Positions 1 through 64,000 of a DNA stretch of 64,000 nucleotides are shown piece after piece. The notes below the pieces were generated by a model that had not been told where the DNA came from, made no database searches, and was given only the letters and a program-made list of their open reading frames with translations. This DNA comes from Lachnospiraceae bacterium. GTDB lineage: Bacteria > Bacillota > Clostridia > Lachnospirales > Lachnospiraceae. Position numbers and translations under genes: made by a program. Positions within the stretch are counted from its first letter, which is position 1. Every line of letters begins with the position of its first letter. Where the stretch lies: contig JAFZOW010000129.1 of assembly GCA_017552715.1 (NCBI GenBank), positions 14,954 through 78,953 of the forward strand. Direction: 5' to 3'.

Positions 1-1384
1 TCACTCCTTCATCCAGATGTTCCTGATCGTCCATACCCCGGATAAAGCCGGAAATGCTCTTCTCCAGGCTGCCGATGGGAAAGACCAGATACTGCCCGGT
101 GGTGCGGACACTGAAGGCCAGGATGAGCAGAAGAAAACCGGAAAAGACCAGCAGGATGTTAATGGCAAAGCGTTTATAGATCTCCGTATAGTCCGGGAAG
201 CGGATCAGGATCTCCGCAAAGGCACTGTACCCCCCTTCGGTGATGCAGATCCTGCTCAGGTAGCTGTAATAACTCTGCCCCTCAAAGCTGATCAGCGTCC
301 CCTCCGATCCCTTCTTCCCTTCCACGATGGGCCCGATGAGCTCTTCATCCGCTGTGGTCTCGTTTCCGATCACCATCTGTTTGAAATGATCCTCATTGCT
401 GCTGAGGATCTCATATTCCTTATGATCCCGGACAAGAAAGATATCGATGGCTTCCAGCTCGTCACCGGAAGCACAAAGATCGAAGACCCTCCCCTTCAGC
501 TCCAGATAGCGGGGATTCCGACAGGTCATGGCCCTTCCGCCTTCCGCAAGAAAGCTTTCCAGATCCTCTCCCGTGAGGCCGGCTCCGATAAAGGCGCCTG
601 TATCCTTCGCACGTTCTTCCGCCTGTTCCTGCATAAAGGTAAGATACAGCCTGCAGCTGACCCAGCTTAAGATCAGGGTAATGGCAAGGGCCGCAGTGAC
701 CAGAAGGACCATCATGCGGCTGCGGATGGAAATACCGCCCTTCAGCCGGGAATTGATGCTCTGTATCTCACTCCGGTCGAGAGGCCGCTGTTTCCAGTTG
801 CTCTCCCAGAGCTTATCCCTCCGGTTCTTCGGGATCAGGTAATAGGGAACCAGGGCGCAAAAGAGGCACAGCCCCTTGTCCACCATATTGATCATAAGCA
901 GAAAAAGCAAAGAATAGAAATAATAGAATATGCCCCTGCCGCCGGCCAGGCTTTCGGCGGCCTCCGTCACAAAGTCAAACTGCGGCTTCCCCAGAAGCAG
1001 CAGCTGAAAGATCATCCCCAGTGCTCCTCCCAGAAAAGAGATGTGGAGAAGAAGGAAGAAAAAGTTGATCCTCCGCTTATCGTATTCCCTGTCCTTGAAA
1101 ATGGAAACGCTGATGGCGATCAGTACGGAAATGAGGGAATAACAGAGGGCATCCTCGTAGAAAGGGCTGCAGAGAAAGCTGCTGGCCACGGCTGTCATGA
1201 TCCCGGGATAAGCTCCGCCCAGAAGGGTTACAAAGACCGTGCCGATGGTATCCATATACAGGGGCAGCTCATAACGCCGCATCAAAGCAAAGAGCACAAC
1301 ATTGACTATCGTGCATCCTGCAACGCATACCACGCGTTCTATAGCATATCGCGTTTTACCCTTCCCCTGAAGAGGCTGCCTCAC
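1..1384 (-). CDS. multi-pass membrane sensor protein, N-terminal ~460 aa (the output domain lies beyond the left edge)
   Basis: Missing from the ORF track because it has no stop codon inside the window. The reverse frame is open from GTG at 1384 (AAGGAGA about 10 nt upstream) down to position 2. The translation shows several hydrophobic helices, a ~200-aa soluble segment, another TM helix and a linker (...VFPIGSLEKSISGFIRGMDDQEHLDEGV). The + strand ORFs 17..670, 528..842 and 1043..1465 are its shadows. Confidence 0.7.
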   Translation of the reverse strand, partial: MRQPLQGKGKTRYAIERVVCVAGCTIVNVVLFALMRRYELPLYMDTIGTVFVTLLGGAYPGIMTAVASSFLCSPFYEDALCYSLISVLIAISVSIFKDREYDKRRINFFFLLLHISFLGGALGMIFQLLLLGKPQFDFVTEAAESLAGGRGIFYYFYSLLFLLMINMVDKGLCLFCALVPYYLIPKNRRDKLWESNWKQRPLDRSEIQSINSRLKGGISIRSRMMVLLVTAALAITLILSWVSCRLYLTFMQEQAEERAKDTGAFIGAGLTGEDLESFLAEGGRAMTCRNPRYLELKGRVFDLCASGDELEAIDIFLVRDHKEYEILSSNEDHFKQMVIGNETTADEELIGPIVEGKKGSEGTLISFEGQSYYSYLSRICITEGGYSAFAEILIRFPDYTEIYKRFAINILLVFSGFLLLILAFSVRTTGQYLVFPIGSLEKSISGFIRGMDDQEHLDEGV

Positions 1385-1418
1385 CCCGGCCTGTCTCCTT
1401 TCAGCCTGATGTCTTTAC

Positions 1419-1497
1419 TGCGGCCGGGGGGACTTGAACCCCCACCCTTGCGGACCGGAACCTAAATCCGGCGCGTCTGCCATTCCGCCACGACCGC
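1419..1497 (-). tRNA. tRNA-Leu (anticodon UAG)
   Basis: The reverse complement reads GCGGTCGTGGCGGAATGGCAGACGCGCCGGATTTAGGTTCCGGTCCGCAAGGGTGGGGGTTCAAGTCCCCCCGGCCGCA. It has a 7-bp acceptor stem, a CCGGA/TCCGG anticodon stem with loop TTTAGGT, a long variable arm and a GGTTCAAGTCC T-arm. CCA is not encoded. Confidence 0.9.
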
Positions 1498-1502
1498 TCA
1501 GT

Positions 1503-1526
1503 GACACGGAAAATGCTTTCCGTGTC
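1503..1526 (-). terminator. perfect 10-bp hairpin directly after the GGDEF gene stop (terminator or processing hairpin)
   Basis: GACACGGAAA-atgc-TTTCCGTGTC starts 1 nt after the TAA at 1527-1529. No clear U-tract follows, and the tRNA begins 5 nt later. Confidence 0.45.
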
Positions 1527-2987
1527 TTAATCTTTTCCGCCTTCTCCTCCCAGCTCTTCCACTGCCAGGTCCGACATGAGCTGCATCAGGTTTTCGGAAT
1601 CCAGGATCTCTTCCGAGAAAGTGATCACCGTGGAGTTGTTCTCTTCCTCCTCTTCTTCGGCCAAAAGCTCACGATAGGAAGGCTGCTCTTCCCCGGGAGT
1701 GACCACCAGCTGGTTGCGGCCGTGTTCTTTTCCGAAGTAGAGCTTTCCGTCCGCCTCTTTGGTCATATCCTCGGCGCTGCGGGAAGGATCTCCTTCCACA
1801 AGTCCGATGGTCATGGTGATCTTTATGGTCTGCCCGCCGTGTACCACCTTGGAGGCACGGATACGGTCCAGGAAATCCTCCAGTATGGCTCCTGCCGTTA
1901 TCAGATCCGTATCTTCAAAGATCAGCAGGAATTCCTCACCGCCCCAGCGTACCGCAAAGCCCCGGCCGTTCATGGTTTCCTTCAGTTCCTTGGAAACATG
2001 CTTCAATACCGCGTCACCGGCATCGTGACCGTAGGTATCGTTCACCTTCTTGAAAAAGTCGATATCGCCTATGCACAGGCAGAAGGGTTCTCCCGTTTCT
2101 CTGGCGCTTCGCATGATCTTCTTGAGCCTTGCATCACCGGAACGCCGGTTATAGAGCGTAGTCAGGGGATCACATTCCACCAGGACCCGCACCGCATTCT
2201 GCATGCGCACGATATCCCCTCCGATCTCACCGATCTCGTCTCCCCGCTTTGTCACTTCATCGGGAAGCTCGTTGCTCAGCTTTCCCGCCACCATACGGGA
2301 CAGAAAAGCATGAATGGAATCCACTGCCGTAACAATGGAACGGGTATAGCGTATGCTGATGAAGCTGGCGATGAGCAAACCCAGGATCGTGATGATGCAG
2401 ATGGGCCGGAAGGCCACGGTGGTCTCCCTCTGCACTTCCTCCGCCGTGATGGCGGTACCCACCATACCGATGAGGCTGCCGTCGGAATTCAGGAGCGGCA
2501 CATAGCATACGTAATAGCTGTGCCCCTCCCCGATCTGCGTTCTGTATGTCAGAACGTTCATCTTGTTCTCCATATCCCGCATGATGGCGGGATGTACCCC
2601 GCTGCCCACATAACGGTTCCCGTTCTCATCCTTCAGGGTGGTAAGGATACGGGCATCCTTGTAAAACAGCGTGATATCCATGCCGCTGCTCTGCGAAATG
2701 GCATCGATATAGGTAAAGTCCCCCGTCAGTTCCTGCTCCCCTTTGTACAGGGAAGCCAGACTGCCCGCGGTGACCAGCTCGTAGTCCCCGGGGTACATGA
2801 GCTCATAGGCTTCGGCCACGGAACTGGCCACAGCCTCCAGGGAACGGTAACTCTCTTCCTCCAGAGAGGAGCGGGAAAAGATCATCGATACCACGATGAT
2901 CAGCGCACCCATGACCAGCATGGGGAGTATGGTACGCACAAGCACCGCCAGCTGCAGTTTTCCCATCTTCTCTTTTTCTACCTTCAT
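1527..2987 (-). CDS. diguanylate cyclase with N-terminal TM, extracellular Cache-like domain, second TM, HAMP-like linker and GGDEF domain
   Basis: 486-aa ORF. The C-terminal region reads DPLTTLYNRR...CIGDIDFFKKVNDTYGHDAGD...RWGGEEFLLIF, which carries the GGEEF active-site motif. Two hydrophobic segments flank a ~170-aa periplasmic region. RBS is AGGAGAAGG. Confidence 0.9.
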   Translation of the reverse strand: MKVEKEKMGKLQLAVLVRTILPMLVMGALIIVVSMIFSRSSLEEESYRSLEAVASSVAEAYELMYPGDYELVTAGSLASLYKGEQELTGDFTYIDAISQSSGMDITLFYKDARILTTLKDENGNRYVGSGVHPAIMRDMENKMNVLTYRTQIGEGHSYYVCYVPLLNSDGSLIGMVGTAITAEEVQRETTVAFRPICIITILGLLIASFISIRYTRSIVTAVDSIHAFLSRMVAGKLSNELPDEVTKRGDEIGEIGGDIVRMQNAVRVLVECDPLTTLYNRRSGDARLKKIMRSARETGEPFCLCIGDIDFFKKVNDTYGHDAGDAVLKHVSKELKETMNGRGFAVRWGGEEFLLIFEDTDLITAGAILEDFLDRIRASKVVHGGQTIKITMTIGLVEGDPSRSAEDMTKEADGKLYFGKEHGRNQLVVTPGEEQPSYRELLAEEEEEENNSTVITFSEEILDSENLMQLMSDLAVEELGGEGGKD

Positions 2988-3002
2988 CCTGTCCTTCTCC
3001 TG

Positions 3003-4568
3003 TCAGATGTAGACTGCCTTTTCTTCCCGGCGTGCAGCGGCTTCGGTGATCATCACCTCGCGCAGCTGCGGCATGGAAGGTACCTCATAGAGTACGTCGG
3101 CCAGAATATCCCGCACCACGGCATTCAAGCCTCTGGCGCCTATGCTCATCTCCATCACCCGGTCGATGATCACATCCAGGGCGGCATCCGTAACATTCAG
3201 GCGCACCCCGTCCTCCAGCTTCAGCTCCGTTTCGTAACGGGAAAGTATGGAATCCTCCGGCTCCGTAAGCACTCTCTTGAGCATTTCCCGGTCCAGGGCC
3301 TTCAGCACAGTCACGGCGGAAAGCCGTCCCGCCAGCTCCGGCTTCATGCCGTATTCGATCAGATGCTCCGTCTTTAAATGTACGCCGGTCATCTCAAAGT
3401 TCTCATCCGCTCCCACATCGCTGCCAAAGCCGATGCCGCTCTTGAGATAATCCTTCTTTACGATCTTATCCAGGCCCTCAAAGGCGCCGGCACATACGAA
3501 AAGTATGTTATCCGTATTCAGCAGGATGCACTCCTGCCCGCCGGATTTATCTCCCAGGGGCACATCCATATCCGTGCCCTCAAACATGCCCAGCAGCTGC
3601 CCCTGCAGTTCCTGGTTGATATCCCCTCCTTTGGAATAGAGCTTGGAGGGTATGATCTTGTCGAACTCATCACAGAAGACTATGCCGCATTCCGTGAGTT
3701 CCTGATCCTTCCCGGCTTTCAGATAGAGGTTTAAAAGCGCCTCCTCCTTGTTCCTTCCTTTCCAGGGCGTGGCCACCACACCCGAAAAATCCGTGATCAC
3801 CACAGGCACAGGCACCAGCTCCGAGATGCGCCGGATCAGCTCCGTCTTGCCGCAGCCGGAAGGTCCGATCATCAGCACATTGGTCTTCAGCAGATGCTCC
3901 TCCGGATGCAGTATACGCAGGAAATGGTTATATACCGCCGTGGAAAGCAGGACCTTGCTCTCTTCCTGCCCCAGCACAAAACGGTCAAGATACTCCTTTA
4001 TACGCCGGGGTGTATACTCCCGTACAAAACGTTCGCAGGCCGTATGGAAGGCCGAAGACGTATTCCGGTTCTTTTCCTTTTTCCTTTCGGGCATACGGAT
4101 GTTCCGCGCCCGGTTCTGCTGATAGCGTACCCGGCAGACCGCCAGCAGTCCCAGTTCCGAAAGAGCCTCTTCCCCGTCACCGTCCTTGTGCAGCTCATAT
4201 TCCATGAAATCGAAGAGTTCGTCGATATCCTCGTTGGCCAGCTCCTGCTCCAGACGGCGTGCGTTATAGAAGATCTCGTCCTCCGGCGCTTTGATGGCCG
4301 CTTCCCGTATGATGGCCCAGAAAGGAGTCCGGTAGCCTTTCTCCTTATAACTGGCCCCCATGAGCTTCAGCACGCTCTCGATATTGTGTTCCGCTGCGGG
4401 ACGCATGCGGAAAAGATAATGCATGAGTACACGCAGATAAGCCGCATCCGTATCCGGTGCGGACAGCTCTCCCCCCTCCCTGCGATAGGCCTCCAGATGG
4501 TCTTCCAGGAAGATGGCATATTCTGCGTCGTTTTTACAGCGAAATATCTCCTTTATGCTGCTCTGCAT
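3003..4568 (-). CDS. ClpX-family AAA+ ATPase paralogue A, with no zinc-binding domain and a novel ~200-aa N-terminal region
   Basis: Motifs present: Walker A MIGPSGCGKT, Walker B IVFCDEFDK, IGF loop KSGIGFGS, sensor-2 IGARGL, and the ClpX-like C-terminal block ELAGRL...LTEPEDS. Pore-1 GYVG is replaced by TPWKGR. The ORF track starts at 4574 (MKMQ...). The ATG at 4568 has better GGAG spacing (7 nt). Confidence 0.85.
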   Translation of the reverse strand: MQSSIKEIFRCKNDAEYAIFLEDHLEAYRREGGELSAPDTDAAYLRVLMHYLFRMRPAAEHNIESVLKLMGASYKEKGYRTPFWAIIREAAIKAPEDEIFYNARRLEQELANEDIDELFDFMEYELHKDGDGEEALSELGLLAVCRVRYQQNRARNIRMPERKKEKNRNTSSAFHTACERFVREYTPRRIKEYLDRFVLGQEESKVLLSTAVYNHFLRILHPEEHLLKTNVLMIGPSGCGKTELIRRISELVPVPVVITDFSGVVATPWKGRNKEEALLNLYLKAGKDQELTECGIVFCDEFDKIIPSKLYSKGGDINQELQGQLLGMFEGTDMDVPLGDKSGGQECILLNTDNILFVCAGAFEGLDKIVKKDYLKSGIGFGSDVGADENFEMTGVHLKTEHLIEYGMKPELAGRLSAVTVLKALDREMLKRVLTEPEDSILSRYETELKLEDGVRLNVTDAALDVIIDRVMEMSIGARGLNAVVRDILADVLYEVPSMPQLREVMITEAAARREEKAVYI

Positions 4569-6021
4569 CTTCATTCTCCGTGATATACCGGGGTTCCGCC
4601 CCCTCCGTGATCACATCCGTATCGATCACGATGCGCCGAAGATCTGCCATATCCGGCGCACGGTACAGTACTTCCTTCATACAGCGCCCCAGGATGGCCT
4701 GAAGCGAACGGGCCCCCGAGGGGCTCTTCAGCGCTTCGGCCGCAACGGCCCGCAGCGCATCCTCCGTAAACACAAGCTCCGCGTCGCAGGAGAGTCGGAG
4801 CTCCCGCTCGTAACGGCGCAGCAGGCTGTCCTTGGGTTCCGTGAGTATACGGAGCATATCCTTCTCCGTAAGGGCTTCCAGCACGGAAATGCTGCTGATT
4901 CGGCCTGCCAGCTCCCGCTTCATGCCGTATTTCATCAGCACCTCATGATTGATATTGCGTCGGACGAACTCCACGTCCATATCCTTCACCAGAGGCGAGG
5001 TAAAGCCGATATGCCCGGAGATCTTGCTCTTCTCCCTTTTATCGGCCCGTATGAACTCATCAATGCCCTGAAAGGCTCCGGCCAGGACAAAAAGTATATG
5101 GGAGGTATCCAGAAGCAGGCTGTGGCCGTCGCACTTAAGCTCCACTTCACTGCCCTCCAGCATGGTCAGAAGCTGGGCCTGCACATCGTCATGGATGTTC
5201 ACTCCCCTCTCCGATATGGCAGGCAGGAGCAGTTTATCGAATTCGTCCATAAAGACGATGCCGTTTTCCGCCAGGCTCTTCTTCCGCCCCGCTTCCTCGT
5301 ATAGCTCCAGGAGTATATCCTCCTTATGCCGGCCCCTGTACTGACTGGCTCCCAGAGAGGACACATCCGTAAATACCATGGGATGATCCGTGATCTCCCT
5401 TATCCTTCGCATGATCTCGGTCTTGCCGCAGCCGGAGGGCCCTATGAGGAGCACCACATCCGGTGCAAAACGCACGGAAGGATGGCGCACCCGTTTCCCG
5501 TGGCCGTATACCGCGGTACTCACGGCACGCTTTGCATCCTCCTGGCCGATGACATAATCGTCCAGATAGGCCTTTATCTCTACGGGAGTCTTTCGTTCCT
5601 TCTTCTCTTCGGTACTGCTTTCGGAAAAGTATTTCCGCTTAAGGCAGAGGATACGGCCCAGGATCAGCTTTTCCCGCTCGTTGGAACTTTTGTCCGTGGC
5701 ATGACGCAGGGTGTCCGCCTCAAGGAATTCCAGGATATAGGCGGCCCGCTCCCCGAAGATCTCCCGGCTGTAGGCCAGATCCTCCTCCAGTTTATCAAGG
5801 ATACGGGGAAGGGAACGCAGCTCCGGAAGGATACGTTTATCATCCTTCACTCGGAAATAGAGCATCTCCAGATAGCCCAGAGCATCCACATCCGCCTCTT
5901 CCGGATCGCACACCAAAACAAAGCGCTCCAGAATGTAGCGGCTCACTTCCTCCGATTCGTCAGCATGGGTCTGCCCCGGTTCGGCCATTATCCTTTCCAT
6001 TACACGGTATATATTGATCAT
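4534..6021 (-). CDS. ClpX-family AAA+ ATPase paralogue B, with no zinc-binding domain and a distinct ~165-aa N-terminal region
   Basis: Motifs present: Walker A LIGPSGCGKT, Walker B IVFMDEFDK, IGF loop SGHIGFTS, sensor-2 SGARSL, and ELAGRI...LTEPKDS. The pore-1 position reads SQYRGR. Its 3' end overlaps the start of paralogue A by 35-41 nt. Confidence 0.85.
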   Translation of the reverse strand: MINIYRVMERIMAEPGQTHADESEEVSRYILERFVLVCDPEEADVDALGYLEMLYFRVKDDKRILPELRSLPRILDKLEEDLAYSREIFGERAAYILEFLEADTLRHATDKSSNEREKLILGRILCLKRKYFSESSTEEKKERKTPVEIKAYLDDYVIGQEDAKRAVSTAVYGHGKRVRHPSVRFAPDVVLLIGPSGCGKTEIMRRIREITDHPMVFTDVSSLGASQYRGRHKEDILLELYEEAGRKKSLAENGIVFMDEFDKLLLPAISERGVNIHDDVQAQLLTMLEGSEVELKCDGHSLLLDTSHILFVLAGAFQGIDEFIRADKREKSKISGHIGFTSPLVKDMDVEFVRRNINHEVLMKYGMKRELAGRISSISVLEALTEKDMLRILTEPKDSLLRRYERELRLSCDAELVFTEDALRAVAAEALKSPSGARSLQAILGRCMKEVLYRAPDMADLRRIVIDTDVITEGAEPRYITENEDAEQHKGDISL

Positions 6022-6060
6022 ACAGAGTTTATTTTACCTTTTTTCGGGCGATCATGCAAG

Positions 6061-7782
6061 CTACCGCCTTCTTCTCGCTCTCCTGTCCAGCTCGGCCTGC
6101 ATCTCGTCCAGAAAATCCTGGGGCTGGCAGGCTTCATAGTCTGCCATATACGCCTCCCAGTCGCTGTCAAAATCCTTGCTCATGACCAGTATGGGAAGCC
6201 ACAGGTGCTTGGTCTCCCCCATCTTTGTCCAGGCTATCCCTCCGGCAGTGGATGTCCCTATGGTATTGGAATAGGACCACATGGGAAACCAGGGCTTGTT
6301 CTTTTCATGTACCGATCCGATCATGTCCGGATAGGATTCCGCCCCGTAGGCCGCAAAGCACTCCGCCAGGGGCTTTGCCAGACTGTTCATGAATTCCGAG
6401 GGCTGCTCGCTGGGAAAGTTGGCATTTTTCCCGTCATCGCTAGTGCCGCCGTACTGGGGAAGGTATTCATACATGCACAGATGGTTTCTCTTGTAGGAAG
6501 GGTCGGAAACCTTGCTGCGCATCTCATCGGTACGGTAGTAGATCCCTTCCTCGTCCACCAGATAGTCTATCCCTTTGACTCCCCAGAAGCGCAGGTCGTG
6601 GATCTCCTGATCCAGCATGGCATTCAGGAAGGAAAAAGCCAGATCCGGATCGGAACAGGCTGTGGTGACCGCCACCCCGGAGCTGACGTTCAGCGTATCC
6701 CCGTAGGTGTGCCAGCGGTTATCCATGCCTTTGTCGATGGTAAGCCCCAAAGGCACGTAGTTACAGCCCTTCTCGTCCAGGCCGTTCTGTTTCAGCACAT
6801 CATTGATATCCTGGAAAGCCCAGTACTGGTCACACATTCCCAGCACGGAGCCGTCGGAAAGCTTGGCGATGTATTCGTCACTGCTCTGGGTGGCGAACTC
6901 CGGGTCTACGAAGCCCTTTTTGTATTCCTCGTTCAGCTTGGCCAGATAGCGCCTTGCGGTGTCGGTGGTATTATAATCCACGATCATGGGGTGCCGGGGA
7001 TCGGTTCGGTAGTCCACGATCACGGTACCGTCGTTGGGATAGCCGTCCAGGAACTGGGGGGCATTCTCTATACAGAAGTATCTCCAGCCGTCACAGAGAC
7101 AGGTGTAGGCGATGGGCGCCTTCATCTCGCCCCCGGCGCATTCCACCAGAGGATTGGCCCTTACATAACGTTCCAGCAGGTTAAAGTACTCATCCAATGT
7201 CTCTATGGTAGGATAGTTGGCCCAGGCCAGCACCCTGGCCTGTACCCAGAAAGCTTCGTCGTTATGGATGGTGGCCGTGGATTCCCCCTTGGTCTTCTGG
7301 AAAACATTGCACCAGTAGATATGACCGTCGGGCTGGCGGAACTGATCCCACTCCGCCTCAGTATAATAAGAGCTCAGATTGGGATAATCCCCGCTCTCCA
7401 GATATTCATCCCAGGGGATCAGCGCCCCCTCTTCATACAGGATCGCACTGCCGTCGCCGCCGTCGATCAGGTCCGGATATTTTCCGCTGGCGATGATGCC
7501 GCGGATGGCATCCAGCTCCTCCTCATCCCCCAGCCAGGATTCCTTTAAGCGTACCCCGGTCTTCTGGGCGATGATCTCCTGGATCTCGTTCCCCTCATTG
7601 ATGTATAAGCCCTGCATGGCGCCGAAAAAGCTGAAATCAACGATCCCATCCTCCTTAAGGGGGATGGGTGTCGGCATCGTTTTCTGCGCTGCTCCGCTTT
7701 CCGCCGTCTTCCCGCATGCAGCAAGCAGGATGGTCAGAAAGACACAGCACAGCAGGCGTTCTTTTGTTTTCCGGGATCTCAC
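6061..7782 (-). CDS. large extracellular solute-binding lipoprotein (ABC family-1 SBP, LplA-like)
   Basis: 573 aa with a lipoprotein signal (...LTILLAACGK). Its size and composition are typical of the ~570-aa SBPs that accompany YesM/YesN systems. No permease genes are adjacent. Confidence 0.8.
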   Translation of the reverse strand: MRSRKTKERLLCCVFLTILLAACGKTAESGAAQKTMPTPIPLKEDGIVDFSFFGAMQGLYINEGNEIQEIIAQKTGVRLKESWLGDEEELDAIRGIIASGKYPDLIDGGDGSAILYEEGALIPWDEYLESGDYPNLSSYYTEAEWDQFRQPDGHIYWCNVFQKTKGESTATIHNDEAFWVQARVLAWANYPTIETLDEYFNLLERYVRANPLVECAGGEMKAPIAYTCLCDGWRYFCIENAPQFLDGYPNDGTVIVDYRTDPRHPMIVDYNTTDTARRYLAKLNEEYKKGFVDPEFATQSSDEYIAKLSDGSVLGMCDQYWAFQDINDVLKQNGLDEKGCNYVPLGLTIDKGMDNRWHTYGDTLNVSSGVAVTTACSDPDLAFSFLNAMLDQEIHDLRFWGVKGIDYLVDEEGIYYRTDEMRSKVSDPSYKRNHLCMYEYLPQYGGTSDDGKNANFPSEQPSEFMNSLAKPLAECFAAYGAESYPDMIGSVHEKNKPWFPMWSYSNTIGTSTAGGIAWTKMGETKHLWLPILVMSKDFDSDWEAYMADYEACQPQDFLDEMQAELDRRARRRR

Positions 7783-7797
7783 TCCTATGACCTTTCC

Positions 7798-8937
7798 TTA
7801 CGTCTCCGCATGATCCCTCCGGTATTTCGAAGGGGTGCAACCCATCCGCTCGATGAACTTCTGAACAAAATAATCACTGTCCTTGTAACCCACATCCTCG
7901 GCAATACGGATGATCTTTCTGTCGGTACGGATCAGCAGCTTTACCGCCTCACTGATCCGGCAGTCCGTAAGATAATCCTTGAAGGACATGCCGTATCTCT
8001 TCTTGAAGATCTGTCCGAGATAAGCGTTGTTGATAAAGTATTTCTGACTCATCTCCCGCAGGCTGATGTTCTCCGCATAGCGGGTACGTATCTCCTTTTC
8101 CACTTCCTGCAGTATCCCTACCCCCGCACTCTTTCGCAGCTGGGAGATATACTCCGCATATTCGCGGCAGAAACGCTGCATATAGGTGCTGCTCCCGCTG
8201 ATCAGGCTCTCTTCAAAGGAACTCTCACCGATAAAGCCCATGATCTCTTCCTGGTTCACCTCGTCGTCCTGGGCGCTGGCCAGATGGATCAGCTGGAACA
8301 GGAGATAGCTGATGTTGAAATTGATGATCTCTTCCGAAAGGTTCTTTTCCCTTGTTTCCTGGTAGAAAGCATCAACATATTTATCGATACGTGCCGGGTC
8401 GTTTTCCTCGATGGCCCGGGTAAGGGCATCCAGATTGTCCTTGCAGATGATGTGCTGGTTCGAGCCCCCTTCCCTGTCGTAGGCGCCGATCAGGTGGGTG
8501 ATGTAGTTCCGGTCCATATAGCCCTTTTCCAGCTCGCTGCGGCGGGCCTTATCCACACGGCGTTCCTCCAGCAGCTGGCGTATCCTGCGCACCACCGTCA
8601 GGAGCTCGTCCCGGTCCACGGGCTTTACGATATAATCCATACAGCCCAGACGCAGGGCGGTCTTGGCATATTCAAATTCGTTGTAGCCGCTCATGATGAT
8701 AAAAAAGGCATCCGAGATCATATCCTTTTTTACCTTTTCCAGCAGCTGAAGGCCCGAGCATTCGGGCATACGGATATCCGTGATGATCAGATCCACCGAT
8801 TCCCCTTCCAGAAAACGAAGGGCTTCGTTCCCGTTTTTAACACTCCCGACGATCTCGCAGCCTTCGGCGGCCCAGTCGATCAGGATCTTAAGGCCCTCCA
8901 GTATAAAGGGCTCATCGTCCACCAACAATACTCTCAT
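7798..8937 (-). CDS. response regulator with AraC-type HTH output (YesN-like)
   Basis: Receiver domain MRVLLVDDEPFILEGL...DLIITDIRMP. The C-terminal AraC HTH reads ...YLGQIFKKRYGMSFKDYLTDCRISEAVKLL...VGYKDSDYFVQKF. Confidence 0.9.
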   Translation of the reverse strand: MRVLLVDDEPFILEGLKILIDWAAEGCEIVGSVKNGNEALRFLEGESVDLIITDIRMPECSGLQLLEKVKKDMISDAFFIIMSGYNEFEYAKTALRLGCMDYIVKPVDRDELLTVVRRIRQLLEERRVDKARRSELEKGYMDRNYITHLIGAYDREGGSNQHIICKDNLDALTRAIEENDPARIDKYVDAFYQETREKNLSEEIINFNISYLLFQLIHLASAQDDEVNQEEIMGFIGESSFEESLISGSSTYMQRFCREYAEYISQLRKSAGVGILQEVEKEIRTRYAENISLREMSQKYFINNAYLGQIFKKRYGMSFKDYLTDCRISEAVKLLIRTDRKIIRIAEDVGYKDSDYFVQKFIERMGCTPSKYRRDHAET

Positions 8938-10682
8938 GATCTTTCCTCAGGCGGAATGCCGATACGTACCACACTTCCCACGCCCTGTTCCGAAGAGAAT
9001 TCAAATTCGACACGTCCTTTTGTCATGGTCTTCAGGCGCAGATAGGCATTCATCATACCTACATGTTTCTTGTTTTTCATGCTTTCTATCGTAACATTTT
9101 TTATCTTTTCGTTCAACTCCCGCACCTCTTCCTCCGAAAGGCCTTCCCCGGTATCCTCGATCTCGATACGGGCCCAGCCCTGCTGCTTGTAGGCACGGAT
9201 GAAGATCCAGCCGGGACTGGCTTTCTGCTCCACACCGTGAACGCAGGCATTCTCCACAAAGCTTACGATGGTCAGCTTCGGGATGCCGAAATTCTCGCAG
9301 TCGGGATCCATGGAGATCTCGTAGTTCAGCCGGTCACCGAAACGGTATTTCTGCAGCAGCAGATAGGCCTCCACGAACTCCATCTCCTTATGTACGCTTA
9401 CCGCATCATCTCCCCAGTTCACGTAGATGCGCTCCAGCACCGCCAGTTTTCCCACCATCTCGGCGGTTTCCGTCTCGCCCCGCAGCAGGCTGTGCATGCG
9501 TATGCTCTCCAGTGCATTGAACAGGAAGTGGGGATTGATCTGGCTGTGCAGGGCCAGCAGCTCGGCATTCTGCCTTGCGATGCTTATCTCCTGCACACGC
9601 AGCTTGTCCTTATATACCGTCATGATCAGCTCGTTGATACGCATGGCCATGCGGTTGTAGCTGCGCATCAGACCCGAGATCTCATCGGCACCTTCGATGC
9701 GGGTGATGGGCTGCAGCTCCTCCTCGGTCTGGTTCTCGAAGGATTTTTCCAGCTTGCGTATCCTTCGGTTGACCGAGATCTCGATCATGCGCATCATCAC
9801 TAAAGGCAGAGTGATATTGACCAGCAGGAGGAAGAAGAAGAGCGTACTGTCCAGCGGGAAGAAGCGCAGTCTGCCGCCGTCCCCGGGAGGCACCAGGATG
9901 GAAAAATCCTGACCGTAAAGCTGTATGTTCTTCTGGTAAGTCCCTTTCTGCTGTTTTTCCAGCGTTGTGTAAGGCAGACTCTTTTCCGCCGAGCCTTTTC
10001 CGCTCATGACTATGGTCCGTCCCGAGCAGAGGTAAAAATCCTGGCCCTGAGTCACCCATTCTATATCTTCCATCTCACCGGCCAGGCCGGTATAATCCAG
10101 TTCCATGCGCATGAGCTTTTCGCAGCCCTTGAACATACCCATATCCATGCGCATGAAGAGCACCGCCTTGCGGATCTCGCTGGGATCGGTAAGACTGGCG
10201 GGTTCGTAGACGAAACGGAAAGTCCCCTGGCGCTGCTCATCCTCAAAGCTCTTATACCATTCGCTTTCCCTGTCCAGCCGGTAAAAACCGCTTCCGTCGA
10301 TGATGCTGGGATTATCCGCATAGATGGAAAGCTTACCGCCTTCGATACCGATATTGCTGTCGAAGAGATAAGAGCTCTTCATACGGTAAAAAGCCCGGTA
10401 ATAATCGGCCGGCGATTCGTATATCTTATTCAGGTAATCCTCCATCACCTGGCTCTTGTACAGATTGTATGCGATGGTAACGGGATACTCCAGCCGCTCC
10501 CGCAGCCGGTACTCCACGTCGTTCGCACATTTTTCCATTGCATTCTGCAGGGAAACTTCAGAGGACCGGATGATATTGCGTACTATCATCCAGTCCGTCA
10601 CGATCATGGGGATCAGAACCCCCACGATAAACAGAAGATAGAACTTCTGCCTGAGTTTCAGATCATTAAGAAAATGTAACAT
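8934..10682 (-). CDS. sensor histidine kinase (YesM-like: 2 TM, HAMP, His_kinase, HATPase_c)
   Basis: 582 aa. H-box region LALHSQINPHFLFNALESI and ATP-binding region IEIEDTGEGLSEEE. It has a 4-nt overlap with the regulator gene. Confidence 0.9.
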   Translation of the reverse strand: MLHFLNDLKLRQKFYLLFIVGVLIPMIVTDWMIVRNIIRSSEVSLQNAMEKCANDVEYRLRERLEYPVTIAYNLYKSQVMEDYLNKIYESPADYYRAFYRMKSSYLFDSNIGIEGGKLSIYADNPSIIDGSGFYRLDRESEWYKSFEDEQRQGTFRFVYEPASLTDPSEIRKAVLFMRMDMGMFKGCEKLMRMELDYTGLAGEMEDIEWVTQGQDFYLCSGRTIVMSGKGSAEKSLPYTTLEKQQKGTYQKNIQLYGQDFSILVPPGDGGRLRFFPLDSTLFFFLLLVNITLPLVMMRMIEISVNRRIRKLEKSFENQTEEELQPITRIEGADEISGLMRSYNRMAMRINELIMTVYKDKLRVQEISIARQNAELLALHSQINPHFLFNALESIRMHSLLRGETETAEMVGKLAVLERIYVNWGDDAVSVHKEMEFVEAYLLLQKYRFGDRLNYEISMDPDCENFGIPKLTIVSFVENACVHGVEQKASPGWIFIRAYKQQGWARIEIEDTGEGLSEEEVRELNEKIKNVTIESMKNKKHVGMMNAYLRLKTMTKGRVEFEFSSEQGVGSVVRIGIPPEERS

Positions 10683-12803
10683 TCAGAGCAGGATCTCTCT
10701 GAGCAGGCACTGCTTACCCGTAAGGGCCGCACTGCGCTCATCCGGCTGCTGGCCTCCGGCATACAGCGTGTAGCTCCCTTTAAGGCGCAGGCGCAGGCCT
10801 TTGTCATCCACCGTATCAAAGGCTGCCGCCGGGATGGGAAGGCTCATTTCCTTTTCCTCACCGGCCTCCAGATGCACTGCCGCAAAGGCACAGAGAGCAT
10901 ATTTCGGCTGCTCTTTCGTATCCATGCCGGCGGCCTCCGCAGCCTTCGCATTGGAGATATAGATCTGCACCACTTCATCCAGGGCAAGCCTGCCTTCATT
11001 CTTCAGCTTTATCTTAGCGGAAAGGTCTTCCGTATCAACGGAGCCTTCCGTTTCAAAACTCTTATATACCGCGTCCCCGTAACCAAGGCCGTAACCGAAG
11101 GGATAAAGGGCTTCTTCCTTTGCGTAACGGTAAGTCCGGCCTGTCATACGGTAATCCGTAAACTCCGGAAGCTGCCCTTCAAAGCTTACGGTAACGGGAA
11201 GCTTTCCGCCGGGAAGCGCTTCACCGAAGAGGATATCTCCCAGAGCCTGCCCGCCGCATTCGCCGCTGTACCAGCTCTGCAATATGGCGCTGCAGCGCCC
11301 TTCCTGCTTCGAAACATCCATGGCGCTGCCGGTATTGAGCACCAGCACGATGGGTGTTTTCGTTTCCCTCAGCGCTTCAAAAAGACGCTGCTGGGATTCC
11401 ATGAGATAAAGGCTTTCCTTGTCGCCTGCGGCAAAGGCATTGCCCGCATCCCCTTCTTCTCCTTCGATGGAAGCGTCCAGACCGAGGCAGAGGATCACCA
11501 CGTCGCTGTTCTCCGCCACCGAAAGGGCCTCGCTGAAGCGGTCATCGGCCTGGGCAAGAGGCTGTACCCTGTCTTTGAACAGATGGCAGCCCTCGGAATA
11601 AAGGATACGGATATCCTCTCCCGCAGCTGCGCGTATGCCCTCCAGATTGCTTACGTAGCGGGAGGCCGTACCGTTGTAATTCCCGTTCAGTACTTCTATG
11701 GAAGCCGCCGTGGGACCTATTATACCCACAGTCTTTACCTTGCTGCGGTCCAAAGGCAGCAGTCCGTCATTCTTAAGCAGCACCGTGCTGCGGCAGGCTG
11801 CCTCGTAAGCCAGCTGCCTGTGTTCCTTTGTATCGATATCCGCCATACCCAGGCGGTCATATTCACAGTCATCGGCAAACATGCCCAGACGGAAACGGGT
11901 GGTAAATACACGCACCGCAGCTTCACGGATCTCCTCCTCCGTGACCAGTCCGTCTTCGTATGCCTTGTAAAGCTCTTTATATACATAACCGGCATTCAGG
12001 TTGCAGCCGGCCTTCAAGGCCTTTGCCGCGGAATGCTCGGCATCGGGGCACACCTTGTGATTAGCATGAAAATCATTCAGGGCACCGAAATCGGACACCA
12101 CATGTCCGTCAAAGCCCCATTCTTTACGGAGCTTTTCCCGAAGCAGGAATTCGCTCCCGCAGCAGGGTTCGCCATTGGTCCTGTTATAGGCCCCCATGAC
12201 GCTCTCCACGTCCCCTTCCGTCACTGCCGCCTTAAAGGCCGGCAGATAGGTTTCCTCCAGCTCCTTGGGGCTTGCCTGTGCATCAAAGGAATGACGCAGG
12301 GCCTCGGGACCGGAATGCACCGCATAATGCTTGGCGCAGGCGGCGGTCTTCAGATATTTCCCCTCCCCCTGCAGGCCTTGGATAAAGGATACTCCCAGAC
12401 GGGAAGTCAGGTACGGATCCTCTCCGTAGGTCTCCTGACCGCGGCCCCAGCGCTGGTCACGGAAAAGATTGATATTGGGGGACCAGAGGGTGATCCCCTT
12501 GTAGATCCCGCGATCACCGCGTTTCCGCGCTTCGTTGTATTTCGCCCGGGTCTCGGTGGCAATGACATCGGCGATCTTCCGAAGAAGATCGCCGTCAAAC
12601 ATCGCCGCCAAGGCGATGGCCTGCGGGAACACCGTCGCAGTCCCACTGCGGGCTGTTCCGTGCAGGCCTTCATTCCAGTAATTGTACGCGGGGATACCGA
12701 GGCGTTCCAACGCCGGAGCATCAAATATGAGCTGTTCCGCGGCTTCCTTCACCGTCATCTGCGCTACAAGCGCCTCTGCTTCTTTTCTGAAATCCCTGCG
12801 CAT
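10683..12803 (-). CDS. glycoside hydrolase family 3 (beta-glucosidase / beta-xylosidase type)
   Basis: 706 aa. N-terminal GH3 block reads LGIPAYNYWNEGLHG...FPQAIALAAMFD...RGDRGIYKGITLWSPNINLFRDQRWGRGQETYGEDP. The nucleophile region is HVVSDFGAL, and a C-terminal beta-sandwich follows. No signal peptide. Confidence 0.9.
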   Translation of the reverse strand: MRRDFRKEAEALVAQMTVKEAAEQLIFDAPALERLGIPAYNYWNEGLHGTARSGTATVFPQAIALAAMFDGDLLRKIADVIATETRAKYNEARKRGDRGIYKGITLWSPNINLFRDQRWGRGQETYGEDPYLTSRLGVSFIQGLQGEGKYLKTAACAKHYAVHSGPEALRHSFDAQASPKELEETYLPAFKAAVTEGDVESVMGAYNRTNGEPCCGSEFLLREKLRKEWGFDGHVVSDFGALNDFHANHKVCPDAEHSAAKALKAGCNLNAGYVYKELYKAYEDGLVTEEEIREAAVRVFTTRFRLGMFADDCEYDRLGMADIDTKEHRQLAYEAACRSTVLLKNDGLLPLDRSKVKTVGIIGPTAASIEVLNGNYNGTASRYVSNLEGIRAAAGEDIRILYSEGCHLFKDRVQPLAQADDRFSEALSVAENSDVVILCLGLDASIEGEEGDAGNAFAAGDKESLYLMESQQRLFEALRETKTPIVLVLNTGSAMDVSKQEGRCSAILQSWYSGECGGQALGDILFGEALPGGKLPVTVSFEGQLPEFTDYRMTGRTYRYAKEEALYPFGYGLGYGDAVYKSFETEGSVDTEDLSAKIKLKNEGRLALDEVVQIYISNAKAAEAAGMDTKEQPKYALCAFAAVHLEAGEEKEMSLPIPAAAFDTVDDKGLRLRLKGSYTLYAGGQQPDERSAALTGKQCLLREILL

Positions 12804-12825
12804 ATTATCTTTCTCCTGTCTTTCT

Positions 12826-14310
12826 TTATTTGAACGGATTCTCCGTCGGATAAGGCAGACTCTTCGGCTGGTTGTAGTTGATGTCCTCTACGGGCACGCC
12901 GAGATACTTGAATACTTCGTAGAGAGCCTTACCGTGATGACCGAAGGCCACGGCACCGTGATGAGGATAGTTCTTCTCGATCAGGATGTGGCGATAGAAA
13001 CGGCCCATCTCCTTGATAGCGAACACTGCGATACCACCGAAGGAACGGGTAGCTACCGGCAGGATCTCGCCTTCTGCGGCGTATGCACGGATCAGGCCGT
13101 CAGCGGTGCTCTGCAGACGGAAGAAGGTGATATCGCCCGGAGCGATGTCGCCTTCGAGGGTTCCGTTGGTAACCTCTACCGGCAGGGCACGAGCCATGAT
13201 CTTCTGATTGCGCATCTCGCAGGAAGCCATCTTCTTGGAGCAGGTATTGCCGCAGTGGAAGCCCATGAAGGTATCACTGTGAACATAATCGAACTTGCCC
13301 TTGATGGACTCGTTGTACATATCCTTGGGTACGGAGTTGTTGATATCCAGCAGGGTAACGATATCGTCGGATACGCAGGTACCGATGAACTCGGAAAGTG
13401 CGCCGTAGATATCCACTTCGCAGCTTACGGGGATCCCGCGGCCGGTAAGACGGCTGTTGACATAGCAGGGCACGAAGCCGAACTGTGTCTGGAAAGCGGG
13501 CCAGCACTTGCCGGCGATGGCCACATACTTACGATAACCCTTGTGGGCCTCAACCCAATCCAGCAGGGTCAGCTCGTACTGAGCCAGCTTAGGCAGCACT
13601 TCGCTCTTCTTGTTGCCGGCGCCCAGCTCTTTCTCCATATCCGCAACCACCTCGGGGATACGGGGATCATCGGCATGCTTGTTGAAGGCTTCGAAAAGAT
13701 CCAGCTCGGAATTCTCTTCGATCTCAACACCCAGGTTGTAGAGCTGCTTGATGGGAGCGTTGCAGGCCAGGAAGTTCATGGGTCTGGGACCGAAGGTGAT
13801 GAGCTTCAGATCTGCCAGGCTGATGAGGGTGCGGGCGATGGGCAGGAAAGCATTCAGCTCGTCTGCCAGATCCTCGGCATCTCCTACGGGATTCTCGGGG
13901 ATGTAGGCGCGCACGTTACGCAGCTTTAAGTTGTAGCTGGCATTCAGCAGACCGCAGTAAGCATCGCCACGGCCGTCCAGAAGGGAATCCTGGGTCTCCT
14001 CGGCGGCAGCCACGAACATCTTCGGGCCGTCGAAATGCTTTGCAAGCAGAGTCTCGGAGATCTCGGGACCGAAGTTGCCCAGATAGACGCAGAGGGCATT
14101 GCAGCCGGCCTTCTTGATGTCTTCCAGAGCCTGCACCATGTGGATCTCGCTCTCCACGATGCAGATCGGGCACTCATAGATGTCAGCAGCGTCATACTTC
14201 TTCGCATAAGCGGCAACAAGTGCCTTTCTGCGATCCACGGAAAGAGACTCCGGGAAGCAGTCGCGGCTGACGGCCACGATACCGAGTTTTACTTTTGCGA
14301 TGTTTTCCAT
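12826..14310 (-). CDS. L-fucose/L-arabinose isomerase family protein (COG2407-type sugar isomerase), specificity unknown
   Basis: 494 aa. Its N-terminal Rossmann-like region (KLGIVAVSRDCFP...) and overall length match the short FucI-like family. It is not XylA and not a canonical AraA. Confidence 0.7.
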   Translation of the reverse strand: MENIAKVKLGIVAVSRDCFPESLSVDRRKALVAAYAKKYDAADIYECPICIVESEIHMVQALEDIKKAGCNALCVYLGNFGPEISETLLAKHFDGPKMFVAAAEETQDSLLDGRGDAYCGLLNASYNLKLRNVRAYIPENPVGDAEDLADELNAFLPIARTLISLADLKLITFGPRPMNFLACNAPIKQLYNLGVEIEENSELDLFEAFNKHADDPRIPEVVADMEKELGAGNKKSEVLPKLAQYELTLLDWVEAHKGYRKYVAIAGKCWPAFQTQFGFVPCYVNSRLTGRGIPVSCEVDIYGALSEFIGTCVSDDIVTLLDINNSVPKDMYNESIKGKFDYVHSDTFMGFHCGNTCSKKMASCEMRNQKIMARALPVEVTNGTLEGDIAPGDITFFRLQSTADGLIRAYAAEGEILPVATRSFGGIAVFAIKEMGRFYRHILIEKNYPHHGAVAFGHHGKALYEVFKYLGVPVEDINYNQPKSLPYPTENPFK

Positions 14311-14348
14311 TTAGATACCTTCCTTTCTTATTAAAAATTTAATTTTTC

Positions 14349-17108
14349 TCAGTGCAGGAATTCGAAGCTCTTAAGCTCACCGTTGCCGTCGCCGACGTAG
14401 CTTATATAAAGATCATGCTCACCGTCGGGAAGCTCGAACTTCGTTTCGCGGGCAGTCCAGATATTGTTGCCCTCCACCGTGATGCGGCCCAGGCATTCAC
14501 CGCCCAGGGAATCCCGGATCTCGAAATCGCCGTTGATATAGCCACGGGTCCGGATGCGCAGGCCCTTGACCCCCTTGCATGCAAAGCTGCGGAAGCCCAT
14601 GGTGGTGCCCTTGCCGATCCGGCCGATATAAGCCTCGCCGAAGCTCACATCACCGCCGTCCTGCATGACGCGGGGGGCTCCGGGATCACCGGCATAGGTA
14701 TCGTGCTTCTCGTTGAAGAGATGGCAGGCGATGTAGGACGGATACTCACCGATATCCGACAGAGGGCCTTTGTTCAGGCCGCAGGAACTCATGCGCACCT
14801 GGGGTATGCTGCCGTCTTCCGCAAAAATGATGCGTTCGGCACAGCCCTGACGGGAGAACCAGTGGGCATTGGTCTGCCTGTGATAGAATATGTACCAGTC
14901 ATCTCCGATCTGCTCGATGCTGCCGTGATTATTGCCGCCGTAGGCCACGGACTCTTCCGCTTTTTTGAAGCTGTCGATGCCGATATCGCAGTTGCTGACG
15001 ATAACGCCGCCGTAGCTGAAAGGTCCCTCGGGATCGTCCGCCGTGGCATAGCAGAGCTCATGCATGACCTCGGAAGAATAGATGAAGTAGTACTTGCCGT
15101 TGCGTTTCCGGATGGAAGGCGCTTCAAAGAAGGCATGGCCCTCAAAAGGCGTCCCCTCGGAATAGCAGCTTCCGGGTACAACGATGCGGGGAGCTTTCTC
15201 CACCGTGAGCATATCGCTGCCCAGCACCGTGAGCATGGAACCGTGACGGCTCTTATCCCCGCGGCCGCAGAAGCCGGTGAAGAGATAGAGCTTGCCGTTC
15301 TCGAAGAGCACACCGGGATCGAACTGGGGCTCATCCCCTTCTTTATCACCCAGCAGAGTGCCGTCGGGATAATGCACGTTCCCAAGATATTCGTATTTTC
15401 CGGCAGGGGTATCGCAGACCGCAACGGATACCACATTTACCTTATCCAGCACATAATAGAGATAATAGCGGCCGTCCGCACCCTTCGCCACATCCGGCGC
15501 ATACAGGCACATGCGGCCGTCGGGATTCAGGGGATCGTCGGTCTTGCGGTAGATCACGCCCTCGTAACGCCAGTTGGTAAGATCATCCACCGGGGCCGAC
15601 CAGCTGACATAATCCTTCACGCAGAAGGTCTGGCCGTTGTAACGGTCGTGGGAACCGTAAACATAGACCCTGCCGTCAAAGACATAGGGCTCCCCGTCGG
15701 GTATGTATTCCCAGCTGGGAAGATAGGGATTGAAGGCCTGGCGGGGACGCAGTGTTTCCACACCGGGTACACAGCCGGCGCTGACAAAGTTCATCTCGGC
15801 ATGTTTATCAAGGCTGTAGGCCTCCCACAGAGGCTGGGGCGTACCGTCGGCATCGGCGCAGTTGGGATCGCCGGTCTTTACAAAGGCCGCCACATAATTG
15901 GCCATCTGACGGGACAGCTCGAAATGATGTCCTTTTAAAGGCCGCCAGCATTTCAGCAGGCTTTCGAACCAGAACCACAGGTCCACGGAATGGAATACGC
16001 CGGGCTTGTCCTCACCGGGGATATCCGGCCCGAAGCGGTAGTAATAGAACTTCCGGGAAGGATCCTTTTCCAGGGCTTCGCAGAATACTTCCTTGACGGT
16101 CTTTTCCACGGGATTGATGCCGTTCATGATGAACTCGTCCGTGGTATTGCCGCTGATGATGGGAACGGGAGCGCAATCGCCGTTCACAAGGCGGTCCATG
16201 GGATTGCCCACGCAGAACTTCCCGTCCTGTATGGGAGCGAACATGACACCCTTTTCCCGGTATTTTGCGTATTTATCGCGGATATCATAAGGATCAAGGG
16301 CCCGGGCCTCGGCAAGGCTCTTTACACCCAGGAATTCAAAGAAGTCCACACCCTTCTGCTCCGCCTTATCCAGAGTGAGGGGGAAGAAAAGATCGTTCTC
16401 CGTAGCGGTCCTGGCCAAGCGGATCAGGCCGCTCCAGATCAGGGCGCCCTTGATGATATCGAAATTCTCCTTGCAGGTGAGCTGGTTTAAGGTGCTGCCG
16501 CCGCCTGCGGACTGACCGGAAATGGTGATGCGCTCCGGATCACCGCCAAAATTAGCAATATTGCGGTATACCCAGCGCAGACCGGCCTGCTGGTCCAGAA
16601 GGCCGAAATTACCCGGAGCCTCCGGCGCTTCCGCCGTGATCTCGGGATGGGCCAGGAAGCCCAGGGCTCCCAGACGGTAGTTCACGCTCACCACGATGAT
16701 GCCGCGGCGGGCCAGACGCTCGCCGTCAAATTCCATCTCGGCGGTATAGCCCCACTGGAAACCACCGCCGAAGAACCACACCAGCACCGGAAGCTTTTCA
16801 TCCGTCTTCTTGGCCGGTGTCCAGATGTTCAGGTAAAGGCAATCCTCCCCCATGGCGATCTCGGGGTCCACATGCCATTCCTTACAATATACATCCGTTC
16901 CCACCGCAGGCTGATCCTGCACGGAGATGGGAGCGAACTCAAAACAGTCCCGTACGCCTTCCCAGCTTTCAGCGGGCTGGGGAGCACGCCAGCGCCTCTC
17001 CCCAACGGGGGGAGCCGCAAAAGGGACGCCTTTGAACACAGTTACCCGGGGATCCGCACTGGGCAGACCCCGGACTGTTCCGTTTTCCGTTTCTGCGATC
17101 CTGAGCAT
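14349..17108 (-). CDS. fusion protein: type-B carboxylesterase + GH43 glycosidase + C-terminal CBM6-like module
   Basis: 919 aa. Residues 1 to ~470 carry carboxylesterase motifs (FKGVPFAAPPVGERRW, EDCLYLNIW, nucleophile elbow ISGQSAGG). Residues ~480-800 are GH43-like (NPYLPSWEYIPDGEPYVFDGRVYVYGSHD...). The tail is a beta-sandwich resembling a CBM. Confidence 0.85.
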   Translation of the reverse strand: MLRIAETENGTVRGLPSADPRVTVFKGVPFAAPPVGERRWRAPQPAESWEGVRDCFEFAPISVQDQPAVGTDVYCKEWHVDPEIAMGEDCLYLNIWTPAKKTDEKLPVLVWFFGGGFQWGYTAEMEFDGERLARRGIIVVSVNYRLGALGFLAHPEITAEAPEAPGNFGLLDQQAGLRWVYRNIANFGGDPERITISGQSAGGGSTLNQLTCKENFDIIKGALIWSGLIRLARTATENDLFFPLTLDKAEQKGVDFFEFLGVKSLAEARALDPYDIRDKYAKYREKGVMFAPIQDGKFCVGNPMDRLVNGDCAPVPIISGNTTDEFIMNGINPVEKTVKEVFCEALEKDPSRKFYYYRFGPDIPGEDKPGVFHSVDLWFWFESLLKCWRPLKGHHFELSRQMANYVAAFVKTGDPNCADADGTPQPLWEAYSLDKHAEMNFVSAGCVPGVETLRPRQAFNPYLPSWEYIPDGEPYVFDGRVYVYGSHDRYNGQTFCVKDYVSWSAPVDDLTNWRYEGVIYRKTDDPLNPDGRMCLYAPDVAKGADGRYYLYYVLDKVNVVSVAVCDTPAGKYEYLGNVHYPDGTLLGDKEGDEPQFDPGVLFENGKLYLFTGFCGRGDKSRHGSMLTVLGSDMLTVEKAPRIVVPGSCYSEGTPFEGHAFFEAPSIRKRNGKYYFIYSSEVMHELCYATADDPEGPFSYGGVIVSNCDIGIDSFKKAEESVAYGGNNHGSIEQIGDDWYIFYHRQTNAHWFSRQGCAERIIFAEDGSIPQVRMSSCGLNKGPLSDIGEYPSYIACHLFNEKHDTYAGDPGAPRVMQDGGDVSFGEAYIGRIGKGTTMGFRSFACKGVKGLRIRTRGYINGDFEIRDSLGGECLGRITVEGNNIWTARETKFELPDGEHDLYISYVGDGNGELKSFEFLH

Positions 17109-17117
17109 GTTTCCTCC

Positions 17118-18587
17118 TTATAACTGCGGATAGATGGGCTTCAGTGCGGGATAGATCTTGCGGAAGGACTGGTAACGTTCCTCATAGAGGCCCGCCAGCT
17201 CCGGCTCCGGCTCCACACTGCCGATGACCTTCACGATCTTTGATGCCGCATCCTCCACGGAGGAGAATACACCGCAGCCTACGGCTGCCAGCATGGCTCC
17301 GCCCAGAGCGGGACCTTCCTCGCTCTCGATGGAATCCACGGTGATGTTCAGCACGTTGGCCATGATCCTGCGCCACAGGGGACTCTTGGCTCCGCCGCCG
17401 CAGATCTTGGTACGCTCGATCCTGATACCGGAGGCCTTAGCCACTTCGAAGGAATCCCGGATACCGAAGGACACGCCTTCATATACGGCCTGCAGCATAT
17501 CCGCACGGCTGGTGTCCATGCTCATGCCCACGAATGCCGCTCTCGCCTCGGGATCGTTATGAGGCGAACGCTCTCCCATAAGATAAGGAAGGTAATAAAC
17601 ATGATTCTTGCCAAGCTCTTTGATCTCGGCCTGGGCAGCTGCGAAATCCTTGTCTCTCAGGATATCGCCCATCCACCACTGGTTGCAGGATGCAGCCGAG
17701 AGCATGCAGCCCATGAGATGATACTTGCCGTTGGCATGTGCGAAGGAATGCAGGGCATTCTGCGGATCCACGGAGTAGGTATCGGAAGAGATGAAAATGG
17801 TGCCGCTGGTGCCCAGGGAGATGTTGCAGTCCCCGTTGCCCACGGTGCCGGTCCCCACCGCTGCTGCCGCATTGTCGCCGGCGCCGGCGATGACCTTTAC
17901 ATCGGAAGATACGCCCAGTTCCTTAGCCAGCTCGGGCTTAAGGGTGCCGATCACTTCATAGCTTTCAAAGATCTGCGCCAGCCATTCCTTCTTCACATTG
18001 CAGATCTCGCTCATCTTATCGGACCATTTACGGTTCTTTACATCAAAAAGCAGCATGCCGGAGGCATCGGAAACATCCGTTGCATGCACACCGCTCAAAC
18101 GATAGGCCAGATAATCCTTCGGAAGCATGATCTTTGCGATCTTTCCGAAGAGCTCCGGCTCGTTTTCCTTCATCCACAGAAGCTTGGGAGCGGTGAAGCC
18201 TGCGAAAGCGATATTGCCCGTTTCCGCAGAGACCACATCCCGGCCTATGGTACCGTTCAGATATTCACATTCCTTCATGGTGCGGCCGTCATTCCAGAGT
18301 ATGGCCGGACGGATCACCGCATCCGAAGCATCCAGACATACCAGTCCGTGCATCTGACCGCCGAAGCTGATGCCACGGAGCTTGTCCTCATTTCCCGCGA
18401 TAAGCTCTTTCAGCCCCGCCACGGACTGCGCATACCAGTCCTCAGGGTTCTGTTCCGACCAGCCCGGCTTCGGGAAGGATATGGGATATTCCTTTGAGAC
18501 CGTGCGGGCGATCTGCCCTTTTTCATCCATAAGAATGAGCTTTACCGACGAAGTGCCAAGATCAATACCGACAAAACCTGCTTCCAT
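17118..18587 (-). CDS. xylB: xylulokinase
   Basis: FGGY kinase with N-terminus MEAGFVGIDLGTSSVKLILMD. I placed the start at the ATG preceded by GGGGG about 9 nt upstream. The ORF track extends 26 aa further, to 18665. Confidence 0.88.
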   Translation of the reverse strand: MEAGFVGIDLGTSSVKLILMDEKGQIARTVSKEYPISFPKPGWSEQNPEDWYAQSVAGLKELIAGNEDKLRGISFGGQMHGLVCLDASDAVIRPAILWNDGRTMKECEYLNGTIGRDVVSAETGNIAFAGFTAPKLLWMKENEPELFGKIAKIMLPKDYLAYRLSGVHATDVSDASGMLLFDVKNRKWSDKMSEICNVKKEWLAQIFESYEVIGTLKPELAKELGVSSDVKVIAGAGDNAAAAVGTGTVGNGDCNISLGTSGTIFISSDTYSVDPQNALHSFAHANGKYHLMGCMLSAASCNQWWMGDILRDKDFAAAQAEIKELGKNHVYYLPYLMGERSPHNDPEARAAFVGMSMDTSRADMLQAVYEGVSFGIRDSFEVAKASGIRIERTKICGGGAKSPLWRRIMANVLNITVDSIESEEGPALGGAMLAAVGCGVFSSVEDAASKIVKVIGSVEPEPELAGLYEERYQSFRKIYPALKPIYPQL

Positions 18588-18739
18588 AGAGAAGACCCCC
18601 TTTTTTTGCTGTTTGGTCGATATTTTATCACAATTCTCTCCCCGCTTCACCCCATAAAAATGCACGGAAATACCCGATTATTTTTGTATAGAAATGTATG
18701 GGGCAGGGCAAAGCCCCGCCCCGCTTGCTTTTGGGCCGC

Positions 18740-21619
18740 TCAGATCTTTATGCTTATCTCACGGCTGATCTTTTTCTCCTGTTTCTTTCCGCGGCTCTGC
18801 ACCACGATGGTACGGTCGTGATAACGGAGCACAAAAAGTGCCGGGATACGCAGGCAAAGTGTGTCTGTTTCGCACTGTTCCAGCAGCTCCCTGGAGATAC
18901 GTACCAGGAATGCCTTTCCCTTTTCGGAACGTATGCTCAGGCGTCCCAGGCGCTTCTTCCTGCCGTCGGGGCAGACCGTATCCACCTCCGCCATGGCAAA
19001 AAGGTAGACCAGTCCGGCATAGGCACCGACGATGCCGCCCAGGCCTCCCACGGTCACCGCGCCCACCGTGGCAACCCTGCGGATGACCGGCATATTCCCG
19101 CTCTCCTCCCTGCTTTTTTTACCCCCTTCTCCGGGGCTTTCTTCCTTCACCGGAGCAGTCCCGCTTTCCTCCTGCGGGCCTTCGGCCACCGTGATGACCG
19201 GCTCCGCTTCTTCCGGCCCGCTCTCCTCATCCTCGTCTTCCTCGCTGTCGGGGATCACGGTCCTTTGCTGCGGCAGGAGCTCCTCATCCTCCTCTTCACG
19301 TTCGGTCCCGGCAGCAGCTGTGTTGCCTGTATTTCCCGCCCGCAGCGTTCCGGCACTTCCCGCAAGAGGCCTTTTTTCTCTTATGACGATCCCGTTACCG
19401 CTGACGCTGTTGTCACTGACAGTATTATCACTGACGGAATCATCGTTTTTTCCCTCCTCTTCGGGGGGCGTCGTTACCTTATCCCCGTCCTCATCATCGG
19501 CGCCGGGGGTCCTTCCCTGCTCTCCGGGTGCGGGATCGCCGCTCTCTCCATTACCGCCGTTTTCTTTTTTCTCCCGTTCCTTTCTTTTTCTCTCCCGTTC
19601 TTCCCTTTCCTTCTTTTCCTTTTCCTTACGTTCCTTTTCTTCCTGCTCCTGACGCTCTTTTTCTTCCTGTTCCTGACGTTCCTTCTCTTCCTGTTCTTTA
19701 CGTTCTTTCTCTTCCTGTTCTTTACGTTCTTTCTCTTCCTGCTCCTGACGTTCCTTCTCTTCCTGTTCTTTACGTTCTTTCTCTTCCTGTTCCTGTCGTT
19801 CTTTCTCTTCCTGTTCCCGGCGTTCCTTTTCTCTTCTTTCCTTCTCCTTATCCTCATCCTCACGGTTTTTCAGCTCATGGCTGCGAAGAGTGAGCATGGG
19901 CCGCTCCGTATCCCAGCGCCAGAGCCCCGTGGGCCTGCCGTATGCGTCAAACACGCATTCATCCTCCAGGTAATAGCCGTCAAATGCCGTATTTTTACCC
20001 AGTTCGGGAACGCTTACCGCGGGATAGCTCTCTCCGTAGACTACCGTAAGCTGCTCATCCGGGACACCGTCTCCGTCCCCGTCGGGTCCGTAATACACGG
20101 TATAGCTCCGGGCCGCCCATTTCGGCTCCAGTGTGTAATCCCCTTCCTCCAGGGAAGGCTTCCACTTTCCGGCAGGCTTTCCGTCCCTGTCATAGGCATC
20201 CACGCCGTCCACCTCATAGCCGTCAAATTCATAGCCCTTTCTGCCTTCAGGCTCTCCCGGCCGGATATCCGGGATCTCATCACCGTAACGCAGCTCCATC
20301 ACTTCGTCGGGCAGCCCGTCCCCGTCGGCATCCTCGCCGTAACGGATCTTCCAGATCTTGTCATGCCAGCGTCCGTCAAGCTCCACTTCACCCAGCTCGA
20401 AAAGCTCGGGCAGCTCTCCCCGGGGCTGTCCCTCACTGTCATAGATCAGGCGCTCCCCGTAAAAATAGCCGTCAAAGGCCTTTCCTTCCCGTTCCGCGGG
20501 CGGGCTGAGGGGCGGAAGCTCATCTCCGTATTCGATCTCGATCACGTTCCCGGCTCCGGCAGTGATACGGTATTTTCTGACAGACCATTTCTCCCGGAGT
20601 ATCAGGGTCTCCCCCTCCGGCAGCTCCGTCCATATCCCCACAGCCGCCGCATTCTCGTCATACAGCTTCTTATCTCCGATATAATAACCCTCAAAGAGGA
20701 AGCCCGGCCGCTCCCCGGGAACCGTCAGCCCCAGCGCCGGCGGTGCCTCGTTATAGACCAGCTCGCTCACCGAATCCGGGAGCCCGTCTCCGTCCCCGTC
20801 GCTGCCATAATAGAAGGAGAAACGCAGCGCTTCCCAGGAGGCCTGCAGATCCAGTACGGCCCGGCTCAGGGGCCTTGTCCCTTTTCCCACAGGCCGGCCC
20901 TCCTCATCATGGTACTGTTCTTCTCCCGCATAATACCCTTTGAACACGTAACCGCGTCTTTGGGGGACCTCCACCGCACTCAGGCTTTCACCCGCTTCCA
21001 GCTCCGAGCTCTTTAAAAGCGCTCCCTCGCTGTAATACCTTACGGTAGCAGGCAGGGACAGCTCGGTGTAGGAAAGGGATTCCTCCTTCCAGCTTTTCAG
21101 CTTTGAATCGTAGTAGCGGAGCGTAGCATGAAAGGTTCCTCTTTCCCGGACCGGAAGTACGCTCTTTCCATCGCTTTCATAGGCTCCCTCCGCGTCCCAG
21201 CTTATCTCGTACTCTGTGATCGCCTCCGACTTTGACGAGATCCCGGCGATCAGATCCACCTCTCTGCCGTAGAGTGCCCTTTCGATATAAAAACTTCCAA
21301 GATAATGCTCCGTACAGGTCAGCTGATCCACATAATCGCCGTCATGAACGGGTCCCACGGTTCCCAGTATACGTTTTCCGCAACGGTTGCAGACCCATAC
21401 ATCCGTACTGGGAGATGTAAAAGATCCTCCGCATTTTTTGTATACGGGAGAGTAACATCCCGTATACCGGTCTCCGTGGACATGATAAAGAGGGGCAGAT
21501 ACCGTGCCCAAAGTCTGCACCGGGTCATCTTCGGCCCTGGCGCACATGGGCGGGTGCATCCCGAAAAGGATGCTCATACAGATCAGACAACATAAGATTC
21601 TTTTTTTTACCATTCTCAC
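18740..21619 (-). CDS. large cell-surface protein: signal peptide, Cys-rich module, 5-6 Listeria-Bacteroides (InlB B-type) repeats with DGDGxPD motifs, E/K/R-rich helical stalk, acidic disordered region, TM anchor and short cytoplasmic tail
   Basis: 959 aa. The signal peptide is MRMVKKRILCCLICMSILFG.... There are recurrent G(Y/F)xFxGYY...YDxxGxP units, each following YGxDxDGDG(L/V)PD. The EEKER(Q/K)EQ unit occurs about 9 times. The TM segment is VATVGAVTVGGLGGIVGAYAGLVYLFA. GTG start with AGGAGG 8 nt upstream. Confidence 0.8.
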   Translation of the reverse strand: MRMVKKRILCCLICMSILFGMHPPMCARAEDDPVQTLGTVSAPLYHVHGDRYTGCYSPVYKKCGGSFTSPSTDVWVCNRCGKRILGTVGPVHDGDYVDQLTCTEHYLGSFYIERALYGREVDLIAGISSKSEAITEYEISWDAEGAYESDGKSVLPVRERGTFHATLRYYDSKLKSWKEESLSYTELSLPATVRYYSEGALLKSSELEAGESLSAVEVPQRRGYVFKGYYAGEEQYHDEEGRPVGKGTRPLSRAVLDLQASWEALRFSFYYGSDGDGDGLPDSVSELVYNEAPPALGLTVPGERPGFLFEGYYIGDKKLYDENAAAVGIWTELPEGETLILREKWSVRKYRITAGAGNVIEIEYGDELPPLSPPAEREGKAFDGYFYGERLIYDSEGQPRGELPELFELGEVELDGRWHDKIWKIRYGEDADGDGLPDEVMELRYGDEIPDIRPGEPEGRKGYEFDGYEVDGVDAYDRDGKPAGKWKPSLEEGDYTLEPKWAARSYTVYYGPDGDGDGVPDEQLTVVYGESYPAVSVPELGKNTAFDGYYLEDECVFDAYGRPTGLWRWDTERPMLTLRSHELKNREDEDKEKERREKERREQEEKERQEQEEKERKEQEEKERQEQEEKERKEQEEKERKEQEEKERQEQEEKERQEQEEKERKEKEKKEREERERKRKEREKKENGGNGESGDPAPGEQGRTPGADDEDGDKVTTPPEEEGKNDDSVSDNTVSDNSVSGNGIVIREKRPLAGSAGTLRAGNTGNTAAAGTEREEEDEELLPQQRTVIPDSEEDEDEESGPEEAEPVITVAEGPQEESGTAPVKEESPGEGGKKSREESGNMPVIRRVATVGAVTVGGLGGIVGAYAGLVYLFAMAEVDTVCPDGRKKRLGRLSIRSEKGKAFLVRISRELLEQCETDTLCLRIPALFVLRYHDRTIVVQSRGKKQEKKISREISIKI
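19625..19835. repeat. in-frame 24-bp tandem repeat (~9 units) encoding EEKER(Q/K)EQ inside the surface-protein gene
   Basis: On the + strand the units ttccttctcttcctgttctttacg / ttctttctcttcctgctcctgacg alternate, giving a 48-bp higher-order period. Confidence 0.85.
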
Positions 21620-21986
21620 GACTGTTTCCTCCTGTTACTTGTTGGAGGACAGCCGGTCAATATGCTTTTACCGAATCATGTAGTCGTTTTATTTGTGTAG
21701 CATCAAATATATCATGTGCGCTCCCATCTGTCCACATTTTTTTTCGGGATCCAGGGCTGCTTCTGTCAACCGGTTAACGGAAGGAATTTATGTTTGCAGC
21801 CTCTCTCCCTCCGGATCGGCTCCGATCTTTCGGAGGATATTGGGGCCGCGAATTATTCTAATCAGGATTTAATGCCTGAATTCACATGTTATGAACAATT
21901 TGGTCATCTCTTGACCCGACGCAAATCTACCTGTTTATTTTTTCTTTATATTTCTCCAAATCCACGATTTTCAGGCCTCAAAAGAA

Positions 21987-22439
21987 TTGACATAACGCTT
22001 TTTCACTTCCGATGATCCGGGATCGGTCCTGAGAGCTGACCGGATTTTTCACTCGGTCTATGTCAACTCGGTTCTCCGTATATGAAAACATAAGTATTTT
22101 AGTGGGTATTTTATGTAAATGAATTTCTTTTTTTGCTGATTTACATAATCATTTTACTGCCCTTGGGAAGCAATGTTGACATAAATTCGGATTTCCGATT
22201 TTTGTTACATAATTGCTAAATTGTGATCAGCTGTTCTTATGTGAACTTTCTAAATATCGTATTTGACTGTACTGAGTATTTATACCGGTCAAGTGTTTGT
22301 CTATTCGTAAAATAACAAAAATTATAAAGCCTTTTCTCAATTTTCCACTTTACATAAAATTCTGAGCTTCTCATATCACTTTGTCTCTTCTTTTCCATGT
22401 AGATTACATAAGTCTATTATGGCTTATTCGTTCACATAA
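21987..22439. repeat. cluster of 10 copies of the 8-mer TNACATAA in an AT-rich gene-free island (iteron- or operator-like)
   Basis: 9-mer windows containing + strand copies start at 21987, 22140, 22176, 22204, 22349, 22403 and 22431. Windows containing - strand copies start at 22058 (TGACATAG), 22111 and 22237. Three copies share the extension ACATAAA(A)TTC. Confidence 0.6.
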
Positions 22440-22493
22440 ATTCCGCTCCCGAGTCCCCGTCCTTTCCTCCTCTTCGGGCAGTCGCATGAGTAA

Positions 22494-22955
22494 AAAACAG
22501 ACTGCAGAGAGGAAAAAGCGGTCCCCAGACAAAGAGCGACCCGGGATCCGGGAAAAAGGAGGAGGAAAAAGCTCAAAAAAGAGGAGCAGCCGGGGCGGAA
22601 AGAAATACAGGATCAAAAAAGGGAGGGAAAGGAAGAAACTGAAGAAGCGGGAAAAGTGAAAAAAAAAGAAGGAGAAGTACAGGAGCAGAGGAAACAGGAA
22701 AATAGACAAAAAAAAGAAGAAGACAGGGGAGAAGATCTGAGAAAAAAGAGAGGATAGGGAAGAAGATCAGGGTAAGGAGACCGGGAAAAAAGAGAAAAGA
22801 GGAGAACAACGGATTCAGGGAGGCCAGGCAAAAAGAAACCAAACAGAGAAAAAACGGACTGGAGAAAGCAGTAAAAAGAGATAAAAAGGAAACGGTATCA
22901 GCCGGCTCAGAAAAATAGAGGATGAGCTTGGAAAAAAGACAAAAAAAGAGGGGGA
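22494..22955 (+). other. ~460-nt polypurine (A/G) tract, non-coding
   Basis: By my hand count, about 82 percent of the + strand is purine over 22501-22960, and about 87 percent (with about 5 percent T) over 22561-22800. Stop codons are present in every + frame. A pyrimidine run (ccgtcctttcctcctcttc, 22457-22475) lies just upstream. Confidence 0.7.
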
Positions 22956-22967
22956 CAAGCCCCCTCT
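22935..22967 (-). terminator. rho-independent terminator of clpX
   Basis: The minus strand reads AGAGGGGG-cttgt-CCCCCTCT followed by TTTTTTTGTCTTTTTT, directly after the TGA at 22969-22971. Confidence 0.85.
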
Positions 22968-22968
22968 C

Positions 22969-24435
22969 TCAGCCCCTGAGTTCGATCAGGGGCGCCCCTT
23001 TTCCTTCCAGATAGTCCCGGGTAATGGTCACGGTACCGATGTTATGGTCCTTGGGAACCTCGTACATGATGTCGATCATATGCTCATCCAGTATGGAGCG
23101 CAGGGCACGGGCGCCGGTCTCCTTCTTCAGGGCTTTTTCGGCGATGTATTCCAGCGCATCGTCGGTGAAGACCAGCTTCACTTCGTCCAGCTCCAGAAGC
23201 TTCTGATACTGCTTCAGTATGGCATTTTTCGGCTCTTTCAGGATACGGATCATCATATCCCTGTCCAGCCCCTCCAGAGCGAAGACCATGGGCAGACGTC
23301 CCACAAATTCCGGGATCATCCCGAACTTCCTTATATCCTCGGTCTCCACCTCTTTCAGTATGGTCAGATCCTTCTCATCCGGATTCTTCACCTCTGCATG
23401 GAAACCTATGCCGGAAGTCTTGTTAAGTCGTCTTTTGATGATCTCTTCTATCCCCGGGAAAGCTCCTCCGCAGATAAAGAGTATATTCCGGGTGTTCATG
23501 CTGGTGGTAGGTACCATGGCATTCTTTGAGGAAGCCCCCACAGGCACCTCTATATCCGCCCCCTCCAGCAGCTTCAGCAGCCCCTGCTGCACCGATTCCC
23601 CGCTCACATCCCGGGAATTGGTATTCTGCTTCTTGGCGATCTTATCGATCTCGTCGATATACACGATCCCCTGCTCCGCCCGGTCCAGATCATTATCCGC
23701 CGCTGCCAGCAGCTTGCTGAGCACGCTTTCGATATCATCACCGATATAACCGGCTTCCGTCAGGGTGGTAGCATCCGTCACCGCCAGGGGCACGTCCAGT
23801 ATACGGGCCAGCGTACGTACCAGATAAGTCTTTCCGCAGCCGGTAGGCCCCAGCATCAGCATATTGGATTTTTCTATCTCTATCTCATCCATGGTGTGGG
23901 TGGCCACACGTTTATAATGGTTATAAACAGCCACGCTCATAACCCGTTTGGCCTGCTCCTGACCCACCACATATTCGTCTAATTTAGATTTGATAACATG
24001 AGGTGCCGGTATATCCTTAAGCTCGATCAGAGGCTTATACTCCGACTTGTCCCTCTTCTTTACCTTCTGTCTGTTCCCGAAGCCGAAATCAAACGGGAAG
24101 TCCGTAAGCTTGATAAAATTGACCTTTGGGCCATTTTTTAAATCTTGATTATCCTTCTTTTCTTCTTTTGTTGAATCTTCTTTTAACTCTTTACTCTCTT
24201 TGTCTTCCTCTTTTTTCTCCGTTGTATTACCGGAGTTAGGACCGTACATCCCCATCACCTTTCCCCAGTCGATGGCACCGGCCCCGTTCATATTCCCCAT
24301 CTGGGACTCAACCATGTCTGCGGTCTTGTCCATACAATCCTGACAGAGATAAACGTTCATAGGCAGCCGGATGAGTTTCCCGGCTGCCTCTTCAGTTCTG
24401 CCACACATTCCACAAATCTTGATCTGATCGTCCAT
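22969..24435 (-). CDS. clpX: ATP-dependent Clp protease ATP-binding subunit ClpX (canonical, with an N-terminal zinc finger and a long linker insertion)
   Basis: Zinc-binding domain CGMCGR...LCQDCMDK, Walker A LGPTGCGKT, pore-1 AGYIGDD, Walker B IVYIDEIDKI, IGF loop TSGIGFHA, sensor-2 TGARALR. About 85 extra residues, partly K/E-rich, lie between the zinc-binding domain and the AAA+ module. Confidence 0.95.
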   Translation of the reverse strand: MDDQIKICGMCGRTEEAAGKLIRLPMNVYLCQDCMDKTADMVESQMGNMNGAGAIDWGKVMGMYGPNSGNTTEKKEEDKESKELKEDSTKEEKKDNQDLKNGPKVNFIKLTDFPFDFGFGNRQKVKKRDKSEYKPLIELKDIPAPHVIKSKLDEYVVGQEQAKRVMSVAVYNHYKRVATHTMDEIEIEKSNMLMLGPTGCGKTYLVRTLARILDVPLAVTDATTLTEAGYIGDDIESVLSKLLAAADNDLDRAEQGIVYIDEIDKIAKKQNTNSRDVSGESVQQGLLKLLEGADIEVPVGASSKNAMVPTTSMNTRNILFICGGAFPGIEEIIKRRLNKTSGIGFHAEVKNPDEKDLTILKEVETEDIRKFGMIPEFVGRLPMVFALEGLDRDMMIRILKEPKNAILKQYQKLLELDEVKLVFTDDALEYIAEKALKKETGARALRSILDEHMIDIMYEVPKDHNIGTVTITRDYLEGKGAPLIELRG

Positions 24436-25809
24436 TCAATTCGTCCTTCCTAATGAACTCCGGTCTCCCAGAGTAAGCTCCAGGGTCATATCTTTATATC
24501 GGTTTCCGTCGGGACGCTTGATCTCCACTTCCACCGTATCGCCCACGCGATAGTACATCAGCAGTCTCTGCAATCCTTCCATGGAGGTAACGGTCTCACC
24601 GTCCAGAGCCGTGATGTAATCACCGCGCTGCATGCCTGCCAGATCCGCCGGCGAACCATCGTTCACATTTGCCACATACACCCCTTCCGGATATCCGTAG
24701 AGCATGATCTCCTGCTGGGTCACGGTAGCACCGGTGATACCAAGATAACCTCTCTCATCTTCCGATACCAGAGTACGGGTGGTCTTCTGCATCAGCTCTT
24801 CGATGATGGGTTTTGCGGCGGAGATGGGGATCGCATAGCCCATACCCTCTACAGTGGATCCGCCGATCTTACTGGAATTGATCCCGATCACTTCACCGTT
24901 GATATTTAAGAGTGCACCGCCGGAATTTCCGGGGTTGATGGCTGCATCTGTCTGGATAAAGGTACCCGTGATATTTTCCACGGTCATCTCGCGGTTGAGG
25001 GCGCTGATGACACCTGTGGTCACCGACTGGCCATAACCCAGGGCATTACCGATGGCAATGGCGGGTTCTCCAACCTTAAGGGCATCGGAATCACCCATAC
25101 GGGCAACTTTGATGGAATTCAGGGTGGAATCCGAGATATCATCCATAGCTACGGCGATCACAGCCAGATCCCTCTGGGAATCCGTCCCCTTAACCAGGGC
25201 AGTCGCTTCGGAACCGTCCGTAAAGCATACTTTCAGGCTTTCATTATCAGCCACCACATGATAATTGGTCACCAGCAACAGTTCCTCGGAATTGGAACCG
25301 ATGATTATACCGGAACCGCTGGACTCACTGGGCATGGTATAGTAAAAGTAATTGACCGTGCTCTCATTGGTGATGGATACGATAGCGGGCATCACCTGCT
25401 CTACCACATTGGTAACATCTGTAACGACCGTGGTAGCGGAAGTACTGGCTGCGGGCATGGCAACCGCTTCCGAGATCACTTCTGCCCTTTCGGCTTTTTC
25501 CTTATCCGTATACTCCGTATATGCTCCGCGCTCGCCTCCGTTCCCGATGCCCATATCCAGCCCCAGCAGACTGCCGGCCTGCTGTACCAGATAGAGCCCG
25601 GCTCCCGCAAACAGTCCGAAGAAGAGACCAACGGCCGCTGCCAGACAGATCTTGGAGAATACTCCTGATTTTTTCTTTTTCGGCGCAGCCTGTACCGGAG
25701 CCTGCGCAGGATTTACCGCAGTATACTGCCCATATCCGTTCCCGCCCGTGCGGTCACCGTACATGCCATTGTTACTGCCATATTCGTTGTTCCCATTCTC
25801 TCCATACAT
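24436..25809 (-). CDS. htrA: HtrA/DegP-family serine protease (S1C) with an N-terminal G/N/Y-rich cytoplasmic tail, TM anchor and C-terminal PDZ domain
   Basis: Active-site region TDAAINPGNSGGALLN, His region TNYHVV, and PDZ region GYLGI...GSPADLAGMQRGDYI. Its stop TGA is immediately followed by the ATG of clpX. Confidence 0.9.
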   Translation of the reverse strand: MYGENGNNEYGSNNGMYGDRTGGNGYGQYTAVNPAQAPVQAAPKKKKSGVFSKICLAAAVGLFFGLFAGAGLYLVQQAGSLLGLDMGIGNGGERGAYTEYTDKEKAERAEVISEAVAMPAASTSATTVVTDVTNVVEQVMPAIVSITNESTVNYFYYTMPSESSGSGIIIGSNSEELLLVTNYHVVADNESLKVCFTDGSEATALVKGTDSQRDLAVIAVAMDDISDSTLNSIKVARMGDSDALKVGEPAIAIGNALGYGQSVTTGVISALNREMTVENITGTFIQTDAAINPGNSGGALLNINGEVIGINSSKIGGSTVEGMGYAIPISAAKPIIEELMQKTTRTLVSEDERGYLGITGATVTQQEIMLYGYPEGVYVANVNDGSPADLAGMQRGDYITALDGETVTSMEGLQRLLMYYRVGDTVEVEIKRPDGNRYKDMTLELTLGDRSSLGRTN

Positions 25810-25824
25810 GCTGATACACTTCCT

Positions 25825-25898
25825 TTCACATTATCTTCCGGGGCTTTTCCCCTTTCTATGAAGCTCATTCTAGCCCCGTTTTGTGAAGATAATGTGAA
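25825..25898 (-). promoter_or_regulatory. nested inverted repeat in the htrA upstream/leader region, containing TGTGAA-N5-TGTGAA
   Basis: The 14-bp perfect arms ttcacattatcttc (25825-25838) and gaagataatgtgaa (25885-25898) enclose a 7-bp GC pair, cggggct (25839-45) and agccccg (25872-78). The distal arm extends to TGTGAAgataaTGTGAA. The RBS (GAAAGGAAG) abuts the proximal arm. Confidence 0.5.
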
Positions 25899-26025
25899 GT
25901 AAAAATGCTGATTTTGTGTAATTACTGTTATTCATGATGCCCTCGGATCGCTCCGCAGCTTCAATGCTCCCGCAATCCCGCGAACATTCGCAATCCGCTG
26001 AAATGCTTGCTGCACAAGCATTTCG

Positions 26026-27852
26026 CTACTCAACTGTGACCGACTTTGCCAGATTCCTGGGATGGTCCACATCATAACCCTTGCCCACGGATACATAATA
26101 GGCAAAGAGCTGCAGCGGGATGATGGCCAGGGAGTTGGCAAAGAAGGGATCGGTAAAGGGAATATACAGCACATAGTCGGCTTCCTTTTCGATCTCTTTC
26201 CTGCCCCGCTCGGCGATAGCCATCACAAAGGCCCCTCTCGACTTGACTTCTTTTATATTGCTGACGGTCTTGGCAAAGAGCTCCGGCTGCGTGGCTACCG
26301 CCACCACCAGCGTCCCCGGCTCTATGAGTGAGATGGTACCGTGCTTCAGTTCCCCGGCGGCATATGCCTCGGAATGGATATAGGAGATCTCTTTCAGCTT
26401 CAGGGATCCCTCCAGACCAATGGCATAATCGATCCCGCGTCCGATAAAGAAGACACTTCTCGCAGCCACATAACGATTGGCAAAATGCTGGATCTTTTCC
26501 TTCTGTCCCAGCATCAGTTCGATCTGATCGGGTAAGGCCTGCAGATCCTCCAGCAGCTTGGCGAAGCGCCTGTCATCGATGACACCGCGTACACGCCCCA
26601 GCTTCATGGTCAGCAGATAAAATGCTACCAGCTGGGCACTGTAAGCCTTGGTGGTCGCTACCGAGATCTCCGGGCCGGCCCAGGTATAAAATACCGAATC
26701 CGCCTCTCTGGCGATGGAGCTGCCCACCACGTTTACGATGGCCAGGACCTTGATCCCTCTGGCCTTGGACTCGCGTACGGCTTCCAGTGTATCCGCCGTC
26801 TCTCCGGACTGACTCACCACGATCACCAGATCTTCGGGGGACAGTATGGGATCCCTGTAGCGGAACTCACTGGCCAGATCCACCTCTACGGGTATACGCA
26901 GCATTCCTTCGATGACATATTTTGCAGTCACTCCCACATGATAGGCCGACCCGCAGGCCACGATATGGATACGGTTAATGGCCTTAAGCTCCTCATCCGT
27001 AAGTCCCAGCTCCTCGATCACAATCTCTCCGTTCCTTATACGGGGCGAGATCGTATCCGTCACGGTCTTCGGCTCCTCATAGATCTCCTTGAGCATAAAA
27101 AACTCATAACCGGCTTTTTCCGCCGCATTGGCATCCCAGTCCACGGTCACGAGCTGCTTCTCGATCTCTTCCTCATCCACGGTATAGAACTTCACATCAT
27201 CGGCGGTCAGTCTGGCGATCTCCTGATTGTCAAGATAATAGACATTTCTCGTATACTTCAGGATCGCCGGCACATCGGATGCGATAAAGCAGCCGTCCTC
27301 GCTGCAGCCCACGATCAGGGGGCTGTTCTTTCTTGCCGCATACAGTTCATCCGGATGATCGGCAAAAAGGATCCCCAGAGCATAAGAACCTTCCACACGA
27401 TGCAGCACCTTGGTAATGGTCTGAAGAGGATTCCCGTCGTAATAGTAATCCAGCAGATGAGCCAGCACTTCCGTATCGGTCTCGGAGCTGAACTCATAGC
27501 CCTTCTTCACCAGCTTATTCTTCAACGCCATATAATTTTCAATGATGCCGTTGTGCACCACCACAATGGTACCTGCACCATTGCTGTGGGGATGGGCATT
27601 CAGGTCGCTGGGAGCACCATGGGTAGCCCATCTTGTATGGCCGATCCCGGAAAAACCGGGCATATTCTCCCCGTTATGGGTCAGATTCTCCAGAACGGCC
27701 AGCCGACCGGCCGCCTTCTTTGTCACGATCTCTTTTCCGTCAAAGACCGCGATCCCGGCCGAATCATAGCCTCTGTATTCCAGTTTGGACAGACCGTCCA
27801 GCACTATGGGAGCGGCCTGTTTTTTCCCTATATATCCTACGATACCGCACAT
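26026..27852 (-). CDS. glmS: glutamine--fructose-6-phosphate aminotransferase (isomerising)
   Basis: 608 aa. It starts with MCGIVGYIG (N-terminal nucleophile Cys), has two SIS domains, and ends ...DHPRNLAKSVTVE. Confidence 0.97.
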   Translation of the reverse strand: MCGIVGYIGKKQAAPIVLDGLSKLEYRGYDSAGIAVFDGKEIVTKKAAGRLAVLENLTHNGENMPGFSGIGHTRWATHGAPSDLNAHPHSNGAGTIVVVHNGIIENYMALKNKLVKKGYEFSSETDTEVLAHLLDYYYDGNPLQTITKVLHRVEGSYALGILFADHPDELYAARKNSPLIVGCSEDGCFIASDVPAILKYTRNVYYLDNQEIARLTADDVKFYTVDEEEIEKQLVTVDWDANAAEKAGYEFFMLKEIYEEPKTVTDTISPRIRNGEIVIEELGLTDEELKAINRIHIVACGSAYHVGVTAKYVIEGMLRIPVEVDLASEFRYRDPILSPEDLVIVVSQSGETADTLEAVRESKARGIKVLAIVNVVGSSIAREADSVFYTWAGPEISVATTKAYSAQLVAFYLLTMKLGRVRGVIDDRRFAKLLEDLQALPDQIELMLGQKEKIQHFANRYVAARSVFFIGRGIDYAIGLEGSLKLKEISYIHSEAYAAGELKHGTISLIEPGTLVVAVATQPELFAKTVSNIKEVKSRGAFVMAIAERGRKEIEKEADYVLYIPFTDPFFANSLAIIPLQLFAYYVSVGKGYDVDHPRNLAKSVTVE

Positions 27853-27932
27853 CTGTATATTCCCTCCAAAAATTCCTGTCCGCTTCCGGGTTCAGCAGCC
27901 GGACAGTCCCGCACGGGCACGAGATTTTTTTC

Positions 27933-28880
27933 TCATGTCCGTGGTGTTTCGAGTGATCGTTCCCAATAGATCCTGTTCATCGTAAAGCAGCGGATCAGCG
28001 GCCGAGGCAGGAGTCGGTAATGCTTTCCAAGCTGATAACCGGCCAGCTTCCATGCGCTCAGCCAGAACAGCTTACAGATCCCGTAAAGATCCCCGCGGCG
28101 CAGCAGACAGCCGCAGCCGATACGTACCAGCTTCATCCCTTCCTTTTGGGAAGAAAGCTGTCCGAAAAGCCCGGGAAACTGTGCCTGGCTCACGCCCAGG
28201 TCAAAATTCCGCTTAAACTGCTGCAATGCCGAATAATGATGGGCATGGTAAACCCTGGCATCGGCCACATAGGCTATGGCTCCGCCTGCATCCTGAAGCT
28301 TTCCGGCATAAACCATATCCTCGTTAAAGATCATGTGCTTTTCAAATCCGCCGAGGCGCTCATACTCCGCACGAACATAAGCGGCACACACATTGGAACA
28401 GAAAAAGCTCTTGATCCCAAGCTCTTTCCGGTCCGACAAGGTCTTTATGCGGGATACGGGAGGATAATTAAATCGTCTGGAAAGCCTTTCCAGTACGTCG
28501 CTTTCCTTTCCGGCCAGCTGTCTGGCATAGGCTGCGGAGGCTTTTCCGGAAAGCAGGGGTTCCATGAGCTTTTCCACAAGATAAGCATCCGCAGGTACGG
28601 CATCATCCGTCATGCAGATAAAAAACTCCGCATCGGAATACTCCACCGCCCTGCGTCTCGTACCACCGTGGTCAAACTCCTCTCTGCTGATATGATGCAC
28701 TTCGGCTTTATCGAAGCGCGCAGGAAGGCCCTCCCTGAAGAAAGCTTCAAAAAGGCTCCTCTCCGTGTTGATCAGTATGATACGATGCACGGGACAGGTC
28801 TGTCTGTGCAGACGTTCCAGGAGCCTTACCAGCTTTTCATCCGGCCGATAGACCGGAATGATCACATCTATCGTTCGCAT
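27933..28880 (-). CDS. glycosyltransferase family 2 (rhamnosyltransferase-like)
   Basis: N-terminus MRTIDVIIPVYRPDEKLVRLLERLHRQT... with the DxD-type region ICMTDDAVP. Confidence 0.8.
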   Translation of the reverse strand: MRTIDVIIPVYRPDEKLVRLLERLHRQTCPVHRIILINTERSLFEAFFREGLPARFDKAEVHHISREEFDHGGTRRRAVEYSDAEFFICMTDDAVPADAYLVEKLMEPLLSGKASAAYARQLAGKESDVLERLSRRFNYPPVSRIKTLSDRKELGIKSFFCSNVCAAYVRAEYERLGGFEKHMIFNEDMVYAGKLQDAGGAIAYVADARVYHAHHYSALQQFKRNFDLGVSQAQFPGLFGQLSSQKEGMKLVRIGCGCLLRRGDLYGICKLFWLSAWKLAGYQLGKHYRLLPRPLIRCFTMNRIYWERSLETPRT

Positions 28881-30230
28881 TCAGTCCGCAACATGCCCCT
28901 GCGCACGGATCACGTCGATCACACTGTTCACATGCTTCTCGCAGATCTCGTCGCTTCCGGCTTCCACCATAACGCGGATCACAGGCTCCGTTCCGCTCTC
29001 GCGTACCAGGATGCGCCCGTCATCTCCCAGGGCTTCCGCCACAGCTGCCACCGCCTTCTGCACTTCGGGATCATTCTGTGCATCCGGCTTGCTCTTCACG
29101 CGGACATTTTTCAGCACCTGGGGATAAAAGACCACCGGTGCCGCCAGCTCGCTCATGGGCTTCTCCTTGGCCAGCATGACCTCCATCATCTTCAGAGAGG
29201 TGAGGATACCGTCTCCCGTAGTCTCGTACTTCGAGAAGATGATATGACCGCTCTGTTCTCCGCCGATACGGTTTCCGGTCTGCACCATGTTCTCATACAC
29301 ATATTTGTCGCCTACGGCTGTCTTTTCGTATTCGATGCCCACCTTGTCCAGAGCCTTGTAAAGACCGAAGTTGCTCATGACAGTAGTCACGACTTTATTG
29401 TTCAGGAGCTTGCCTCTCTCCTTCATGTACAGGCCATAGATATACAGGATGTGGTCTCCGGTGACCAGATTGCCTTTCTCATCCACTACAAGGCAGCGAT
29501 CCGCATCTCCGTCATAGGCAAAGCCCACATCCAGGCCTTTTTCCACAACGAATTTCTGCAGATGCTCGATATGTGTGGAGCCGCAGTCGGTATTGATATT
29601 GTAACCGTCGGGGCTGTCGTTCATCACATAGGTCTTGGCTCCCAGTGCATCAAAGACGCCTTTGGCAATCTGCCAGGCAGCACCGTTGGCCACATCCAGG
29701 CCCACCTTCACATCCTTGAAGCTGTACTTGGACATGGAGATCAGATGACCGACATAGCGGTTGCGGCCTGCCACATAATCCACGGTACGTCCGATCTGAT
29801 CCCGTTCCGCCACGGGGATCTCCAGCTTCCCGTCTATGTATTCTTCCACCTTGAGGATGGTCTCCTCATCCATCTTCTCGCCCTTGCCGTTTAAGAGCTT
29901 GATCCCGTTATCATAATAGGGATTGTGGGATGCCGAGATCATGATACCGCAGTCAAAATCATCCACCCGGGTGATATAAGCCACGGAAGGGGTTGTGGTA
30001 ACATGCATGATGTACGCATCCGCACCGGAAGCCATAAGCCCCGTGCAGAGGGCATACTCGAACATGTAGCTGGATCGTCTCGTATCTTTACCGATCACGA
30101 TCTTGGCTTTTTTCCCTTCTTTAACGCCATAGTACCAGCCGAGAAAACGTCCGATCTTTATCGCATGATCAAAGGTCAGATTCTTGTTGGCTTCTCCGCG
30201 GAAGCCGTCCGTTCCGAAATATTTACCCAT
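28881..30230 (-). CDS. glmM: phosphoglucosamine mutase
   Basis: N-terminus MGKYFGTDGFRGEAN, phosphoserine loop SASHNPYYDNGIK, 449 aa. Confidence 0.95.
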   Translation of the reverse strand: MGKYFGTDGFRGEANKNLTFDHAIKIGRFLGWYYGVKEGKKAKIVIGKDTRRSSYMFEYALCTGLMASGADAYIMHVTTTPSVAYITRVDDFDCGIMISASHNPYYDNGIKLLNGKGEKMDEETILKVEEYIDGKLEIPVAERDQIGRTVDYVAGRNRYVGHLISMSKYSFKDVKVGLDVANGAAWQIAKGVFDALGAKTYVMNDSPDGYNINTDCGSTHIEHLQKFVVEKGLDVGFAYDGDADRCLVVDEKGNLVTGDHILYIYGLYMKERGKLLNNKVVTTVMSNFGLYKALDKVGIEYEKTAVGDKYVYENMVQTGNRIGGEQSGHIIFSKYETTGDGILTSLKMMEVMLAKEKPMSELAAPVVFYPQVLKNVRVKSKPDAQNDPEVQKAVAAVAEALGDDGRILVRESGTEPVIRVMVEAGSDEICEKHVNSVIDVIRAQGHVAD

Positions 30231-30888
30231 TATCTCTTTTCCTCACAATCTCTCCGTTATTTTTGTAGATGGAAGCCTCCGGCACTACACCGCGCACACA
30301 GGAGGTGGGATAGATATTGGAATTTCTTCCCACAACGGTTCCCGGATTGCAGACCGAATTACAGCCCACTTCCACATGATCCCCCAGCATGGCACCGAAT
30401 TTCTTGATGCCCGTCTCCATCTCCTCGGTCCCGTTATGGACCACCACCAGCTTCTTGTCGGATTTCACATTGGAAGTGATGGAACCGGCACCCATATGGG
30501 CATAATATCCCAGGATGGAATCTCCGACGTAATTGTAATGCGGAGTCTGCACATGATCAAAGAGGATCACGTTCTTCAGTTCCACGGAATTGCCCACGAC
30601 ACAGTTGGCACCCACCAGGGCCGAACCCCGGATAAAAGCGCAGTGACGAACTTCCGTTTCGGGCCCGATGATGCAGGGAGCCCCCAGATAGGCGGAATCA
30701 AAAACCGTGGCACTCTTATGTACCCATACATGCTCCGAGCGTTCTTCATAGTCCGGCCCAAGGGTCGGTCCCAGTTCAAGGATCAGCTCCTTGATCCCCT
30801 TCAATGCTTCCCAGGGATAAGTAAACTTCAGGAGATAATCCCTGGCCAGTGTATGATCCAGATCATAAAGATCCTTTATCGTATACAT
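30223..30888 (-). CDS. left-handed beta-helix (hexapeptide-repeat) acetyltransferase resembling the C-terminal half of GlmU, with no uridylyltransferase domain
   Basis: Hexapeptide repeats throughout (...IGPETEVRHCAFIRGSALVGANCVVGNSVELKNVILFD...GAGSITSN...VGCNSVCNPGTVVGRNSNI). The start is placed at MYTIKD (AAGAGAGG 7 nt upstream), 1 nt after the nagB stop. The ORF track extends to 30918. Confidence 0.75.
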   Translation of the reverse strand: MYTIKDLYDLDHTLARDYLLKFTYPWEALKGIKELILELGPTLGPDYEERSEHVWVHKSATVFDSAYLGAPCIIGPETEVRHCAFIRGSALVGANCVVGNSVELKNVILFDHVQTPHYNYVGDSILGYYAHMGAGSITSNVKSDKKLVVVHNGTEEMETGIKKFGAMLGDHVEVGCNSVCNPGTVVGRNSNIYPTSCVRGVVPEASIYKNNGEIVRKRDNG

Positions 30889-30889
30889 C

Positions 30890-31681
30890 TTATAACCTCT
30901 CTTTCTTCTCGATATCAAGGAAATACTTATACGTATCGACCGTCAGCTCACCGCAGGCCTCTTCATCACAGGCTATGATGGCAGCATTGTGCATCTGCAG
31001 TGCGGAACAGGTCCACTTCTGGCTGACCCCGCCTTCTACGGTAGCTGCAAGTGCACGGGCCTTGTTATGTCCCGAGATCAGCACCAGCACCTCTTTGGAA
31101 TCCGTCACCGTCCCGATACCGACGGAAAGTGCTTTGGAAGGCACCTTTTCCGGATCGTTTCCGAAAAAGCGGCTGTTAACGATACGTGTATCTGTCGTGA
31201 GCTCGCGCACGCCGGTACGTGAACTTAAGCTGGTATAGGGCTCATTGAAAGCCAGATGACCGTCCACACCGATACCACCCATAAAAAGGTCGATCCCGCC
31301 GTAGGAAGCGATCTTTTCCTCATACCGGGCGCACTCACCCTCCGGATCATCCGTCATGCCGTTTAAGATATTGATATTCTCCGGCTTCATATCCGTCAGA
31401 TGATCGAACAGATTATCATGCATGAAATACCAGTAGCTCTGGTCGTGCTCTCTGGGAAGTCCCAGATACTCATCCATATTGAAGCTCACAACATTGGCAA
31501 AGGAGAGCTCTCCCGCCTTGTTCATACGCACGAATTCCTTATATACTCCGATGGGGGAAGAACCGGTGGGAAGACCCAGAACGAAAGGCCGATCCTCCTT
31601 GTGCGCCTTGATCTTTGCAGCGATATAAGCCGCCGCCCATTTGCACATTTTCTCATAGTTATCCTGTATGACCAGTCTCAT
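30890..31681 (-). CDS. nagB: glucosamine-6-phosphate deaminase/isomerase
   Basis: MRLVIQDNYEKMCKWAA...FVLGLPTGSSPIG...FNMDEY...LFMGGIGVDGHLAFNEP. The start is at the ATG with AAGGAG 8 nt upstream. The ORF track start at 31705 adds 8 aa. Confidence 0.93.
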   Translation of the reverse strand: MRLVIQDNYEKMCKWAAAYIAAKIKAHKEDRPFVLGLPTGSSPIGVYKEFVRMNKAGELSFANVVSFNMDEYLGLPREHDQSYWYFMHDNLFDHLTDMKPENINILNGMTDDPEGECARYEEKIASYGGIDLFMGGIGVDGHLAFNEPYTSLSSRTGVRELTTDTRIVNSRFFGNDPEKVPSKALSVGIGTVTDSKEVLVLISGHNKARALAATVEGGVSQKWTCSALQMHNAAIIACDEEACGELTVDTYKYFLDIEKKERL

Positions 31682-31699
31682 GTTCTTTTCTCCTTTTCC

Positions 31700-31856
31700 A
31701 ATCACAGTGTTTTTGCAGATCCGGAAGAAGCTTTGTTACAGTCTTGATTCTGCTTTTTGACCTCTTCCTCACGACCTCTGCCGTGGCCGCAGCAGCATCC
31801 GCCGAGTCTTTCGATAACTGCTGTCCTCGTCAACCTATTACGGTCCTGGCGCTAAC
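31700..31856 (-). ncRNA. glmS ribozyme (GlcN6P-dependent self-cleaving cis-regulatory RNA)
   Basis: The minus strand reads UUA|GCGCCAGGACCGUAAUAGGUUGACGAGGACAGCAGUUAUCGAAAGACUCGGCGGAUGCUGCUGCGGCC.... It contains the conserved AGCGCC cleavage-site segment, a short P1, the GACGAGGA core, the GUUAUCGAA...CGGCGGAUGC core and a paired CAGCAG/CUGCUG P2. A P3/P4-like tail runs toward the nagB RBS. Confidence 0.85.
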
Positions 31857-31903
31857 AAGAACCTGATGTCCCTCCGAGCAGGTACTCGTTTTACTTATTT
31901 TTG

Positions 31904-31929
31904 AAAATGATATCCGGGGATATCATTTT
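31904..31929 (-). terminator. palindromic hairpin after the priming glycosyltransferase gene
   Basis: AAAATGATATCC-gg-GGATATCATTTT is a perfect 12-bp palindrome 22 nt after the stop at 31951. The U-tract is only partial. Confidence 0.5.
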
Positions 31930-31950
31930 GCAAACATACTCTACAGCCGT

Positions 31951-33360
31951 TCAATACGCGTTCTTGTTGATGAATCCTTTGAACAGCGTCATGAAAAGGA
32001 TCCTGAAATCCAGCATCAGGGTCCAGTTCTCTATATAGTACAGATCACACTCGATACGGCGTCGTATGGAGGTGTCCCCGCGGAAGCCGTTGATCTGGGC
32101 CCAGCCCGTCATACCGGGCCGCACCTGATGCTTGATCATGTAACCGGGGATCTCTTCCTTGAATTTCTCCACAAACTGCGGGCGTTCCGGCCTGGGGCCC
32201 ACCAGGCTCATCTGACCCACCAGCACATTAAAGAGCTGGGGCAGTTCGTCCAGGCTGGTACGCCGCAGGAACCTTCCGATGCCTGTCACCCGGGGATCTC
32301 CCTTTGTGGTCCAGCCCTCTTTCTCCTCTTCTTCCTTCTGTTCCCTCATGGTACGGAATTTATACATCATAAAACTGCGGTTGTGCAACCCCACCCGTTC
32401 CTGGGAATAGATCACCTTTCCTCCGTCGGTGAACTTGATGATCAGAGCCGAGAGCAGCATCACCGGTGAGAAGAGTATGATGAGTATGATGGAACCGATA
32501 AGGTCGATGATGCGCTTCACCAGCATATTGCTGGTATTGGTCAGGGGAACGTAACGGATGTTCACCACGGACAGGCCCGTAAGGTCCTCAATATAGGGCT
32601 TGGATGAGATCACGGAATTGTAATCCGGTATGAACTTGGTATGCACGCCGGACTTCTCACACAGACGCACCAGCTCCTCCAGCCGGTCATAATCCTGCAG
32701 GGAAAGGCTGATGCCGATCTCGTCCAGCTTGTTTTCCGGCAGGACGATATCCAGATTGCCGATCTGCCCCAGAACCTTCACTCCCCGGTATGCCGTACCG
32801 GCAGGTACATGATCGTCCAGGATGCCGCATACCACATAGCCCCATTGGGGATTTTCCAGGATGCGGTCGATGTAGCTCTCCGCCGCCCTCGAATAGCCCA
32901 CCAGCATCACATATTTGATATTAAAGCCACGCTTGCGTATCGCCCGCAGAACTTTACGGATCAGCTGCCGTTCAATGATCGTGGCGAATGTGGAAAGAAA
33001 GAAGAAAAACGCCATCATCATACGGGCGAAATCCTGCAACTTGATAACGTACATCCCTACGATGATCATGGCCAGTCCCAGGATATTGGCCTTGAAGATA
33101 TTGAAGATCTCCCGCTCCACACTGGAGTAGCGCTTTGAGATATACAGGTCGCATAGATAATAGATGATCAGGTAACCCGGGATGATCAGATAAAGCATGG
33201 AGAAATACTGCGTCATGGAGAGACGCCCCTTAAGAGCATCCTCCGCCGTAGCAAAGAGCACGAATTTCATATACCATGCCAGGATGTAACTGCCGGCCAC
33301 CAAAATAGCATCCAAAAGCATGTGGATCCGGTTCAGTACCTTCTGGTTATCTCTGATCAT
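31951..33360 (-). CDS. polyprenyl-phosphate hexose-1-phosphate transferase (priming sugar transferase, WcaJ/EpsL-like)
   Basis: 469 aa with N-terminal TM helices. The C-terminal bacterial sugar-transferase domain reads ...LVGPRPERPQFVEKF...VRPGMTGWAQINGFRGDTS...DLYYIENWTLMLDFRIL. Confidence 0.9.
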   Translation of the reverse strand: MIRDNQKVLNRIHMLLDAILVAGSYILAWYMKFVLFATAEDALKGRLSMTQYFSMLYLIIPGYLIIYYLCDLYISKRYSSVEREIFNIFKANILGLAMIIVGMYVIKLQDFARMMMAFFFFLSTFATIIERQLIRKVLRAIRKRGFNIKYVMLVGYSRAAESYIDRILENPQWGYVVCGILDDHVPAGTAYRGVKVLGQIGNLDIVLPENKLDEIGISLSLQDYDRLEELVRLCEKSGVHTKFIPDYNSVISSKPYIEDLTGLSVVNIRYVPLTNTSNMLVKRIIDLIGSIILIILFSPVMLLSALIIKFTDGGKVIYSQERVGLHNRSFMMYKFRTMREQKEEEEKEGWTTKGDPRVTGIGRFLRRTSLDELPQLFNVLVGQMSLVGPRPERPQFVEKFKEEIPGYMIKHQVRPGMTGWAQINGFRGDTSIRRRIECDLYYIENWTLMLDFRILFMTLFKGFINKNAY

Positions 33361-33437
33361 ATAGTTATAACCCTCGTTATCTCGTTAAGACCCAAGATAT
33401 TGTAACACAGAAGGGAAAAAAATACAATCCAAAGGGT

Positions 33438-34394
33438 TTACATAAATCTATGAATTGTTCCGAGAAGGAGTTCCGCCTCCATGCGGAGCTGACGCCCGAA
33501 GGGGATAAGTGCAAAATCGAGGCGCTTTTGGCGCTTTTTACCGCAAAGAGCAAGGCCCTCCGCCGTGGCACGCAGATAATCCGCCCCCATCCCTTTCAGG
33601 GTGAAGAAAAGGAGCTTGACCAGCCAGCCCAGCCAGAGATGGGAAAGATTGCAGACCAGCATCCACAGCGGCAGATTCTTATACAGAAGGTAGATCTGAT
33701 TGCGTACCGTAAGCCGCAGCTTGAAAGGATTGTATCGGGAGCCGCTGCTGCCGCTGCCTGCATGGAGCACTCTTGCACGCGGTGCATATACATTCCGGAA
33801 GCCGGCCCATTTTGCGCGGAAGCCCAGATCCACATCCTCAAGATATGCGAAATGTTCCTCATCAAAGGCTCCCAGCCCCATCAGCAGATCCTTCCGATAG
33901 ATGGCGGCACCGCCGCAGGCGGAAAAGATCTCCCTGCCTTTACGATACTCCCGCTCCGGCTTATCACGCCCCGGAGAAAAAGCCCAGCCCAGGGAAGAAA
34001 AGCAGTCTCCTGCCCCGTCCAGCTCCGAAGGCTTATCCATCTTGAGCATGGCCGCGGAAGCCGAAAAGATATCTTCACTCTTTGTAACGGCACGGTACAG
34101 CTCTCCCACAAAATGCCGCTCCGCCACGGTATCGTTGTTCAGGAGCAGCACATGATCCGCTTCCGCCGCGGCAATACCGTCGTTGACACTTGCGGCAAAG
34201 CCCCGGTTCTCCTCATGAAAGATCCACTTCACACAGGGGAAGCTTTCCATGGCCTTCTGCGCCGAGCCGTCCGTGGAAGCATCATCCACCACGATGATCT
34301 CGAAATCCTTCTCCTCCTGGCGCATAAGGCTTTTCAGGCATTGATCCAGATACTGTGCCCCGTTATAATTCGGGATGATCACACTAAGCTTCAT
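33438..34394 (-). CDS. glycosyltransferase family 2
   Basis: MKLSVIIPNYNGAQYLDQCLKSL...EIIVVDDASTDGS. The start has AAGGAGAAAG upstream and overlaps the preceding gene by 11 nt. The ORF track N-terminal extension to 34529 is rejected. Confidence 0.85.
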   Translation of the reverse strand: MKLSVIIPNYNGAQYLDQCLKSLMRQEEKDFEIIVVDDASTDGSAQKAMESFPCVKWIFHEENRGFAASVNDGIAAAEADHVLLLNNDTVAERHFVGELYRAVTKSEDIFSASAAMLKMDKPSELDGAGDCFSSLGWAFSPGRDKPEREYRKGREIFSACGGAAIYRKDLLMGLGAFDEEHFAYLEDVDLGFRAKWAGFRNVYAPRARVLHAGSGSSGSRYNPFKLRLTVRNQIYLLYKNLPLWMLVCNLSHLWLGWLVKLLFFTLKGMGADYLRATAEGLALCGKKRQKRLDFALIPFGRQLRMEAELLLGTIHRFM

Positions 34395-35721
34395 CTGCTT
34401 TCTCCTTCGCACAGTCAAAATACGGATCGTACAATATGGTATAACCCTTCTCCCGCAGCGCTTTGCACAGCTTAAGGCTCTTCCCCTTAAGCCGCTTTTC
34501 ATCCTCGTCTCCGGGGAAAGGATATTCATATCCCGTAAGTTCTTTATACAGGGGGATCAGCTCCTCCCTGACGGCCGCGTTCCGAAGGTCCGCCGCCTCC
34601 ACGCTCTGCTGCAGCGCCGCAATATGCATGGGTCCGGAAAAGCCCTCCGGCAGGTCTCCGTACAGAAGGCTTCCGTCAGCCTTCATGGCCCCGCCCACGG
34701 TACGGCCCTTTTCCCGCACCGGCCCGGCGACCATGGCGATATCCGGCCGCTGGGAAAAAACGCCTCCCTCATATTCCAGCCTGTAAAAGCCCAGATGTTT
34801 ATGCTCCAGGACCTTTGCACTTATACCCTCCCGGGCCAGGGAAGCCTGAACAGCCCTTCGTCCCGCTTCATAGGCATAGTTCTTGGCTGCGGGATCGGCC
34901 GCCGTGGATTCCTCATGACAACGCCAGTGATAGAGTATCTTCGGCACATGACGGATCTTTTTCTGCCATTCCTTTCCGGGGTATTCTTTTCTGGCGTACT
35001 CCGCAAGACGCAGCAGCAGCTCGTGATCCTGGGAACCGTCGTAAGCCGGATCCAGCTTAAGCTCCTTGATCACATCCCCACGGAATACGGAAAAATGACA
35101 GACGTAATTATTGGTGTAGAAAAGCTCCCGGTCGAAATCCTTCTTCCGGTGGGGGCAGAAATAGTGTTCCAGATGAGTATCCGTTTTGTCTTCATCCGTA
35201 TAGACCAGCACAGGCTCATCCGAGCGGTCGATCTCTTCCCGGATAAGAAAAAGCGCGTCGGGAGTCAGCAGATCATCATGATCCAGCAGGGCGATATAAT
35301 CCCCTTCCGCCAGCTCCAGCGCGCGGTTCGTATTTCCCGAGATCCCCTCGTTCTTTTCAAGCTTCTCGTAGCGTATCCCTTCATACTGCTCCTGAAAGCT
35401 CTTTACCACATATTCCACCCTCCGGCTTTCGGAGGCATCGGCGATGATCAGCTCCCAGTCCGTGTAGCTCTGCTCCACCACGGAAAGGATCAGATCCTGC
35501 AGAAAGACCTCGGCGGTTTCATAAGCCGGCACAATGATGGAAAAGCGGATCCTTCTCTCAAAGTTCACGTCCCGCTGTTTCTGCAGTTCTTCCTGTGCGG
35601 GAGGCAGATAATCATAACGGAAACGTCTCTTTTCCCAGAGCCGTTCCCGTATGGCAAGAAGTGTTTCCGCGAAGCCGTTGCGCTTCCAGTAACGTATGAT
35701 CTGCTGAATACTTCCGGGCAT
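34384..35721 (-). CDS. glycosyltransferase family 2 with an additional C-terminal domain
   Basis: RFSIIVPAYETAEVFLQDLILSVVEQSYTDWELIIADAS...LLDHDDLLTPDAL. 445 aa. Confidence 0.8.
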   Translation of the reverse strand: MPGSIQQIIRYWKRNGFAETLLAIRERLWEKRRFRYDYLPPAQEELQKQRDVNFERRIRFSIIVPAYETAEVFLQDLILSVVEQSYTDWELIIADASESRRVEYVVKSFQEQYEGIRYEKLEKNEGISGNTNRALELAEGDYIALLDHDDLLTPDALFLIREEIDRSDEPVLVYTDEDKTDTHLEHYFCPHRKKDFDRELFYTNNYVCHFSVFRGDVIKELKLDPAYDGSQDHELLLRLAEYARKEYPGKEWQKKIRHVPKILYHWRCHEESTAADPAAKNYAYEAGRRAVQASLAREGISAKVLEHKHLGFYRLEYEGGVFSQRPDIAMVAGPVREKGRTVGGAMKADGSLLYGDLPEGFSGPMHIAALQQSVEAADLRNAAVREELIPLYKELTGYEYPFPGDEDEKRLKGKSLKLCKALREKGYTILYDPYFDCAKEKADEA

Positions 35722-36432
35722 TTACATTTCCTTCTTCAGGCGATAAAACTCGCCCAGTGCTTTCCAGCCGATATGTACGATCTTGGTGATATCAACGGAA
35801 TTCTTCCCTCCCTGTCTGGCCCGGAAGGAAACGGGCAGAAAACGGAGCTTCTCATGATAGTGGGCAAAGTATACCGAAAACATCACGTTGGGTATATTGT
35901 AATCCATGGGCAGGCGCTCAAGATACTTTTTCACAAGAGAGGCCCGCATCAGGCGATAGGGTGCGTTGGCATCCGGCAGCTTCACTCCGAAGAACAGCCA
36001 CAGGAGAAAACAGAGCACCCGCTCCACGAACTTTCTCACGGGACCGTCCCCCCGCCGCGGCCTGTAGCCCAGAATGGCATCATAACGGCGACGCCGCTTC
36101 CAAAAGGCATCAAAGTCGGCCGGATCCGTCTGTCCGTCGGAATCGGTCTGGAAGATCAGATCCGCTCCGCTTTCGATGGCATGATGATAAAGCGCCATGA
36201 GCTTCGGTCCGTGCTGCTGCCCCGACTTTGTCAGGATCTCCAGCTGCGGATGCGTTTCGCAGAGCTTCTTAAGGATCTCCGAAGTCCTGTCCGTGGATCC
36301 GCTGTCAGCCACCACCAGCCGGGAATCCTCCGAGGCGCGGGAGAGCAGCGGATACCATGCCTCCACCACCGAGGCGATGTTCTTCTCCTCGTTATAGGCG
36401 GGCATTACGATATACAGACAGTCTTTTTTCAT
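35722..36432 (-). CDS. polyprenol-phosphate glycosyltransferase (GT2, GtrB/DPM1-like)
   Basis: MKKDCLYIVMPAYNEEKNIASVVEAW...VVADSGSTDRT...FQTDSDGQ. 236 aa. Confidence 0.8.
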   Translation of the reverse strand: MKKDCLYIVMPAYNEEKNIASVVEAWYPLLSRASEDSRLVVADSGSTDRTSEILKKLCETHPQLEILTKSGQQHGPKLMALYHHAIESGADLIFQTDSDGQTDPADFDAFWKRRRRYDAILGYRPRRGDGPVRKFVERVLCFLLWLFFGVKLPDANAPYRLMRASLVKKYLERLPMDYNIPNVMFSVYFAHYHEKLRFLPVSFRARQGGKNSVDITKIVHIGWKALGEFYRLKKEM

Positions 36433-36433
36433 G

Positions 36434-38155
36434 TCAGATCTGCGCTTTTACCGCATCGGTCAGGGCATCCAGACGTTTCTGTGCATCCTCCAGGCTGTTG
36501 CCCTTGATGCCCATGTAGAACTTGATCTTGGGCTCCGTACCGGAGGGTCTTGCGCAGCACCAGGAATCGTTTTCCAGTTCGAAATAGAGCACATTGCTCT
36601 CCGGCAGATCGGTCTTTCCTTCCGCTCCGCTCTCCATATCGATGGTCTTATGCAGCTTGTAATCCTTGAAGGTCTTCACCTTCAGCTCGCCAAAGCTTTT
36701 GGGAGGATCCTGACGCAGCTTGTCCATCATGGCCGCGATCTCTTCCAGGCCTTCCTTGCCCTTGCGGGTGATGGCATACTGGGTCTCCTTGTAGTATCCG
36801 TATTTCTCATAGATCTCGATCATCATATCCCAAAGAGTGATGCCCAGCTTCTTGCAGTAGGAAGCCACTTCGCAGAGCATCATCACGGCCACCACGGCAT
36901 CCTTGTCCCTGGCATGGGTCCCGGCCAGGCAGCCGTAGCTTTCCTCCAGACCGAAGACATAATTGTTGCTGCCGGTCTGCTCAAAAAGCTTGATCTGCTC
37001 GCCGATGTATTTGAAGCCCGTAAGCACGTCGATCTCTTTTACGCCGTAGGCTTTGGTGATGGCATGAGCCAGATTGGTGGTCACGATGGTGGTGACCAGG
37101 GCGGGATTCTTCGGCATGGTACCGGTTGCGGTGCGCTCCCGCAGGATGTACTCCGCGATCAGCATGCCGCTCATATTGCCGGTGAAGGGAATGTATTCCC
37201 CGCTCTTTGTATCCAGGGCATAGATCCCCAGGCGGTCCGCATCGGGATCCGTAGCCATCACGATATCCGCCTTCTTTTCCTTCGCCAGCTTCAGGGCCAG
37301 GGTAAAGGCCTTGGGATCCTCGGGATTGGGATAATCCAGGGTGGTGAAATCGGGATCCGGCTCTTCCTGCTCCGGAACCACATATACATTCTTAAAGCCC
37401 AGCTCCTGAAGGATGCGCCGTACGGGCACATTCCCGGTGCCGTGGAAAGGCGTGTAAACGATCTTGATATCGCCTGCCACCGCCGAGATCACCTCGGGAT
37501 GGATGATCTGCTTCTTCAGCTCTTCCATGTATTTGTCATCGATCTCTTTTCCGATGACCTGATAAAGGCCCTTGCTCTCGGCCTCGGCCTTATCCATGGT
37601 CTTCACATCATGGAAATCCGTGATGGACTTCACTTCCCCGATGATCCCCGTATCGTGAGGAGGAGTCACCTGGGCGCCGTCCTCCCAGTATACTTTATAT
37701 CCGTTATATTCCGGAGGGTTATGGCTGGCCGTCACCACGATACCCGCAGTGCAGCCCAGGGTACGAAGAGCAAAGGAAAGCTCGGGCGTAGGACGCAGGC
37801 TGTCAAACACATAGGCCTTGATGCCGTTGGCAGCCAGGCACAGCGCCGCTTCATCCGCAAATTCAGGACTCATGCGGCGGGAATCATAGGCGATGGCCAC
37901 ACCCTTGGCACCGCTTCCCGCTTTATTGATATAGTTGGCCAGGCCCTGGGATGCCTTCCGCACCGTATAGATGTTCATACGGTTCGTTCCCGCACCGATC
38001 ACTCCGCGAAGGCCGCCGGTACCGAATTCCAGATCCATATAGAAACGGTCTTCGATCTCTTTTTCGTTGCCCTCGATGCTTTTCAGCTCTTCCCGGGTCT
38101 TCTCGTCAAAATAGTCATCCTTCAGCCACTGCTCATACGCTTCACGATAATCCAT
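36434..38155 (-). CDS. alpha-D-phosphohexomutase (phosphoglucomutase/phosphomannomutase)
   Basis: FGTGGLRG, phosphoserine loop TASHNPPEYNGYKVY, metal loop MATDPDADRLG. The start is at MDYREAY with GGAGAAGGAG upstream. The ORF track extends to 38203. Confidence 0.9.
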   Translation of the reverse strand: MDYREAYEQWLKDDYFDEKTREELKSIEGNEKEIEDRFYMDLEFGTGGLRGVIGAGTNRMNIYTVRKASQGLANYINKAGSGAKGVAIAYDSRRMSPEFADEAALCLAANGIKAYVFDSLRPTPELSFALRTLGCTAGIVVTASHNPPEYNGYKVYWEDGAQVTPPHDTGIIGEVKSITDFHDVKTMDKAEAESKGLYQVIGKEIDDKYMEELKKQIIHPEVISAVAGDIKIVYTPFHGTGNVPVRRILQELGFKNVYVVPEQEEPDPDFTTLDYPNPEDPKAFTLALKLAKEKKADIVMATDPDADRLGIYALDTKSGEYIPFTGNMSGMLIAEYILRERTATGTMPKNPALVTTIVTTNLAHAITKAYGVKEIDVLTGFKYIGEQIKLFEQTGSNNYVFGLEESYGCLAGTHARDKDAVVAVMMLCEVASYCKKLGITLWDMMIEIYEKYGYYKETQYAITRKGKEGLEEIAAMMDKLRQDPPKSFGELKVKTFKDYKLHKTIDMESGAEGKTDLPESNVLYFELENDSWCCARPSGTEPKIKFYMGIKGNSLEDAQKRLDALTDAVKAQI

Positions 38156-38235
38156 GCTCTTTCTCCTTCTCCTGTGATAATGTAAACCCCACATCCGGCT
38201 CAAAAAAGCCGATAAATATTATATCAGAAAATCCC

Positions 38236-39957
38236 TTAATCCACAAGACCGAAGCCCAGCAGGGTAAAGCGCCGCTCCCTGTCTTTCTCCGGGATGCGCA
38301 CCTCCACACTGTGCTCTGCCGCATCTTCGCTGCGATGGGCGATGAGGGCATTGGCATGCTGCCAGCCGATGAGATGGGGATCGATGGTCAGGGTCTTCTC
38401 CCCGTCCACAAAGACCTCCGCGGTACCCACTCCGGGATCGGCGGAATCCATGTAGACAACCAGCAGGGTACGGCATTTCACCTTAAGGCGGAAGACCGGC
38501 TCGTCGCCGCTGCCGTCATAAAGCCAGTTCTCTGGGAATTCCGGCGTTCCCCCCAGATCCATATTCCGTTCCACATACTGCATTTCCTTGCTGTGACCCG
38601 TGAAAGCACCTTCCGAATAGGAAAGCACGGCAGGAGCAGCTGCGATATTGGCACGGTCCACCAGGTATACTTTTTCAAAGGCCTTGCCCTTGGGCGGCTG
38701 TATATCCGTGATATCCAGATCCTCCTCATCTTCCGCCGCATCCGCCGTCTCGAAAAGACGGATCAGGGAATCCGCCATGATACGGTGACCGGTGCTGGTG
38801 GGATGGTACATATCATAGAAAAAGCGGTTCTTGGAGACCACACCCCCCTCTCCGGGGCTTAAGTAAAACTGATCGTATACCGCCTTTTTGATGCTCACCA
38901 TGGGAAGTTTATAAGCTTCACCCACGCAGGACAGTCTCTCTTCCAGGTTGTAGCCGTCCACAAAGACGGAGAAGAGCAGGATGACCGCCGGCTTCTGCGG
39001 GCTGTTGTAGATCTTCCGGGCCAGGGAATCGTAGCATTCGCCCTTGGTCTCGTCCCCCTCGTCATTTACCGCGAATTCCACAACCACCACATCCGGCTCG
39101 TATTTCCCGAAATCCGTCACATCCCTCTCATAACGCAGCATTCCCAGCTCGGAGGGAGTTCCTCCCACGCCGGCCTTGATATAGCGCACATTTGTATCGA
39201 CTTCGCGCCCTGTCAGCCTGCAGAAGCCTTCATAGGCCTTACGGGCATAGCATTCCGTGTTGATGGGAATGGCTCCGGCGCCCTGGGTGATGGAACCGCC
39301 GATAAAGGCGAAGTTTACTTCTTCCCCGTCACGCGCCTTTTTCATGGCCTTCTTCAAACGATGGATATTTCCCTTCTGTACAAGAGAGCGGCCGATCATC
39401 TCCCGGTAATCCTTTCCCTCGTAATCCACCTCGTTGTCTTCCGTCTGTTCCGGTGCGGTATAGCCGTCATTCAGATAAAAACAAACCGTGACCCTGGCAC
39501 TCATGCCGGCTTCCGGGAATTCAAAACGGATCTGTCCCGGTACATTATCGTCATCTGACCAGTCGATACCGTCCAGGCCCATGACCATCTCCATACCATC
39601 GGAATCGATATCCATGCCCAGGGTCGTACCGGAATTATAAGGATCCTTATGACCGTACATCTGGAACGCAAAATGAACCTTTACGGGTTCCCCGGCCTTC
39701 TGCACCGAAACGCCGATGCTGTGCAGCTGCTTCCGCAGCCCTTCCACCGTATCCAGCTCGGCGAGCATCTTCTCGTCTTCCAGATTGCCCACCAGCTTGG
39801 CAGAAGCTTTCAGCCTTCCGTCACTTTCAAAGATATACTGTATGCCGCCGCCCCCGGGCTGGGGTGATGCGCACACATCCTTATCCCGCATGATATAATA
39901 AAAGGGTCTCTTCGCGGTGGGATCCTTGGGAGCCACAGGTCCTCTCGTTTCACTCAT
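38236..39957 (-). CDS. SGNH/GDSL-family hydrolase (esterase) flanked by N- and C-terminal domains of unknown function
   Basis: Block I FAFIGGSITQGAGA, block III VVVEFAVNDEGD, block V MYHPTSTGHRIMA. 573 aa, no signal peptide. Confidence 0.7.
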   Translation of the reverse strand: MSETRGPVAPKDPTAKRPFYYIMRDKDVCASPQPGGGGIQYIFESDGRLKASAKLVGNLEDEKMLAELDTVEGLRKQLHSIGVSVQKAGEPVKVHFAFQMYGHKDPYNSGTTLGMDIDSDGMEMVMGLDGIDWSDDDNVPGQIRFEFPEAGMSARVTVCFYLNDGYTAPEQTEDNEVDYEGKDYREMIGRSLVQKGNIHRLKKAMKKARDGEEVNFAFIGGSITQGAGAIPINTECYARKAYEGFCRLTGREVDTNVRYIKAGVGGTPSELGMLRYERDVTDFGKYEPDVVVVEFAVNDEGDETKGECYDSLARKIYNSPQKPAVILLFSVFVDGYNLEERLSCVGEAYKLPMVSIKKAVYDQFYLSPGEGGVVSKNRFFYDMYHPTSTGHRIMADSLIRLFETADAAEDEEDLDITDIQPPKGKAFEKVYLVDRANIAAAPAVLSYSEGAFTGHSKEMQYVERNMDLGGTPEFPENWLYDGSGDEPVFRLKVKCRTLLVVYMDSADPGVGTAEVFVDGEKTLTIDPHLIGWQHANALIAHRSEDAAEHSVEVRIPEKDRERRFTLLGFGLVD

Positions 39958-40193
39958 GGTCGTTTTTCCTCCTTCGATCTCAAAATAGGGCCCCTCTGTA
40001 CCTGCGGGAACTTCCCCGGAAATACGGGCCGACTGTTCCCTGTAATTCTACTATGTATAGCTAAAGAAAACAAGCGGAAAGGAATAAGGGATGCCTGTCG
40101 GATTTCCGCTTTTTTGTCGATCCCGATACTTTTTCATTTGAACATTGTCGCTTTGGGCATCGATTTTCGACTTTTCAACCGGCCATAGCAAGG

Positions 40194-40226
40194 CAAAAAA
40201 AGAGGGCGGTTCGCAAACCGCCCTCC
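40194..40226 (-). terminator. rho-independent terminator of the sugar ABC operon
   Basis: The minus strand reads GGAGGGCGGTT-tgcg-AACCGCCCTC followed by TTTTTTTG, 20 nt after the permease stop. Confidence 0.9.
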
Positions 40227-40246
40227 GACTGACTTATGGCGGTGTT

Positions 40247-41281
40247 TTATTCCGCCTTCTTTTTCTTTGATCTGCGGCTCAGAACAACGCTCTGCAGCAG
40301 GATGAAGAAGCAGAGCATTCCGCCGGTGGTGATGCTCTGCCACCAGGGATCGTTTAAGCCGCTGGAAACCACGATCTTTTTGATGGTGGTAAGTGTCATG
40401 GTACCGAAGAAGGTTCCGAACACATTGCCCACGCCGCCGGTAAGCAGGGTTCCGCCTATGATGGAGGAGGCAATGGCATTCATTTCCATGCCGGCTGCAT
40501 TGGTAGCGTTTCCCGCTCCGGTATGCATCATGAACACATAACCGGAGATACCGCTGAGCAGGCCGGAGAGTACATAGCTCAGGAAGCGGGTCCGCTTCAC
40601 ATTGATGCCCAGCATCAGCGCGCTCTGCTGGTTACCGCCGATGGCGTAAAAGCCGCGGCCGAGGCGCAGGAAACGGAGAAGAAGGAAGACCAGTACAACA
40701 CAGACCAGAGCCACGATAACGCCCAGCTCCACACGTGCAGGTACAAAGTTTCCGTTCTTTGCCGTATAGCCCAGGAAAGGGATCTCGATCTTCATCTCGC
40801 GAAGAGCTTTAAAGCCTTCGTGCTCCGCTTTCTGGGGATTAACGGAAAGGATGGTGGTCATTCCTCTTGCAAAGAACATGCCCGCCAGGGTCACGATGAA
40901 GGGCTGTATCTCCAGATAGCTGATCAGGAAGCCCTGCACAAGACCGAAGGCCAGTCCTATACCCAGTGCCAGCAGGATGGAAGTAAAGATGTTTCCGCCG
41001 CCGTTGAGGAAGAGTACGCAGCTCATGACCACCAGGGAAGTCACGGCACCGACGCTGATATCGATACCGCCGCCGATCATTACGATGGTCAGGCCGCAGG
41101 ATACGATGATCAGGCTGGCATTATCGTTGAGCATGTCGAAGATCTGCTGTGCATGGAGGAAGCCTCCTCCCAGCAGGGCCATGGCCAGGAAATACATGGC
41201 CAGGAAGATGATGATGGTTATCATCATCAGGAGCTGTGTATCGGTAAGCGGCTCTCTGCGAAGGTTTTTATCCGTTTTCAT
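40247..41281 (-). CDS. sugar ABC transporter permease (ribose/galactofuranose type, YjfF-like)
   Basis: 344 aa, about 9-10 TM helices, AraH/RbsC-family composition. Confidence 0.85.
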   Translation of the reverse strand: MKTDKNLRREPLTDTQLLMMITIIIFLAMYFLAMALLGGGFLHAQQIFDMLNDNASLIIVSCGLTIVMIGGGIDISVGAVTSLVVMSCVLFLNGGGNIFTSILLALGIGLAFGLVQGFLISYLEIQPFIVTLAGMFFARGMTTILSVNPQKAEHEGFKALREMKIEIPFLGYTAKNGNFVPARVELGVIVALVCVVLVFLLLRFLRLGRGFYAIGGNQQSALMLGINVKRTRFLSYVLSGLLSGISGYVFMMHTGAGNATNAAGMEMNAIASSIIGGTLLTGGVGNVFGTFFGTMTLTTIKKIVVSSGLNDPWWQSITTGGMLCFFILLQSVVLSRRSKKKKAE

Positions 41282-41283
41282 CC

Positions 41284-42375
41284 TTATTCCGCTCCTTTCA
41301 TCGATACTCTCTGCTTATTGCTCTTAAGCTGCGACATCAGTTTCGCAAATTTCGCCTTGATCACGGGAGATCCGATCACAACGAGCAGAACGATAACGAT
41401 CGCCTTGTAGGCTTTCACGTCCGTAGAGGATACCTTCATCGCATAAAGGGTGATGGTCAGGATCTGGATCACGTATGCACCGATGATACTTCCGACGATC
41501 TTGAACTTACCGCCGCCCAGGTTGTTGCCGCCGATGGCCACCGCCAGGATCGCGTCCATTTCCACGTCCAGCAGAAGGGTTTCGTGGTTGATCAGTTCCA
41601 GACGGCTTACACCGATGATGCCTGCCACTGCCACACAGAAGCCCAGTATGATAAAGCTCAGGAGCTTGATCAGTGTAGAATTGATACCGTTTAAGCGGGC
41701 CGCACTTCCGTTGATACCCACGGACTGGGTGAACAGTTCCAGGGAAGTAAAGTGGAAGATCAGCATGAAGAGTATGGTGACTGCCACAACGATCAGCACC
41801 GGTGTGGGAATGGGAACACCCGGGATAAAGCTTCCTATGGCCCGGATGATGGGGCTGTCCACGGTGGGAGTTGCGCCGCCGTTGATCCAGTAGGCTATGG
41901 AACGACCGCAGGTATATAGGATCAGGGTGGCGATCATGGGCTGTATACGGAATACAGCCACCAGAGTACCGTTAAAGGATGCAAAGAGCATGGCTACGAT
42001 ACAGGCACACAGGAAAGCCAGGATCACGGTACCACCGGTGATGGCAGAACCGGACTTAAGTACCTTTACGAATGCGCTGCCGGCGATGGCTGCCGCAGCA
42101 CCCACGCTGATATCCTGTCCGCCGCAGGCTGCCGTCACCAGGGTCATGCCCATGGCCAGGACCGCCAGCTCGCTGGCTCCGTTGATGACGCTGATCAGGT
42201 TACCGGCCAGCACAGCGTTTCCGTCATTATTATAGGTGATCTCGATGCTGAAGAAACCAGGATCACGGATCAGGTTGAAGAGGAAAAGGATGGCAATGGC
42301 GATCAGGGGAATGGTAAGCTGCCCAAGGCCGCCCTTGAATGTGCTTCGGATCTTATTATTCATTTCCGGCTTCAC
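41284..42375 (-). CDS. sugar ABC transporter permease (YtfT-like)
   Basis: 363 aa multi-TM protein, paralogous to the following permease. Confidence 0.85.
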   Translation of the reverse strand: MKPEMNNKIRSTFKGGLGQLTIPLIAIAILFLFNLIRDPGFFSIEITYNNDGNAVLAGNLISVINGASELAVLAMGMTLVTAACGGQDISVGAAAAIAGSAFVKVLKSGSAITGGTVILAFLCACIVAMLFASFNGTLVAVFRIQPMIATLILYTCGRSIAYWINGGATPTVDSPIIRAIGSFIPGVPIPTPVLIVVAVTILFMLIFHFTSLELFTQSVGINGSAARLNGINSTLIKLLSFIILGFCVAVAGIIGVSRLELINHETLLLDVEMDAILAVAIGGNNLGGGKFKIVGSIIGAYVIQILTITLYAMKVSSTDVKAYKAIVIVLLVVIGSPVIKAKFAKLMSQLKSNKQRVSMKGAE

Positions 42376-43864
42376 CTCCTGCGATAGTCTCCATCACTTT
42401 CTTCTGATTCAGATCTTTGCCTTTCAGCTCTCCGACGATATGGCGGTCGCGCATTACGATCAGACGGCTGCAGGTACGGAGCATCTCTTCCACTTCGGAG
42501 GAGATAAAGGTCACACTGACTCCCTCTTCCGCCAGCTTGAGCACCAGCTTCTGGATCTCCAGTTTGGTTCCCACATCGATACCGCGGGTAGGCTCATCCA
42601 GGATCAGGTAATCGGGATGGGTGAGCAGCCAGCGGGCCAGGATCACCTTCTGCTGGTTGCCGCCGCTTAAGGAACCGATGGGAGTTTCCCGGCTGGCGGT
42701 CTTGATATTGAGTGCTTTGATATACTCATCCGCAAAAGCTTCGGACTCGCCCCGGCTGATGGGCTTGAAAAAGCCGTTCATGACCTGCAGGGCAAGTATG
42801 ATGTTTTCCCGAACACTGAGCTCGGCAATGATGCCGTCCCGCTTTCTGTCTTCCGCCAGATAACCGATGCCGTGCTTCATGGCTTCGATGGGACGGGTGA
42901 TCTTTACGGGCCGGCCTTTGATCTTTACGTTACCGCCGCCGATCTTATCGGCACCGAAAATGGCCCGGACGCTCTCGCTTCGTCCCGAACCCAAAAGGCC
43001 GGTAAAGCCGTTGACCTCACCTTTATGTATGTTAAAGCTGAAGGGCAGCGCATCGCTGCTGGAAAGGGACTCCGCTTCGTAAAAGACCTCTCCGTTCTCC
43101 ATCTTCTTTTCTTCGCTTTCTCCAAGGGAATTCAGCTCGTCCAGCTCTTTCCCCATCATCTTTGCTACCAGCTCCACCTGGGGGAGTTCTTCCGTAAGGT
43201 ATTCGCCCACCAGCTCGCCGTTCCGAAGGACCGTGATCCGGTCGCTTACTTCGTAGACCTGCTCCAGGAAGTGGGTCACGAAGATGATGCCCACGCCCCG
43301 GCTCTTCAGATTACGCATCAGCTCGAATAAGAGATTCACTTCTTTATCGTCCAGGGAAGAAGTGGGCTCATCCAGGATCAGAACCTTACAGTTCATATCC
43401 ACCGCACGGGCGATAGCCACCATCTGCTGAACGGCCAGAGAGCAGCTTCCGAGCTGCTGCCGGCTTCTTGCGGGTATCCCCAGTCTGCCGAGGATCTCAT
43501 CCGCCTTTTTTTCATAATCCTTCTGTTTTACCAGTACCCCGTTCCCGCGGCCGATGAACATGTTCTCGGCAACGGTCAGATTCGGGCAGAGGGTGATCTC
43601 CTGATAAACCGTACTGATACCTTTGTTCTGTGCATCCTGCGGGGAACGGATGGCCACCTTTTCCCCATCCACCGTGATCTCACCGTCGTCCATCTGATAT
43701 ACACCGGTAAGGACTTTGATCAAAGTGGATTTTCCTGCGCCGTTCTCTCCCATGAGTGCATGGATCTCACCTTTTCTTAAGGTAAAGTCCACACCGCTCA
43801 AAGCCAGAACGCCGGGAAATCTTTTTTCGATATCACGCATCTGCAGTATCACTTTATCCTGCAT
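42356..43864 (-). CDS. sugar ABC transporter ATP-binding protein with duplicated ATPase domains
   Basis: Walker A GENGAGKST, Walker B LILDEPTSSL, second signature LSGGNQQKV, LILDEPTRGID. 502 aa. Confidence 0.92.
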   Translation of the reverse strand: MQDKVILQMRDIEKRFPGVLALSGVDFTLRKGEIHALMGENGAGKSTLIKVLTGVYQMDDGEITVDGEKVAIRSPQDAQNKGISTVYQEITLCPNLTVAENMFIGRGNGVLVKQKDYEKKADEILGRLGIPARSRQQLGSCSLAVQQMVAIARAVDMNCKVLILDEPTSSLDDKEVNLLFELMRNLKSRGVGIIFVTHFLEQVYEVSDRITVLRNGELVGEYLTEELPQVELVAKMMGKELDELNSLGESEEKKMENGEVFYEAESLSSSDALPFSFNIHKGEVNGFTGLLGSGRSESVRAIFGADKIGGGNVKIKGRPVKITRPIEAMKHGIGYLAEDRKRDGIIAELSVRENIILALQVMNGFFKPISRGESEAFADEYIKALNIKTASRETPIGSLSGGNQQKVILARWLLTHPDYLILDEPTRGIDVGTKLEIQKLVLKLAEEGVSVTFISSEVEEMLRTCSRLIVMRDRHIVGELKGKDLNQKKVMETIAGGEAGNE

Positions 43865-43908
43865 CTCATTCCCCTCCTGTTCAGGAACCTTTCGCCTTTC
43901 CTTAAAAA

Positions 43909-43950
43909 GGCGCAGCTGAAACTGCCTTTTACGTACAGCTCAGCTGCGCC
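43909..43950 (-). terminator. intra-operon hairpin/attenuator between the SBP and ATPase genes
   Basis: GGCGCAGCTGA...TCAGCTGCGCC forms an 11-bp stem with a 20-nt loop. It is followed on the minus strand by TTTTTAAGG. Confidence 0.6.
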
Positions 43951-43969
43951 GATCGTTCAATGTCTGTTC

Positions 43970-45001
43970 TTATTCGCCTAATCCGTAGGTGTCGATATCA
44001 GCCTGAGTAAGTTCTTTTGCATCAAAGCCCTTCTCTTCGTTGATGATCTTCTTGGAAGAAGCGGTGGTCTTGCCCTGGATCAGATCGCTGATGATCTGCG
44101 CCTGGAAAGGACTGCACTGTCCGTCGTAGTTCCACTTGCCTGCAAGGAGTTCTCTGAGTGCCCACTTGTTGCAGTCAAAGCCCATAACGATAACCTTGCC
44201 GTCCACACCGTGGGTGATACCGTGCTCGTCCAGAGCTGCAACTGCGCCCTTGGCCATACCGTCATTCTCAGCATAGATCACGTTGAAATCTTCGCCGCTG
44301 TTGATAACGGATTCCACGATCTTCTTGGCTTCTGCTTCGTCCCAGGTAGCGGTCTGCTGTACAACCTTGGTCATCTTGCCGGATGCGAACTGCTCGTCAA
44401 GAGCTCCGGTACGTCCGATCTGAGCGTCGGAACCCATAGCACCCTGGATATGGATAACCTTGTACTCGGGCAGGTTCTGAGCCAGCAGCCAGTCAACTGC
44501 GGTCTTGCCTTCTGCGCTCATGTCGGAAACAACGGCTGCCTCGTAAAGGCTCTCATCCACATCGATCATACGGTCGAAGAGGTATACCTTGATGCCGGCT
44601 TCCTTTGCGCTCTTGAGAACTTCGTCCCAGCCGGTGGTCTCGGCTGCGGAGATCAGGAGGTAATCCACACCTTCGGTGATGAAGCCCTGAGCTGCCTGCA
44701 GCTGCTCGTCGTTCTTAAGGCTGTAAGCGGTCTTCAGATCGTAGCCGTTCTCCTTGGAGAATACGGATTCCATGTCCTTCACGTTAGCTTCACGATAACC
44801 GGACTCTGAAGGGGGGTTGTTTACCACACCGACTTTGATGGTGCCGCCTGCGCTTCCGGTATCGGTGGTAGTAGTCGTCGTAGTCGTTCCGCTGTCACCG
44901 CTGCCTGTTGTCCCGGCAGCTCCGGTATCCCCGCCGCATCCGCCGAATGCAAAGCTCATTGCAAGAACACCAGTCAATAACAATGCTTTTAACCTTTTCA
45001 T
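43970..45001 (-). CDS. sugar ABC transporter substrate-binding lipoprotein (periplasmic-binding-protein type I, YtfQ-like)
   Basis: MKRLKALLLTGVLAMSFAFGGCGG lipobox, a T/G-rich linker, then a PBP-I fold. The start has GAAGGAGAG upstream. The ORF track extends to 45052. Confidence 0.88.
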   Translation of the reverse strand: MKRLKALLLTGVLAMSFAFGGCGGDTGAAGTTGSGDSGTTTTTTTTDTGSAGGTIKVGVVNNPPSESGYREANVKDMESVFSKENGYDLKTAYSLKNDEQLQAAQGFITEGVDYLLISAAETTGWDEVLKSAKEAGIKVYLFDRMIDVDESLYEAAVVSDMSAEGKTAVDWLLAQNLPEYKVIHIQGAMGSDAQIGRTGALDEQFASGKMTKVVQQTATWDEAEAKKIVESVINSGEDFNVIYAENDGMAKGAVAALDEHGITHGVDGKVIVMGFDCNKWALRELLAGKWNYDGQCSPFQAQIISDLIQGKTTASSKKIINEEKGFDAKELTQADIDTYGLGE

Positions 45002-45096
45002 GATTTTCTCTCCTTCTTTCATTTTTGCAGACTTATCGTCTGCATACATCATAACGCAGGAGGAGAAAGGCGTAAATCAAGCATCATCCCGACTTG

Positions 45097-45150
45097 GTAG
45101 AAAATCATCTCGGATTTGAGGGCGAAAAAAGAAAAAGGTTGAAAATCATC
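45097..45150 (-). promoter_or_regulatory. direct repeat GATGATTTTC(A/T)ACC x2 upstream of the ABC operon (candidate response-regulator boxes)
   Basis: The 14-nt repeats lie at 45097-45110 and 45137-45150, with starts 40 nt apart. The distal copy abuts the regulator gene stop codon. Confidence 0.4.
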
Positions 45151-46407
45151 TTACTCCGGTTGATTTTGATACTGCGCCCGGTATTCGGAGGGCGTCATAC
45201 CCGTATTCTTTTTAAAGATATAGCTGAAATAATGGGCATCGTTATATCCCGCTTCCCGGGCAACCTGGGAGCTTTTCATACCGCTTTCACGGAGCAGTTC
45301 CTTCGCTTTGTTAAGGCGCAGATAGATCAGGTATTCCGTAAAGGTCTGGCCGTTCTGCTGGGAAAACACGGTGGAGAAGCGGCTCTTGCTCATGTTCACC
45401 GCTTGGGCCACATCCTGGAGCATCAGGTTTGGATTGGAATAATTCTGAGCCATGTACAGCTTTGCTTCGCTTATAATGGAAGATACCTGTGTTTCATCCT
45501 CCACACCTCCCATCTCCCGGGTACCCAGGATGATGGCCTGTTCCTCCGTACGCTGCACCAGCAGATGCCTTATATGCCGGGCGGTCTTAAAGCTGTGCAG
45601 GATCTCCTCCGGCCGGTCCACGATATCGCCGATACCCACACGGATGGCACTGCATTCGCAGCGCTCCAGTTCCCGTGCCAGGGAAGAGGAAAAACTGTAG
45701 GCCATCTCCTCCGCATCCTCTGCAGTGTTTCCCAGCACCAGAAGCCTTGTTCCGGTACGGCTTGCGGAAGTATGTACGATGCCGCCGCTGGTCTCGGCAA
45801 GGGAGGAGGCGGCCTCCTGGCCGGTTCCCGTAGGTGTAAAAGCAGCGTCCACCACAGTATAGTAGGGAGCGGGAACAGGGCAGCCCATGGCCGCCAGCTC
45901 CTTTAAAACGTTCTGCGCATCTTCTTCCGCGGAATCATCCGTAAAGAGGGAGCCGATCAGTTTTTCCTTCAGGAATTTTCCGCCGCCCTCCATACGTGCG
46001 CGGAGGCTTGCGGCGTGCTCCAGGGCCTTACGCTCTTCCTTAAGCTGATTGCTTACCTTATCCAGCACTTCCCGCAGATCCGCGGCATTGATGGGTTTTA
46101 AGAGATATTCCCGTACACCCAGCTGTATGCACTGACGGGCATATTCAAATTCATCGTAACCGCTTAAGACGATGATGCCGATCCAGGGCATCTGGGTGCA
46201 GAGGGTACGGCACAGCTCCAGACCATCCATGAAAGGCATGCGTATGTCCGTGATCACGATATCGGGATTGGTATCGCGTATCATGGGAAGAGCCATCTCT
46301 CCGTCCGGTGCTTCGCCCACCAGCGTATAAGGCGTGTCATCCCAGGGGAAGGATTCACGTATCCCTTCCCTTACAACGATCTCATCATCAGCCAGAAATA
46401 CTTTCAT
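45151..46407 (-). CDS. response regulator with AraC-type HTH (YesN-like)
   Basis: MKVFLADDEIVVREG...DIVITDIRMPFMDG. C-terminal HTH reads ...FSTVFSQQNGQTFTEYLIYLRLNKAKELL...AGYNDAHYFSYIFKK. Confidence 0.9.
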   Translation of the reverse strand: MKVFLADDEIVVREGIRESFPWDDTPYTLVGEAPDGEMALPMIRDTNPDIVITDIRMPFMDGLELCRTLCTQMPWIGIIVLSGYDEFEYARQCIQLGVREYLLKPINAADLREVLDKVSNQLKEERKALEHAASLRARMEGGGKFLKEKLIGSLFTDDSAEEDAQNVLKELAAMGCPVPAPYYTVVDAAFTPTGTGQEAASSLAETSGGIVHTSASRTGTRLLVLGNTAEDAEEMAYSFSSSLARELERCECSAIRVGIGDIVDRPEEILHSFKTARHIRHLLVQRTEEQAIILGTREMGGVEDETQVSSIISEAKLYMAQNYSNPNLMLQDVAQAVNMSKSRFSTVFSQQNGQTFTEYLIYLRLNKAKELLRESGMKSSQVAREAGYNDAHYFSYIFKKNTGMTPSEYRAQYQNQPE

Positions 46408-47857
46408 GTTCGTCTATCTCCTCACGGGTTCTGCGGGGCACCCGGAAACTCACCTCGGTCCCTTCCGCATTGCTTTTTATCCGCAGGCCATCCTGCCGGT
46501 TATAATACAGTCGCAGCCGCATGTTCACATTGACCAGTCCGAAACCGCCGCCGCCTTCGCTGACGCTGGGCTGTCCTTTTTTCATCCGTTCCGTCAGTTC
46601 CCGGAGCTGTTCGTTGCTCATTCCCGCTCCCGTATCGCTGACGCAGAATTCCAGCTCCCCGTTGGGCAGTTCTTTGGCGCTAACACGTATCAGGCCGCCG
46701 CCGCGCTTGATCTTCAGGCCGTGATAAAGAGCATTTTCCACCAGGGGCTGCAGCAGCAGCTTTAAGATATACACTTCTCCTATACCGTCCGGGATGTCGA
46801 TCTCGTAGCGCATGATATCCCGGTAGCGGGTCTGCTGGATCTTAAGATAACCTTCGATATGTTTTTTCTCCTGGCTTACGGGGATCCAGTCCGCACCGGA
46901 GGAAAGGCTGATACGGAAGAAGTCGCTCAAAGCGCTGGTCAGCTGTATGACCTCGTCCTTGTCACCCGCCTCCGCCTTCCAGACGATGGCATCCAGAGTG
47001 TTATAAAGGAAATGGGGATTGATCTGGGCCTGAAGGGTTCTCAGCTCCGCCTTTCTCAGCTTCCGGGCATCCTGATTGCTCTTTTCCATCATCTCTTCCA
47101 GACGGTCCGCCATGGTATTTACCTGCAGCGTAAGGTTCCGCAGTTCCGTCACGTCGGTATCCGTGATCCTGGCATCCAGCGTTCCTTCCGCCAGCCTTTC
47201 CGTAACTTCCTCCAGGCGTTCGATGGGGCGTTTGACAAAGAGGGCAGTGGTCTTCACGGAACGGTTCCGGAACCACAGGGCACCGATGACGATCAGAACC
47301 TCCGCTACGGCGGTCACGACGATCACAAGCAGCAGATCCAGGCTCATGCGTGCAGTTGAAGTGATCTCGCCGGCTATGTACTCGTTCAGCATGCTGTCCA
47401 CAAGGCTGGCCACATCGCGGACTTCCGCAAGGATCTCCTCATTCTGCACCACGGGAAGCTCATCGGCGATATTGTCACGGATGTCATCCACATACTGCTC
47501 CAGGGTCTGCATGGTACGTCCCGCCACGATCAGGGACAGACGGTTTTCCGCGCCGGTCTTTTCGGTGATCTCTTCTATGGTGGCGTTCACTTCGTGGAGC
47601 TTCGGATAGATCCCGCTTTCCTGAACGCTTTCCTGGCCGCTTACGATGTTCCAGGCACTGCCGGGGATCTCTTCCGCCACTACGGTCTTCAGTGTGGTGA
47701 TGGTCTCCATACGCACGATGGAGCTGTGATATTTCAGTGCATAGAAGATCATGAGCAGCAGACTGATGATGATGGGACTCACCAGCATCAGCACCAGGCT
47801 GTGGCTTAAGTCATTGATACGACCGAGTATGCTTTTTTCTTTTTTGATCCGTTCCAT
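46388..47857 (-). CDS. sensor histidine kinase (2 TM, HAMP, His_kinase, HATPase_c; LytS/YesM-like)
   Basis: LRTLQAQINPHFLYNTLDAI, VSDTGAGMS. It overlaps the regulator gene by 20 nt. Confidence 0.9.
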   Translation of the reverse strand: MERIKKEKSILGRINDLSHSLVLMLVSPIIISLLLMIFYALKYHSSIVRMETITTLKTVVAEEIPGSAWNIVSGQESVQESGIYPKLHEVNATIEEITEKTGAENRLSLIVAGRTMQTLEQYVDDIRDNIADELPVVQNEEILAEVRDVASLVDSMLNEYIAGEITSTARMSLDLLLVIVVTAVAEVLIVIGALWFRNRSVKTTALFVKRPIERLEEVTERLAEGTLDARITDTDVTELRNLTLQVNTMADRLEEMMEKSNQDARKLRKAELRTLQAQINPHFLYNTLDAIVWKAEAGDKDEVIQLTSALSDFFRISLSSGADWIPVSQEKKHIEGYLKIQQTRYRDIMRYEIDIPDGIGEVYILKLLLQPLVENALYHGLKIKRGGGLIRVSAKELPNGELEFCVSDTGAGMSNEQLRELTERMKKGQPSVSEGGGGFGLVNVNMRLRLYYNRQDGLRIKSNAEGTEVSFRVPRRTREEIDEHESISG

Positions 47858-47865
47858 ACAGTGTT

Positions 47866-48846
47866 TCAGTATCCTCTGGGAGGGATGCTCCCGGTATCCT
47901 GTTCATCGGAAAAGAACTGTTCGTCGGGATGGATCACGGGATCGACGCTTTCCCCGGCCTTCAGCTTCAGGGCAGTCTCCATGAGTTCCTTACCCAGCTT
48001 CGGGGTGCACTCCACCACGCAGTTGATCCGGCCTTCCTTCAATACATCTATGGCCTTCTGTCCGGCATCTATGGAGATGATGATCATATCGCTGCCGGGA
48101 ACATATCCTGCCTTTTCGATCTCCGGCAGGGCTCCCAGGGTCATCTCGTCATTATGGCTGTATACAACATCGATCTTATCACCGTAGGATTCCAGCAGCG
48201 AGCGCATGCATTCCGCCCCCCGGCTCTTGAGGAAATCCCCGTCGATGCTCTCCAGCACCCGCATGCGTTTATCGTCCTTTATGGTATCCATAAAGCCTGC
48301 CTGACGCTGCCGCATGGGGGTGGAATTCTCCGTCCCCGTGATCTCCACGATGTTCACCTGGCTTAAGCCCAGGCTGTCTGCCTTGCGGATCAGATATTCC
48401 CCGGCCATAACGCCCTCATGGTAAAAATCCGCTCCGATCACACAGGTAGTCAGACCCTCCTTTTCGGTGCTGATGTCCCGGTCCACCAGTATCACAGGGA
48501 TGCCGGCGTTCTTAGCTTCCAGGAGCACATTGTCCCAGCCGTCTTCCACGATGGGGGAGAATGCGATCACATCTACTTTATAAGCGATAAAACGCCGGAT
48601 GGCCGCGATCTGGTTTTCCTGTTTCTGGTTCGCATCCTCCAGCATCAGGCTCACATCGTAATTCCCGGCCTGTTCTTCTATATCCCGCGTATTCCCGATT
48701 CGCCAGGCACTCTCGGCACCGATCTGGCTGAAGCCCAGAAGGAGCTTCGGATCGTTAGCCGCTTCGTTTTCCGCTCCGCAGCCCGCCCCGAAAATGATGA
48801 GCAGGAGGCATGATAATATGAATAAAAGCTTAGAAGGTTTTCTCAT
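47866..48846 (-). CDS. periplasmic sugar-binding lipoprotein acting as the sensor partner of the kinase (XylFII-like)
   Basis: MRKPSKLLFILSCLLLIIFGAGCGAEN lipobox followed by a PBP-I fold. It sits 8 nt upstream of the kinase and has no transporter genes of its own. The ORF track extends to 48924. Confidence 0.8.
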   Translation of the reverse strand: MRKPSKLLFILSCLLLIIFGAGCGAENEAANDPKLLLGFSQIGAESAWRIGNTRDIEEQAGNYDVSLMLEDANQKQENQIAAIRRFIAYKVDVIAFSPIVEDGWDNVLLEAKNAGIPVILVDRDISTEKEGLTTCVIGADFYHEGVMAGEYLIRKADSLGLSQVNIVEITGTENSTPMRQRQAGFMDTIKDDKRMRVLESIDGDFLKSRGAECMRSLLESYGDKIDVVYSHNDEMTLGALPEIEKAGYVPGSDMIIISIDAGQKAIDVLKEGRINCVVECTPKLGKELMETALKLKAGESVDPVIHPDEQFFSDEQDTGSIPPRGY

Positions 48847-48989
48847 AAAGCGTGACCTTTCCGTCTTATGTTCCACTGACCGGACAAAAAAATTGTAAAG
48901 GAGACTGGGAAAACTGTCAATCATCTGGGGAGCAGTCCGGCCCGATTTTTCTCTTGAAAGTATCGGGCGGCTGTTTTACAATATACTTT

Positions 48990-50069
48990 ATGATAAAGAG
49001 ATTTGCTCAACTGCTCAGGCAGGGGTCTAAGGAAGGTGCGTTTGACAACCTTCTCCTGCTGCTTCGTTTTGTACTGCTGTGCATGATCCCCTACATGATC
49101 ACCATGGGCGTGATCCTTATGATCCGCGGGGTAGTGAGCTATGCACTGCTGTCCTTTCTGTTTGCACTTTCCTTTTTATCCTGCATGATCCTTAGCTACA
49201 AAGTGGGTGTGCGGGGCCTTACCCTTACGGCAGCGATCCTGATCGATATCTATTCCGTGATCTGTGCCGTATGCTTCGGAGCGGCCGCCAGTTTTCAGCA
49301 GCTGCTGCTCTTAAGCCTTTTCATCTTCTGGTACGATATCACCCGCAGCACTCCGCGAAAGATCTTCTTAAGCCTTTTAAGCCTGGCTGCACTGTGTTAT
49401 ATACGAGCCGCCGAGCTGTCGGAGAATCCCGTGCTGGATCCCGGCACTCTGGGCTATACCATCATCACCTATACCAATAATGTTTTCTGTATACTCCTGC
49501 TCTCGGTCATAGCCTGGTTCTTCTGCACACAGTTTGCCGAAGCCGAACGCAAGCTCTTCCTCTCCAACCGGGAACTGCGGAAGATCTCCCATACCGATCC
49601 TCTGACCCATCTCATGAACCGCCGCTTTGCGGAGGAGGAATTCGAAGTACTGGAAAAGAACTACGGCAGGAAGGGAGAATTCATCAGCGTTGCCATCGGG
49701 GATATCGACTTTTTCAAGCGCGTGAACGATACCTACGGCCACGATGCGGGGGACTATGTACTGGAGGCCCTTGCCGCGGTCTTTGAAAATTTCATGAAAG
49801 ACAAAGGTTTTGTGGTACGCTGGGGCGGCGAGGAATTCCTCTTCGTCTTCGAGCATTCCAACGGAGATGACGCCTATTCCGCTCTGGAGGCACTGCGTAA
49901 ACGCATCGAACGTGCCCAGCTGCGTTATAAGGAACGCCCCATCTCCGTGACCATGACCTTCGGTGTGGAAGAATACGGCTACTCAAACGGCATGACCGCT
50001 GCCATCGAAGCCGCCGACAAAAAACTCTACAAGGGAAAAGAAGACGGCCGGAACCGCGTAGTTTACTGA
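48990..50069 (+). CDS. membrane-anchored diguanylate cyclase (multi-TM N-terminus + GGDEF)
   Basis: DPLTHLMNRRFAEEEF...AIGDIDFFKRVNDTYGHDAGD...RWGGEEFLFVF. The start is uncertain: ATG at 48990 versus GTG at 48852. The GTG would lie only 5 nt from the divergent gene start. Confidence 0.8.
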   Translation: MIKRFAQLLRQGSKEGAFDNLLLLLRFVLLCMIPYMITMGVILMIRGVVSYALLSFLFALSFLSCMILSYKVGVRGLTLTAAILIDIYSVICAVCFGAAASFQQLLLLSLFIFWYDITRSTPRKIFLSLLSLAALCYIRAAELSENPVLDPGTLGYTIITYTNNVFCILLLSVIAWFFCTQFAEAERKLFLSNRELRKISHTDPLTHLMNRRFAEEEFEVLEKNYGRKGEFISVAIGDIDFFKRVNDTYGHDAGDYVLEALAAVFENFMKDKGFVVRWGGEEFLFVFEHSNGDDAYSALEALRKRIERAQLRYKERPISVTMTFGVEEYGYSNGMTAAIEAADKKLYKGKEDGRNRVVY

Positions 50070-50133
50070 TAATATGGGCTCTGCAAAGCTCCTGCTGTTG
50101 ACTTTAAGAGACGGAAACGCTAAAATATAAGAG

Positions 50134-50772
50134 ATGATCGATTATAAACAACTGGAAAAACAGATACGGGATACGGCTAAGGAAGAAAACGGACTTCTTC
50201 CCATGTTTTCCAATGCTGCCGCGATCCTTATGGATGGTGTACCCGGACTCAACTGGGTCGGTTTTTATATGGTGGATGAAGAAGGTTTCCATCTGGGGCC
50301 TTTCCAGGGTAAACCCGGGCGTCCCCGCATTCCTTCCGGCAAGGGTCTGTGCAGCCTGGCGGCAAAAAAGAACGATATGGTCTATGCCCCCGATGTACAT
50401 GAACAGCCCGAATTCCTTCCCGGCGATCCGGCAACGGACAGCGAAGTGATCTTTCCCCTCCGTAATGAAGGAAAGGTAGTGGCTGTCCTGGTAATGGACA
50501 GCCCTGTCTTAAACCGTTTTTCGGTGGTAGACCGGGATAACCTGCGCCGTATGGCAGGCCTGGTGGAAAAGAATACGAATTTCTCCGGTACGGAAAAGAC
50601 CGCAGCAGCCGAAAAGAAGGCTCCCCCCAAGGAGCACAGCATGCCTTTCGAGCTTTGGCTCTACGCCATCAAGGGTATGGCCCAGACCTACGAAATGGTG
50701 GAACCCATCTTTTCCCAGCTTTCGGAAAAGGAAAAGAAAAGTCTGCGGGACGAATACGAAAAGACCGCATAA
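50134..50772 (+). CDS. GAF-domain protein related to free methionine-(R)-sulfoxide reductase, with a ~60-aa C-terminal extension
   Basis: The GAF core reads LNWVGFYMVDEEGFHLGPFQGKPGRPRIPSGKGLCSLAA...DSEVIFPL. Two of the three family cysteines appear to be substituted. Confidence 0.65.
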   Translation: MIDYKQLEKQIRDTAKEENGLLPMFSNAAAILMDGVPGLNWVGFYMVDEEGFHLGPFQGKPGRPRIPSGKGLCSLAAKKNDMVYAPDVHEQPEFLPGDPATDSEVIFPLRNEGKVVAVLVMDSPVLNRFSVVDRDNLRRMAGLVEKNTNFSGTEKTAAAEKKAPPKEHSMPFELWLYAIKGMAQTYEMVEPIFSQLSEKEKKSLRDEYEKTA

Positions 50773-50803
50773 AAACCGCCTCATAATACTCAGTATATAA
50801 GAC

Positions 50804-50833
50804 GGCGCCCCGCTTTCGCGGAGCGCCTTTCTT
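50804..50833 (+). terminator. terminator between convergent genes
   Basis: GGCGCCCCGC-tttc-GCGGAGCGCC (9 of 10 bp paired) followed by TTTCTT. Confidence 0.7.
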
Positions 50834-50865
50834 AATGAAACGTATTGCTTTACTTTTTTACCGGA

Positions 50866-52584
50866 TCACTCCAGAGTGACCTTGTCGCCGTACAGGGCTT
50901 CCCATGCGGAGGTACGCTCATCGATGATCGCCTGGCCGCCGGCCGTGAGGTAATCTGCCATAAGCTCATCCCACTTGGCATCAAACTCTTCGGGCTTGCA
51001 GGACATGCAGGTATCGTAGATGATGTTTCTCTTTGCATTCAGAGCTTCGCCCATTCCCGTCTCAGCCTCGATGCTGGTGATCTTGGAGTTCTTGGTAGGT
51101 CTCTTGCCGCTGTTGGCCACCTTGTTTGCCTTGTCAACATCCTCGGGATCGCAGGGAGGATAGTTGTTGTTCAGGGACTTGCTGGTCAGCTCATCCGTGG
51201 AAAGGTGAAGTCCGTTGCAGGTGATGGTCATATCAATGTTCTGGCCGGAGTTCATGATGGCTTCGCCGGTAGCTGCCATGAAGGAATAAGATCCGTCAGC
51301 ATTCTTGGTATGTGTAACACCTTCGTCACCACACTGCAGATACTCGATATGTACGGGATCGGAGATCCAGTCAAGGTAGAGCAGGCTGGCCAGAGGCTCG
51401 TCGTTGGTGGTCGGGAAGAAGATCTTTCTGTCACCTGCGGTGGAGTCGCAGTACTTGATGTATTCGCCGTTGGAAGCTTCAAAGCAGTCAACAGCCACAT
51501 ACTTCGCATCGTCGCCTACCAGTCTCTTCAGGTTGGCCTGGATGGAATCCTCACCGCCTCTGAAAGGATAATCCCAGTTGTGCATGAATGCGCCTACATA
51601 ACCGGCCTTCATGTTGTCGTCTTCCACGGTATCGCCGTCATGAAGCACGAACTCATCCCACATAAGGCCTTCGTTATACCACTGGTTCAGGATCTTGATG
51701 GCTTCCTTGGTGCCGTTCTCGGTAAGCTTTCTGTCGTCAAAGCCGTTCACATAGAACTCTTTGTCGCTGATGTTGGGATCCATCTTGGATTCGATGAGCA
51801 GAGCCGCTCTCCAGCCTACGTCTACGGAGCAGGAGAAAGGAACCATCTTATCGGCATCCCCGCCAAGCAGGGTGGCTGCGTTATCCTTGAAGGCTACCAG
51901 CATGTTATAGAACTCTTCCGTAGTGGTGGGCTCTGCAAGCTCCAGCTTGTCCAGCCAGTCCTTACGGACGAAGGTCACGATACGGTTGTTGTTGGCGCGC
52001 TTTCCTTCCAGAGCCCAGAGGGTTCCGTCGGTCACGCTCTTATCCCAGTACATATTGGTGGTTCCCAGCCAGTCCCAAAGGTGAGGCAGGTCGTTCTTGT
52101 TATCCACTACCAGGTTCTGCAGATCGATCACACCGCCCATGTCTGCATAGGTCTGGATGGTAGGATAAGAATAGGTCAGGCAGATGTCGGGAGCCGTGCC
52201 GGCTGCCAGCAGGTTGTTGATCTCATCCACCTCAGTCCAGCGGGGAACTGCTACGAATTCCACTTCAACGTTGTGATCCGCAAGCATACCCTTCTTGATG
52301 TAATCGGTGTACATGTTGTTGGTAGGATCGGAACCGCCGTCATTTCCGCGGTCATAAACTTCCACGGTGATATGACGGGTCTCGGTGAACTTGCCGTCCA
52401 CCAGCTCCTCACTGCTTCCGCCTTCGATCTCGGTTCCGTCGCCCTCATAGGTATCCTGGGTGACAGGCTGTGTCTGATCGGGCACACCCGTGCCGGTAGG
52501 CTCGGCAGCAGGCTTGTTCCCGCAGGCAGCTGTGGAAATGACCATTATACCGGCGAGAATGAATGACATGATCCTCTTTTTCAT
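50866..52584 (-). CDS. large extracellular solute-binding lipoprotein (ABC family-1 SBP)
   Basis: MKKRIMSFILAGIMVISTAACGNK lipobox. 572 aa, the same class as 6061..7782. Confidence 0.85.
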   Translation of the reverse strand: MKKRIMSFILAGIMVISTAACGNKPAAEPTGTGVPDQTQPVTQDTYEGDGTEIEGGSSEELVDGKFTETRHITVEVYDRGNDGGSDPTNNMYTDYIKKGMLADHNVEVEFVAVPRWTEVDEINNLLAAGTAPDICLTYSYPTIQTYADMGGVIDLQNLVVDNKNDLPHLWDWLGTTNMYWDKSVTDGTLWALEGKRANNNRIVTFVRKDWLDKLELAEPTTTEEFYNMLVAFKDNAATLLGGDADKMVPFSCSVDVGWRAALLIESKMDPNISDKEFYVNGFDDRKLTENGTKEAIKILNQWYNEGLMWDEFVLHDGDTVEDDNMKAGYVGAFMHNWDYPFRGGEDSIQANLKRLVGDDAKYVAVDCFEASNGEYIKYCDSTAGDRKIFFPTTNDEPLASLLYLDWISDPVHIEYLQCGDEGVTHTKNADGSYSFMAATGEAIMNSGQNIDMTITCNGLHLSTDELTSKSLNNNYPPCDPEDVDKANKVANSGKRPTKNSKITSIEAETGMGEALNAKRNIIYDTCMSCKPEEFDAKWDELMADYLTAGGQAIIDERTSAWEALYGDKVTLE

Positions 52585-52656
52585 TTTTCCTTTTCCTCCT
52601 TTTAAGCTTATATTTTGCGGCGCCCTGCCGTCAAAACCGTTTGAATGAAATGCAGC

Positions 52657-53544
52657 TTACTCTTTCACTGCACCCAGGGTAACACCCTGAATGAAATACT
52701 TCTGCAGGCCCGGGTAGATGCAGAGGATGGGGATCGTGGAGAACATTACGATCGCGGCCTTTAAGGATTCCTGCAGACCCGGAGAAGAGAATCCTTCCTG
52801 TGTGGCCACTTCCACCTGATTGATATTATTGAGGATGTTGTAAAGCAGAAGCTGCAGCGGGTAATAATCCTTATCCTTCATATACATCAGTGCATCCGAA
52901 TAACCGTTCCATCTTCCTACAGCATAGAACAGGGCCAGGGTAGCCAGCACCGGCTTGGAAAGCGGGATGTAGATCTTGGTAAGCACCGTAAAATAGCTGG
53001 CTCCGTCCATCTCTGCCGACTCACGGAGGGAATCGGGAACTCCGTAGAAGAAGCTGCGGAGTATGATCATATTGTATACACTCAGGACCCCGGGTACGAT
53101 GAGCACCAGCGGATTGTCCAGAAGGTTGAGCTTCTGCATAAGCAGGTAGTTGGGAATGGTACCTGCGTTGAAGAACATGGTGATGGTGATGAACATATTG
53201 ATCACCTTCCGCCCCTTAAGCTGAGCAAAGATAAGAGGGAAGGCACAGATCGTGCTCATCGTAAGGCTGGCCACCGTGCAGATAGCGGTCAGGATCACCG
53301 TCCAGAAAAAGGCACGGATGTATTTCGCGTCGGAAAGCACCGTGGTATAGGCTTCAAAGTTCAGTCCCTTGGGCCACAGATACACCTCATGCTTCACCAG
53401 ATAGTCCGTTCCGGACAGGGATCTGGCCAGAAGGTTGACCATGGGGAGCAGACAGATGACCGCTATGATCAGGCAGACGAATACGATCACCGCATCGCCG
53501 ATCCGTGTTCTGAATGAATGTATTTCTCTGCTGGTTTCTTCCAT
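52657..53544 (-). CDS. carbohydrate ABC transporter permease (CUT1, LplC-like)
   Basis: 295 aa, 6 TM helices, with an EAA-like loop (...ESAEMDGASYFTVLTKIYIPLSKP). Confidence 0.9.
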   Translation of the reverse strand: MEETSREIHSFRTRIGDAVIVFVCLIIAVICLLPMVNLLARSLSGTDYLVKHEVYLWPKGLNFEAYTTVLSDAKYIRAFFWTVILTAICTVASLTMSTICAFPLIFAQLKGRKVINMFITITMFFNAGTIPNYLLMQKLNLLDNPLVLIVPGVLSVYNMIILRSFFYGVPDSLRESAEMDGASYFTVLTKIYIPLSKPVLATLALFYAVGRWNGYSDALMYMKDKDYYPLQLLLYNILNNINQVEVATQEGFSSPGLQESLKAAIVMFSTIPILCIYPGLQKYFIQGVTLGAVKE

Positions 53545-53558
53545 GACGGCTCGACCTC

Positions 53559-54506
53559 CTACATTATTCCGCGTTCGCCCATCTTACGGGAGAACCAGTT
53601 AGCGAGTAAAAGGAATATCACATTCACAATGGACTGGAACAGGCCTACCGCGGTAGTAAGGGAGAACTGCAGGGCCTTGATACCGTATTTATACACAAAG
53701 GTCGAGATAACTTCCGCGTTCTGCATGACCAGGTTATTCTGCAGAGCAAAGGGACGGTCGAAGTTGGAACCCAGCACATTACCGAGGGCCAGGATCAGCA
53801 GCACCACGATGGTGGGCCTTATACCCGGAAGAGTGATATGCCACATCTTCTGCCATCTTGTTGCTCCGTCCACGGAAGCCGCTTCATACAGCTCGGGAGA
53901 GATGCCCGAAATGGCTGCCAGATAGATGATGGAGTTCCATCCGAAGGACTGCCATATACCGAGGCCGATATAGGTCTTTACCCAGTTGGATCCGTCCTCC
54001 AAGAAGTGGATCGGTTCAAAGCCCATCTTCTGGATGACCATGTTGATGAGACCGCTGGAAGGTGTAAAGAGCTGCAGTGCCAGTCCGTAGATGATGACCC
54101 AGGAAAGGAAGTGGGGCATGTAAGCTATGGTCTGCACGGTCTTCTTAAAGAACTTCAGCCGCAGTTCGTTCAGCAGCAGTGCGAAGATGATTGGTACCGG
54201 GAAACCGACGATGATGTCGAGCAGGTTTAAGAAGATGGTATTCCGCAGTGCATAGATGAAATCCTTATTCTGGAAAGCCTTGATGAAATACTCAAAGCCG
54301 TGATTCTTCGCCCAGGGCATCTCGGACACGCTCTGAACGATACTGTACTTCTTGAATGCGATCAGAACATAGTACATGGGGCTGTACTTGAACACCGCAA
54401 AATACACAAGGGGGACCAGCAAAAGAACATACAGCTGCCAGTATCTTTTAATATATCTCATGATCCCGCTTTTATTGGTATTGTCTTTTGTCTCTACCTT
54501 GATCAC
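53559..54506 (-). CDS. carbohydrate ABC transporter permease (CUT1, LplB-like)
   Basis: 315 aa, with the EAA loop YEAASVDGATRWQKMWHITLPGIRP. Confidence 0.9.
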   Translation of the reverse strand: MIKVETKDNTNKSGIMRYIKRYWQLYVLLLVPLVYFAVFKYSPMYYVLIAFKKYSIVQSVSEMPWAKNHGFEYFIKAFQNKDFIYALRNTIFLNLLDIIVGFPVPIIFALLLNELRLKFFKKTVQTIAYMPHFLSWVIIYGLALQLFTPSSGLINMVIQKMGFEPIHFLEDGSNWVKTYIGLGIWQSFGWNSIIYLAAISGISPELYEAASVDGATRWQKMWHITLPGIRPTIVVLLILALGNVLGSNFDRPFALQNNLVMQNAEVISTFVYKYGIKALQFSLTTAVGLFQSIVNVIFLLLANWFSRKMGERGIM

Positions 54507-54518
54507 CCTGGGCCTCCT

Positions 54519-55199
54519 TTACGCTTCTTTGAAGTATTCCGGTCTTTGCTTTCTTATTTCCTGTTCGTCGATCTTGTAACGGTTCAGATGTTTGTTCACC
54601 AGCGCCACGGCTGTAACCTTATCTCTGGCCCGTATGGCCTCCAGCATGTTCCGGTGATCCGTTACCACCTTGAAATCCTTAACGGTCTCCACCGAAAGAT
54701 TTCGGACTCTGTCGAAGTGGATCATCAGCATGGAGTGTATGGTGTAGATGATGTCCTTCTTTGCTATGGTGTAGATATCCTTGTGAAACTGGTTGTCCAG
54801 GTCGAAGATCTTCTCCGTCATCCCCTTGGAGAGGTAGAACTCCTGAAGGGTTACATTTTCCTCCAGCTTTGCCAGCCCTTCTTCGTCAACCTCGTCGCAG
54901 GCTTCCTCGATCACCGCAGTGTCGGTTATCTTTCGAAGGAATCTCGCCTCTTCTACCATCTTGGGATCGATGAGGGTGATATAGCTTCCTCTCTGCGGAT
55001 AGGTCTCTATCAGATTGGTCTTCCCGAGTTCGATGATCGCTTCTCTGATGGGCGTCCGCGAGATCCCGAGCTTTGCGGCAAGTTCGTTTTCCGAAATCAC
55101 GGTTCCAGGCTTCAGCTCTAGAGAGATGATATTTTCCTTCAGGACCCTTAAAGCGTAATCTCTGGCGCTCTCCCGGGGATACTTTGTATAGCTTTTCAT
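54519..55199 (-). CDS. GntR-family transcriptional regulator (FadR/FCD subfamily)
   Basis: The N-terminal winged HTH reads ...LKPGTVISENELAAKLGISRTPIREAIIELGK..., followed by a helical C-terminal domain. Confidence 0.88.
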   Translation of the reverse strand: MKSYTKYPRESARDYALRVLKENIISLELKPGTVISENELAAKLGISRTPIREAIIELGKTNLIETYPQRGSYITLIDPKMVEEARFLRKITDTAVIEEACDEVDEEGLAKLEENVTLQEFYLSKGMTEKIFDLDNQFHKDIYTIAKKDIIYTIHSMLMIHFDRVRNLSVETVKDFKVVTDHRNMLEAIRARDKVTAVALVNKHLNRYKIDEQEIRKQRPEYFKEA

Positions 55200-55231
55200 C
55201 CCATTCTCTCTTTTTTGTAGGCTTTTTTACT

Positions 55232-55250
55232 TAGTGTACTTGTATACTAG
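55232..55250. promoter_or_regulatory. imperfect palindrome, candidate GntR operator
   Basis: TAGTGTACTTGTATACTAG contains GTGTAC/GTATAC half-sites and lies about 35 nt upstream of the GntR start codon. Confidence 0.35.
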
Positions 55251-55382
55251 CATATCTTTAGTCAAAGAGTATCAAAAAACAAGATCTTTGTAAATCGTTT
55301 TTTGTTGAATTTTTAAATGAAAATGGAAATTGATTTTTGTAAAGAACTGACAAAGATCGACTGAAGGTTCCGCTCTTCATGC

Positions 55383-55409
55383 AAAAAAAGAAGGGGCAGG
55401 CCCTTCTTT
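55383..55409 (-). terminator. rho-independent terminator of the PAP2 gene
   Basis: The minus strand reads GAAGGG-cctgc-CCCTTC followed by TTTTTTTGC. Confidence 0.85.
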
Positions 55410-55427
55410 CAGACAGACTCTTTTTTC

Positions 55428-56015
55428 TTATGCCGCCTTTTTAAAAGAGAACTCCATGATCGCCCTGGGCATGCGCTTTTCAAGGACCAGGGTGTAGAGC
55501 ATAAAGCCCAGGAAACCGGCCAGACAGCCCAGGAGGAGTCCGCAGATCACATCCGTGGGGTAATGCACGCATACATAAAGGCGGGACAGACCGATGAGTC
55601 CGGCCAGACAGATCGCCGGTATCCAGAAACGCTTCTTCACCTTCATCCAGGGCAGTACCGAAGTAGTGGCAAAAGAGGCGGAGGTGTGGCCCGAAGGGAA
55701 GGAATAGTCCCACTGGGGTTTAACCTTCAGCGCAGGCATCAGTGCCTCCACCAGGTCGTAAGGTCTGGGTCTTGCCACGATAGGCTTGATAACACCGTTA
55801 CAGAGTATAACATTGATGAGCAGGCCCAGGGTGCAGGCGATGCCGATGGGACGGGTCTTCTTAAAGAGCAACAGGAAAAAGATCATCACGATCCATACAC
55901 CGCCGCCCTTTCCCATATGCGTGATGACCGTCATGATGGGGGTGAGCCAGTCCTTCTGTATATGCTCAAAGATATATGTAAGGATGTTAACATCCCATTG
56001 CGTTATCGCATCCAT
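55428..56015 (-). CDS. PAP2-family phosphatase (undecaprenyl-diphosphate / lipid phosphatase type)
   Basis: Acid-phosphatase motifs KPIVARPRP, SFPSGHTS and SRLYVCVHYPTDV. 195 aa with several TM helices. Confidence 0.88.
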   Translation of the reverse strand: MDAITQWDVNILTYIFEHIQKDWLTPIMTVITHMGKGGGVWIVMIFFLLLFKKTRPIGIACTLGLLINVILCNGVIKPIVARPRPYDLVEALMPALKVKPQWDYSFPSGHTSASFATTSVLPWMKVKKRFWIPAICLAGLIGLSRLYVCVHYPTDVICGLLLGCLAGFLGFMLYTLVLEKRMPRAIMEFSFKKAA

Positions 56016-56056
56016 TTTTATCCCCTCTTTATCTGTTTGTATTTTCAGCCCGGCAG

Positions 56057-56390
56057 GGACTGCATGTGATCTGCATGCAGTTCATCATTCTGCCCCGTCC
56101 ACATGTGTTCGCACTCGGACTCAGCTCGCGCACGGATCTCGCCACAGGATCTTCCCGCTGCCTAAGCGGTCGCACATCTCCCCACATGCGTGGGGCCCCT
56201 CATGTGCTCCAGGTATCGGGCCCCTCCTTGTGGCCTGCTCGTAGCGGACGCTAAGCTCGCAAAGCGGGCTGCCGCCTGAAAAGAGGCGTCATCCCAGCTC
56301 GCTAAGCGCCGACGGCTCGATACGGTCCTCGTCGCGAAGCACATGCTGTCCGGGGCAGCCAGAATATCTCCCGCAGATCACATGCAGTCC
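56057..56390. repeat. 334-bp GC-rich element bounded by perfect 18-bp terminal inverted repeats (MITE-like, inverton-like or long structured element)
   Basis: GGACTGCATGTGATCTGC at 56057-56074 and its exact reverse complement at 56373-56390. The imperfect inverted-repeat similarity continues about 35 nt further inward (attctg..ccccg..catgtg..ttcgc). No credible ORF lies inside. Confidence 0.65.
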
Positions 56391-56421
56391 GCTGGTTTTT
56401 GTCCGTGATCAAAGTTGTTTC

Positions 56422-56549
56422 TCATTCGACAGAATTCTGCCGATATTTATCACTGGATGTATCCCGCGAGGCTGAGCTTGCGAATGCCGAGTTTAGCGGT
56501 GATCCCGCGTTCGAGCGCAAGCTCGAATCTGCATCGCGGGATCACGCCG
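56422..56549 (-). repeat. structured ~128-nt repeat element, copy B
   Basis: It shares the blocks tcattcgacagaattc and atcccgcgagg(c/g)tgagcttgcgaat(g/c)ccgagttt with copy C. It also has a two-tier hairpin, GTGATCCCGCG...TTCGAGC-gcaa-GCTCGAA...CGCGGGATCAC. It is flanked by 22-bp direct repeats. Confidence 0.65.
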
Positions 56550-56566
56550 CTGGTTTTTGTCCGTGA

Positions 56567-58159
56567 TCACTTCGAACTGTCTAATAAGTATGCCAGGACA
56601 AAAACCAGCGGCGAGTTCCAGTAGATGGTGATCTCGTTGGTGCTGTAGCTGCGCCAGTCATCCACGTAGCAGCACATAGCGCCACGGCCCGCCAGTGTTT
56701 CTTTATTGGCTGCCGTGTCGCCGGGACGATAGTTGGGCCCGCCGGATACATATCCGGGGATGGGCTCATCGATGCCGTCGGCCACGGTGGGACGGTTATG
56801 AGGATCGCGGAACGCTCTCTCCCCGTGCCCCGTTACATAACTCACATCCATTGCATTGCGCCCCAGCAGATAGTCCAGCTGGAAGCGGGCGGTATCGCGG
56901 TAGCTTTCCTTTCCGCTCAGTTCATACGCCACCAGCAGTTCCATGGCGTTACAGAGCACCTGCATATTGCTGCCCCAGCGGAAATCATAGGGATGGAAAG
57001 CCAGCTCATAAGGATTCCCCTCTGCCACGCTCCGCAGACGGTCCGCCTCCTCAAGCCAGGTACCCTTGAGCTTGTTTACCAGATCCTCCGGGAAGCTCTC
57101 CCGGGCACCGAATACGGCCAGGGAAGCCAGGCCACCCACATCCGCCCAGCCAAGGGCTGTCAGGCTGACCCTGAGCTCCAGGATGCGCCGCATCTCAAAG
57201 ATCCACTTCCGGTCTCCGCTCAGGATGAAAAGCTCTGCCGCAGCCCAGAGGCGTTCATCGGCATCAAACATATCCTCGTAAGTTCCGGTATGGACATCCT
57301 TCGGATTTTCAAACAGGAAGGCGGGATTGGCCTGCAGCCATTCTCCGGCCTTCAAAGCCGCCGCCTTGTAGCTTTCGGCAAGAGCGGCATCATACTTTTC
57401 AAAACAGCGCGATGCCAGAGACATGATCGCCGCAAAGTCAGCGGCAGCGAGGGACGAAACGGGAGTTACTACCACTTCCAGATCATCCTCCTCCGGCATG
57501 ATGAAATCCGCGAAATGCATGGAAGTGGCCTTGTGATGAACACTGCCGTCCTCTTCCTGCATCTTAAGCATCCAATCCAGTTCCCAGCGGCATTCGTTCA
57601 GGATATCGGGAATGCCGTTCCCGCTCTCGGGGATATCCAGGGACAGTTCAAAAGCCTCCGGCTTTCCAAGATACGCATAAAGAAGATGGGCTACGGCTAC
57701 CGCACCGGCAGTAACATAACGGCCGTAGTCTCCCGCATCATGCCAGCCGCCGCCAAGCTCGATGAAGCGCTCGGTACCAAGTATGCGCGCTTTCCCGCAA
57801 TGGCAGGCCGCATGGGCAAACTTCCCCGCATATTTTTCTTCCAGAGCCATGCCGCAGCGCTGGAAATACAGCATGCGGATGGCATCCCTGAACAGATTTT
57901 TGTATGGAGTTTCACTGATGGAAAAACGCGGGCTTTTGTCCCCGGAATCGTCCGTGAAGTAATATTCACCGGCTTCCGTTACGGAACTGAAATCAATGCA
58001 TGCAGCATCGATCCCGCTGTTTTCGTCAGATACGGGCTTTGCATCCCCTTCAAGCACAATGCTGTCCTTGGCATCATGCAGGATATAATGCGTAGCTCCG
58101 CGCAGAGTAGCATGTTTTACGGCACTGCTTTCATAAGCGACCTGATTAACTGAGATCAT
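56567..58159 (-). CDS. glycoside hydrolase family 9 with an N-terminal Ig-like (CelD_N) domain and no signal peptide
   Basis: GGWHDAGDYGRYV, DELDWML-type region (ECRWELDWMLKMQ), and C-terminal HNRP...GYVSGGPN. 530 aa. Confidence 0.88.
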   Translation of the reverse strand: MISVNQVAYESSAVKHATLRGATHYILHDAKDSIVLEGDAKPVSDENSGIDAACIDFSSVTEAGEYYFTDDSGDKSPRFSISETPYKNLFRDAIRMLYFQRCGMALEEKYAGKFAHAACHCGKARILGTERFIELGGGWHDAGDYGRYVTAGAVAVAHLLYAYLGKPEAFELSLDIPESGNGIPDILNECRWELDWMLKMQEEDGSVHHKATSMHFADFIMPEEDDLEVVVTPVSSLAAADFAAIMSLASRCFEKYDAALAESYKAAALKAGEWLQANPAFLFENPKDVHTGTYEDMFDADERLWAAAELFILSGDRKWIFEMRRILELRVSLTALGWADVGGLASLAVFGARESFPEDLVNKLKGTWLEEADRLRSVAEGNPYELAFHPYDFRWGSNMQVLCNAMELLVAYELSGKESYRDTARFQLDYLLGRNAMDVSYVTGHGERAFRDPHNRPTVADGIDEPIPGYVSGGPNYRPGDTAANKETLAGRGAMCCYVDDWRSYSTNEITIYWNSPLVFVLAYLLDSSK

Positions 58160-58185
58160 ATAACCCCCTTATTATCTGCTGTTCC

Positions 58186-58737
58186 TTACTCCAGCGATTC
58201 ATCATATACGGCACGGGCGCCGCCCACAAAGCGGGGACGGTAACGCGCCGCGATCACTCTTGCTTCCCCCAATGTATCTGCATTAAGCTTCAGCGGTACT
58301 ACCACGGGCTTTACATGCATGCCGATGAGTACGCCGCCGATGTCGATCCCTGCCAGAGCCTGTGCGTGAATATCCGCCACAAGCACCGCATCCTTCAGTT
58401 CCCTGTAAGCCATGGTCGCAAGGGAACCGCCCGCCTTGGGCTGCGGTACGGCATTCACCTGTTCCAGGCCGTAGCGTTCCATGGTCTCGCGCTCCACAAC
58501 CAGGGCACGGTTCAGATGCTCGCAGCACTGCACCGCGATATGGAGATCCAGCTCCTTAACAGCTGCGTAGATCCCCTTCCACAGCTCTTCCGCCAGTTCC
58601 GGACTGGAATGGGTTCCGATCCGCTCCCCCAGCACCGCGCTGGTGGAACAACCCACTACCAGCAGCTCCCCCGCCTTCAGCTTTGCCAGGGAGGAAACCT
58701 CCTTCACTAATGCAGTTGCCTGTTCTTCTATGGTCAT
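58186..58737 (-). CDS. TIGR01440/DUF436 family protein (YwlG-like)
   Basis: 183 aa from MTIEEQATALVKEV...ELLVVGCSTSAV...CCEHLNRALVVER. RBS is AAGGAA 7 nt upstream. The ORF track N-terminal extension to 58863 runs through repeat element C and is rejected. Confidence 0.8.
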   Translation of the reverse strand: MTIEEQATALVKEVSSLAKLKAGELLVVGCSTSAVLGERIGTHSSPELAEELWKGIYAAVKELDLHIAVQCCEHLNRALVVERETMERYGLEQVNAVPQPKAGGSLATMAYRELKDAVLVADIHAQALAGIDIGGVLIGMHVKPVVVPLKLNADTLGEARVIAARYRPRFVGGARAVYDESLE

Positions 58738-58752
58738 TACTGATTCCTTTAT

Positions 58753-58879
58753 CATTCGACAGAATTCCGGAGCTGTCTTGCGGAGGAAACATCCCGCGAG
58801 GGTGAGCTTGCGAATCCCGAGTTTTACGGCGATCCGGCCATTGCCCGCAGGGCAATTCTGCATGGACGGATCGCGTGCT
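58753..58879 (-). repeat. structured ~127-nt repeat element, copy C, occupying the 5' leader position of the DUF436 gene
   Basis: It has the same conserved blocks as copy B. Its hairpin is GCGATCCG...ATTGCCC-gcag-GGGCAAT...CGGATCGC, with compensatory changes relative to B. It ends 16 nt before the DUF436 start codon. Confidence 0.65.
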
Positions 58880-58921
58880 TAATTTATATAAAAAACTTGT
58901 TTTTTATATAAATTAAGCACC
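58876..58921. terminator. perfect 21-bp AT-rich palindrome (bidirectional hairpin) between tRNA-Lys and repeat element C
   Basis: GTGCTTAATTTATATAAAAAA-cttg-TTTTTTATATAAATTAAGCAC. Confidence 0.55.
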
Positions 58922-58967
58922 TGCCCCAACAGTTTGTTTCCTCCCCCGTCAAAACAAGTGCTTTTCC

Positions 58968-59040
58968 TGCACCGCCAGGGGCTCGAACCCTGGACACCCT
59001 GATTAAGAGTCAGGTGCTCTACCAACTGAGCTAGCGGTGC
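58968..59040 (-). tRNA. tRNA-Lys (anticodon CUU)
   Basis: The reverse complement reads GCACCGCTAGCTCAGTTGGTAGAGCACCTGACTCTTAATCAGGGTGTCCAGGGTTCGAGCCCCTGGCGGTGCA. It forms a cloverleaf with anticodon loop CTCTTAA. CCA is not encoded. Confidence 0.92.
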
Positions 59041-59132
59041 ATACCGCTGTTTAGTTTTCCGCGTCTTTCAACGCACAGATGATATATTACTCCAAACAGC
59101 AGTCTTTGTCAAGTATCATTTCAAAATCGGGG

Positions 59133-60305
59133 TTATTTTCTTTGCACGTTCCGGACTTCCAGCAGCTTGTTCTTCAGTTCGGTCTCCATACGTGCCATCT
59201 CCGCCTCGGCCTGGGCACGTTTTTCACGGCCTTCAGCCTGGATCTTCATCACCTCATCAAAGGTACTGATCAGGTTCTGGTTGGTCTTGTTGAGGGTTTC
59301 GATATCCACGATACCGCGCTGGCTTTCCTTCTCGGTCTCAATGGTAGCGATCTTCAGGGCTTCCGCGTTCTGGAGGAGCATCTGGTTGGTCACATCCGTC
59401 ACGGCACGCTGGGCCTTTGCGGCTTCCGTCGCATTCTGGATGCCCAGGGCGATGACCATCTGGCTCTTCCACAGCGGGATGGTATTCACCACGGTGGAAC
59501 GGATCTTGTCCACCATCTGGATATCGTTGCTCTGGATCATACGGATCTGCGGCGCCGTCTGCATGGCAATGGTACGGGTCAGCTCCAGGTCCACGATCTT
59601 TTTGGAGAAGCGCTCGCACATCTCCTGATAATCCCTGGCGGTCTGGGCATCTTCCGCAAGGCCCGTCTCCTGAGCCTTTCTCTGCAGTTCGGGCAGCACC
59701 TTGGTCTCGGCCTCTTCCAGCTTCTTCTTGCCGGCCAGGATGTACATGGTCAGCTCCTTGAAGTAGGTCAGGTTCATATCGTACATCTTATCCAGGGTAG
59801 CGGAATCCTTCATAAGGCGTGTCTCATGCTCCTGGAGCATATCCACGATACGGTTCACATTGACCTCGGCCTTGTCGTATTTCGCCTTCATGGTGGTGAG
59901 CTTGTTGCCCTGCTTCTTGAAGAAGCCCATAATGCCCTTTTCTTCTTCCTGGCCTATGCTCTTCAGCTCGGATACCACACCGGTGAGCAGCTCGCCGACC
60001 TCTCCCATATCCTTGGTACGCACGTTATTCAGTGCCTTGTCGGAGAAATCCGCCATCTTCTGCTGTGTAGCCGCACCGTAGGTCATGATGGTATTGGAAT
60101 CGGTAATATCGATCTGGGCCGCAAATTCTTCCACTGCCTTTTTCTCCTCGGCAGTGAGATTTGTCTCCTCCGGCTTAGCGGCAAGAGGAGCCGCCTGCTT
60201 TTCCGTCGGAAGGACCGCTTCCGTTTCCATACTCGGTGTTGCCCCGAAAGGCTCCAGCGTAAGAGTAGGAACCGTCGATTCCTTCATTTCCGTTTCTGCT
60301 GCCAT
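59133..60305 (-). CDS. telA: TelA/YaaN-family toxic-anion-resistance protein
   Basis: 390 aa, helical. The conserved N-terminal region reads LTAEEKKAVEEFAAQIDITDSNTIMTYGAATQQKMADFSDKALNNVRTKDMGEVGELL. Confidence 0.85.
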   Translation of the reverse strand: MAAETEMKESTVPTLTLEPFGATPSMETEAVLPTEKQAAPLAAKPEETNLTAEEKKAVEEFAAQIDITDSNTIMTYGAATQQKMADFSDKALNNVRTKDMGEVGELLTGVVSELKSIGQEEEKGIMGFFKKQGNKLTTMKAKYDKAEVNVNRIVDMLQEHETRLMKDSATLDKMYDMNLTYFKELTMYILAGKKKLEEAETKVLPELQRKAQETGLAEDAQTARDYQEMCERFSKKIVDLELTRTIAMQTAPQIRMIQSNDIQMVDKIRSTVVNTIPLWKSQMVIALGIQNATEAAKAQRAVTDVTNQMLLQNAEALKIATIETEKESQRGIVDIETLNKTNQNLISTFDEVMKIQAEGREKRAQAEAEMARMETELKNKLLEVRNVQRK

Positions 60306-60307
60306 GA

Positions 60308-61594
60308 TCAGTTACCTCCTTCTTTTAATAGAGATTGATTTTCCGAAAAGCTGTGTCCCGTAAGGCCCTCCTGCTCCAGCAGCTGGCGCATCACCTCCGC
60401 ATCCGTGGAGATATCCAGGCTGGTATCGTCAAAAAGATCATCGAAGAGCCGGTCAAACGCATCATTCATCATATCGATGGTATTCTCGATCTCGCGCTTG
60501 CTCTTTTCAATATTACTGCTGGTCTTGTCCTGCTTCTCCAGTTCCACATAGGAATGAAGGAGCTTTACCATGGTGGGCAGGTAATAATTCATCAGCCGTC
60601 GCAGATCCTGGGTCAGGGTCGGCTTCTGCTTTGCCCTCTCCACGATCTGGCGCACGGAATGTTCCATACGGTCCAGCTTGGCGGAGATATCCACATCCGG
60701 GATATCCTGGTTGCACTGGCGGATCTCGGCGATATAGAGCTCGCCCAAACGGAAGATCTCTTTCTGCTCTTCGGAAAGACCGCCTTCCTCTTTCGCCCTC
60801 TCTTCAGCCGCCCGGGCCGTATCCTGATACTGCTGATAGGTTTCGTTGGAAGTGATCAGGGTACTCTCGCTCCCGTCCAGGTGCCCCTGGAGGAACCAGC
60901 CCTTTTTGATCATTTTCTTCAGATCCTTACGCACCGCCTTTGCGCTGCGTCCGGATACGGCGGCCAGGGTCTCCACATCCGCATAACTGCGGCCCTGCAG
61001 TATGCCCACGTATTCCTCAAAACGCTTCATGATGCCCAGACTGCTGCCGGAAAAACTCGCAGCAGCCGCAGTACCCGCGGGGAAGATCAGACTGATGGCT
61101 CCCAGTGCTCCGATGCCGCCCATAATGAGCATGCAGATGGGAAGAAAGACGATAGTAGCCGCTGTTCCGAAAACCACCCCCAGGGTAGCCAGAAGCTTTT
61201 CATTGTTCAGGTTCCTGTACTGGGCAGGCGGCCTGTTGGATAAAGGCGTTACGTAATTCGCCCCCGGAGCCGCTGCACCGTGCTTAATAGCCTGCTGCCT
61301 GGCTTCGTTGATCCTCTGTATGCGCTGCGAAGTATAGGTATCCTTCCAGCCGCTCTCGTTTACGGGATTGCGGTAGCCATACTGGCCCTGCTGTATCGAC
61401 TGGCCGACACCGTTCAGGTTCATGTTCACCGTACGGCCTATATTGGCAAAGAGTTCTTCCAGCTCCCGGCTGACATCCGCACTCAGATTACTGTAGTTTC
61501 CCGAGGATACAGCACTGGCCACAGTATCCGCCACACCGGCCACACTGTCCTGTATCACGTTCTTCATCGGTTTTTGTTTATTATCGTCAGACAA
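60308..61594 (-). CDS. XpaC-like (5-bromo-4-chloroindolyl phosphate hydrolysis) family protein with a long N-terminal extension and 2 TM helices
   Basis: The C-terminal half reads ...LRRLMNYYLPTMVKLLHSYVELEKQ..., which is typical of the XpaC family. The gene lies 2 nt upstream of telA, as in the Bacillus xpaC-yaaN pair. Confidence 0.7.
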   Translation of the reverse strand: MSDDNKQKPMKNVIQDSVAGVADTVASAVSSGNYSNLSADVSRELEELFANIGRTVNMNLNGVGQSIQQGQYGYRNPVNESGWKDTYTSQRIQRINEARQQAIKHGAAAPGANYVTPLSNRPPAQYRNLNNEKLLATLGVVFGTAATIVFLPICMLIMGGIGALGAISLIFPAGTAAAASFSGSSLGIMKRFEEYVGILQGRSYADVETLAAVSGRSAKAVRKDLKKMIKKGWFLQGHLDGSESTLITSNETYQQYQDTARAAEERAKEEGGLSEEQKEIFRLGELYIAEIRQCNQDIPDVDISAKLDRMEHSVRQIVERAKQKPTLTQDLRRLMNYYLPTMVKLLHSYVELEKQDKTSSNIEKSKREIENTIDMMNDAFDRLFDDLFDDTSLDISTDAEVMRQLLEQEGLTGHSFSENQSLLKEGGN

Positions 61595-61700
61595 CGCCTT
61601 ACCCTTTCAAAATCACACTGTTCCTATATTACCACATTCACGGGCTGTAGTCCAGTTTCTGCCCTTGCATTTTTCGAAAAAAAAAGATATCATTTAGCCT

Positions 61701-63467
61701 ATGATTAAGAAGATCTTTCTGGTACTGGAACCGAAGCAGAGACTGCAGCTCGTCGGGATCGTAGTGCTCATTTTCATCAATTCGCTGCTGGAGCTTTTGG
61801 GCGTTTCGGCGGTGCTGCCCCTGATCAAGGCCGTGACCGATCCGGCGAGCATCCAGAGCAGCAGTATCACCCGCTTTCTCTGGGAGCTGGCGGAGAGTTT
61901 CTTCGGGGAATGTAACGAAGCCCACTTCATCGCCTGGCTTTCCATACTCCTGGCTCTGGTCTATGTGATCAAGAACATATATATCATATGGATGAATTCC
62001 GTTTTTTACCGCTTTACCACCCGCAGCCAGAAGGATCTGGCCCTGCGGCTCATGCGCTGTTATGTGCGTCAGCCCTATGCCTTCCATGTGGAGCATAATA
62101 TGGCCGAACTGCAGCGCAACGTGGGCACGGATATCAACAACTTCTTTCTCTGCCTTCTGAATCTGCTCCAGCTCAGCGTGGAAGTAGTGATCTGCGTGAT
62201 GCTGGTAGTCTTTCTGGCCATCACCGATCTTAAGACCACCCTGCTGATCTCGGGCCTGATGGTGATCCTGCTCTTTCTGCTGCTGGTACTCTTCCGCAAA
62301 CGTCTGCGGAAACTGGGAGAAGCCAACCGCGGCTACTGCGCCAAACGTACCAGAAGCTTCCTGCAGACCTTCCTGGGCATCAAGGAGATCAAAGCCGCCG
62401 GCAAGGAGGATCATTTCCTGAAAAGCTACAGCGCTGCCTACGAAGGCTATGCCGCGGTAGCCTGCGAACAGAGCATCTTAAACAGTCTTACCAAGCCCGC
62501 GGTGGAAATGTGCTGCATCAGCGGCATACTGATCTACATGGCGCTGCGCATACTCTCCGGTGAGGATGTAACGAATTTTGTCCCTGTACTTTCCGTATTC
62601 GCGGTGGCTGCCTTCCGTATGATGCCGTCCTTTAACCGCATCAGCTCCCATATGAACAACGTGCTCTTCAACCGCCCTTCGGTAGGCGCCGTCTATGAGG
62701 ATATGGAGCGCCTGAACGGACTGGAGGAAAACCTGAAGGAGGAAGAGGATGCGGACGGCGGAGTAAGCCTCGGCAAAGAACTGCGGGTGGAAAAAGTTTC
62801 TTTCCGTTACCCTTCCCGGCCGGAGAACGAGATCCTCTCGCAGGTCTCCTTTACTCTTCCGGCCAACAGCTCCCTGGCTCTGGTGGGGCCTTCCGGTGCC
62901 GGCAAAACGACCCTGGCGGATATCATCCTGGGGATATACGCTCCCGAAAATGGGCAGGTCCTGGCAGACGGCAGGGATGTTCACCGCAACTTAAAGAGCT
63001 GGCACGGTATCATCTCCTACATCCCCCAGAGCATCTACCTGATGGACGACAGCATACGCGCCAACGTGGCCTTCGGCCTGGACGCAGAGGATATCGATGA
63101 CAAACGTGTGTGGGAAGTGCTGGAAGAAGCCCAGCTGGCGGATTTTGTACGGGAACAGCCCGAAGGTATAAACAGCCGCATAGGGGATCAGGGTGTAAAG
63201 CTCTCCGGCGGACAGAGACAGCGTATCGGTATCGCCCGGGCCCTCTATCCCGATCCGAAGCTGCTGATCCTGGACGAAGCCACCTCCGCCCTGGACAGTG
63301 ATACGGAAAAGGCCGTGATGGATGCCATCTATCATCTTTCCGGCCGCATCACCATGATCATCATCGCCCACCGCATCACCACCATCAAAAACTGCGACCA
63401 TATCTACCGCATCAAAGACGGTGCTGCGGAAGAGATCAGCTACGAAGAAGCTTCGGCCGAGCCCTGA
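61701..63467 (+). CDS. ABC exporter, fused permease/ATPase (MsbA-like type I exporter)
   Basis: 6-TM N-terminal domain, Walker A GPSGAGKTT, signature LSGGQRQR, Walker B LILDEATSALD. 588 aa. Confidence 0.92.
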   Translation: MIKKIFLVLEPKQRLQLVGIVVLIFINSLLELLGVSAVLPLIKAVTDPASIQSSSITRFLWELAESFFGECNEAHFIAWLSILLALVYVIKNIYIIWMNSVFYRFTTRSQKDLALRLMRCYVRQPYAFHVEHNMAELQRNVGTDINNFFLCLLNLLQLSVEVVICVMLVVFLAITDLKTTLLISGLMVILLFLLLVLFRKRLRKLGEANRGYCAKRTRSFLQTFLGIKEIKAAGKEDHFLKSYSAAYEGYAAVACEQSILNSLTKPAVEMCCISGILIYMALRILSGEDVTNFVPVLSVFAVAAFRMMPSFNRISSHMNNVLFNRPSVGAVYEDMERLNGLEENLKEEEDADGGVSLGKELRVEKVSFRYPSRPENEILSQVSFTLPANSSLALVGPSGAGKTTLADIILGIYAPENGQVLADGRDVHRNLKSWHGIISYIPQSIYLMDDSIRANVAFGLDAEDIDDKRVWEVLEEAQLADFVREQPEGINSRIGDQGVKLSGGQRQRIGIARALYPDPKLLILDEATSALDSDTEKAVMDAIYHLSGRITMIIIAHRITTIKNCDHIYRIKDGAAEEISYEEASAEP

Positions 63468-63496
63468 GTTCTCCTTATATCCGGCGAAAGCATAAG

Positions 63497-63525
63497 AAAA
63501 GCGCGGTCAGCTCCCGCGCTTTTTA
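63497..63525 (+). terminator. rho-independent terminator of the ABC exporter gene
   Basis: AAAAGCGCGG-tcagctc-CCGCGCTTTTT. The loop contains the stop codon of the convergent gene. Confidence 0.75.
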
Positions 63526-64000
63526 TATTTCCTGTAGGCCGCGGCCGTCTTTCGCATTTCCTTCGGTGAGATGAGCTTATAGCGGTCTCCCGGGTTCAGA
63601 AGCAGCTCCTCTGCATTCAGTTTGTATTTATCGGGAAGCTGCTCATCGAAATACTTTTCGTCTTTCTCCATTTCCTTTATGGTATCATAGGCCTTTTCGT
63701 ATTCCGCAGCCCTTATGGCATATTTGATCCGCTTGAAGATGCCGATCTTCTCGGTATAAAAGCCATCCTGAAAGAGCCTGTCATATTCCTCGTCCCGCCG
63801 TACTTCCTTTGGATAGCGTATGGGCAGGGAAAGCTCCTTCACCGTCACTCCCGACACCTGCTCCACCTTTTCGGCACTGTCGTCGGGATGCTCCGCATTC
63901 CTGTCTCCCATGCCTATGTTACGGAGCAGATTGTACTTCGGCACGATCCCCAGCTTGTCATTGGCCCACATCATATAATTCCACTGATATCCCCAGGTGC
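63507..64000 (-). CDS. C-terminal part of a glycosyltransferase-like (HlpA-like GT-A) protein; the 5' end is outside the window
   Basis: The reverse frame stays open to the right edge (...TWGYQWNYMMWANDKLGIVPKYNLLRNIG...). The WxYQW...P..NL..NIG pattern recalls nucleotide-diphospho-sugar transferases. The functional call is weak. Confidence 0.5.
   Translation of the reverse strand, partial: TWGYQWNYMMWANDKLGIVPKYNLLRNIGMGDRNAEHPDDSAEKVEQVSGVTVKELSLPIRYPKEVRRDEEYDRLFQDGFYTEKIGIFKRIKYAIRAAEYEKAYDTIKEMEKDEKYFDEQLPDKYKLNAEELLLNPGDRYKLISPKEMRKTAAAYRKYKKRGS

Follow-up and report, generated by a model that had tools for sequence, protein, structure and literature searches.

The two ClpX-like AAA+ ATPases (A and B) and the membrane sensor diguanylate cyclase described here are encoded together in a strictly conserved three-gene operon that is carried by rumen and gut Lachnospiraceae and specific to this family. 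The arrangement suggests a module for unfolding or proteolysis, so far undescribed, that governs second-messenger signalling. By motif content and phylogeny, A and B are two anciently diverged ClpX descendants with intact catalytic motifs, and each has swapped the zinc-binding domain for its own lineage-specific helical N-domain. Our reading of the system, to which as a whole we give an about even chance, is that A and B would form a ClpP-docking ring engaging acidic tails, with the cyclase as its most plausible client in the core clade. The main loci within the window (the whole 64-kb stretch of DNA analysed) are:

4534..6021, minus strand: gene A, 495 aa, A-type ClpX-like AAA+ ATPase combining a helical N-domain with a ClpX-type AAA+ module
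3003..4568, minus strand: gene B, 521 aa, B-type ClpX-like AAA+ ATPase, overlapping A by 35 nt
1527..2987, minus strand: third operon gene, membrane sensor diguanylate cyclase (TM, sCache_3_3, TM, linker, GGDEF with GGEEF)
1503..1526, unstranded: perfect 10-bp hairpin that immediately follows the stop codon of the cyclase gene
22969..24435, minus strand: bona fide ClpX with zinc finger, the comparator (PF06689 match, 545.4 bits on NF003745)

The ORFs agree with an earlier note on this DNA, which had described two overlapping minus-strand genes, each a complete ClpX-type AAA+ module, and its gaps of 15 nt between B and the cyclase and 39 nt between the upstream SBP gene and A were recovered as well. 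Every computational check that the note had proposed turned out in its favour, and none of its refuting conditions that computation could address came true. This SBP gene lies outside the conserved unit, a different gene being found there in other genomes. The longest ORF of gene B is 3003..4574 (minus strand, 523 aa); since a GGAG stands 7 nt upstream of the ATG at 4568 and none at a usable distance from the ATG at 4574, the likely product is that of 3003..4568, with 521 aa. The hairpin likely marks the end of the operon, and the ClpX locus is the probable ancestor locus of A and B.

ClpX was the top NCBIfam family for both proteins and provided their best PDB matches, at E about 1e-58 for A and about 1e-61 for B. 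As in ClpX there is a single AAA+ module, composed of AAA_2 and the ClpB_D2-small lid, and all the motifs previously quoted were found: Walker A GPSGCGKT in both, Walker B IVFMDEFDK (A) or IVFCDEFDK (B), sensor-2 GARSL (A) or GARGL (B), and ELAGR in both. Within each clade, all or all but one of ~60 members keep the DEFD of Walker B, the GR of the arginine finger and the GAR of sensor-2, and the AAA+ motifs, from Walker A and the Walker B DE to the arginine finger and the sensor-2 Arg, are intact in 60–61 of the 61 A-type proteins and in all 60 of the B type. ClpX is among the best-understood AAA+ unfoldases and is seen as homo-hexameric, its GYVG pore being hydrophobic and its zinc finger serving as platform for adaptors. 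A and B retain its Walker A and B, arginine finger, sensor-2 and IGF tripeptide, but fall below both curated ClpX cut-offs, with 253.2 (A) and 279.0 bits (B) on NF003745 (cut-off 359; 545.4 for the real ClpX of the window) and 228.5 and 248.9 bits, respectively, on TIGR00382 (cut-off 370.75). Both also lack the zinc-binding domain, as had been claimed: the zinc finger model PF06689 matches the ClpX of the window and neither A nor B, and no CxxC...CxxC pattern occurs in either N-domain. The RKH loop is deleted in the A clade (a 9-column gap) and shorter, without RKH, in the B clade, and the charge of pore-1 is reversed (see below). HslU (TIGR00390) was rejected as an identity, with 138 bits for A and 119 for B vs a cut-off of 362, in three fragments, and with the IGF tripeptide present. 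Current annotation of these proteins is only "AAA family ATPase", one of them being labelled ClpX.

A non-essential extra ClpX paralogue without the N-terminal domain, ClpX3, accompanies the canonical ClpX of Myxococcus xanthus (PMC11423568). It resembles A and B in being an additional paralogue that lacks the zinc-binding N-domain, but it is an isolated single gene in which this domain is simply missing, whereas A and B co-evolve as two paralogues, have new N-domains and basic pore loops, and are linked to a cyclase.

A neighbor-joining (NJ) tree built from 303 columns of the AAA+ module in 116 sequences, with the ClpX sample limited to 20 (8 from Lachnospiraceae and 12 top matches, several of them named Selenomonas), placed the A/B-type proteins outside the ClpX orthologue clade, with 100% bootstrap for the split between all paralogues and ClpX. 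Each paralogue formed a clade of its own, a check proposed earlier, with bootstrap values of 81 for A, 96 for A plus relatives and 90 for B. The A clade contains ~61 clusters and the B clade ~60, all of them Lachnospiraceae, and at least 29 A/B cluster pairs lie on one shared longest contig. The gene neighbourhood was sampled in 22 non-redundant genomes, 20 of them evaluable. A lies upstream of B in 20/20 of these lineages, so that the pair is conserved as neighbours, with junctions mostly of −4 or −17 nt; the genes overlap or abut, and stop and start codons mostly overlap. Conservation of the adjacent cyclase, likewise proposed for checking, applies to the core clade, with a Cache-GGDEF cyclase downstream of B in 20/20, but does not extend to the divergent relatives, four of which (L114, L115, L116, and L118) are still paired without a cyclase, while in another one (L117) the B-type gene is solitary. 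The conserved chromosomal order is htrA-clpX ... A-B-cyclase-glmS, with htrA-clpX upstream of A in 11 loci and clpX located 3–5 kb upstream of A in relatives.

These data leave next to no chance that the pair is an artefact or a product of decay, be it a frameshift-split duplicate, a pair of clpX pseudogenes or a mobile cassette encoding an anti-phage ATPase. The overlap of 35–41 nt appears unusual, but it is not the assembly frameshift that the earlier note had considered, because identity between A and B is only ~42% and their junction varies from genome to genome. Both are full-length in more than 20 genomes, the catalytic motifs are kept across both clades, and the A-B-cyclase locus has host-like GC content. 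Motif conservation, synteny, NJ tree and neighbourhood counts together refute this explanation. PADLOC did give weak matches to the anti-phage ATPase models DolB (E 9e-12, spanning ~130 aa) and IetA (E of at least 8.6e-6, the best spanning ~150 aa), and these cover the generic P-loop region only; anti-phage partner genes are absent, the neighbours being housekeeping or signalling genes in conserved synteny.

The N-terminal regions of the two proteins are as follows:

5590..6021, minus strand: A N-domain (aa 1–144), six helices, AF2 pLDDT 91.4, pTM 0.85, only in A-type proteins
4014..4568, minus strand: B N-domain (aa 1–185), eight helices plus a disordered linker, AF2 pLDDT 85.7, pTM 0.76, only in B-type proteins

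Their measured lengths, about 144 aa in A and 185 in B, replace the former estimates of ~165 and ~200 aa. The earlier note did not recognise them and, despite confident AlphaFold models, they match no Pfam family, PDB sequence, or PDB or viral fold: the A N-domain gave no Foldseek PDB match, no PDB profile match and no Pfam match, and the B N-domain no Foldseek match in PDB or BFVD and no Pfam match. An HMM of the A N-domain matches A-type proteins only, save for a weak match (E 6e-4) in a B-type outlier that covers the last ~45 residues of the domain. "Unrelated", as the two regions had been called, is thus right in that the domains are distinct and too strong for this last stretch, which cross-matches weakly. 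Searching the B N-domain profile against 1.84 billion representatives yielded 16 matches, and those examined or already classified were B-type. Short proteins among the 16 resemble N-terminal fragments.

Four loop features of the AAA+ modules bear on how substrate and peptidase might be engaged:

5326..5343, minus strand: A pore-1 loop QYRGRH (aa 227–232), a basic version of GYVG
3750..3767, minus strand: B pore-1 loop PWKGRN (aa 268–273), within the near-invariant block DFSG(I/V)VATPW(K/R)GRNKEE
4999..5013, minus strand: A IGF-loop tripeptide HIGFT (aa 337–341), [ILMV]G[FYW] pattern
3423..3437, minus strand: B IGF-loop tripeptide GIGFG (aa 378–382), [ILMV]G[FYW] pattern

When A and B are aligned by HMMER to solved ClpX structures, two residues fall on the Tyr of GYVG, namely the QYRG Tyr in A and the PWKG Trp in B. 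Pore-1 reads YRGRH (38), FRGRH (17) or TKGRH (4) in the A clade and WKGRN (57) or WRGRN (3) in the B clade, where the pore block is near-invariant across 22 residues. The aromatic residue and the Gly are retained, the hydrophobic middle has become R (A) or K (B) and the acidic flanks basic, giving an 11-mer with a net charge of +2.0 in both A and B vs −3.4 in ClpX. The loop has certainly changed, as noted before, but with the aromatic-x-Gly kept this is a charge reversal, and "replaced" or "rewired" overstates it.

An aromatic-basic-Gly pore loop-1 (Y-R-G in A, W-K-G in B) is shared with katanin, spastin and meiotic-clade AAA proteins. A 2020 article by Zehr et al. reportedly bears, going by its title, on the katanin pore and acidic tubulin tails. 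The X-R-G motif of the katanin pore loop makes the entrance positively charged, and it is this entrance that recognises the acidic tails of tubulin (PMC8369831). Homology between these enzymes and A/B is confined to the generic AAA fold, the best matches of A and B being ClpX, and none of these enzymes has an IGF loop or a peptidase partner. The resemblance is convergent and lies in pore-loop chemistry only.

The IGF position, scored as [ILMV]G[FYW] at the homologous site, has an IGF-type tripeptide in 60/61 members of the A clade, 17/18 A-outliers, 49/60 of the B clade and 47/47 ClpX, compared with only 7/28 B-outliers. As a counterpoint to docking, a ring with three docking loops, as the B-outlier count might imply, could bind ClpP poorly. 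It is rather improbable that A and B are ClpP-independent remodellers, a chaperone or disassembly machine that switches the dimeric cyclase, or further complexes, on or off without proteolysis (compare ClpX alone, or RdcA/RdcB activating DgcE). With a B. subtilis ClpP query, neither the 64-kb window nor any fetched locus yielded a clpP gene, which speaks against docking and would suit such a role, but clpX and clpP are often unlinked in Firmicutes. The decay of IGF in the B-outliers would also suit it, while its retention in nearly all A-type proteins and A-outliers is hard to explain without ClpP docking. There is, moreover, a precedent for an NTPase partner system that controls a cyclase, E. 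coli DgcE, which undergoes continuous proteolytic turnover and has RdcA/RdcB as its dedicated NTPase partners, degradation proceeding from MASE1, the domain at its N-terminus, by unknown proteases (PMC6510439). Our system would resemble it in combining a membrane diguanylate cyclase, an NTPase partner and proteolysis, but RdcA belongs to the dynamin-like GTPases and not to the AAA+ proteins, and has no sequence relationship to A or B.

Heteromeric AAA+ rings built from paralogue pairs are exemplified by the m-AAA protease Yta10/Yta12, Pex1/Pex6 and, in cyanobacteria and chloroplasts, type A/type B FtsH. A and B are likewise two always co-occurring paralogues, with strict gene pairing (20/20), and unlike ClpX they constitute an obligate gene pair; they may co-assemble as well. 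To our knowledge, and in the literature that we found, no ClpX-family hetero-hexamer has been described. The converse arrangement, two independent homo-hexameric unfoldases that are merely co-expressed and have substrates of their own, is distinctly improbable. The full ATPase motif set in each protein, the distinct N-domains and the solitary B-type relative L117 would accord with it, but strict co-occurrence and translational coupling, both in the 20/20 lineages and in divergent clades, argue against it, as does the asymmetric retention of IGF, which is consistent with subunits of a single ring dividing the labour between them.

The third gene of the operon carries two features of interest in its C-terminal part:

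1530..1703, minus strand: acidic C-terminal tail of the cyclase (aa 429–486), 18 D/E vs 2 K/R
1551..1595, minus strand: semi-conserved amphipathic segment ENLMQLMSDLAVEEL within the tail

From the Cache-HAMP-GGDEF architecture proposed earlier, sCache_3_3 and GGDEF were found, but no HAMP domain at E<0.01 in Pfam. All the orthologues downstream of B (20/20 set) have GGEEF, and none has an RxxD I-site. A tail of 35 aa or more, with a mean net charge of −16.7, is present in 89 of 117 cyclase homologues. Those located on one contig with an A/B cluster are tailed without exception (22/22), and linkage to A/B is absent from all 28 tail-less paralogues; the second GGDEF protein of the window (48852..50069) has no tail either. 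An alignable amphipathic segment was found in the acidic tail of 18/18 operon-linked cyclases examined, although its motif is only semi-conserved, a strict regular expression matching 43/89 tails. Acidic low-complexity tails may also have a functionless origin.

The linkage could alternatively mean that the cyclase is the input, c-di-GMP binding to A/B (N-domains or AAA+) and triggering the degradation or remodelling of other, probably acidic clients, and we regard this as unlikely. The strict operon linkage to a GGEEF cyclase without I-site, predicted to be active, is in its favour, and so are the divergent lineages that keep the pair without the cyclase; because the pair also occurs in this form, the clients of A/B must include other proteins. 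Proteolysis controlled by c-di-GMP has precedents as well, for example PopA with ClpXP in Caulobacter. However, neither A nor B showed any known domain or motif that binds c-di-GMP, the N-domains lack Pfam matches, and this explanation leaves the restriction of the acidic tail to pair-linked cyclases unaccounted for.

In the reading that we prefer, that of a ClpP-docking A/B ring, A and B would act together, probably in one mixed hexamer, whose electropositive pore would grip acidic, disordered polypeptide, as the katanin X-R-G motif does with tubulin tails. The helical N-domains would provide recognition of substrate or partner, and the IGF loops, at least those of A-type, would dock the ring onto ClpP. 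Within the core clade, the cyclase of the operon itself would be the client of first choice, its acidic tail and amphipathic segment serving as tether and initiation site, and by removing or remodelling this sensor the module would set c-di-GMP output. The continuous proteolytic turnover of DgcE would be a precedent for this. Since divergent A/B pairs occur without a cyclase and one B-type gene is solitary, the cyclase is not the sole client of the family.

A bolder version, to which we give a modest chance, would make this the first described ClpX-family hetero-hexamer, working on ClpP through a katanin-like electropositive pore for poly-acidic tails, and a dedicated proteolytic off-switch, encoded in the operon, for a membrane sensor cyclase recognised via tail and amphipathic segment by two N-domains of previously unseen fold. 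If A and B do retain the motor and the ClpP-docking tripeptide but swap the N-domain, the RKH loop and pore-1 chemistry, which are all three substrate-selecting elements of ClpX, they would show how a general unfoldase can be re-specialised. They could give the first ClpX-type hetero-hexamer, and the strict linkage to an acidic-tailed sensor cyclase suggests a direct route from regulated unfolding or proteolysis to c-di-GMP output. This would concern abundant rumen and gut Lachnospiraceae, in which c-di-GMP signalling has been little studied. One carrier, Lachnospiraceae bacterium AB2028 (assembly GCA_000621425.1), is cultured.

The two ClpX-like AAA+ genes (hereafter A and B) and the Cache-GGDEF membrane cyclase make up a conserved operon, in which two ClpX-derived ATPases, both intact, are combined with a sensor cyclase whose active site is intact. 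In the six-frame ORF list the three genes follow one another on the minus strand:

4534..6021 (-), gene A, ORF of 495 aa
3003..4574 (-), gene B, longest ORF, 523 aa
3003..4568 (-), gene B, likeliest product, 521 aa, overlapping A by 35 nt
1527..2987 (-), cyclase gene, 486 aa, with sCache_3_3 and GGDEF domains (Pfam)

For B we favor the shorter product as the most likely one, because a GGAG lies 7 nt upstream of the ATG at 4568 and none precedes the ATG at 4574, while the start of A agrees with the MINIF... start seen in its orthologues. Upstream of A, an SBP-like gene ends at a distance of 39 nt. At the other side, a perfect 10-bp hairpin (1503..1526) probably ends the operon; it carries no T-tract and is followed by a tRNA-Leu gene (anticodon TAG, 1419..1497, minus strand), directly downstream of the cyclase stop codon.

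Pfam recognizes AAA_2, AAA, and ClpB_D2-small in A and B and nothing else. The zinc finger, which the earlier note had described as missing from both paralogues, was indeed matched in the real ClpX of the window (22969..24435, minus strand) and in neither A nor B, and all the motifs which that note had listed for the pair were recovered. The best NCBIfam model is ClpX for both proteins, with 253 bits for A and 279 bits for B against a cut-off of 359 (the real ClpX reaches 545 bits), and the match to HslU is far weaker. The best solved-structure matches are also ClpX (E about 1e-58 for A and 1e-61 for B), and in these alignments the Tyr of GYVG corresponds to Tyr228 of A (QYRG) and Trp269 of B (PWKG).

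Searching with A retrieved about 60 full-length clusters at 47–74% identity (those bearing source names being "AAA family ATPase", Lachnospiraceae), below which there is a steep drop in score to true ClpX (39% identity, along the AAA+ module alone). With B, a separate set of about 60 full-length clusters was found (44–73% identity), the A-type matches to B being about 40–44% identical and confined to the AAA+ module. In a neighbor-joining tree of this module (303 columns, 116 sequences, 100 bootstraps) all paralogues separate from ClpX with a support of 100, and each forms its own clade (A, 81; B, 90); the more divergent relatives (outliers) join A with a support of 96 and B with 26. Together with the mean identities of the module (A–B 41.6%, A–ClpX 35.8%, B–ClpX 38.1%), this makes the pair an old duplication rather than a split gene. 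Frameshift, pseudogene, and artefact readings of the pair were ruled out by motif conservation, the tree and the conserved neighborhood, and a defence system by the result of a defence-model search and the genomic contexts.

Motif conservation in A-type, B-type and ClpX sequences (element; A-type; B-type; ClpX)
Walker B DEFD, arginine finger, sensor-2 GAR; 60–61 of 61; 60/60; form conserved (DExD, GR, GAR)
Pore-1 motif; (Y/F)RGRH in 55/61; W(K/R)GRN in 60/60; (Y/F)(V/I)G, then A/D/E, then D
Net charge of the pore-1 11-mer; +2.0; +2.0; -3.4
RKH loop; deleted; shortened; present
IGF-type tripeptide, core clade; 60/61; 49/60; 47/47
IGF-type tripeptide, outliers (A-type and B-type only); 17/18; 7/28

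Both the motor and the ClpP-docking element are thus under constraint, more strongly in A than in B. The substrate-selecting elements of ClpX, by contrast, have all been exchanged. The pore motif of B lies within a near-invariant 22-residue block, DFSG(I/V)VATPW(K/R)GRNKEE. Judging from sequence, A and B would work like ClpX and yet fall outside it on five counts (curated score, zinc finger, GYVG pore loop, RKH loop, and clade placement). In katanin, the X-R-G motif of the pore loop makes the entrance for acidic tubulin tails positively charged (review, PMC8369831), and the predicted electropositive pore of A and B would similarly engage acidic, disordered segments. We propose that an A/B ring would dock on ClpP. 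No clpP was found within the 64-kb window or any fetched locus, using as query B. subtilis ClpP. This and the loss of the IGF-type tripeptide from most B-type outliers would fit a remodeller working independently of ClpP, but such a reading seems unlikely to us, the tripeptide being kept in nearly all A-type proteins.

The distribution of the operon was assessed from contig look-ups and a metagenome scan. A first contig scan with the full B alignment used over-general patterns (GP[ST]G[CS]GKTE, F[IV]CAGAFE) and, among the matches listed, 3 of 80 loci (L007–L009) belonged to the family; the productive metagenome scan was that with the B pore-loop peptide as query. The resulting sample comprises 36 loci from 22 non-redundant lineages (B clustered at ≥95% identity). 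Among the carriers are a rumen isolate in culture, Lachnospiraceae bacterium AB2028 (assembly GCA_000621425.1), MAGs from goat and sheep rumen, and one or more genomes under the label "Firmicutes bacterium ADurb.Bin354". The adjacency of the three genes that the earlier note had pointed out is conserved, with A directly upstream of B (junctions mostly of -4 or -17 nt) and a Cache-GGDEF cyclase orthologue after B, usually within 70 nt, each in 20 of the 20 evaluable lineages. The gene upstream of A varies (SBP, ion-channel, peptidase C11, or a divergently oriented amino-acid kinase), and therefore the conserved unit is A-B-cyclase. Among the divergent loci, L114, L115, and L116 have the A/B pair in the same apparent order without the cyclase, L117 has a lone B-type gene, and L118 has two adjoining ClpX-like genes without cyclase, the first of unclassified type and the second A-type, so that gene order may be reversed there. 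Strict pairing, translational coupling, and asymmetric IGF retention suggest that A and B would act together, as one mixed ring; two independent homo-hexamers, for which the complete ATPase motifs of each protein, the distinct N-domains, and the lone B-type gene might speak, we regard as unlikely given this pairing.

In 11 loci htrA and the zinc-finger clpX are found 3–5 kb upstream of A (window counterparts at 22969..27852), with glmS downstream in several; this places the A-B-cyclase locus on the chromosome, in conserved synteny, and its GC content resembles that of the host. The paralogues probably arose beside clpX. A metagenomic protein (P0033, from an ENA contig of 2,059 bp) of 418 aa combines a canonical ClpX C4 zinc finger (CSFCG...CEDC) with an A-type AAA+ module (pore loop SQFRGRHKE, 71% identity to A of the window); it is either a natural clpX/A recombinant, conceivable because clpX and A lie 3–5 kb apart, or a chimeric assembly. 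In the window, an htrA-type PDZ serine protease gene abuts clpX (22969..25809, minus strand; htrA runs to 24436 and clpX starts with its ATG at 24435), an adjacency kept in L007, L009, L088, L090, and L111. In the real ClpX, zinc finger and AAA+ module are separated by a K/E-rich insertion of about 90 aa. Secreted-type peptidase genes lie between clpX and the operon in L004 (Peptidase_S8, 3425..5143, after clpX) and L087 (Peptidase_C11, 3954..6326, before A). L114 begins with an EAL-domain gene, near its divergent A/B pair. The window also contains a 959-aa ORF (18740..21619, minus strand) that is signal- or TM-like at its N-terminus and repeats EKER(K/Q)EQEE over a long stretch; opposite it lies a spurious 772-aa ORF.

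All 18 operon-linked cyclases examined have GGEEF, none of them has the RxxD I-site, and all extend past GGDEF into a strongly acidic C-terminal tail of about 54–177 aa (18 D/E vs 2 K/R in the window, residues 429–486). Alignment of the tails reveals one semi-conserved amphipathic segment, e.g., ENLMQLMSDLAVEEL, EDMIRKMAENAIREV or ESIMASFSAQVVKNA, the remainder being variable acidic sequence. Tails of 35 aa or more occur in 89 of 117 scorable cyclase homologues (median 85 aa, about 30% D/E, mean net charge -16.7). The tail is found in 22 of the 22 homologues whose longest contig is of the same length as that of an A/B cluster, and the 28 tail-less paralogues (most of 421–458 aa, about 41–43% identical) have no such link; acidic tails are specific to pair-linked cyclases. 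The other GGDEF protein of the window (48852..50069, plus strand) ends right after its GGDEF domain, an in-window tail-less example with a multi-TM N-terminus and GGEEF. For the core clade, the simplest candidate for tether and initiation site alike would be the tail, and the sensor cyclase would as a result be removed or remodelled in a regulated way. DgcE offers a precedent for the proteolytic turnover of a membrane cyclase and for control by a dedicated NTPase system (PMC6510439). Alternatively, c-di-GMP could be the input and the clients of A and B other proteins, a reading that accommodates the conserved cyclase, leaves aside the specificity of the tails, and that we hold to be rather improbable. 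Beyond sequence and synteny, all the mechanistic steps proposed here, for the ring as for the cyclase, are inferred.

ClpX paralogues without N-domain are already known, e.g., M. xanthus ClpX3 (PMC11423568). Our literature search gave no match to the A/B family, and no description was found of a paired ClpX-type system, of the N-terminal domains of A and B (A-N and B-N), of a charge-reversed ClpX pore or of a ClpX-like protein linked to a cyclase. From family alignments, AlphaFold2 produced confident all-helical models of A-N (pLDDT 91.4, pTM 0.85) and B-N (pLDDT 85.7, pTM 0.76), the latter followed by a disordered linker. The earlier note had not recognized these regions, and no known family or fold emerged for them either: every Foldseek hit had an E-value of about 0.7 or higher and a TM-score of at most 0.4 (both domains against PDB, B-N against viral BFVD), and neither a profile search of PDB sequences nor a permissive Pfam scan returned a credible match, topoisomerase III (E 0.045) and DUF4240 (E 0.011) being discarded as noise. 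Against 1.84 billion cluster representatives the B-N profile matched only 16 proteins. Each of these that was examined or had been classified before is B-type and ClpX-like, and the short ones resemble pieces of the N-terminus. The HMMs of A-N and B-N are lineage-specific, with a weak cross-match in the last ~45 residues to which we limit any claim of similarity, since hhalign is marginal (E 0.012, probability 3.5%). This suggests a two-helix element ahead of the AAA+ module common to both domains, which have otherwise diverged. The N-domains would recognize a partner peptide.

A fusion of A-N and B-N in long relatives (650–700 aa), as Rosetta-stone evidence of co-assembly, was not supported by HMM searches, which left their extra length unassigned or assigned it to partial B-N duplication. 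Such divergent proteins, with 150–250 additional N-terminal residues and no Pfam match to them, are B-type P0086, P0183–P0185, and P0188 (680–703 aa) and A-type P0078 and P0082–P0084 (650–700 aa). Residues 1–62 of P0086 give a second match to the B-N profile, as would be expected if part of the N-domain had been duplicated in tandem.

Follow-up and report, generated by a model that had tools for sequence, protein, structure and literature searches.

A structured repeat family in rumen Lachnospiraceae: probable small insertion elements with host-derived palindromes at their junctions

Two short sequences in a 64,000-nt stretch of DNA from a Lachnospiraceae bacterium (hereafter the window) raise the question of what a structure conserved by covariation is doing beside the genes where it stands. 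The original prediction, made from the sequence alone, described the two as copies of one structured repeat and read that repeat as a functional RNA or a protein-recognised DNA structure. Both elements, B and C, were found at the coordinates claimed for them (Table 1). Having compared them with copies elsewhere and with sites that lack them, we conclude that B and C are probably copies of a small non-coding, non-autonomous insertion element, about 115-160 nt in size, that is dispersed in rumen Lachnospiraceae.

Position and structure of the two window copies

Because all genes in this part of the window lie on the minus strand, we read the elements on that strand. The order is then TelA, a tRNA, element C, DUF436, a GH9 glycoside hydrolase, element B, about 330 nt of GC-rich DNA and a PAP2 phosphatase, with C in the leader of the tRNA-to-DUF436 transcript and B between GH9 and PAP2. 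The tail of C ends 5 nt upstream of the DUF436 ribosome-binding site. Gene calling reaches into the element here: in L029, a contig identical to the window across this region, DUF436 is called from the ATG of the P2 bulge ATGCAGA, and in L036 the open reading frame called as RsmG runs into a shortened element. The true starts of DUF436 and RsmG are downstream of the called ones.

B and C had been said to align over their whole length; we found a gap-free alignment over 102 nt, at 75% identity. The conserved block described between them is present in both, at 34 nt rather than ~40 nt, and this block, ATCCCGCGAGGSTGAGCTTGCGAATSCCGAGTTT, occurs exactly twice in the 64-kb window against 0 expected from 100 shuffles. 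A 5' block, tcattcgacagaattc, and a 22-nt spacer are common to B and C as described, but are missing from the family core elsewhere. The outer stems, the inner stems and the one-sided 7-nt loop (tctgcat on the plus strand, ATGCAGA on the minus strand) match the earlier description; the apical loop of C, given there as 4 nt, is 3 nt long (GCA), between ATTGCCC and GGGCAAT.

In minus-strand reading, the core common to the family consists of a two-tier hairpin (P2), then a 7-nt linker, then a 28-nt block, CTCGGGATTCGCAAGCTCACCCTCGCGG. P2 has an 11-bp outer stem, a one-sided A-rich bulge of 6-8 nt, an inner stem of 6-7 bp and a loop of 3-4 nt. Within the block, GGG (block positions 4-6) pairs with CCC (positions 20-22) in a 3-bp G-C helix, P3, which closes an invariant 13-nt loop, AUUCGCAAGCUCA, and is followed by UCGCG. 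Only five substitutions occur in the block across copies, all of them within P3 and all with the pairing kept: B has G6->C together with C20->G, and L033 has G5->A with C21->U, plus C20->U. The original prediction had marked two block positions as variable, (c/g) and (g/c); variable they are, but it missed that both pair in this third helix. Since all block substitutions sit on P3 and stay paired, these two positions are a compensatory P3 pair.

Pair counts on 15 full copies supported all three helices and, with them, the claim that the structure is conserved through covariation and accompanied by conserved unpaired parts. Standard pairs filled 92.7% of pair cells, both-sided changes were seen in 19 of the 21 pairs, and none of 500 shuffles reached the observed pairing; in a control with partners slid by 1-3 columns, pairing was only 35-45%. 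P3 was 100% paired, with two thirds of its pairs compensated. Compensatory changes thus went beyond the controls, as expected of a structured RNA or single-stranded DNA. Perfect DNA palindromes can stay symmetric through templated mutation, but this is insufficient here because the one-sided bulge of P2 is conserved and P3 has a large fixed loop. In the window minus-strand reading, G.U pairs outnumber A.C pairs by 8 to 2, and L033 adds a G.U in P3; this excess indicates that the structured strand, whether RNA or single-stranded DNA, is the window minus strand. A kissing interaction between the P2 bulge and the P3 loop was considered and dropped, as its pairing is not conserved across subfamilies. 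A peptide-coding reading also failed: the block does have open frames, but the hairpin differs in length and sequence from copy to copy and there is no conserved ORF.

Table 1. Positions of features in and around the two copies (window coordinates unless a locus is named; motifs are given in minus-strand reading).
Feature	Position	Strand	Description
Element B, as first delimited	56422-56549		Contains the covariance model match (88 bits)
B, T1	56546..56612	-	17-nt arms, 33-nt loop containing the GH9 stop codon
B, T1 host arm	56596-56612		GCCGCTGGTTTTTGTCC, within GH9 coding sequence (codons for PLVFV)
B, T1 inverted arm	56546-56562		GGACAAAAACCAGCGGC
B, P2	56499..56545	-	Two-tier hairpin; outer stem GTGATCCCGCG/CGCGGGATCAC, bulge ATGCAGA; inner stem TTCGAGC/GCTCGAA, loop TTGC
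B, linker	56492-56498	-	CGCTAAA
B, 28-nt block with P3	56464..56491	-	G6->C and C20->G; C 56486 pairs with G 56472
B, tail	56422..56463	-	22-nt stretch unlike C, then GAATTCTGTCGAATGA
Direct repeat around B	56547-56569 and 56389..56411	-	23 nt, TGATCACGGACAAAAACCAGCGG
Foldback adjoining B	56057-56390		334 nt, GC-rich
Element C, as first delimited	58753-58879
C, covariance model match	58790-58874		96.8 bits
C, T1	58875..58920	-	Perfect 22-bp palindrome, directly adjoining P2
C, P2	58829..58874	-	Two-tier hairpin (from sequence and pair counts); outer stem GCGATCCGTCC/GGCCGGATCGC, 5' bulge ATGCAGA; inner stem ATTGCCC/GGGCAAT, loop TGC
C, linker	58822-58828	-	CGTAAAA
C, 28-nt block	58794..58821	-	CTCGGGATTCGCAAGCTCACCCTCGCGG
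C, P3	58816-58818 with 58800-58802	-	GGG pairs with CCC, closing the 13-nt loop AUUCGCAAGCUCA
C, tail	58752..58793	-	22-nt stretch unlike B, then GAATTCTGTCGAATGA, common to B
DUF436 start codon	58737	-
DUF436-GH9-PAP2 cluster	58737-55428	-	Order conserved in L022-L028
DUF436 call reaching into C	58186-58863		225 aa in L029
glmS ribozyme/riboswitch	31713-31864	-	70.7 bits against a gathering score of 37
24-nt-period tandem array	19561-19836		~11 copies
RsmG call, L036	1196-1966		256 aa
Degenerate P2 hairpin, L016	490-577		Without block
52-nt insert in second tandem copy, L013	6437-6488 (approx.)		GC-rich; the copy itself is decayed

Copies elsewhere and empty sites

A scan of species-representative genomes with 20 specified block bases returned 13 loci, 12 of them true, in rumen Lachnospiraceae and Butyrivibrio MAGs; a metagenome scan added a few more, and the family is present in at least 12 independent loci. 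Two genomes held three matches each, the maximum per genome for exact-block matches in these incomplete MAGs. The large collections were scanned for exact 20-21-nt block matches, and divergent relatives and an autonomous partner may have escaped such a scan. A covariance model of P2, linker and block, built on 12 copies, gave 16 full-length matches in other contigs besides the two in the window, several of them at the same or orthologous loci, which disposes of the original concern that only two copies might exist. With filters off, the model found B and C alone in the window. L002, L014, L019 and L021, which are without the hairpin and lie in unrelated high-GC sequence, were dropped as chance matches. 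The viral contig scan yielded one chance match, in a GC-rich coding region, and blastn against plasmid and phage records yielded only an AT-rich chance match of the C palindrome to Staphylococcus phages. Elsewhere in the window, the 24-nt tandem array (82-88% matches, a higher-order 72-nt unit) is rich in pyrimidines on the plus strand; its minus strand probably codes for a repetitive stretch of protein.

The original prediction recognised no named riboswitch, T-box, REP or CRISPR-related motif, and no Rfam family matched the repeat. At gathering threshold, Rfam 15 returned only glmS and two tRNAs for the whole window; at E<=10, the region 55900-59100 gave only the tRNA and chance hairpin matches on the T1 palindromes described below. 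A possible likeness of the plus-strand block to helix 41 of 16S rRNA was rejected, the Rfam SSU models giving no match at E<=10. Literature searches for the sequence and for similar Lachnospiraceae elements found no description. Judged by Rfam, plasmid and phage records and full-text sequence search, and to the extent that these tools can tell, the structured repeat family is previously undescribed.

The neighbours of the copies are housekeeping genes without relation to one another: flagellin, aminotransferase, TrpA, DegV, a XerD-like recombinase, Rho, Hsp70, Yip1, trigger factor, RsmG and DeoC. At six sites (B, C, L003, L010, L013/L033 and the L016 group), a gene running in the same direction as the element ends on its P2 side. 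L007 and L009 are antisense to both neighbours, L001 is antisense to the adjacent tig gene, and L005 lies between two divergently transcribed genes, co-directional with Hsp70. Among the neighbours of the scanned copies, and at the DUF436 genes of relatives, we found no consistent position or orientation upstream of related genes. Neither window copy has a sigma-70-like promoter site, and a sigma-54 promoter at the copies was ruled out by spacing. The idea of a TnpB/IscB guide RNA was discarded as well, the ~380-aa upstream ORFs being flagellin and aminotransferase.

The same sites can be followed with and without the element. The order TelA-tRNA-DUF436-GH9-PAP2 is kept in L022-L028, and the covariance model finds no copy there; the gap between GH9 and PAP2 is 551 nt in the window versus 33, 83 and 0 nt in relatives. 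For B and C, the relatives that supply these empty sites are distant (DUF436 70-78% identical), and the close-relative evidence for presence and absence belongs to the flagellin-fliS locus, not to the B or C site. The flagellin-fliS site is empty in L030 and L031 (flagellin 99% identical in both), L032 (93%) and L034 (79%), and filled in L033 (flagellin 95%), with one copy, and in L013, with two tandem copies, the second decayed. Between L032 and L033, the difference is a clean insertion of ~121 nt exactly at the stop codon, in otherwise near-identical sequence. The family thus combines presence and absence at the same site with several dispersed copies, as a non-autonomous mobile element would. 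The cluster of DUF436 (TIGR01440), a GH9 cellulase-like gene and PAP2 is itself conserved in order across L022-L028, which represent several Lachnospiraceae, and the same tRNA with a TTGACA-17-TAATAT promoter lies upstream of it in L022 and in the window.

Some orthologous loci have also kept their copies from one species to another (L006/L016/L018 and L008/L009/L020), and L016 and L018 differ by compensatory changes. Deletion derivatives were found in L008 (versus L009) and L036 (versus L007), and L015 is a remnant without the 5' part. L036, the only close relative of L007 at that site, had been considered as its empty site and turned out to be a deletion derivative instead. Tandem copies occur in L013 and L016. 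The degenerate P2 hairpin of L016 follows a second terminator-like palindrome at the XerD-like locus, with a tandem period of ~160 nt. In the decayed second copy of L013, a GC-rich insert of 52 nt, GTCTCCGCTCCGCTCCGGTCGTTGCCGGACCGGCGCCACCGGCGCCTGGCAA, interrupts the block and separates AAGCT from CCCTCGCGG.

Junctions, a possible route of insertion and rival readings

A further hairpin, T1, stood on the P2 side of all 14 full copies whose upstream sequence was long enough, with arms of 12-25 bp and the near arm 0-2 nt from P2; of 2000 random window positions, one had such a hairpin. From one subfamily to another, T1 shows no relation in sequence. At the three sites open to a check (B, C and the flagellin site), host sequence makes up the distal arm, of which the proximal arm is an inverted copy; the proximal arm is missing from all empty sites compared for these three. 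At the B site, relatives have CCGCTGGTCTTTGT in GH9 without the downstream complement. At C, the tRNA-proximal arm starts with GTGCTT, the 3' arm of the tRNA terminator, which is also in relatives, and the P2-proximal arm has no counterpart in the empty sites of L022 and L023. In L013 and L033, the distal arm is formed by the last flagellin codons. The L033 palindrome is centred on a natural 12-nt palindrome in those codons, TTACTGCAGTAA, which L032 carries as well; the centre in L013 is GCAGCTGC, and the GH9 stop of the window has a short palindrome, GTGATCAC. The tail of C includes TGTTTCCTCC, the inverse of host GGAGGAAACA upstream of T1. In the Butyrivibrio genome that holds L001, L007 and L010, the three copies have the T1 core in common and differ by locus in the outer pairs alone, so that a portion of T1 can move along with the element.

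Of the 14 loci tested, 7 are flanked by significant direct repeats of host sequence (14, 16, 19, 23, 26, 43 and 50 nt long), and the remaining loci have none. The 23-nt repeat at B is 100% identical and was matched in none of 200 shuffles. In L007, a 43-nt duplication leaves the DeoC 3' end and the RsmG start both intact, and the two probably overlapped before the insertion. At the L013 junction, the expected continuation TGCAAC meets the element start TGCGAC. On the other side of the element, away from T1, the tail is of variable length.

Adjoining copy B, the window also contains a 334-nt foldback with perfect 18-nt terminal inverted repeats, GGACTGCATGTGATCTGC, an MFE of -178 kcal/mol and z = -6, which is missing from the short GH9-PAP2 gaps of relatives. 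It had no Rfam, plasmid or covariance-model match and no other copy in the window or among the loci searched for it. It has the appearance of another insertion, one unrelated to B, or of a palindrome that expanded in this place.

What might move such an element? Most likely its mover, whatever it is, recognises the P2 and P3 hairpins, either as RNA or as single-stranded DNA: stems that are free to change if they stay paired, together with a fixed loop and flank, are what would be expected if the core were recognised by a trans-acting enzyme. We propose that the core would serve as a handle for such an enzyme, which would copy or move the element, and that joining would take place at a nick or break, a DNA end near the end of a gene. 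The free host 3' end could fold back at a short palindrome or microhomology, and synthesis from it would copy ~12-25 nt of its own upstream sequence, giving T1, before switching onto the element at a short homology such as TGCAAC/TGCGAC in L013; staggered breaks would produce long and variable target duplications. In vitro, bacterial group II intron RT and its relative G2L4 RT carry out both snap-back synthesis and microhomology end joining (bioRxiv 10.1101/2022.03.14.484287), which makes an RT-driven route plausible; a DNA-only template switch in replication or repair would leave the same scars.

Several observations count against an insertion element. No transposase, reverse transcriptase or other mobilising gene lies beside any copy among the neighbours scanned, and the genome, metagenome, viral and plasmid/phage scans gave no full-length autonomous relative with the same block. 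Copy number is low (at most three exact-block matches per genome in incomplete MAGs), and the empty sites for B and C are those of distant relatives. T1 is not purely templated by the local host in the genome with L001, L007 and L010, and the repeat flanking B holds the inverted arm, not the host arm, which needs an earlier event at the same site. Persistence at orthologous loci, with a near-invariant block, could also mean selection on each copy as a functional RNA.

This last point leads to a reading that we consider unlikely, in which the copies are a multi-copy small RNA or 3'-UTR RNA family kept by selection, with the P3 loop as a seed or protein-binding site, spread by ordinary duplication and mobile only incidentally. 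Across genera the 28-nt block hardly changes while the stems covary, orthologous loci of different species keep their copies with the L016/L018 compensatory changes, and the preponderance of G.U over A.C pairs, with the G.U in P3 of L033, favours one structured strand. Against this, no promoter-like site precedes either window copy, and T1, directly adjoining P2, leaves no space for one on that side. Copies are oriented both ways relative to their neighbours, strains with 93-99% identical flagellins differ in presence, and decayed and truncated copies exist. Ordinary duplication, moreover, leaves the host-templated palindromes and the target duplications unexplained.

Unlikely also, and if anything a little more so, is that the copies arose by retro-copying, as SINEs or processed pseudogenes do, from a small structured RNA comprising P2 and the P3 loop, and were made by a trans-acting RT and joined at nicks or breaks. 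The candidate enzyme would be a group II intron RT or one of the G2L type, with snap-back building T1 and staggered breaks the 14-50-nt duplications. The length and variability of those duplications fit such an origin, as do the irregular T1 junction, always on the P2 or 5' side with a tail of variable length on the other, the L015 copy without its 5' part, tandem re-insertion at one site and a structured strand that is the same across copies; group II-type RTs do perform snap-back and MMEJ in vitro (bioRxiv 10.1101/2022.03.14.484287). In the neighbourhoods scanned, however, no RT gene lies near any copy, the copies have neither a poly(A) nor another defined 3' end, no master gene came to light, and DNA-only template switching can give every junction feature. 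More cautiously, the preferred insertion element may represent a new insertion class with a target-templated junction, unlike described bacterial transposition pathways.

Far less probable is an IS200/IS605 miniature, PATE- or REPIN-like, whose hairpins would be recognised by a Y1 HUH transposase or a RAYT that moves it in the form of single-stranded DNA. Strand-specific hairpins with covarying stems and a conserved single-stranded flank would suit it, as would small, intergenic, multi-copy units. The presence of 14-50-nt duplications and host-templated palindromes speaks against it; there is no conserved target tetranucleotide, no second similar end hairpin, no tnpA/tnpB or other Y1 transposase gene nearby, and no match to the IS605-related RNA families of Rfam. 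Host sequence at the junction differs from locus to locus, and only one hairpin pair is conserved.

Least credible of all is a cis-regulatory leader, riboswitch or attenuator, controlling DUF436-GH9-PAP2 expression: C does lie directly upstream of DUF436, on the coding strand and just before the ribosome-binding site, and alternative pairings are conceivable, but the distribution of copies already contradicts this reading, with relatives that have the same operon without the element, other copies that flank unrelated genes, mostly at 3' ends or antisense, no Rfam match and an MFE z-score for C alone of only -0.97. Because relatives keep the gene order without the element and the flagellin-fliS series varies, the element is not a gene-specific leader. 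The functional RNA of the original prediction, taken as a riboswitch or leader, was not borne out, given unrelated neighbours, mixed orientation and absence at syntenic and near-identical-strain sites. Any effect of B or C on neighbouring genes would be a side effect and not the reason the sequence exists.

Significance and comparison with known systems

The repeat family belongs to a host group of important gut and rumen bacteria, in which it could aid strain typing and the correction of annotations such as the DUF436 and RsmG calls that extend into the element. To our knowledge, standard cut-and-paste or copy-paste transposases leave no such signature of a host-templated palindrome with long, variable duplications. 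Fold-back priming and microhomology joining would be expected to produce such a junction. If an RT or repair polymerase were responsible, the elements would preserve a natural record of its activity in bacterial genomes and be a tractable way into the origin of new hairpins, including terminator-like ones, beside genes.

The Correia elements of Neisseria, the pneumococcal BOX and RUP elements and the enterobacterial ERIC sequences are MITE-like, non-autonomous intergenic repeats. Like them, the element is non-coding, strongly folded and ~100-160 nt long, stands at gene ends and inside transcripts in several copies per genome, varies in presence among strains and is presumably moved in trans. 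Unlike them, it has no fixed terminal inverted repeats and no short fixed duplication; instead it has a host-built palindrome at one junction, duplications of 14-50 nt and a low known copy number, and its conserved part is an internal hairpin loop rather than the termini. The terminal inverted repeats of a classical MITE are lacking, in that copies from one genome have sequence in common over the span from T1 through the block and nowhere else, T1 arms are wholly different between subfamilies and the other end has no inverted 28-nt block. Nor did we find the short duplication of constant length that marks classical MITEs, as significant duplications are 14-50 nt long and other loci have none.

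IS200/IS605 elements are not known to duplicate their target, and they insert beside a fixed target of 4-5 nt. Like PATEs and REP/REPIN sequences, our element is non-coding and intergenic, with one-strand hairpins, covarying stems and a conserved flank; unlike them, it has target duplications and host-templated palindromes.

Class C group II introns, which depend on RT, are located directly downstream of hairpins at gene 3' ends. The element is like them in its position directly after a hairpin at a gene 3' end. It differs in being only about 85-130 nt long and without intron domains, with no intron-related Rfam match at E<=10, and its hairpin, unlike theirs, does not pre-exist in the empty sites compared.

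Integron attC sites carry R''/R' core sites, RYYYAAC ... GTTRRRY, at the foot of the hairpin. Like attC sites, the copies are imperfect hairpins that vary in sequence but keep their shape, with unpaired bases on one side, and they stand right after stop codons, sometimes overlapping the gene end. Unlike attC sites, they lack the R''/R' core: the outer stem starts GCGAATC/GCAATTT and ends GATTCGC/AAATTGC, and in 15 of 15 copies it starts GC(G/A)A(A/T)(T/C) and ends (G/A)(A/T)T(C/T)GC, with no GTTRRRY. The copies are also scattered rather than arranged in cassette arrays, and there is no intI in the neighbourhoods checked.

Finally, the element differs from eukaryotic SINEs in being bacterial and in having neither an A-tail nor an internal promoter, with no partner RT identified. 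It resembles them, and the products of target-primed reverse transcription, in being a structured non-coding unit with variable-length duplications, truncated copies, re-insertion at the same site and irregular 5' junctions with microhomology or inversions. This likeness to SINEs would be one of mechanism only.
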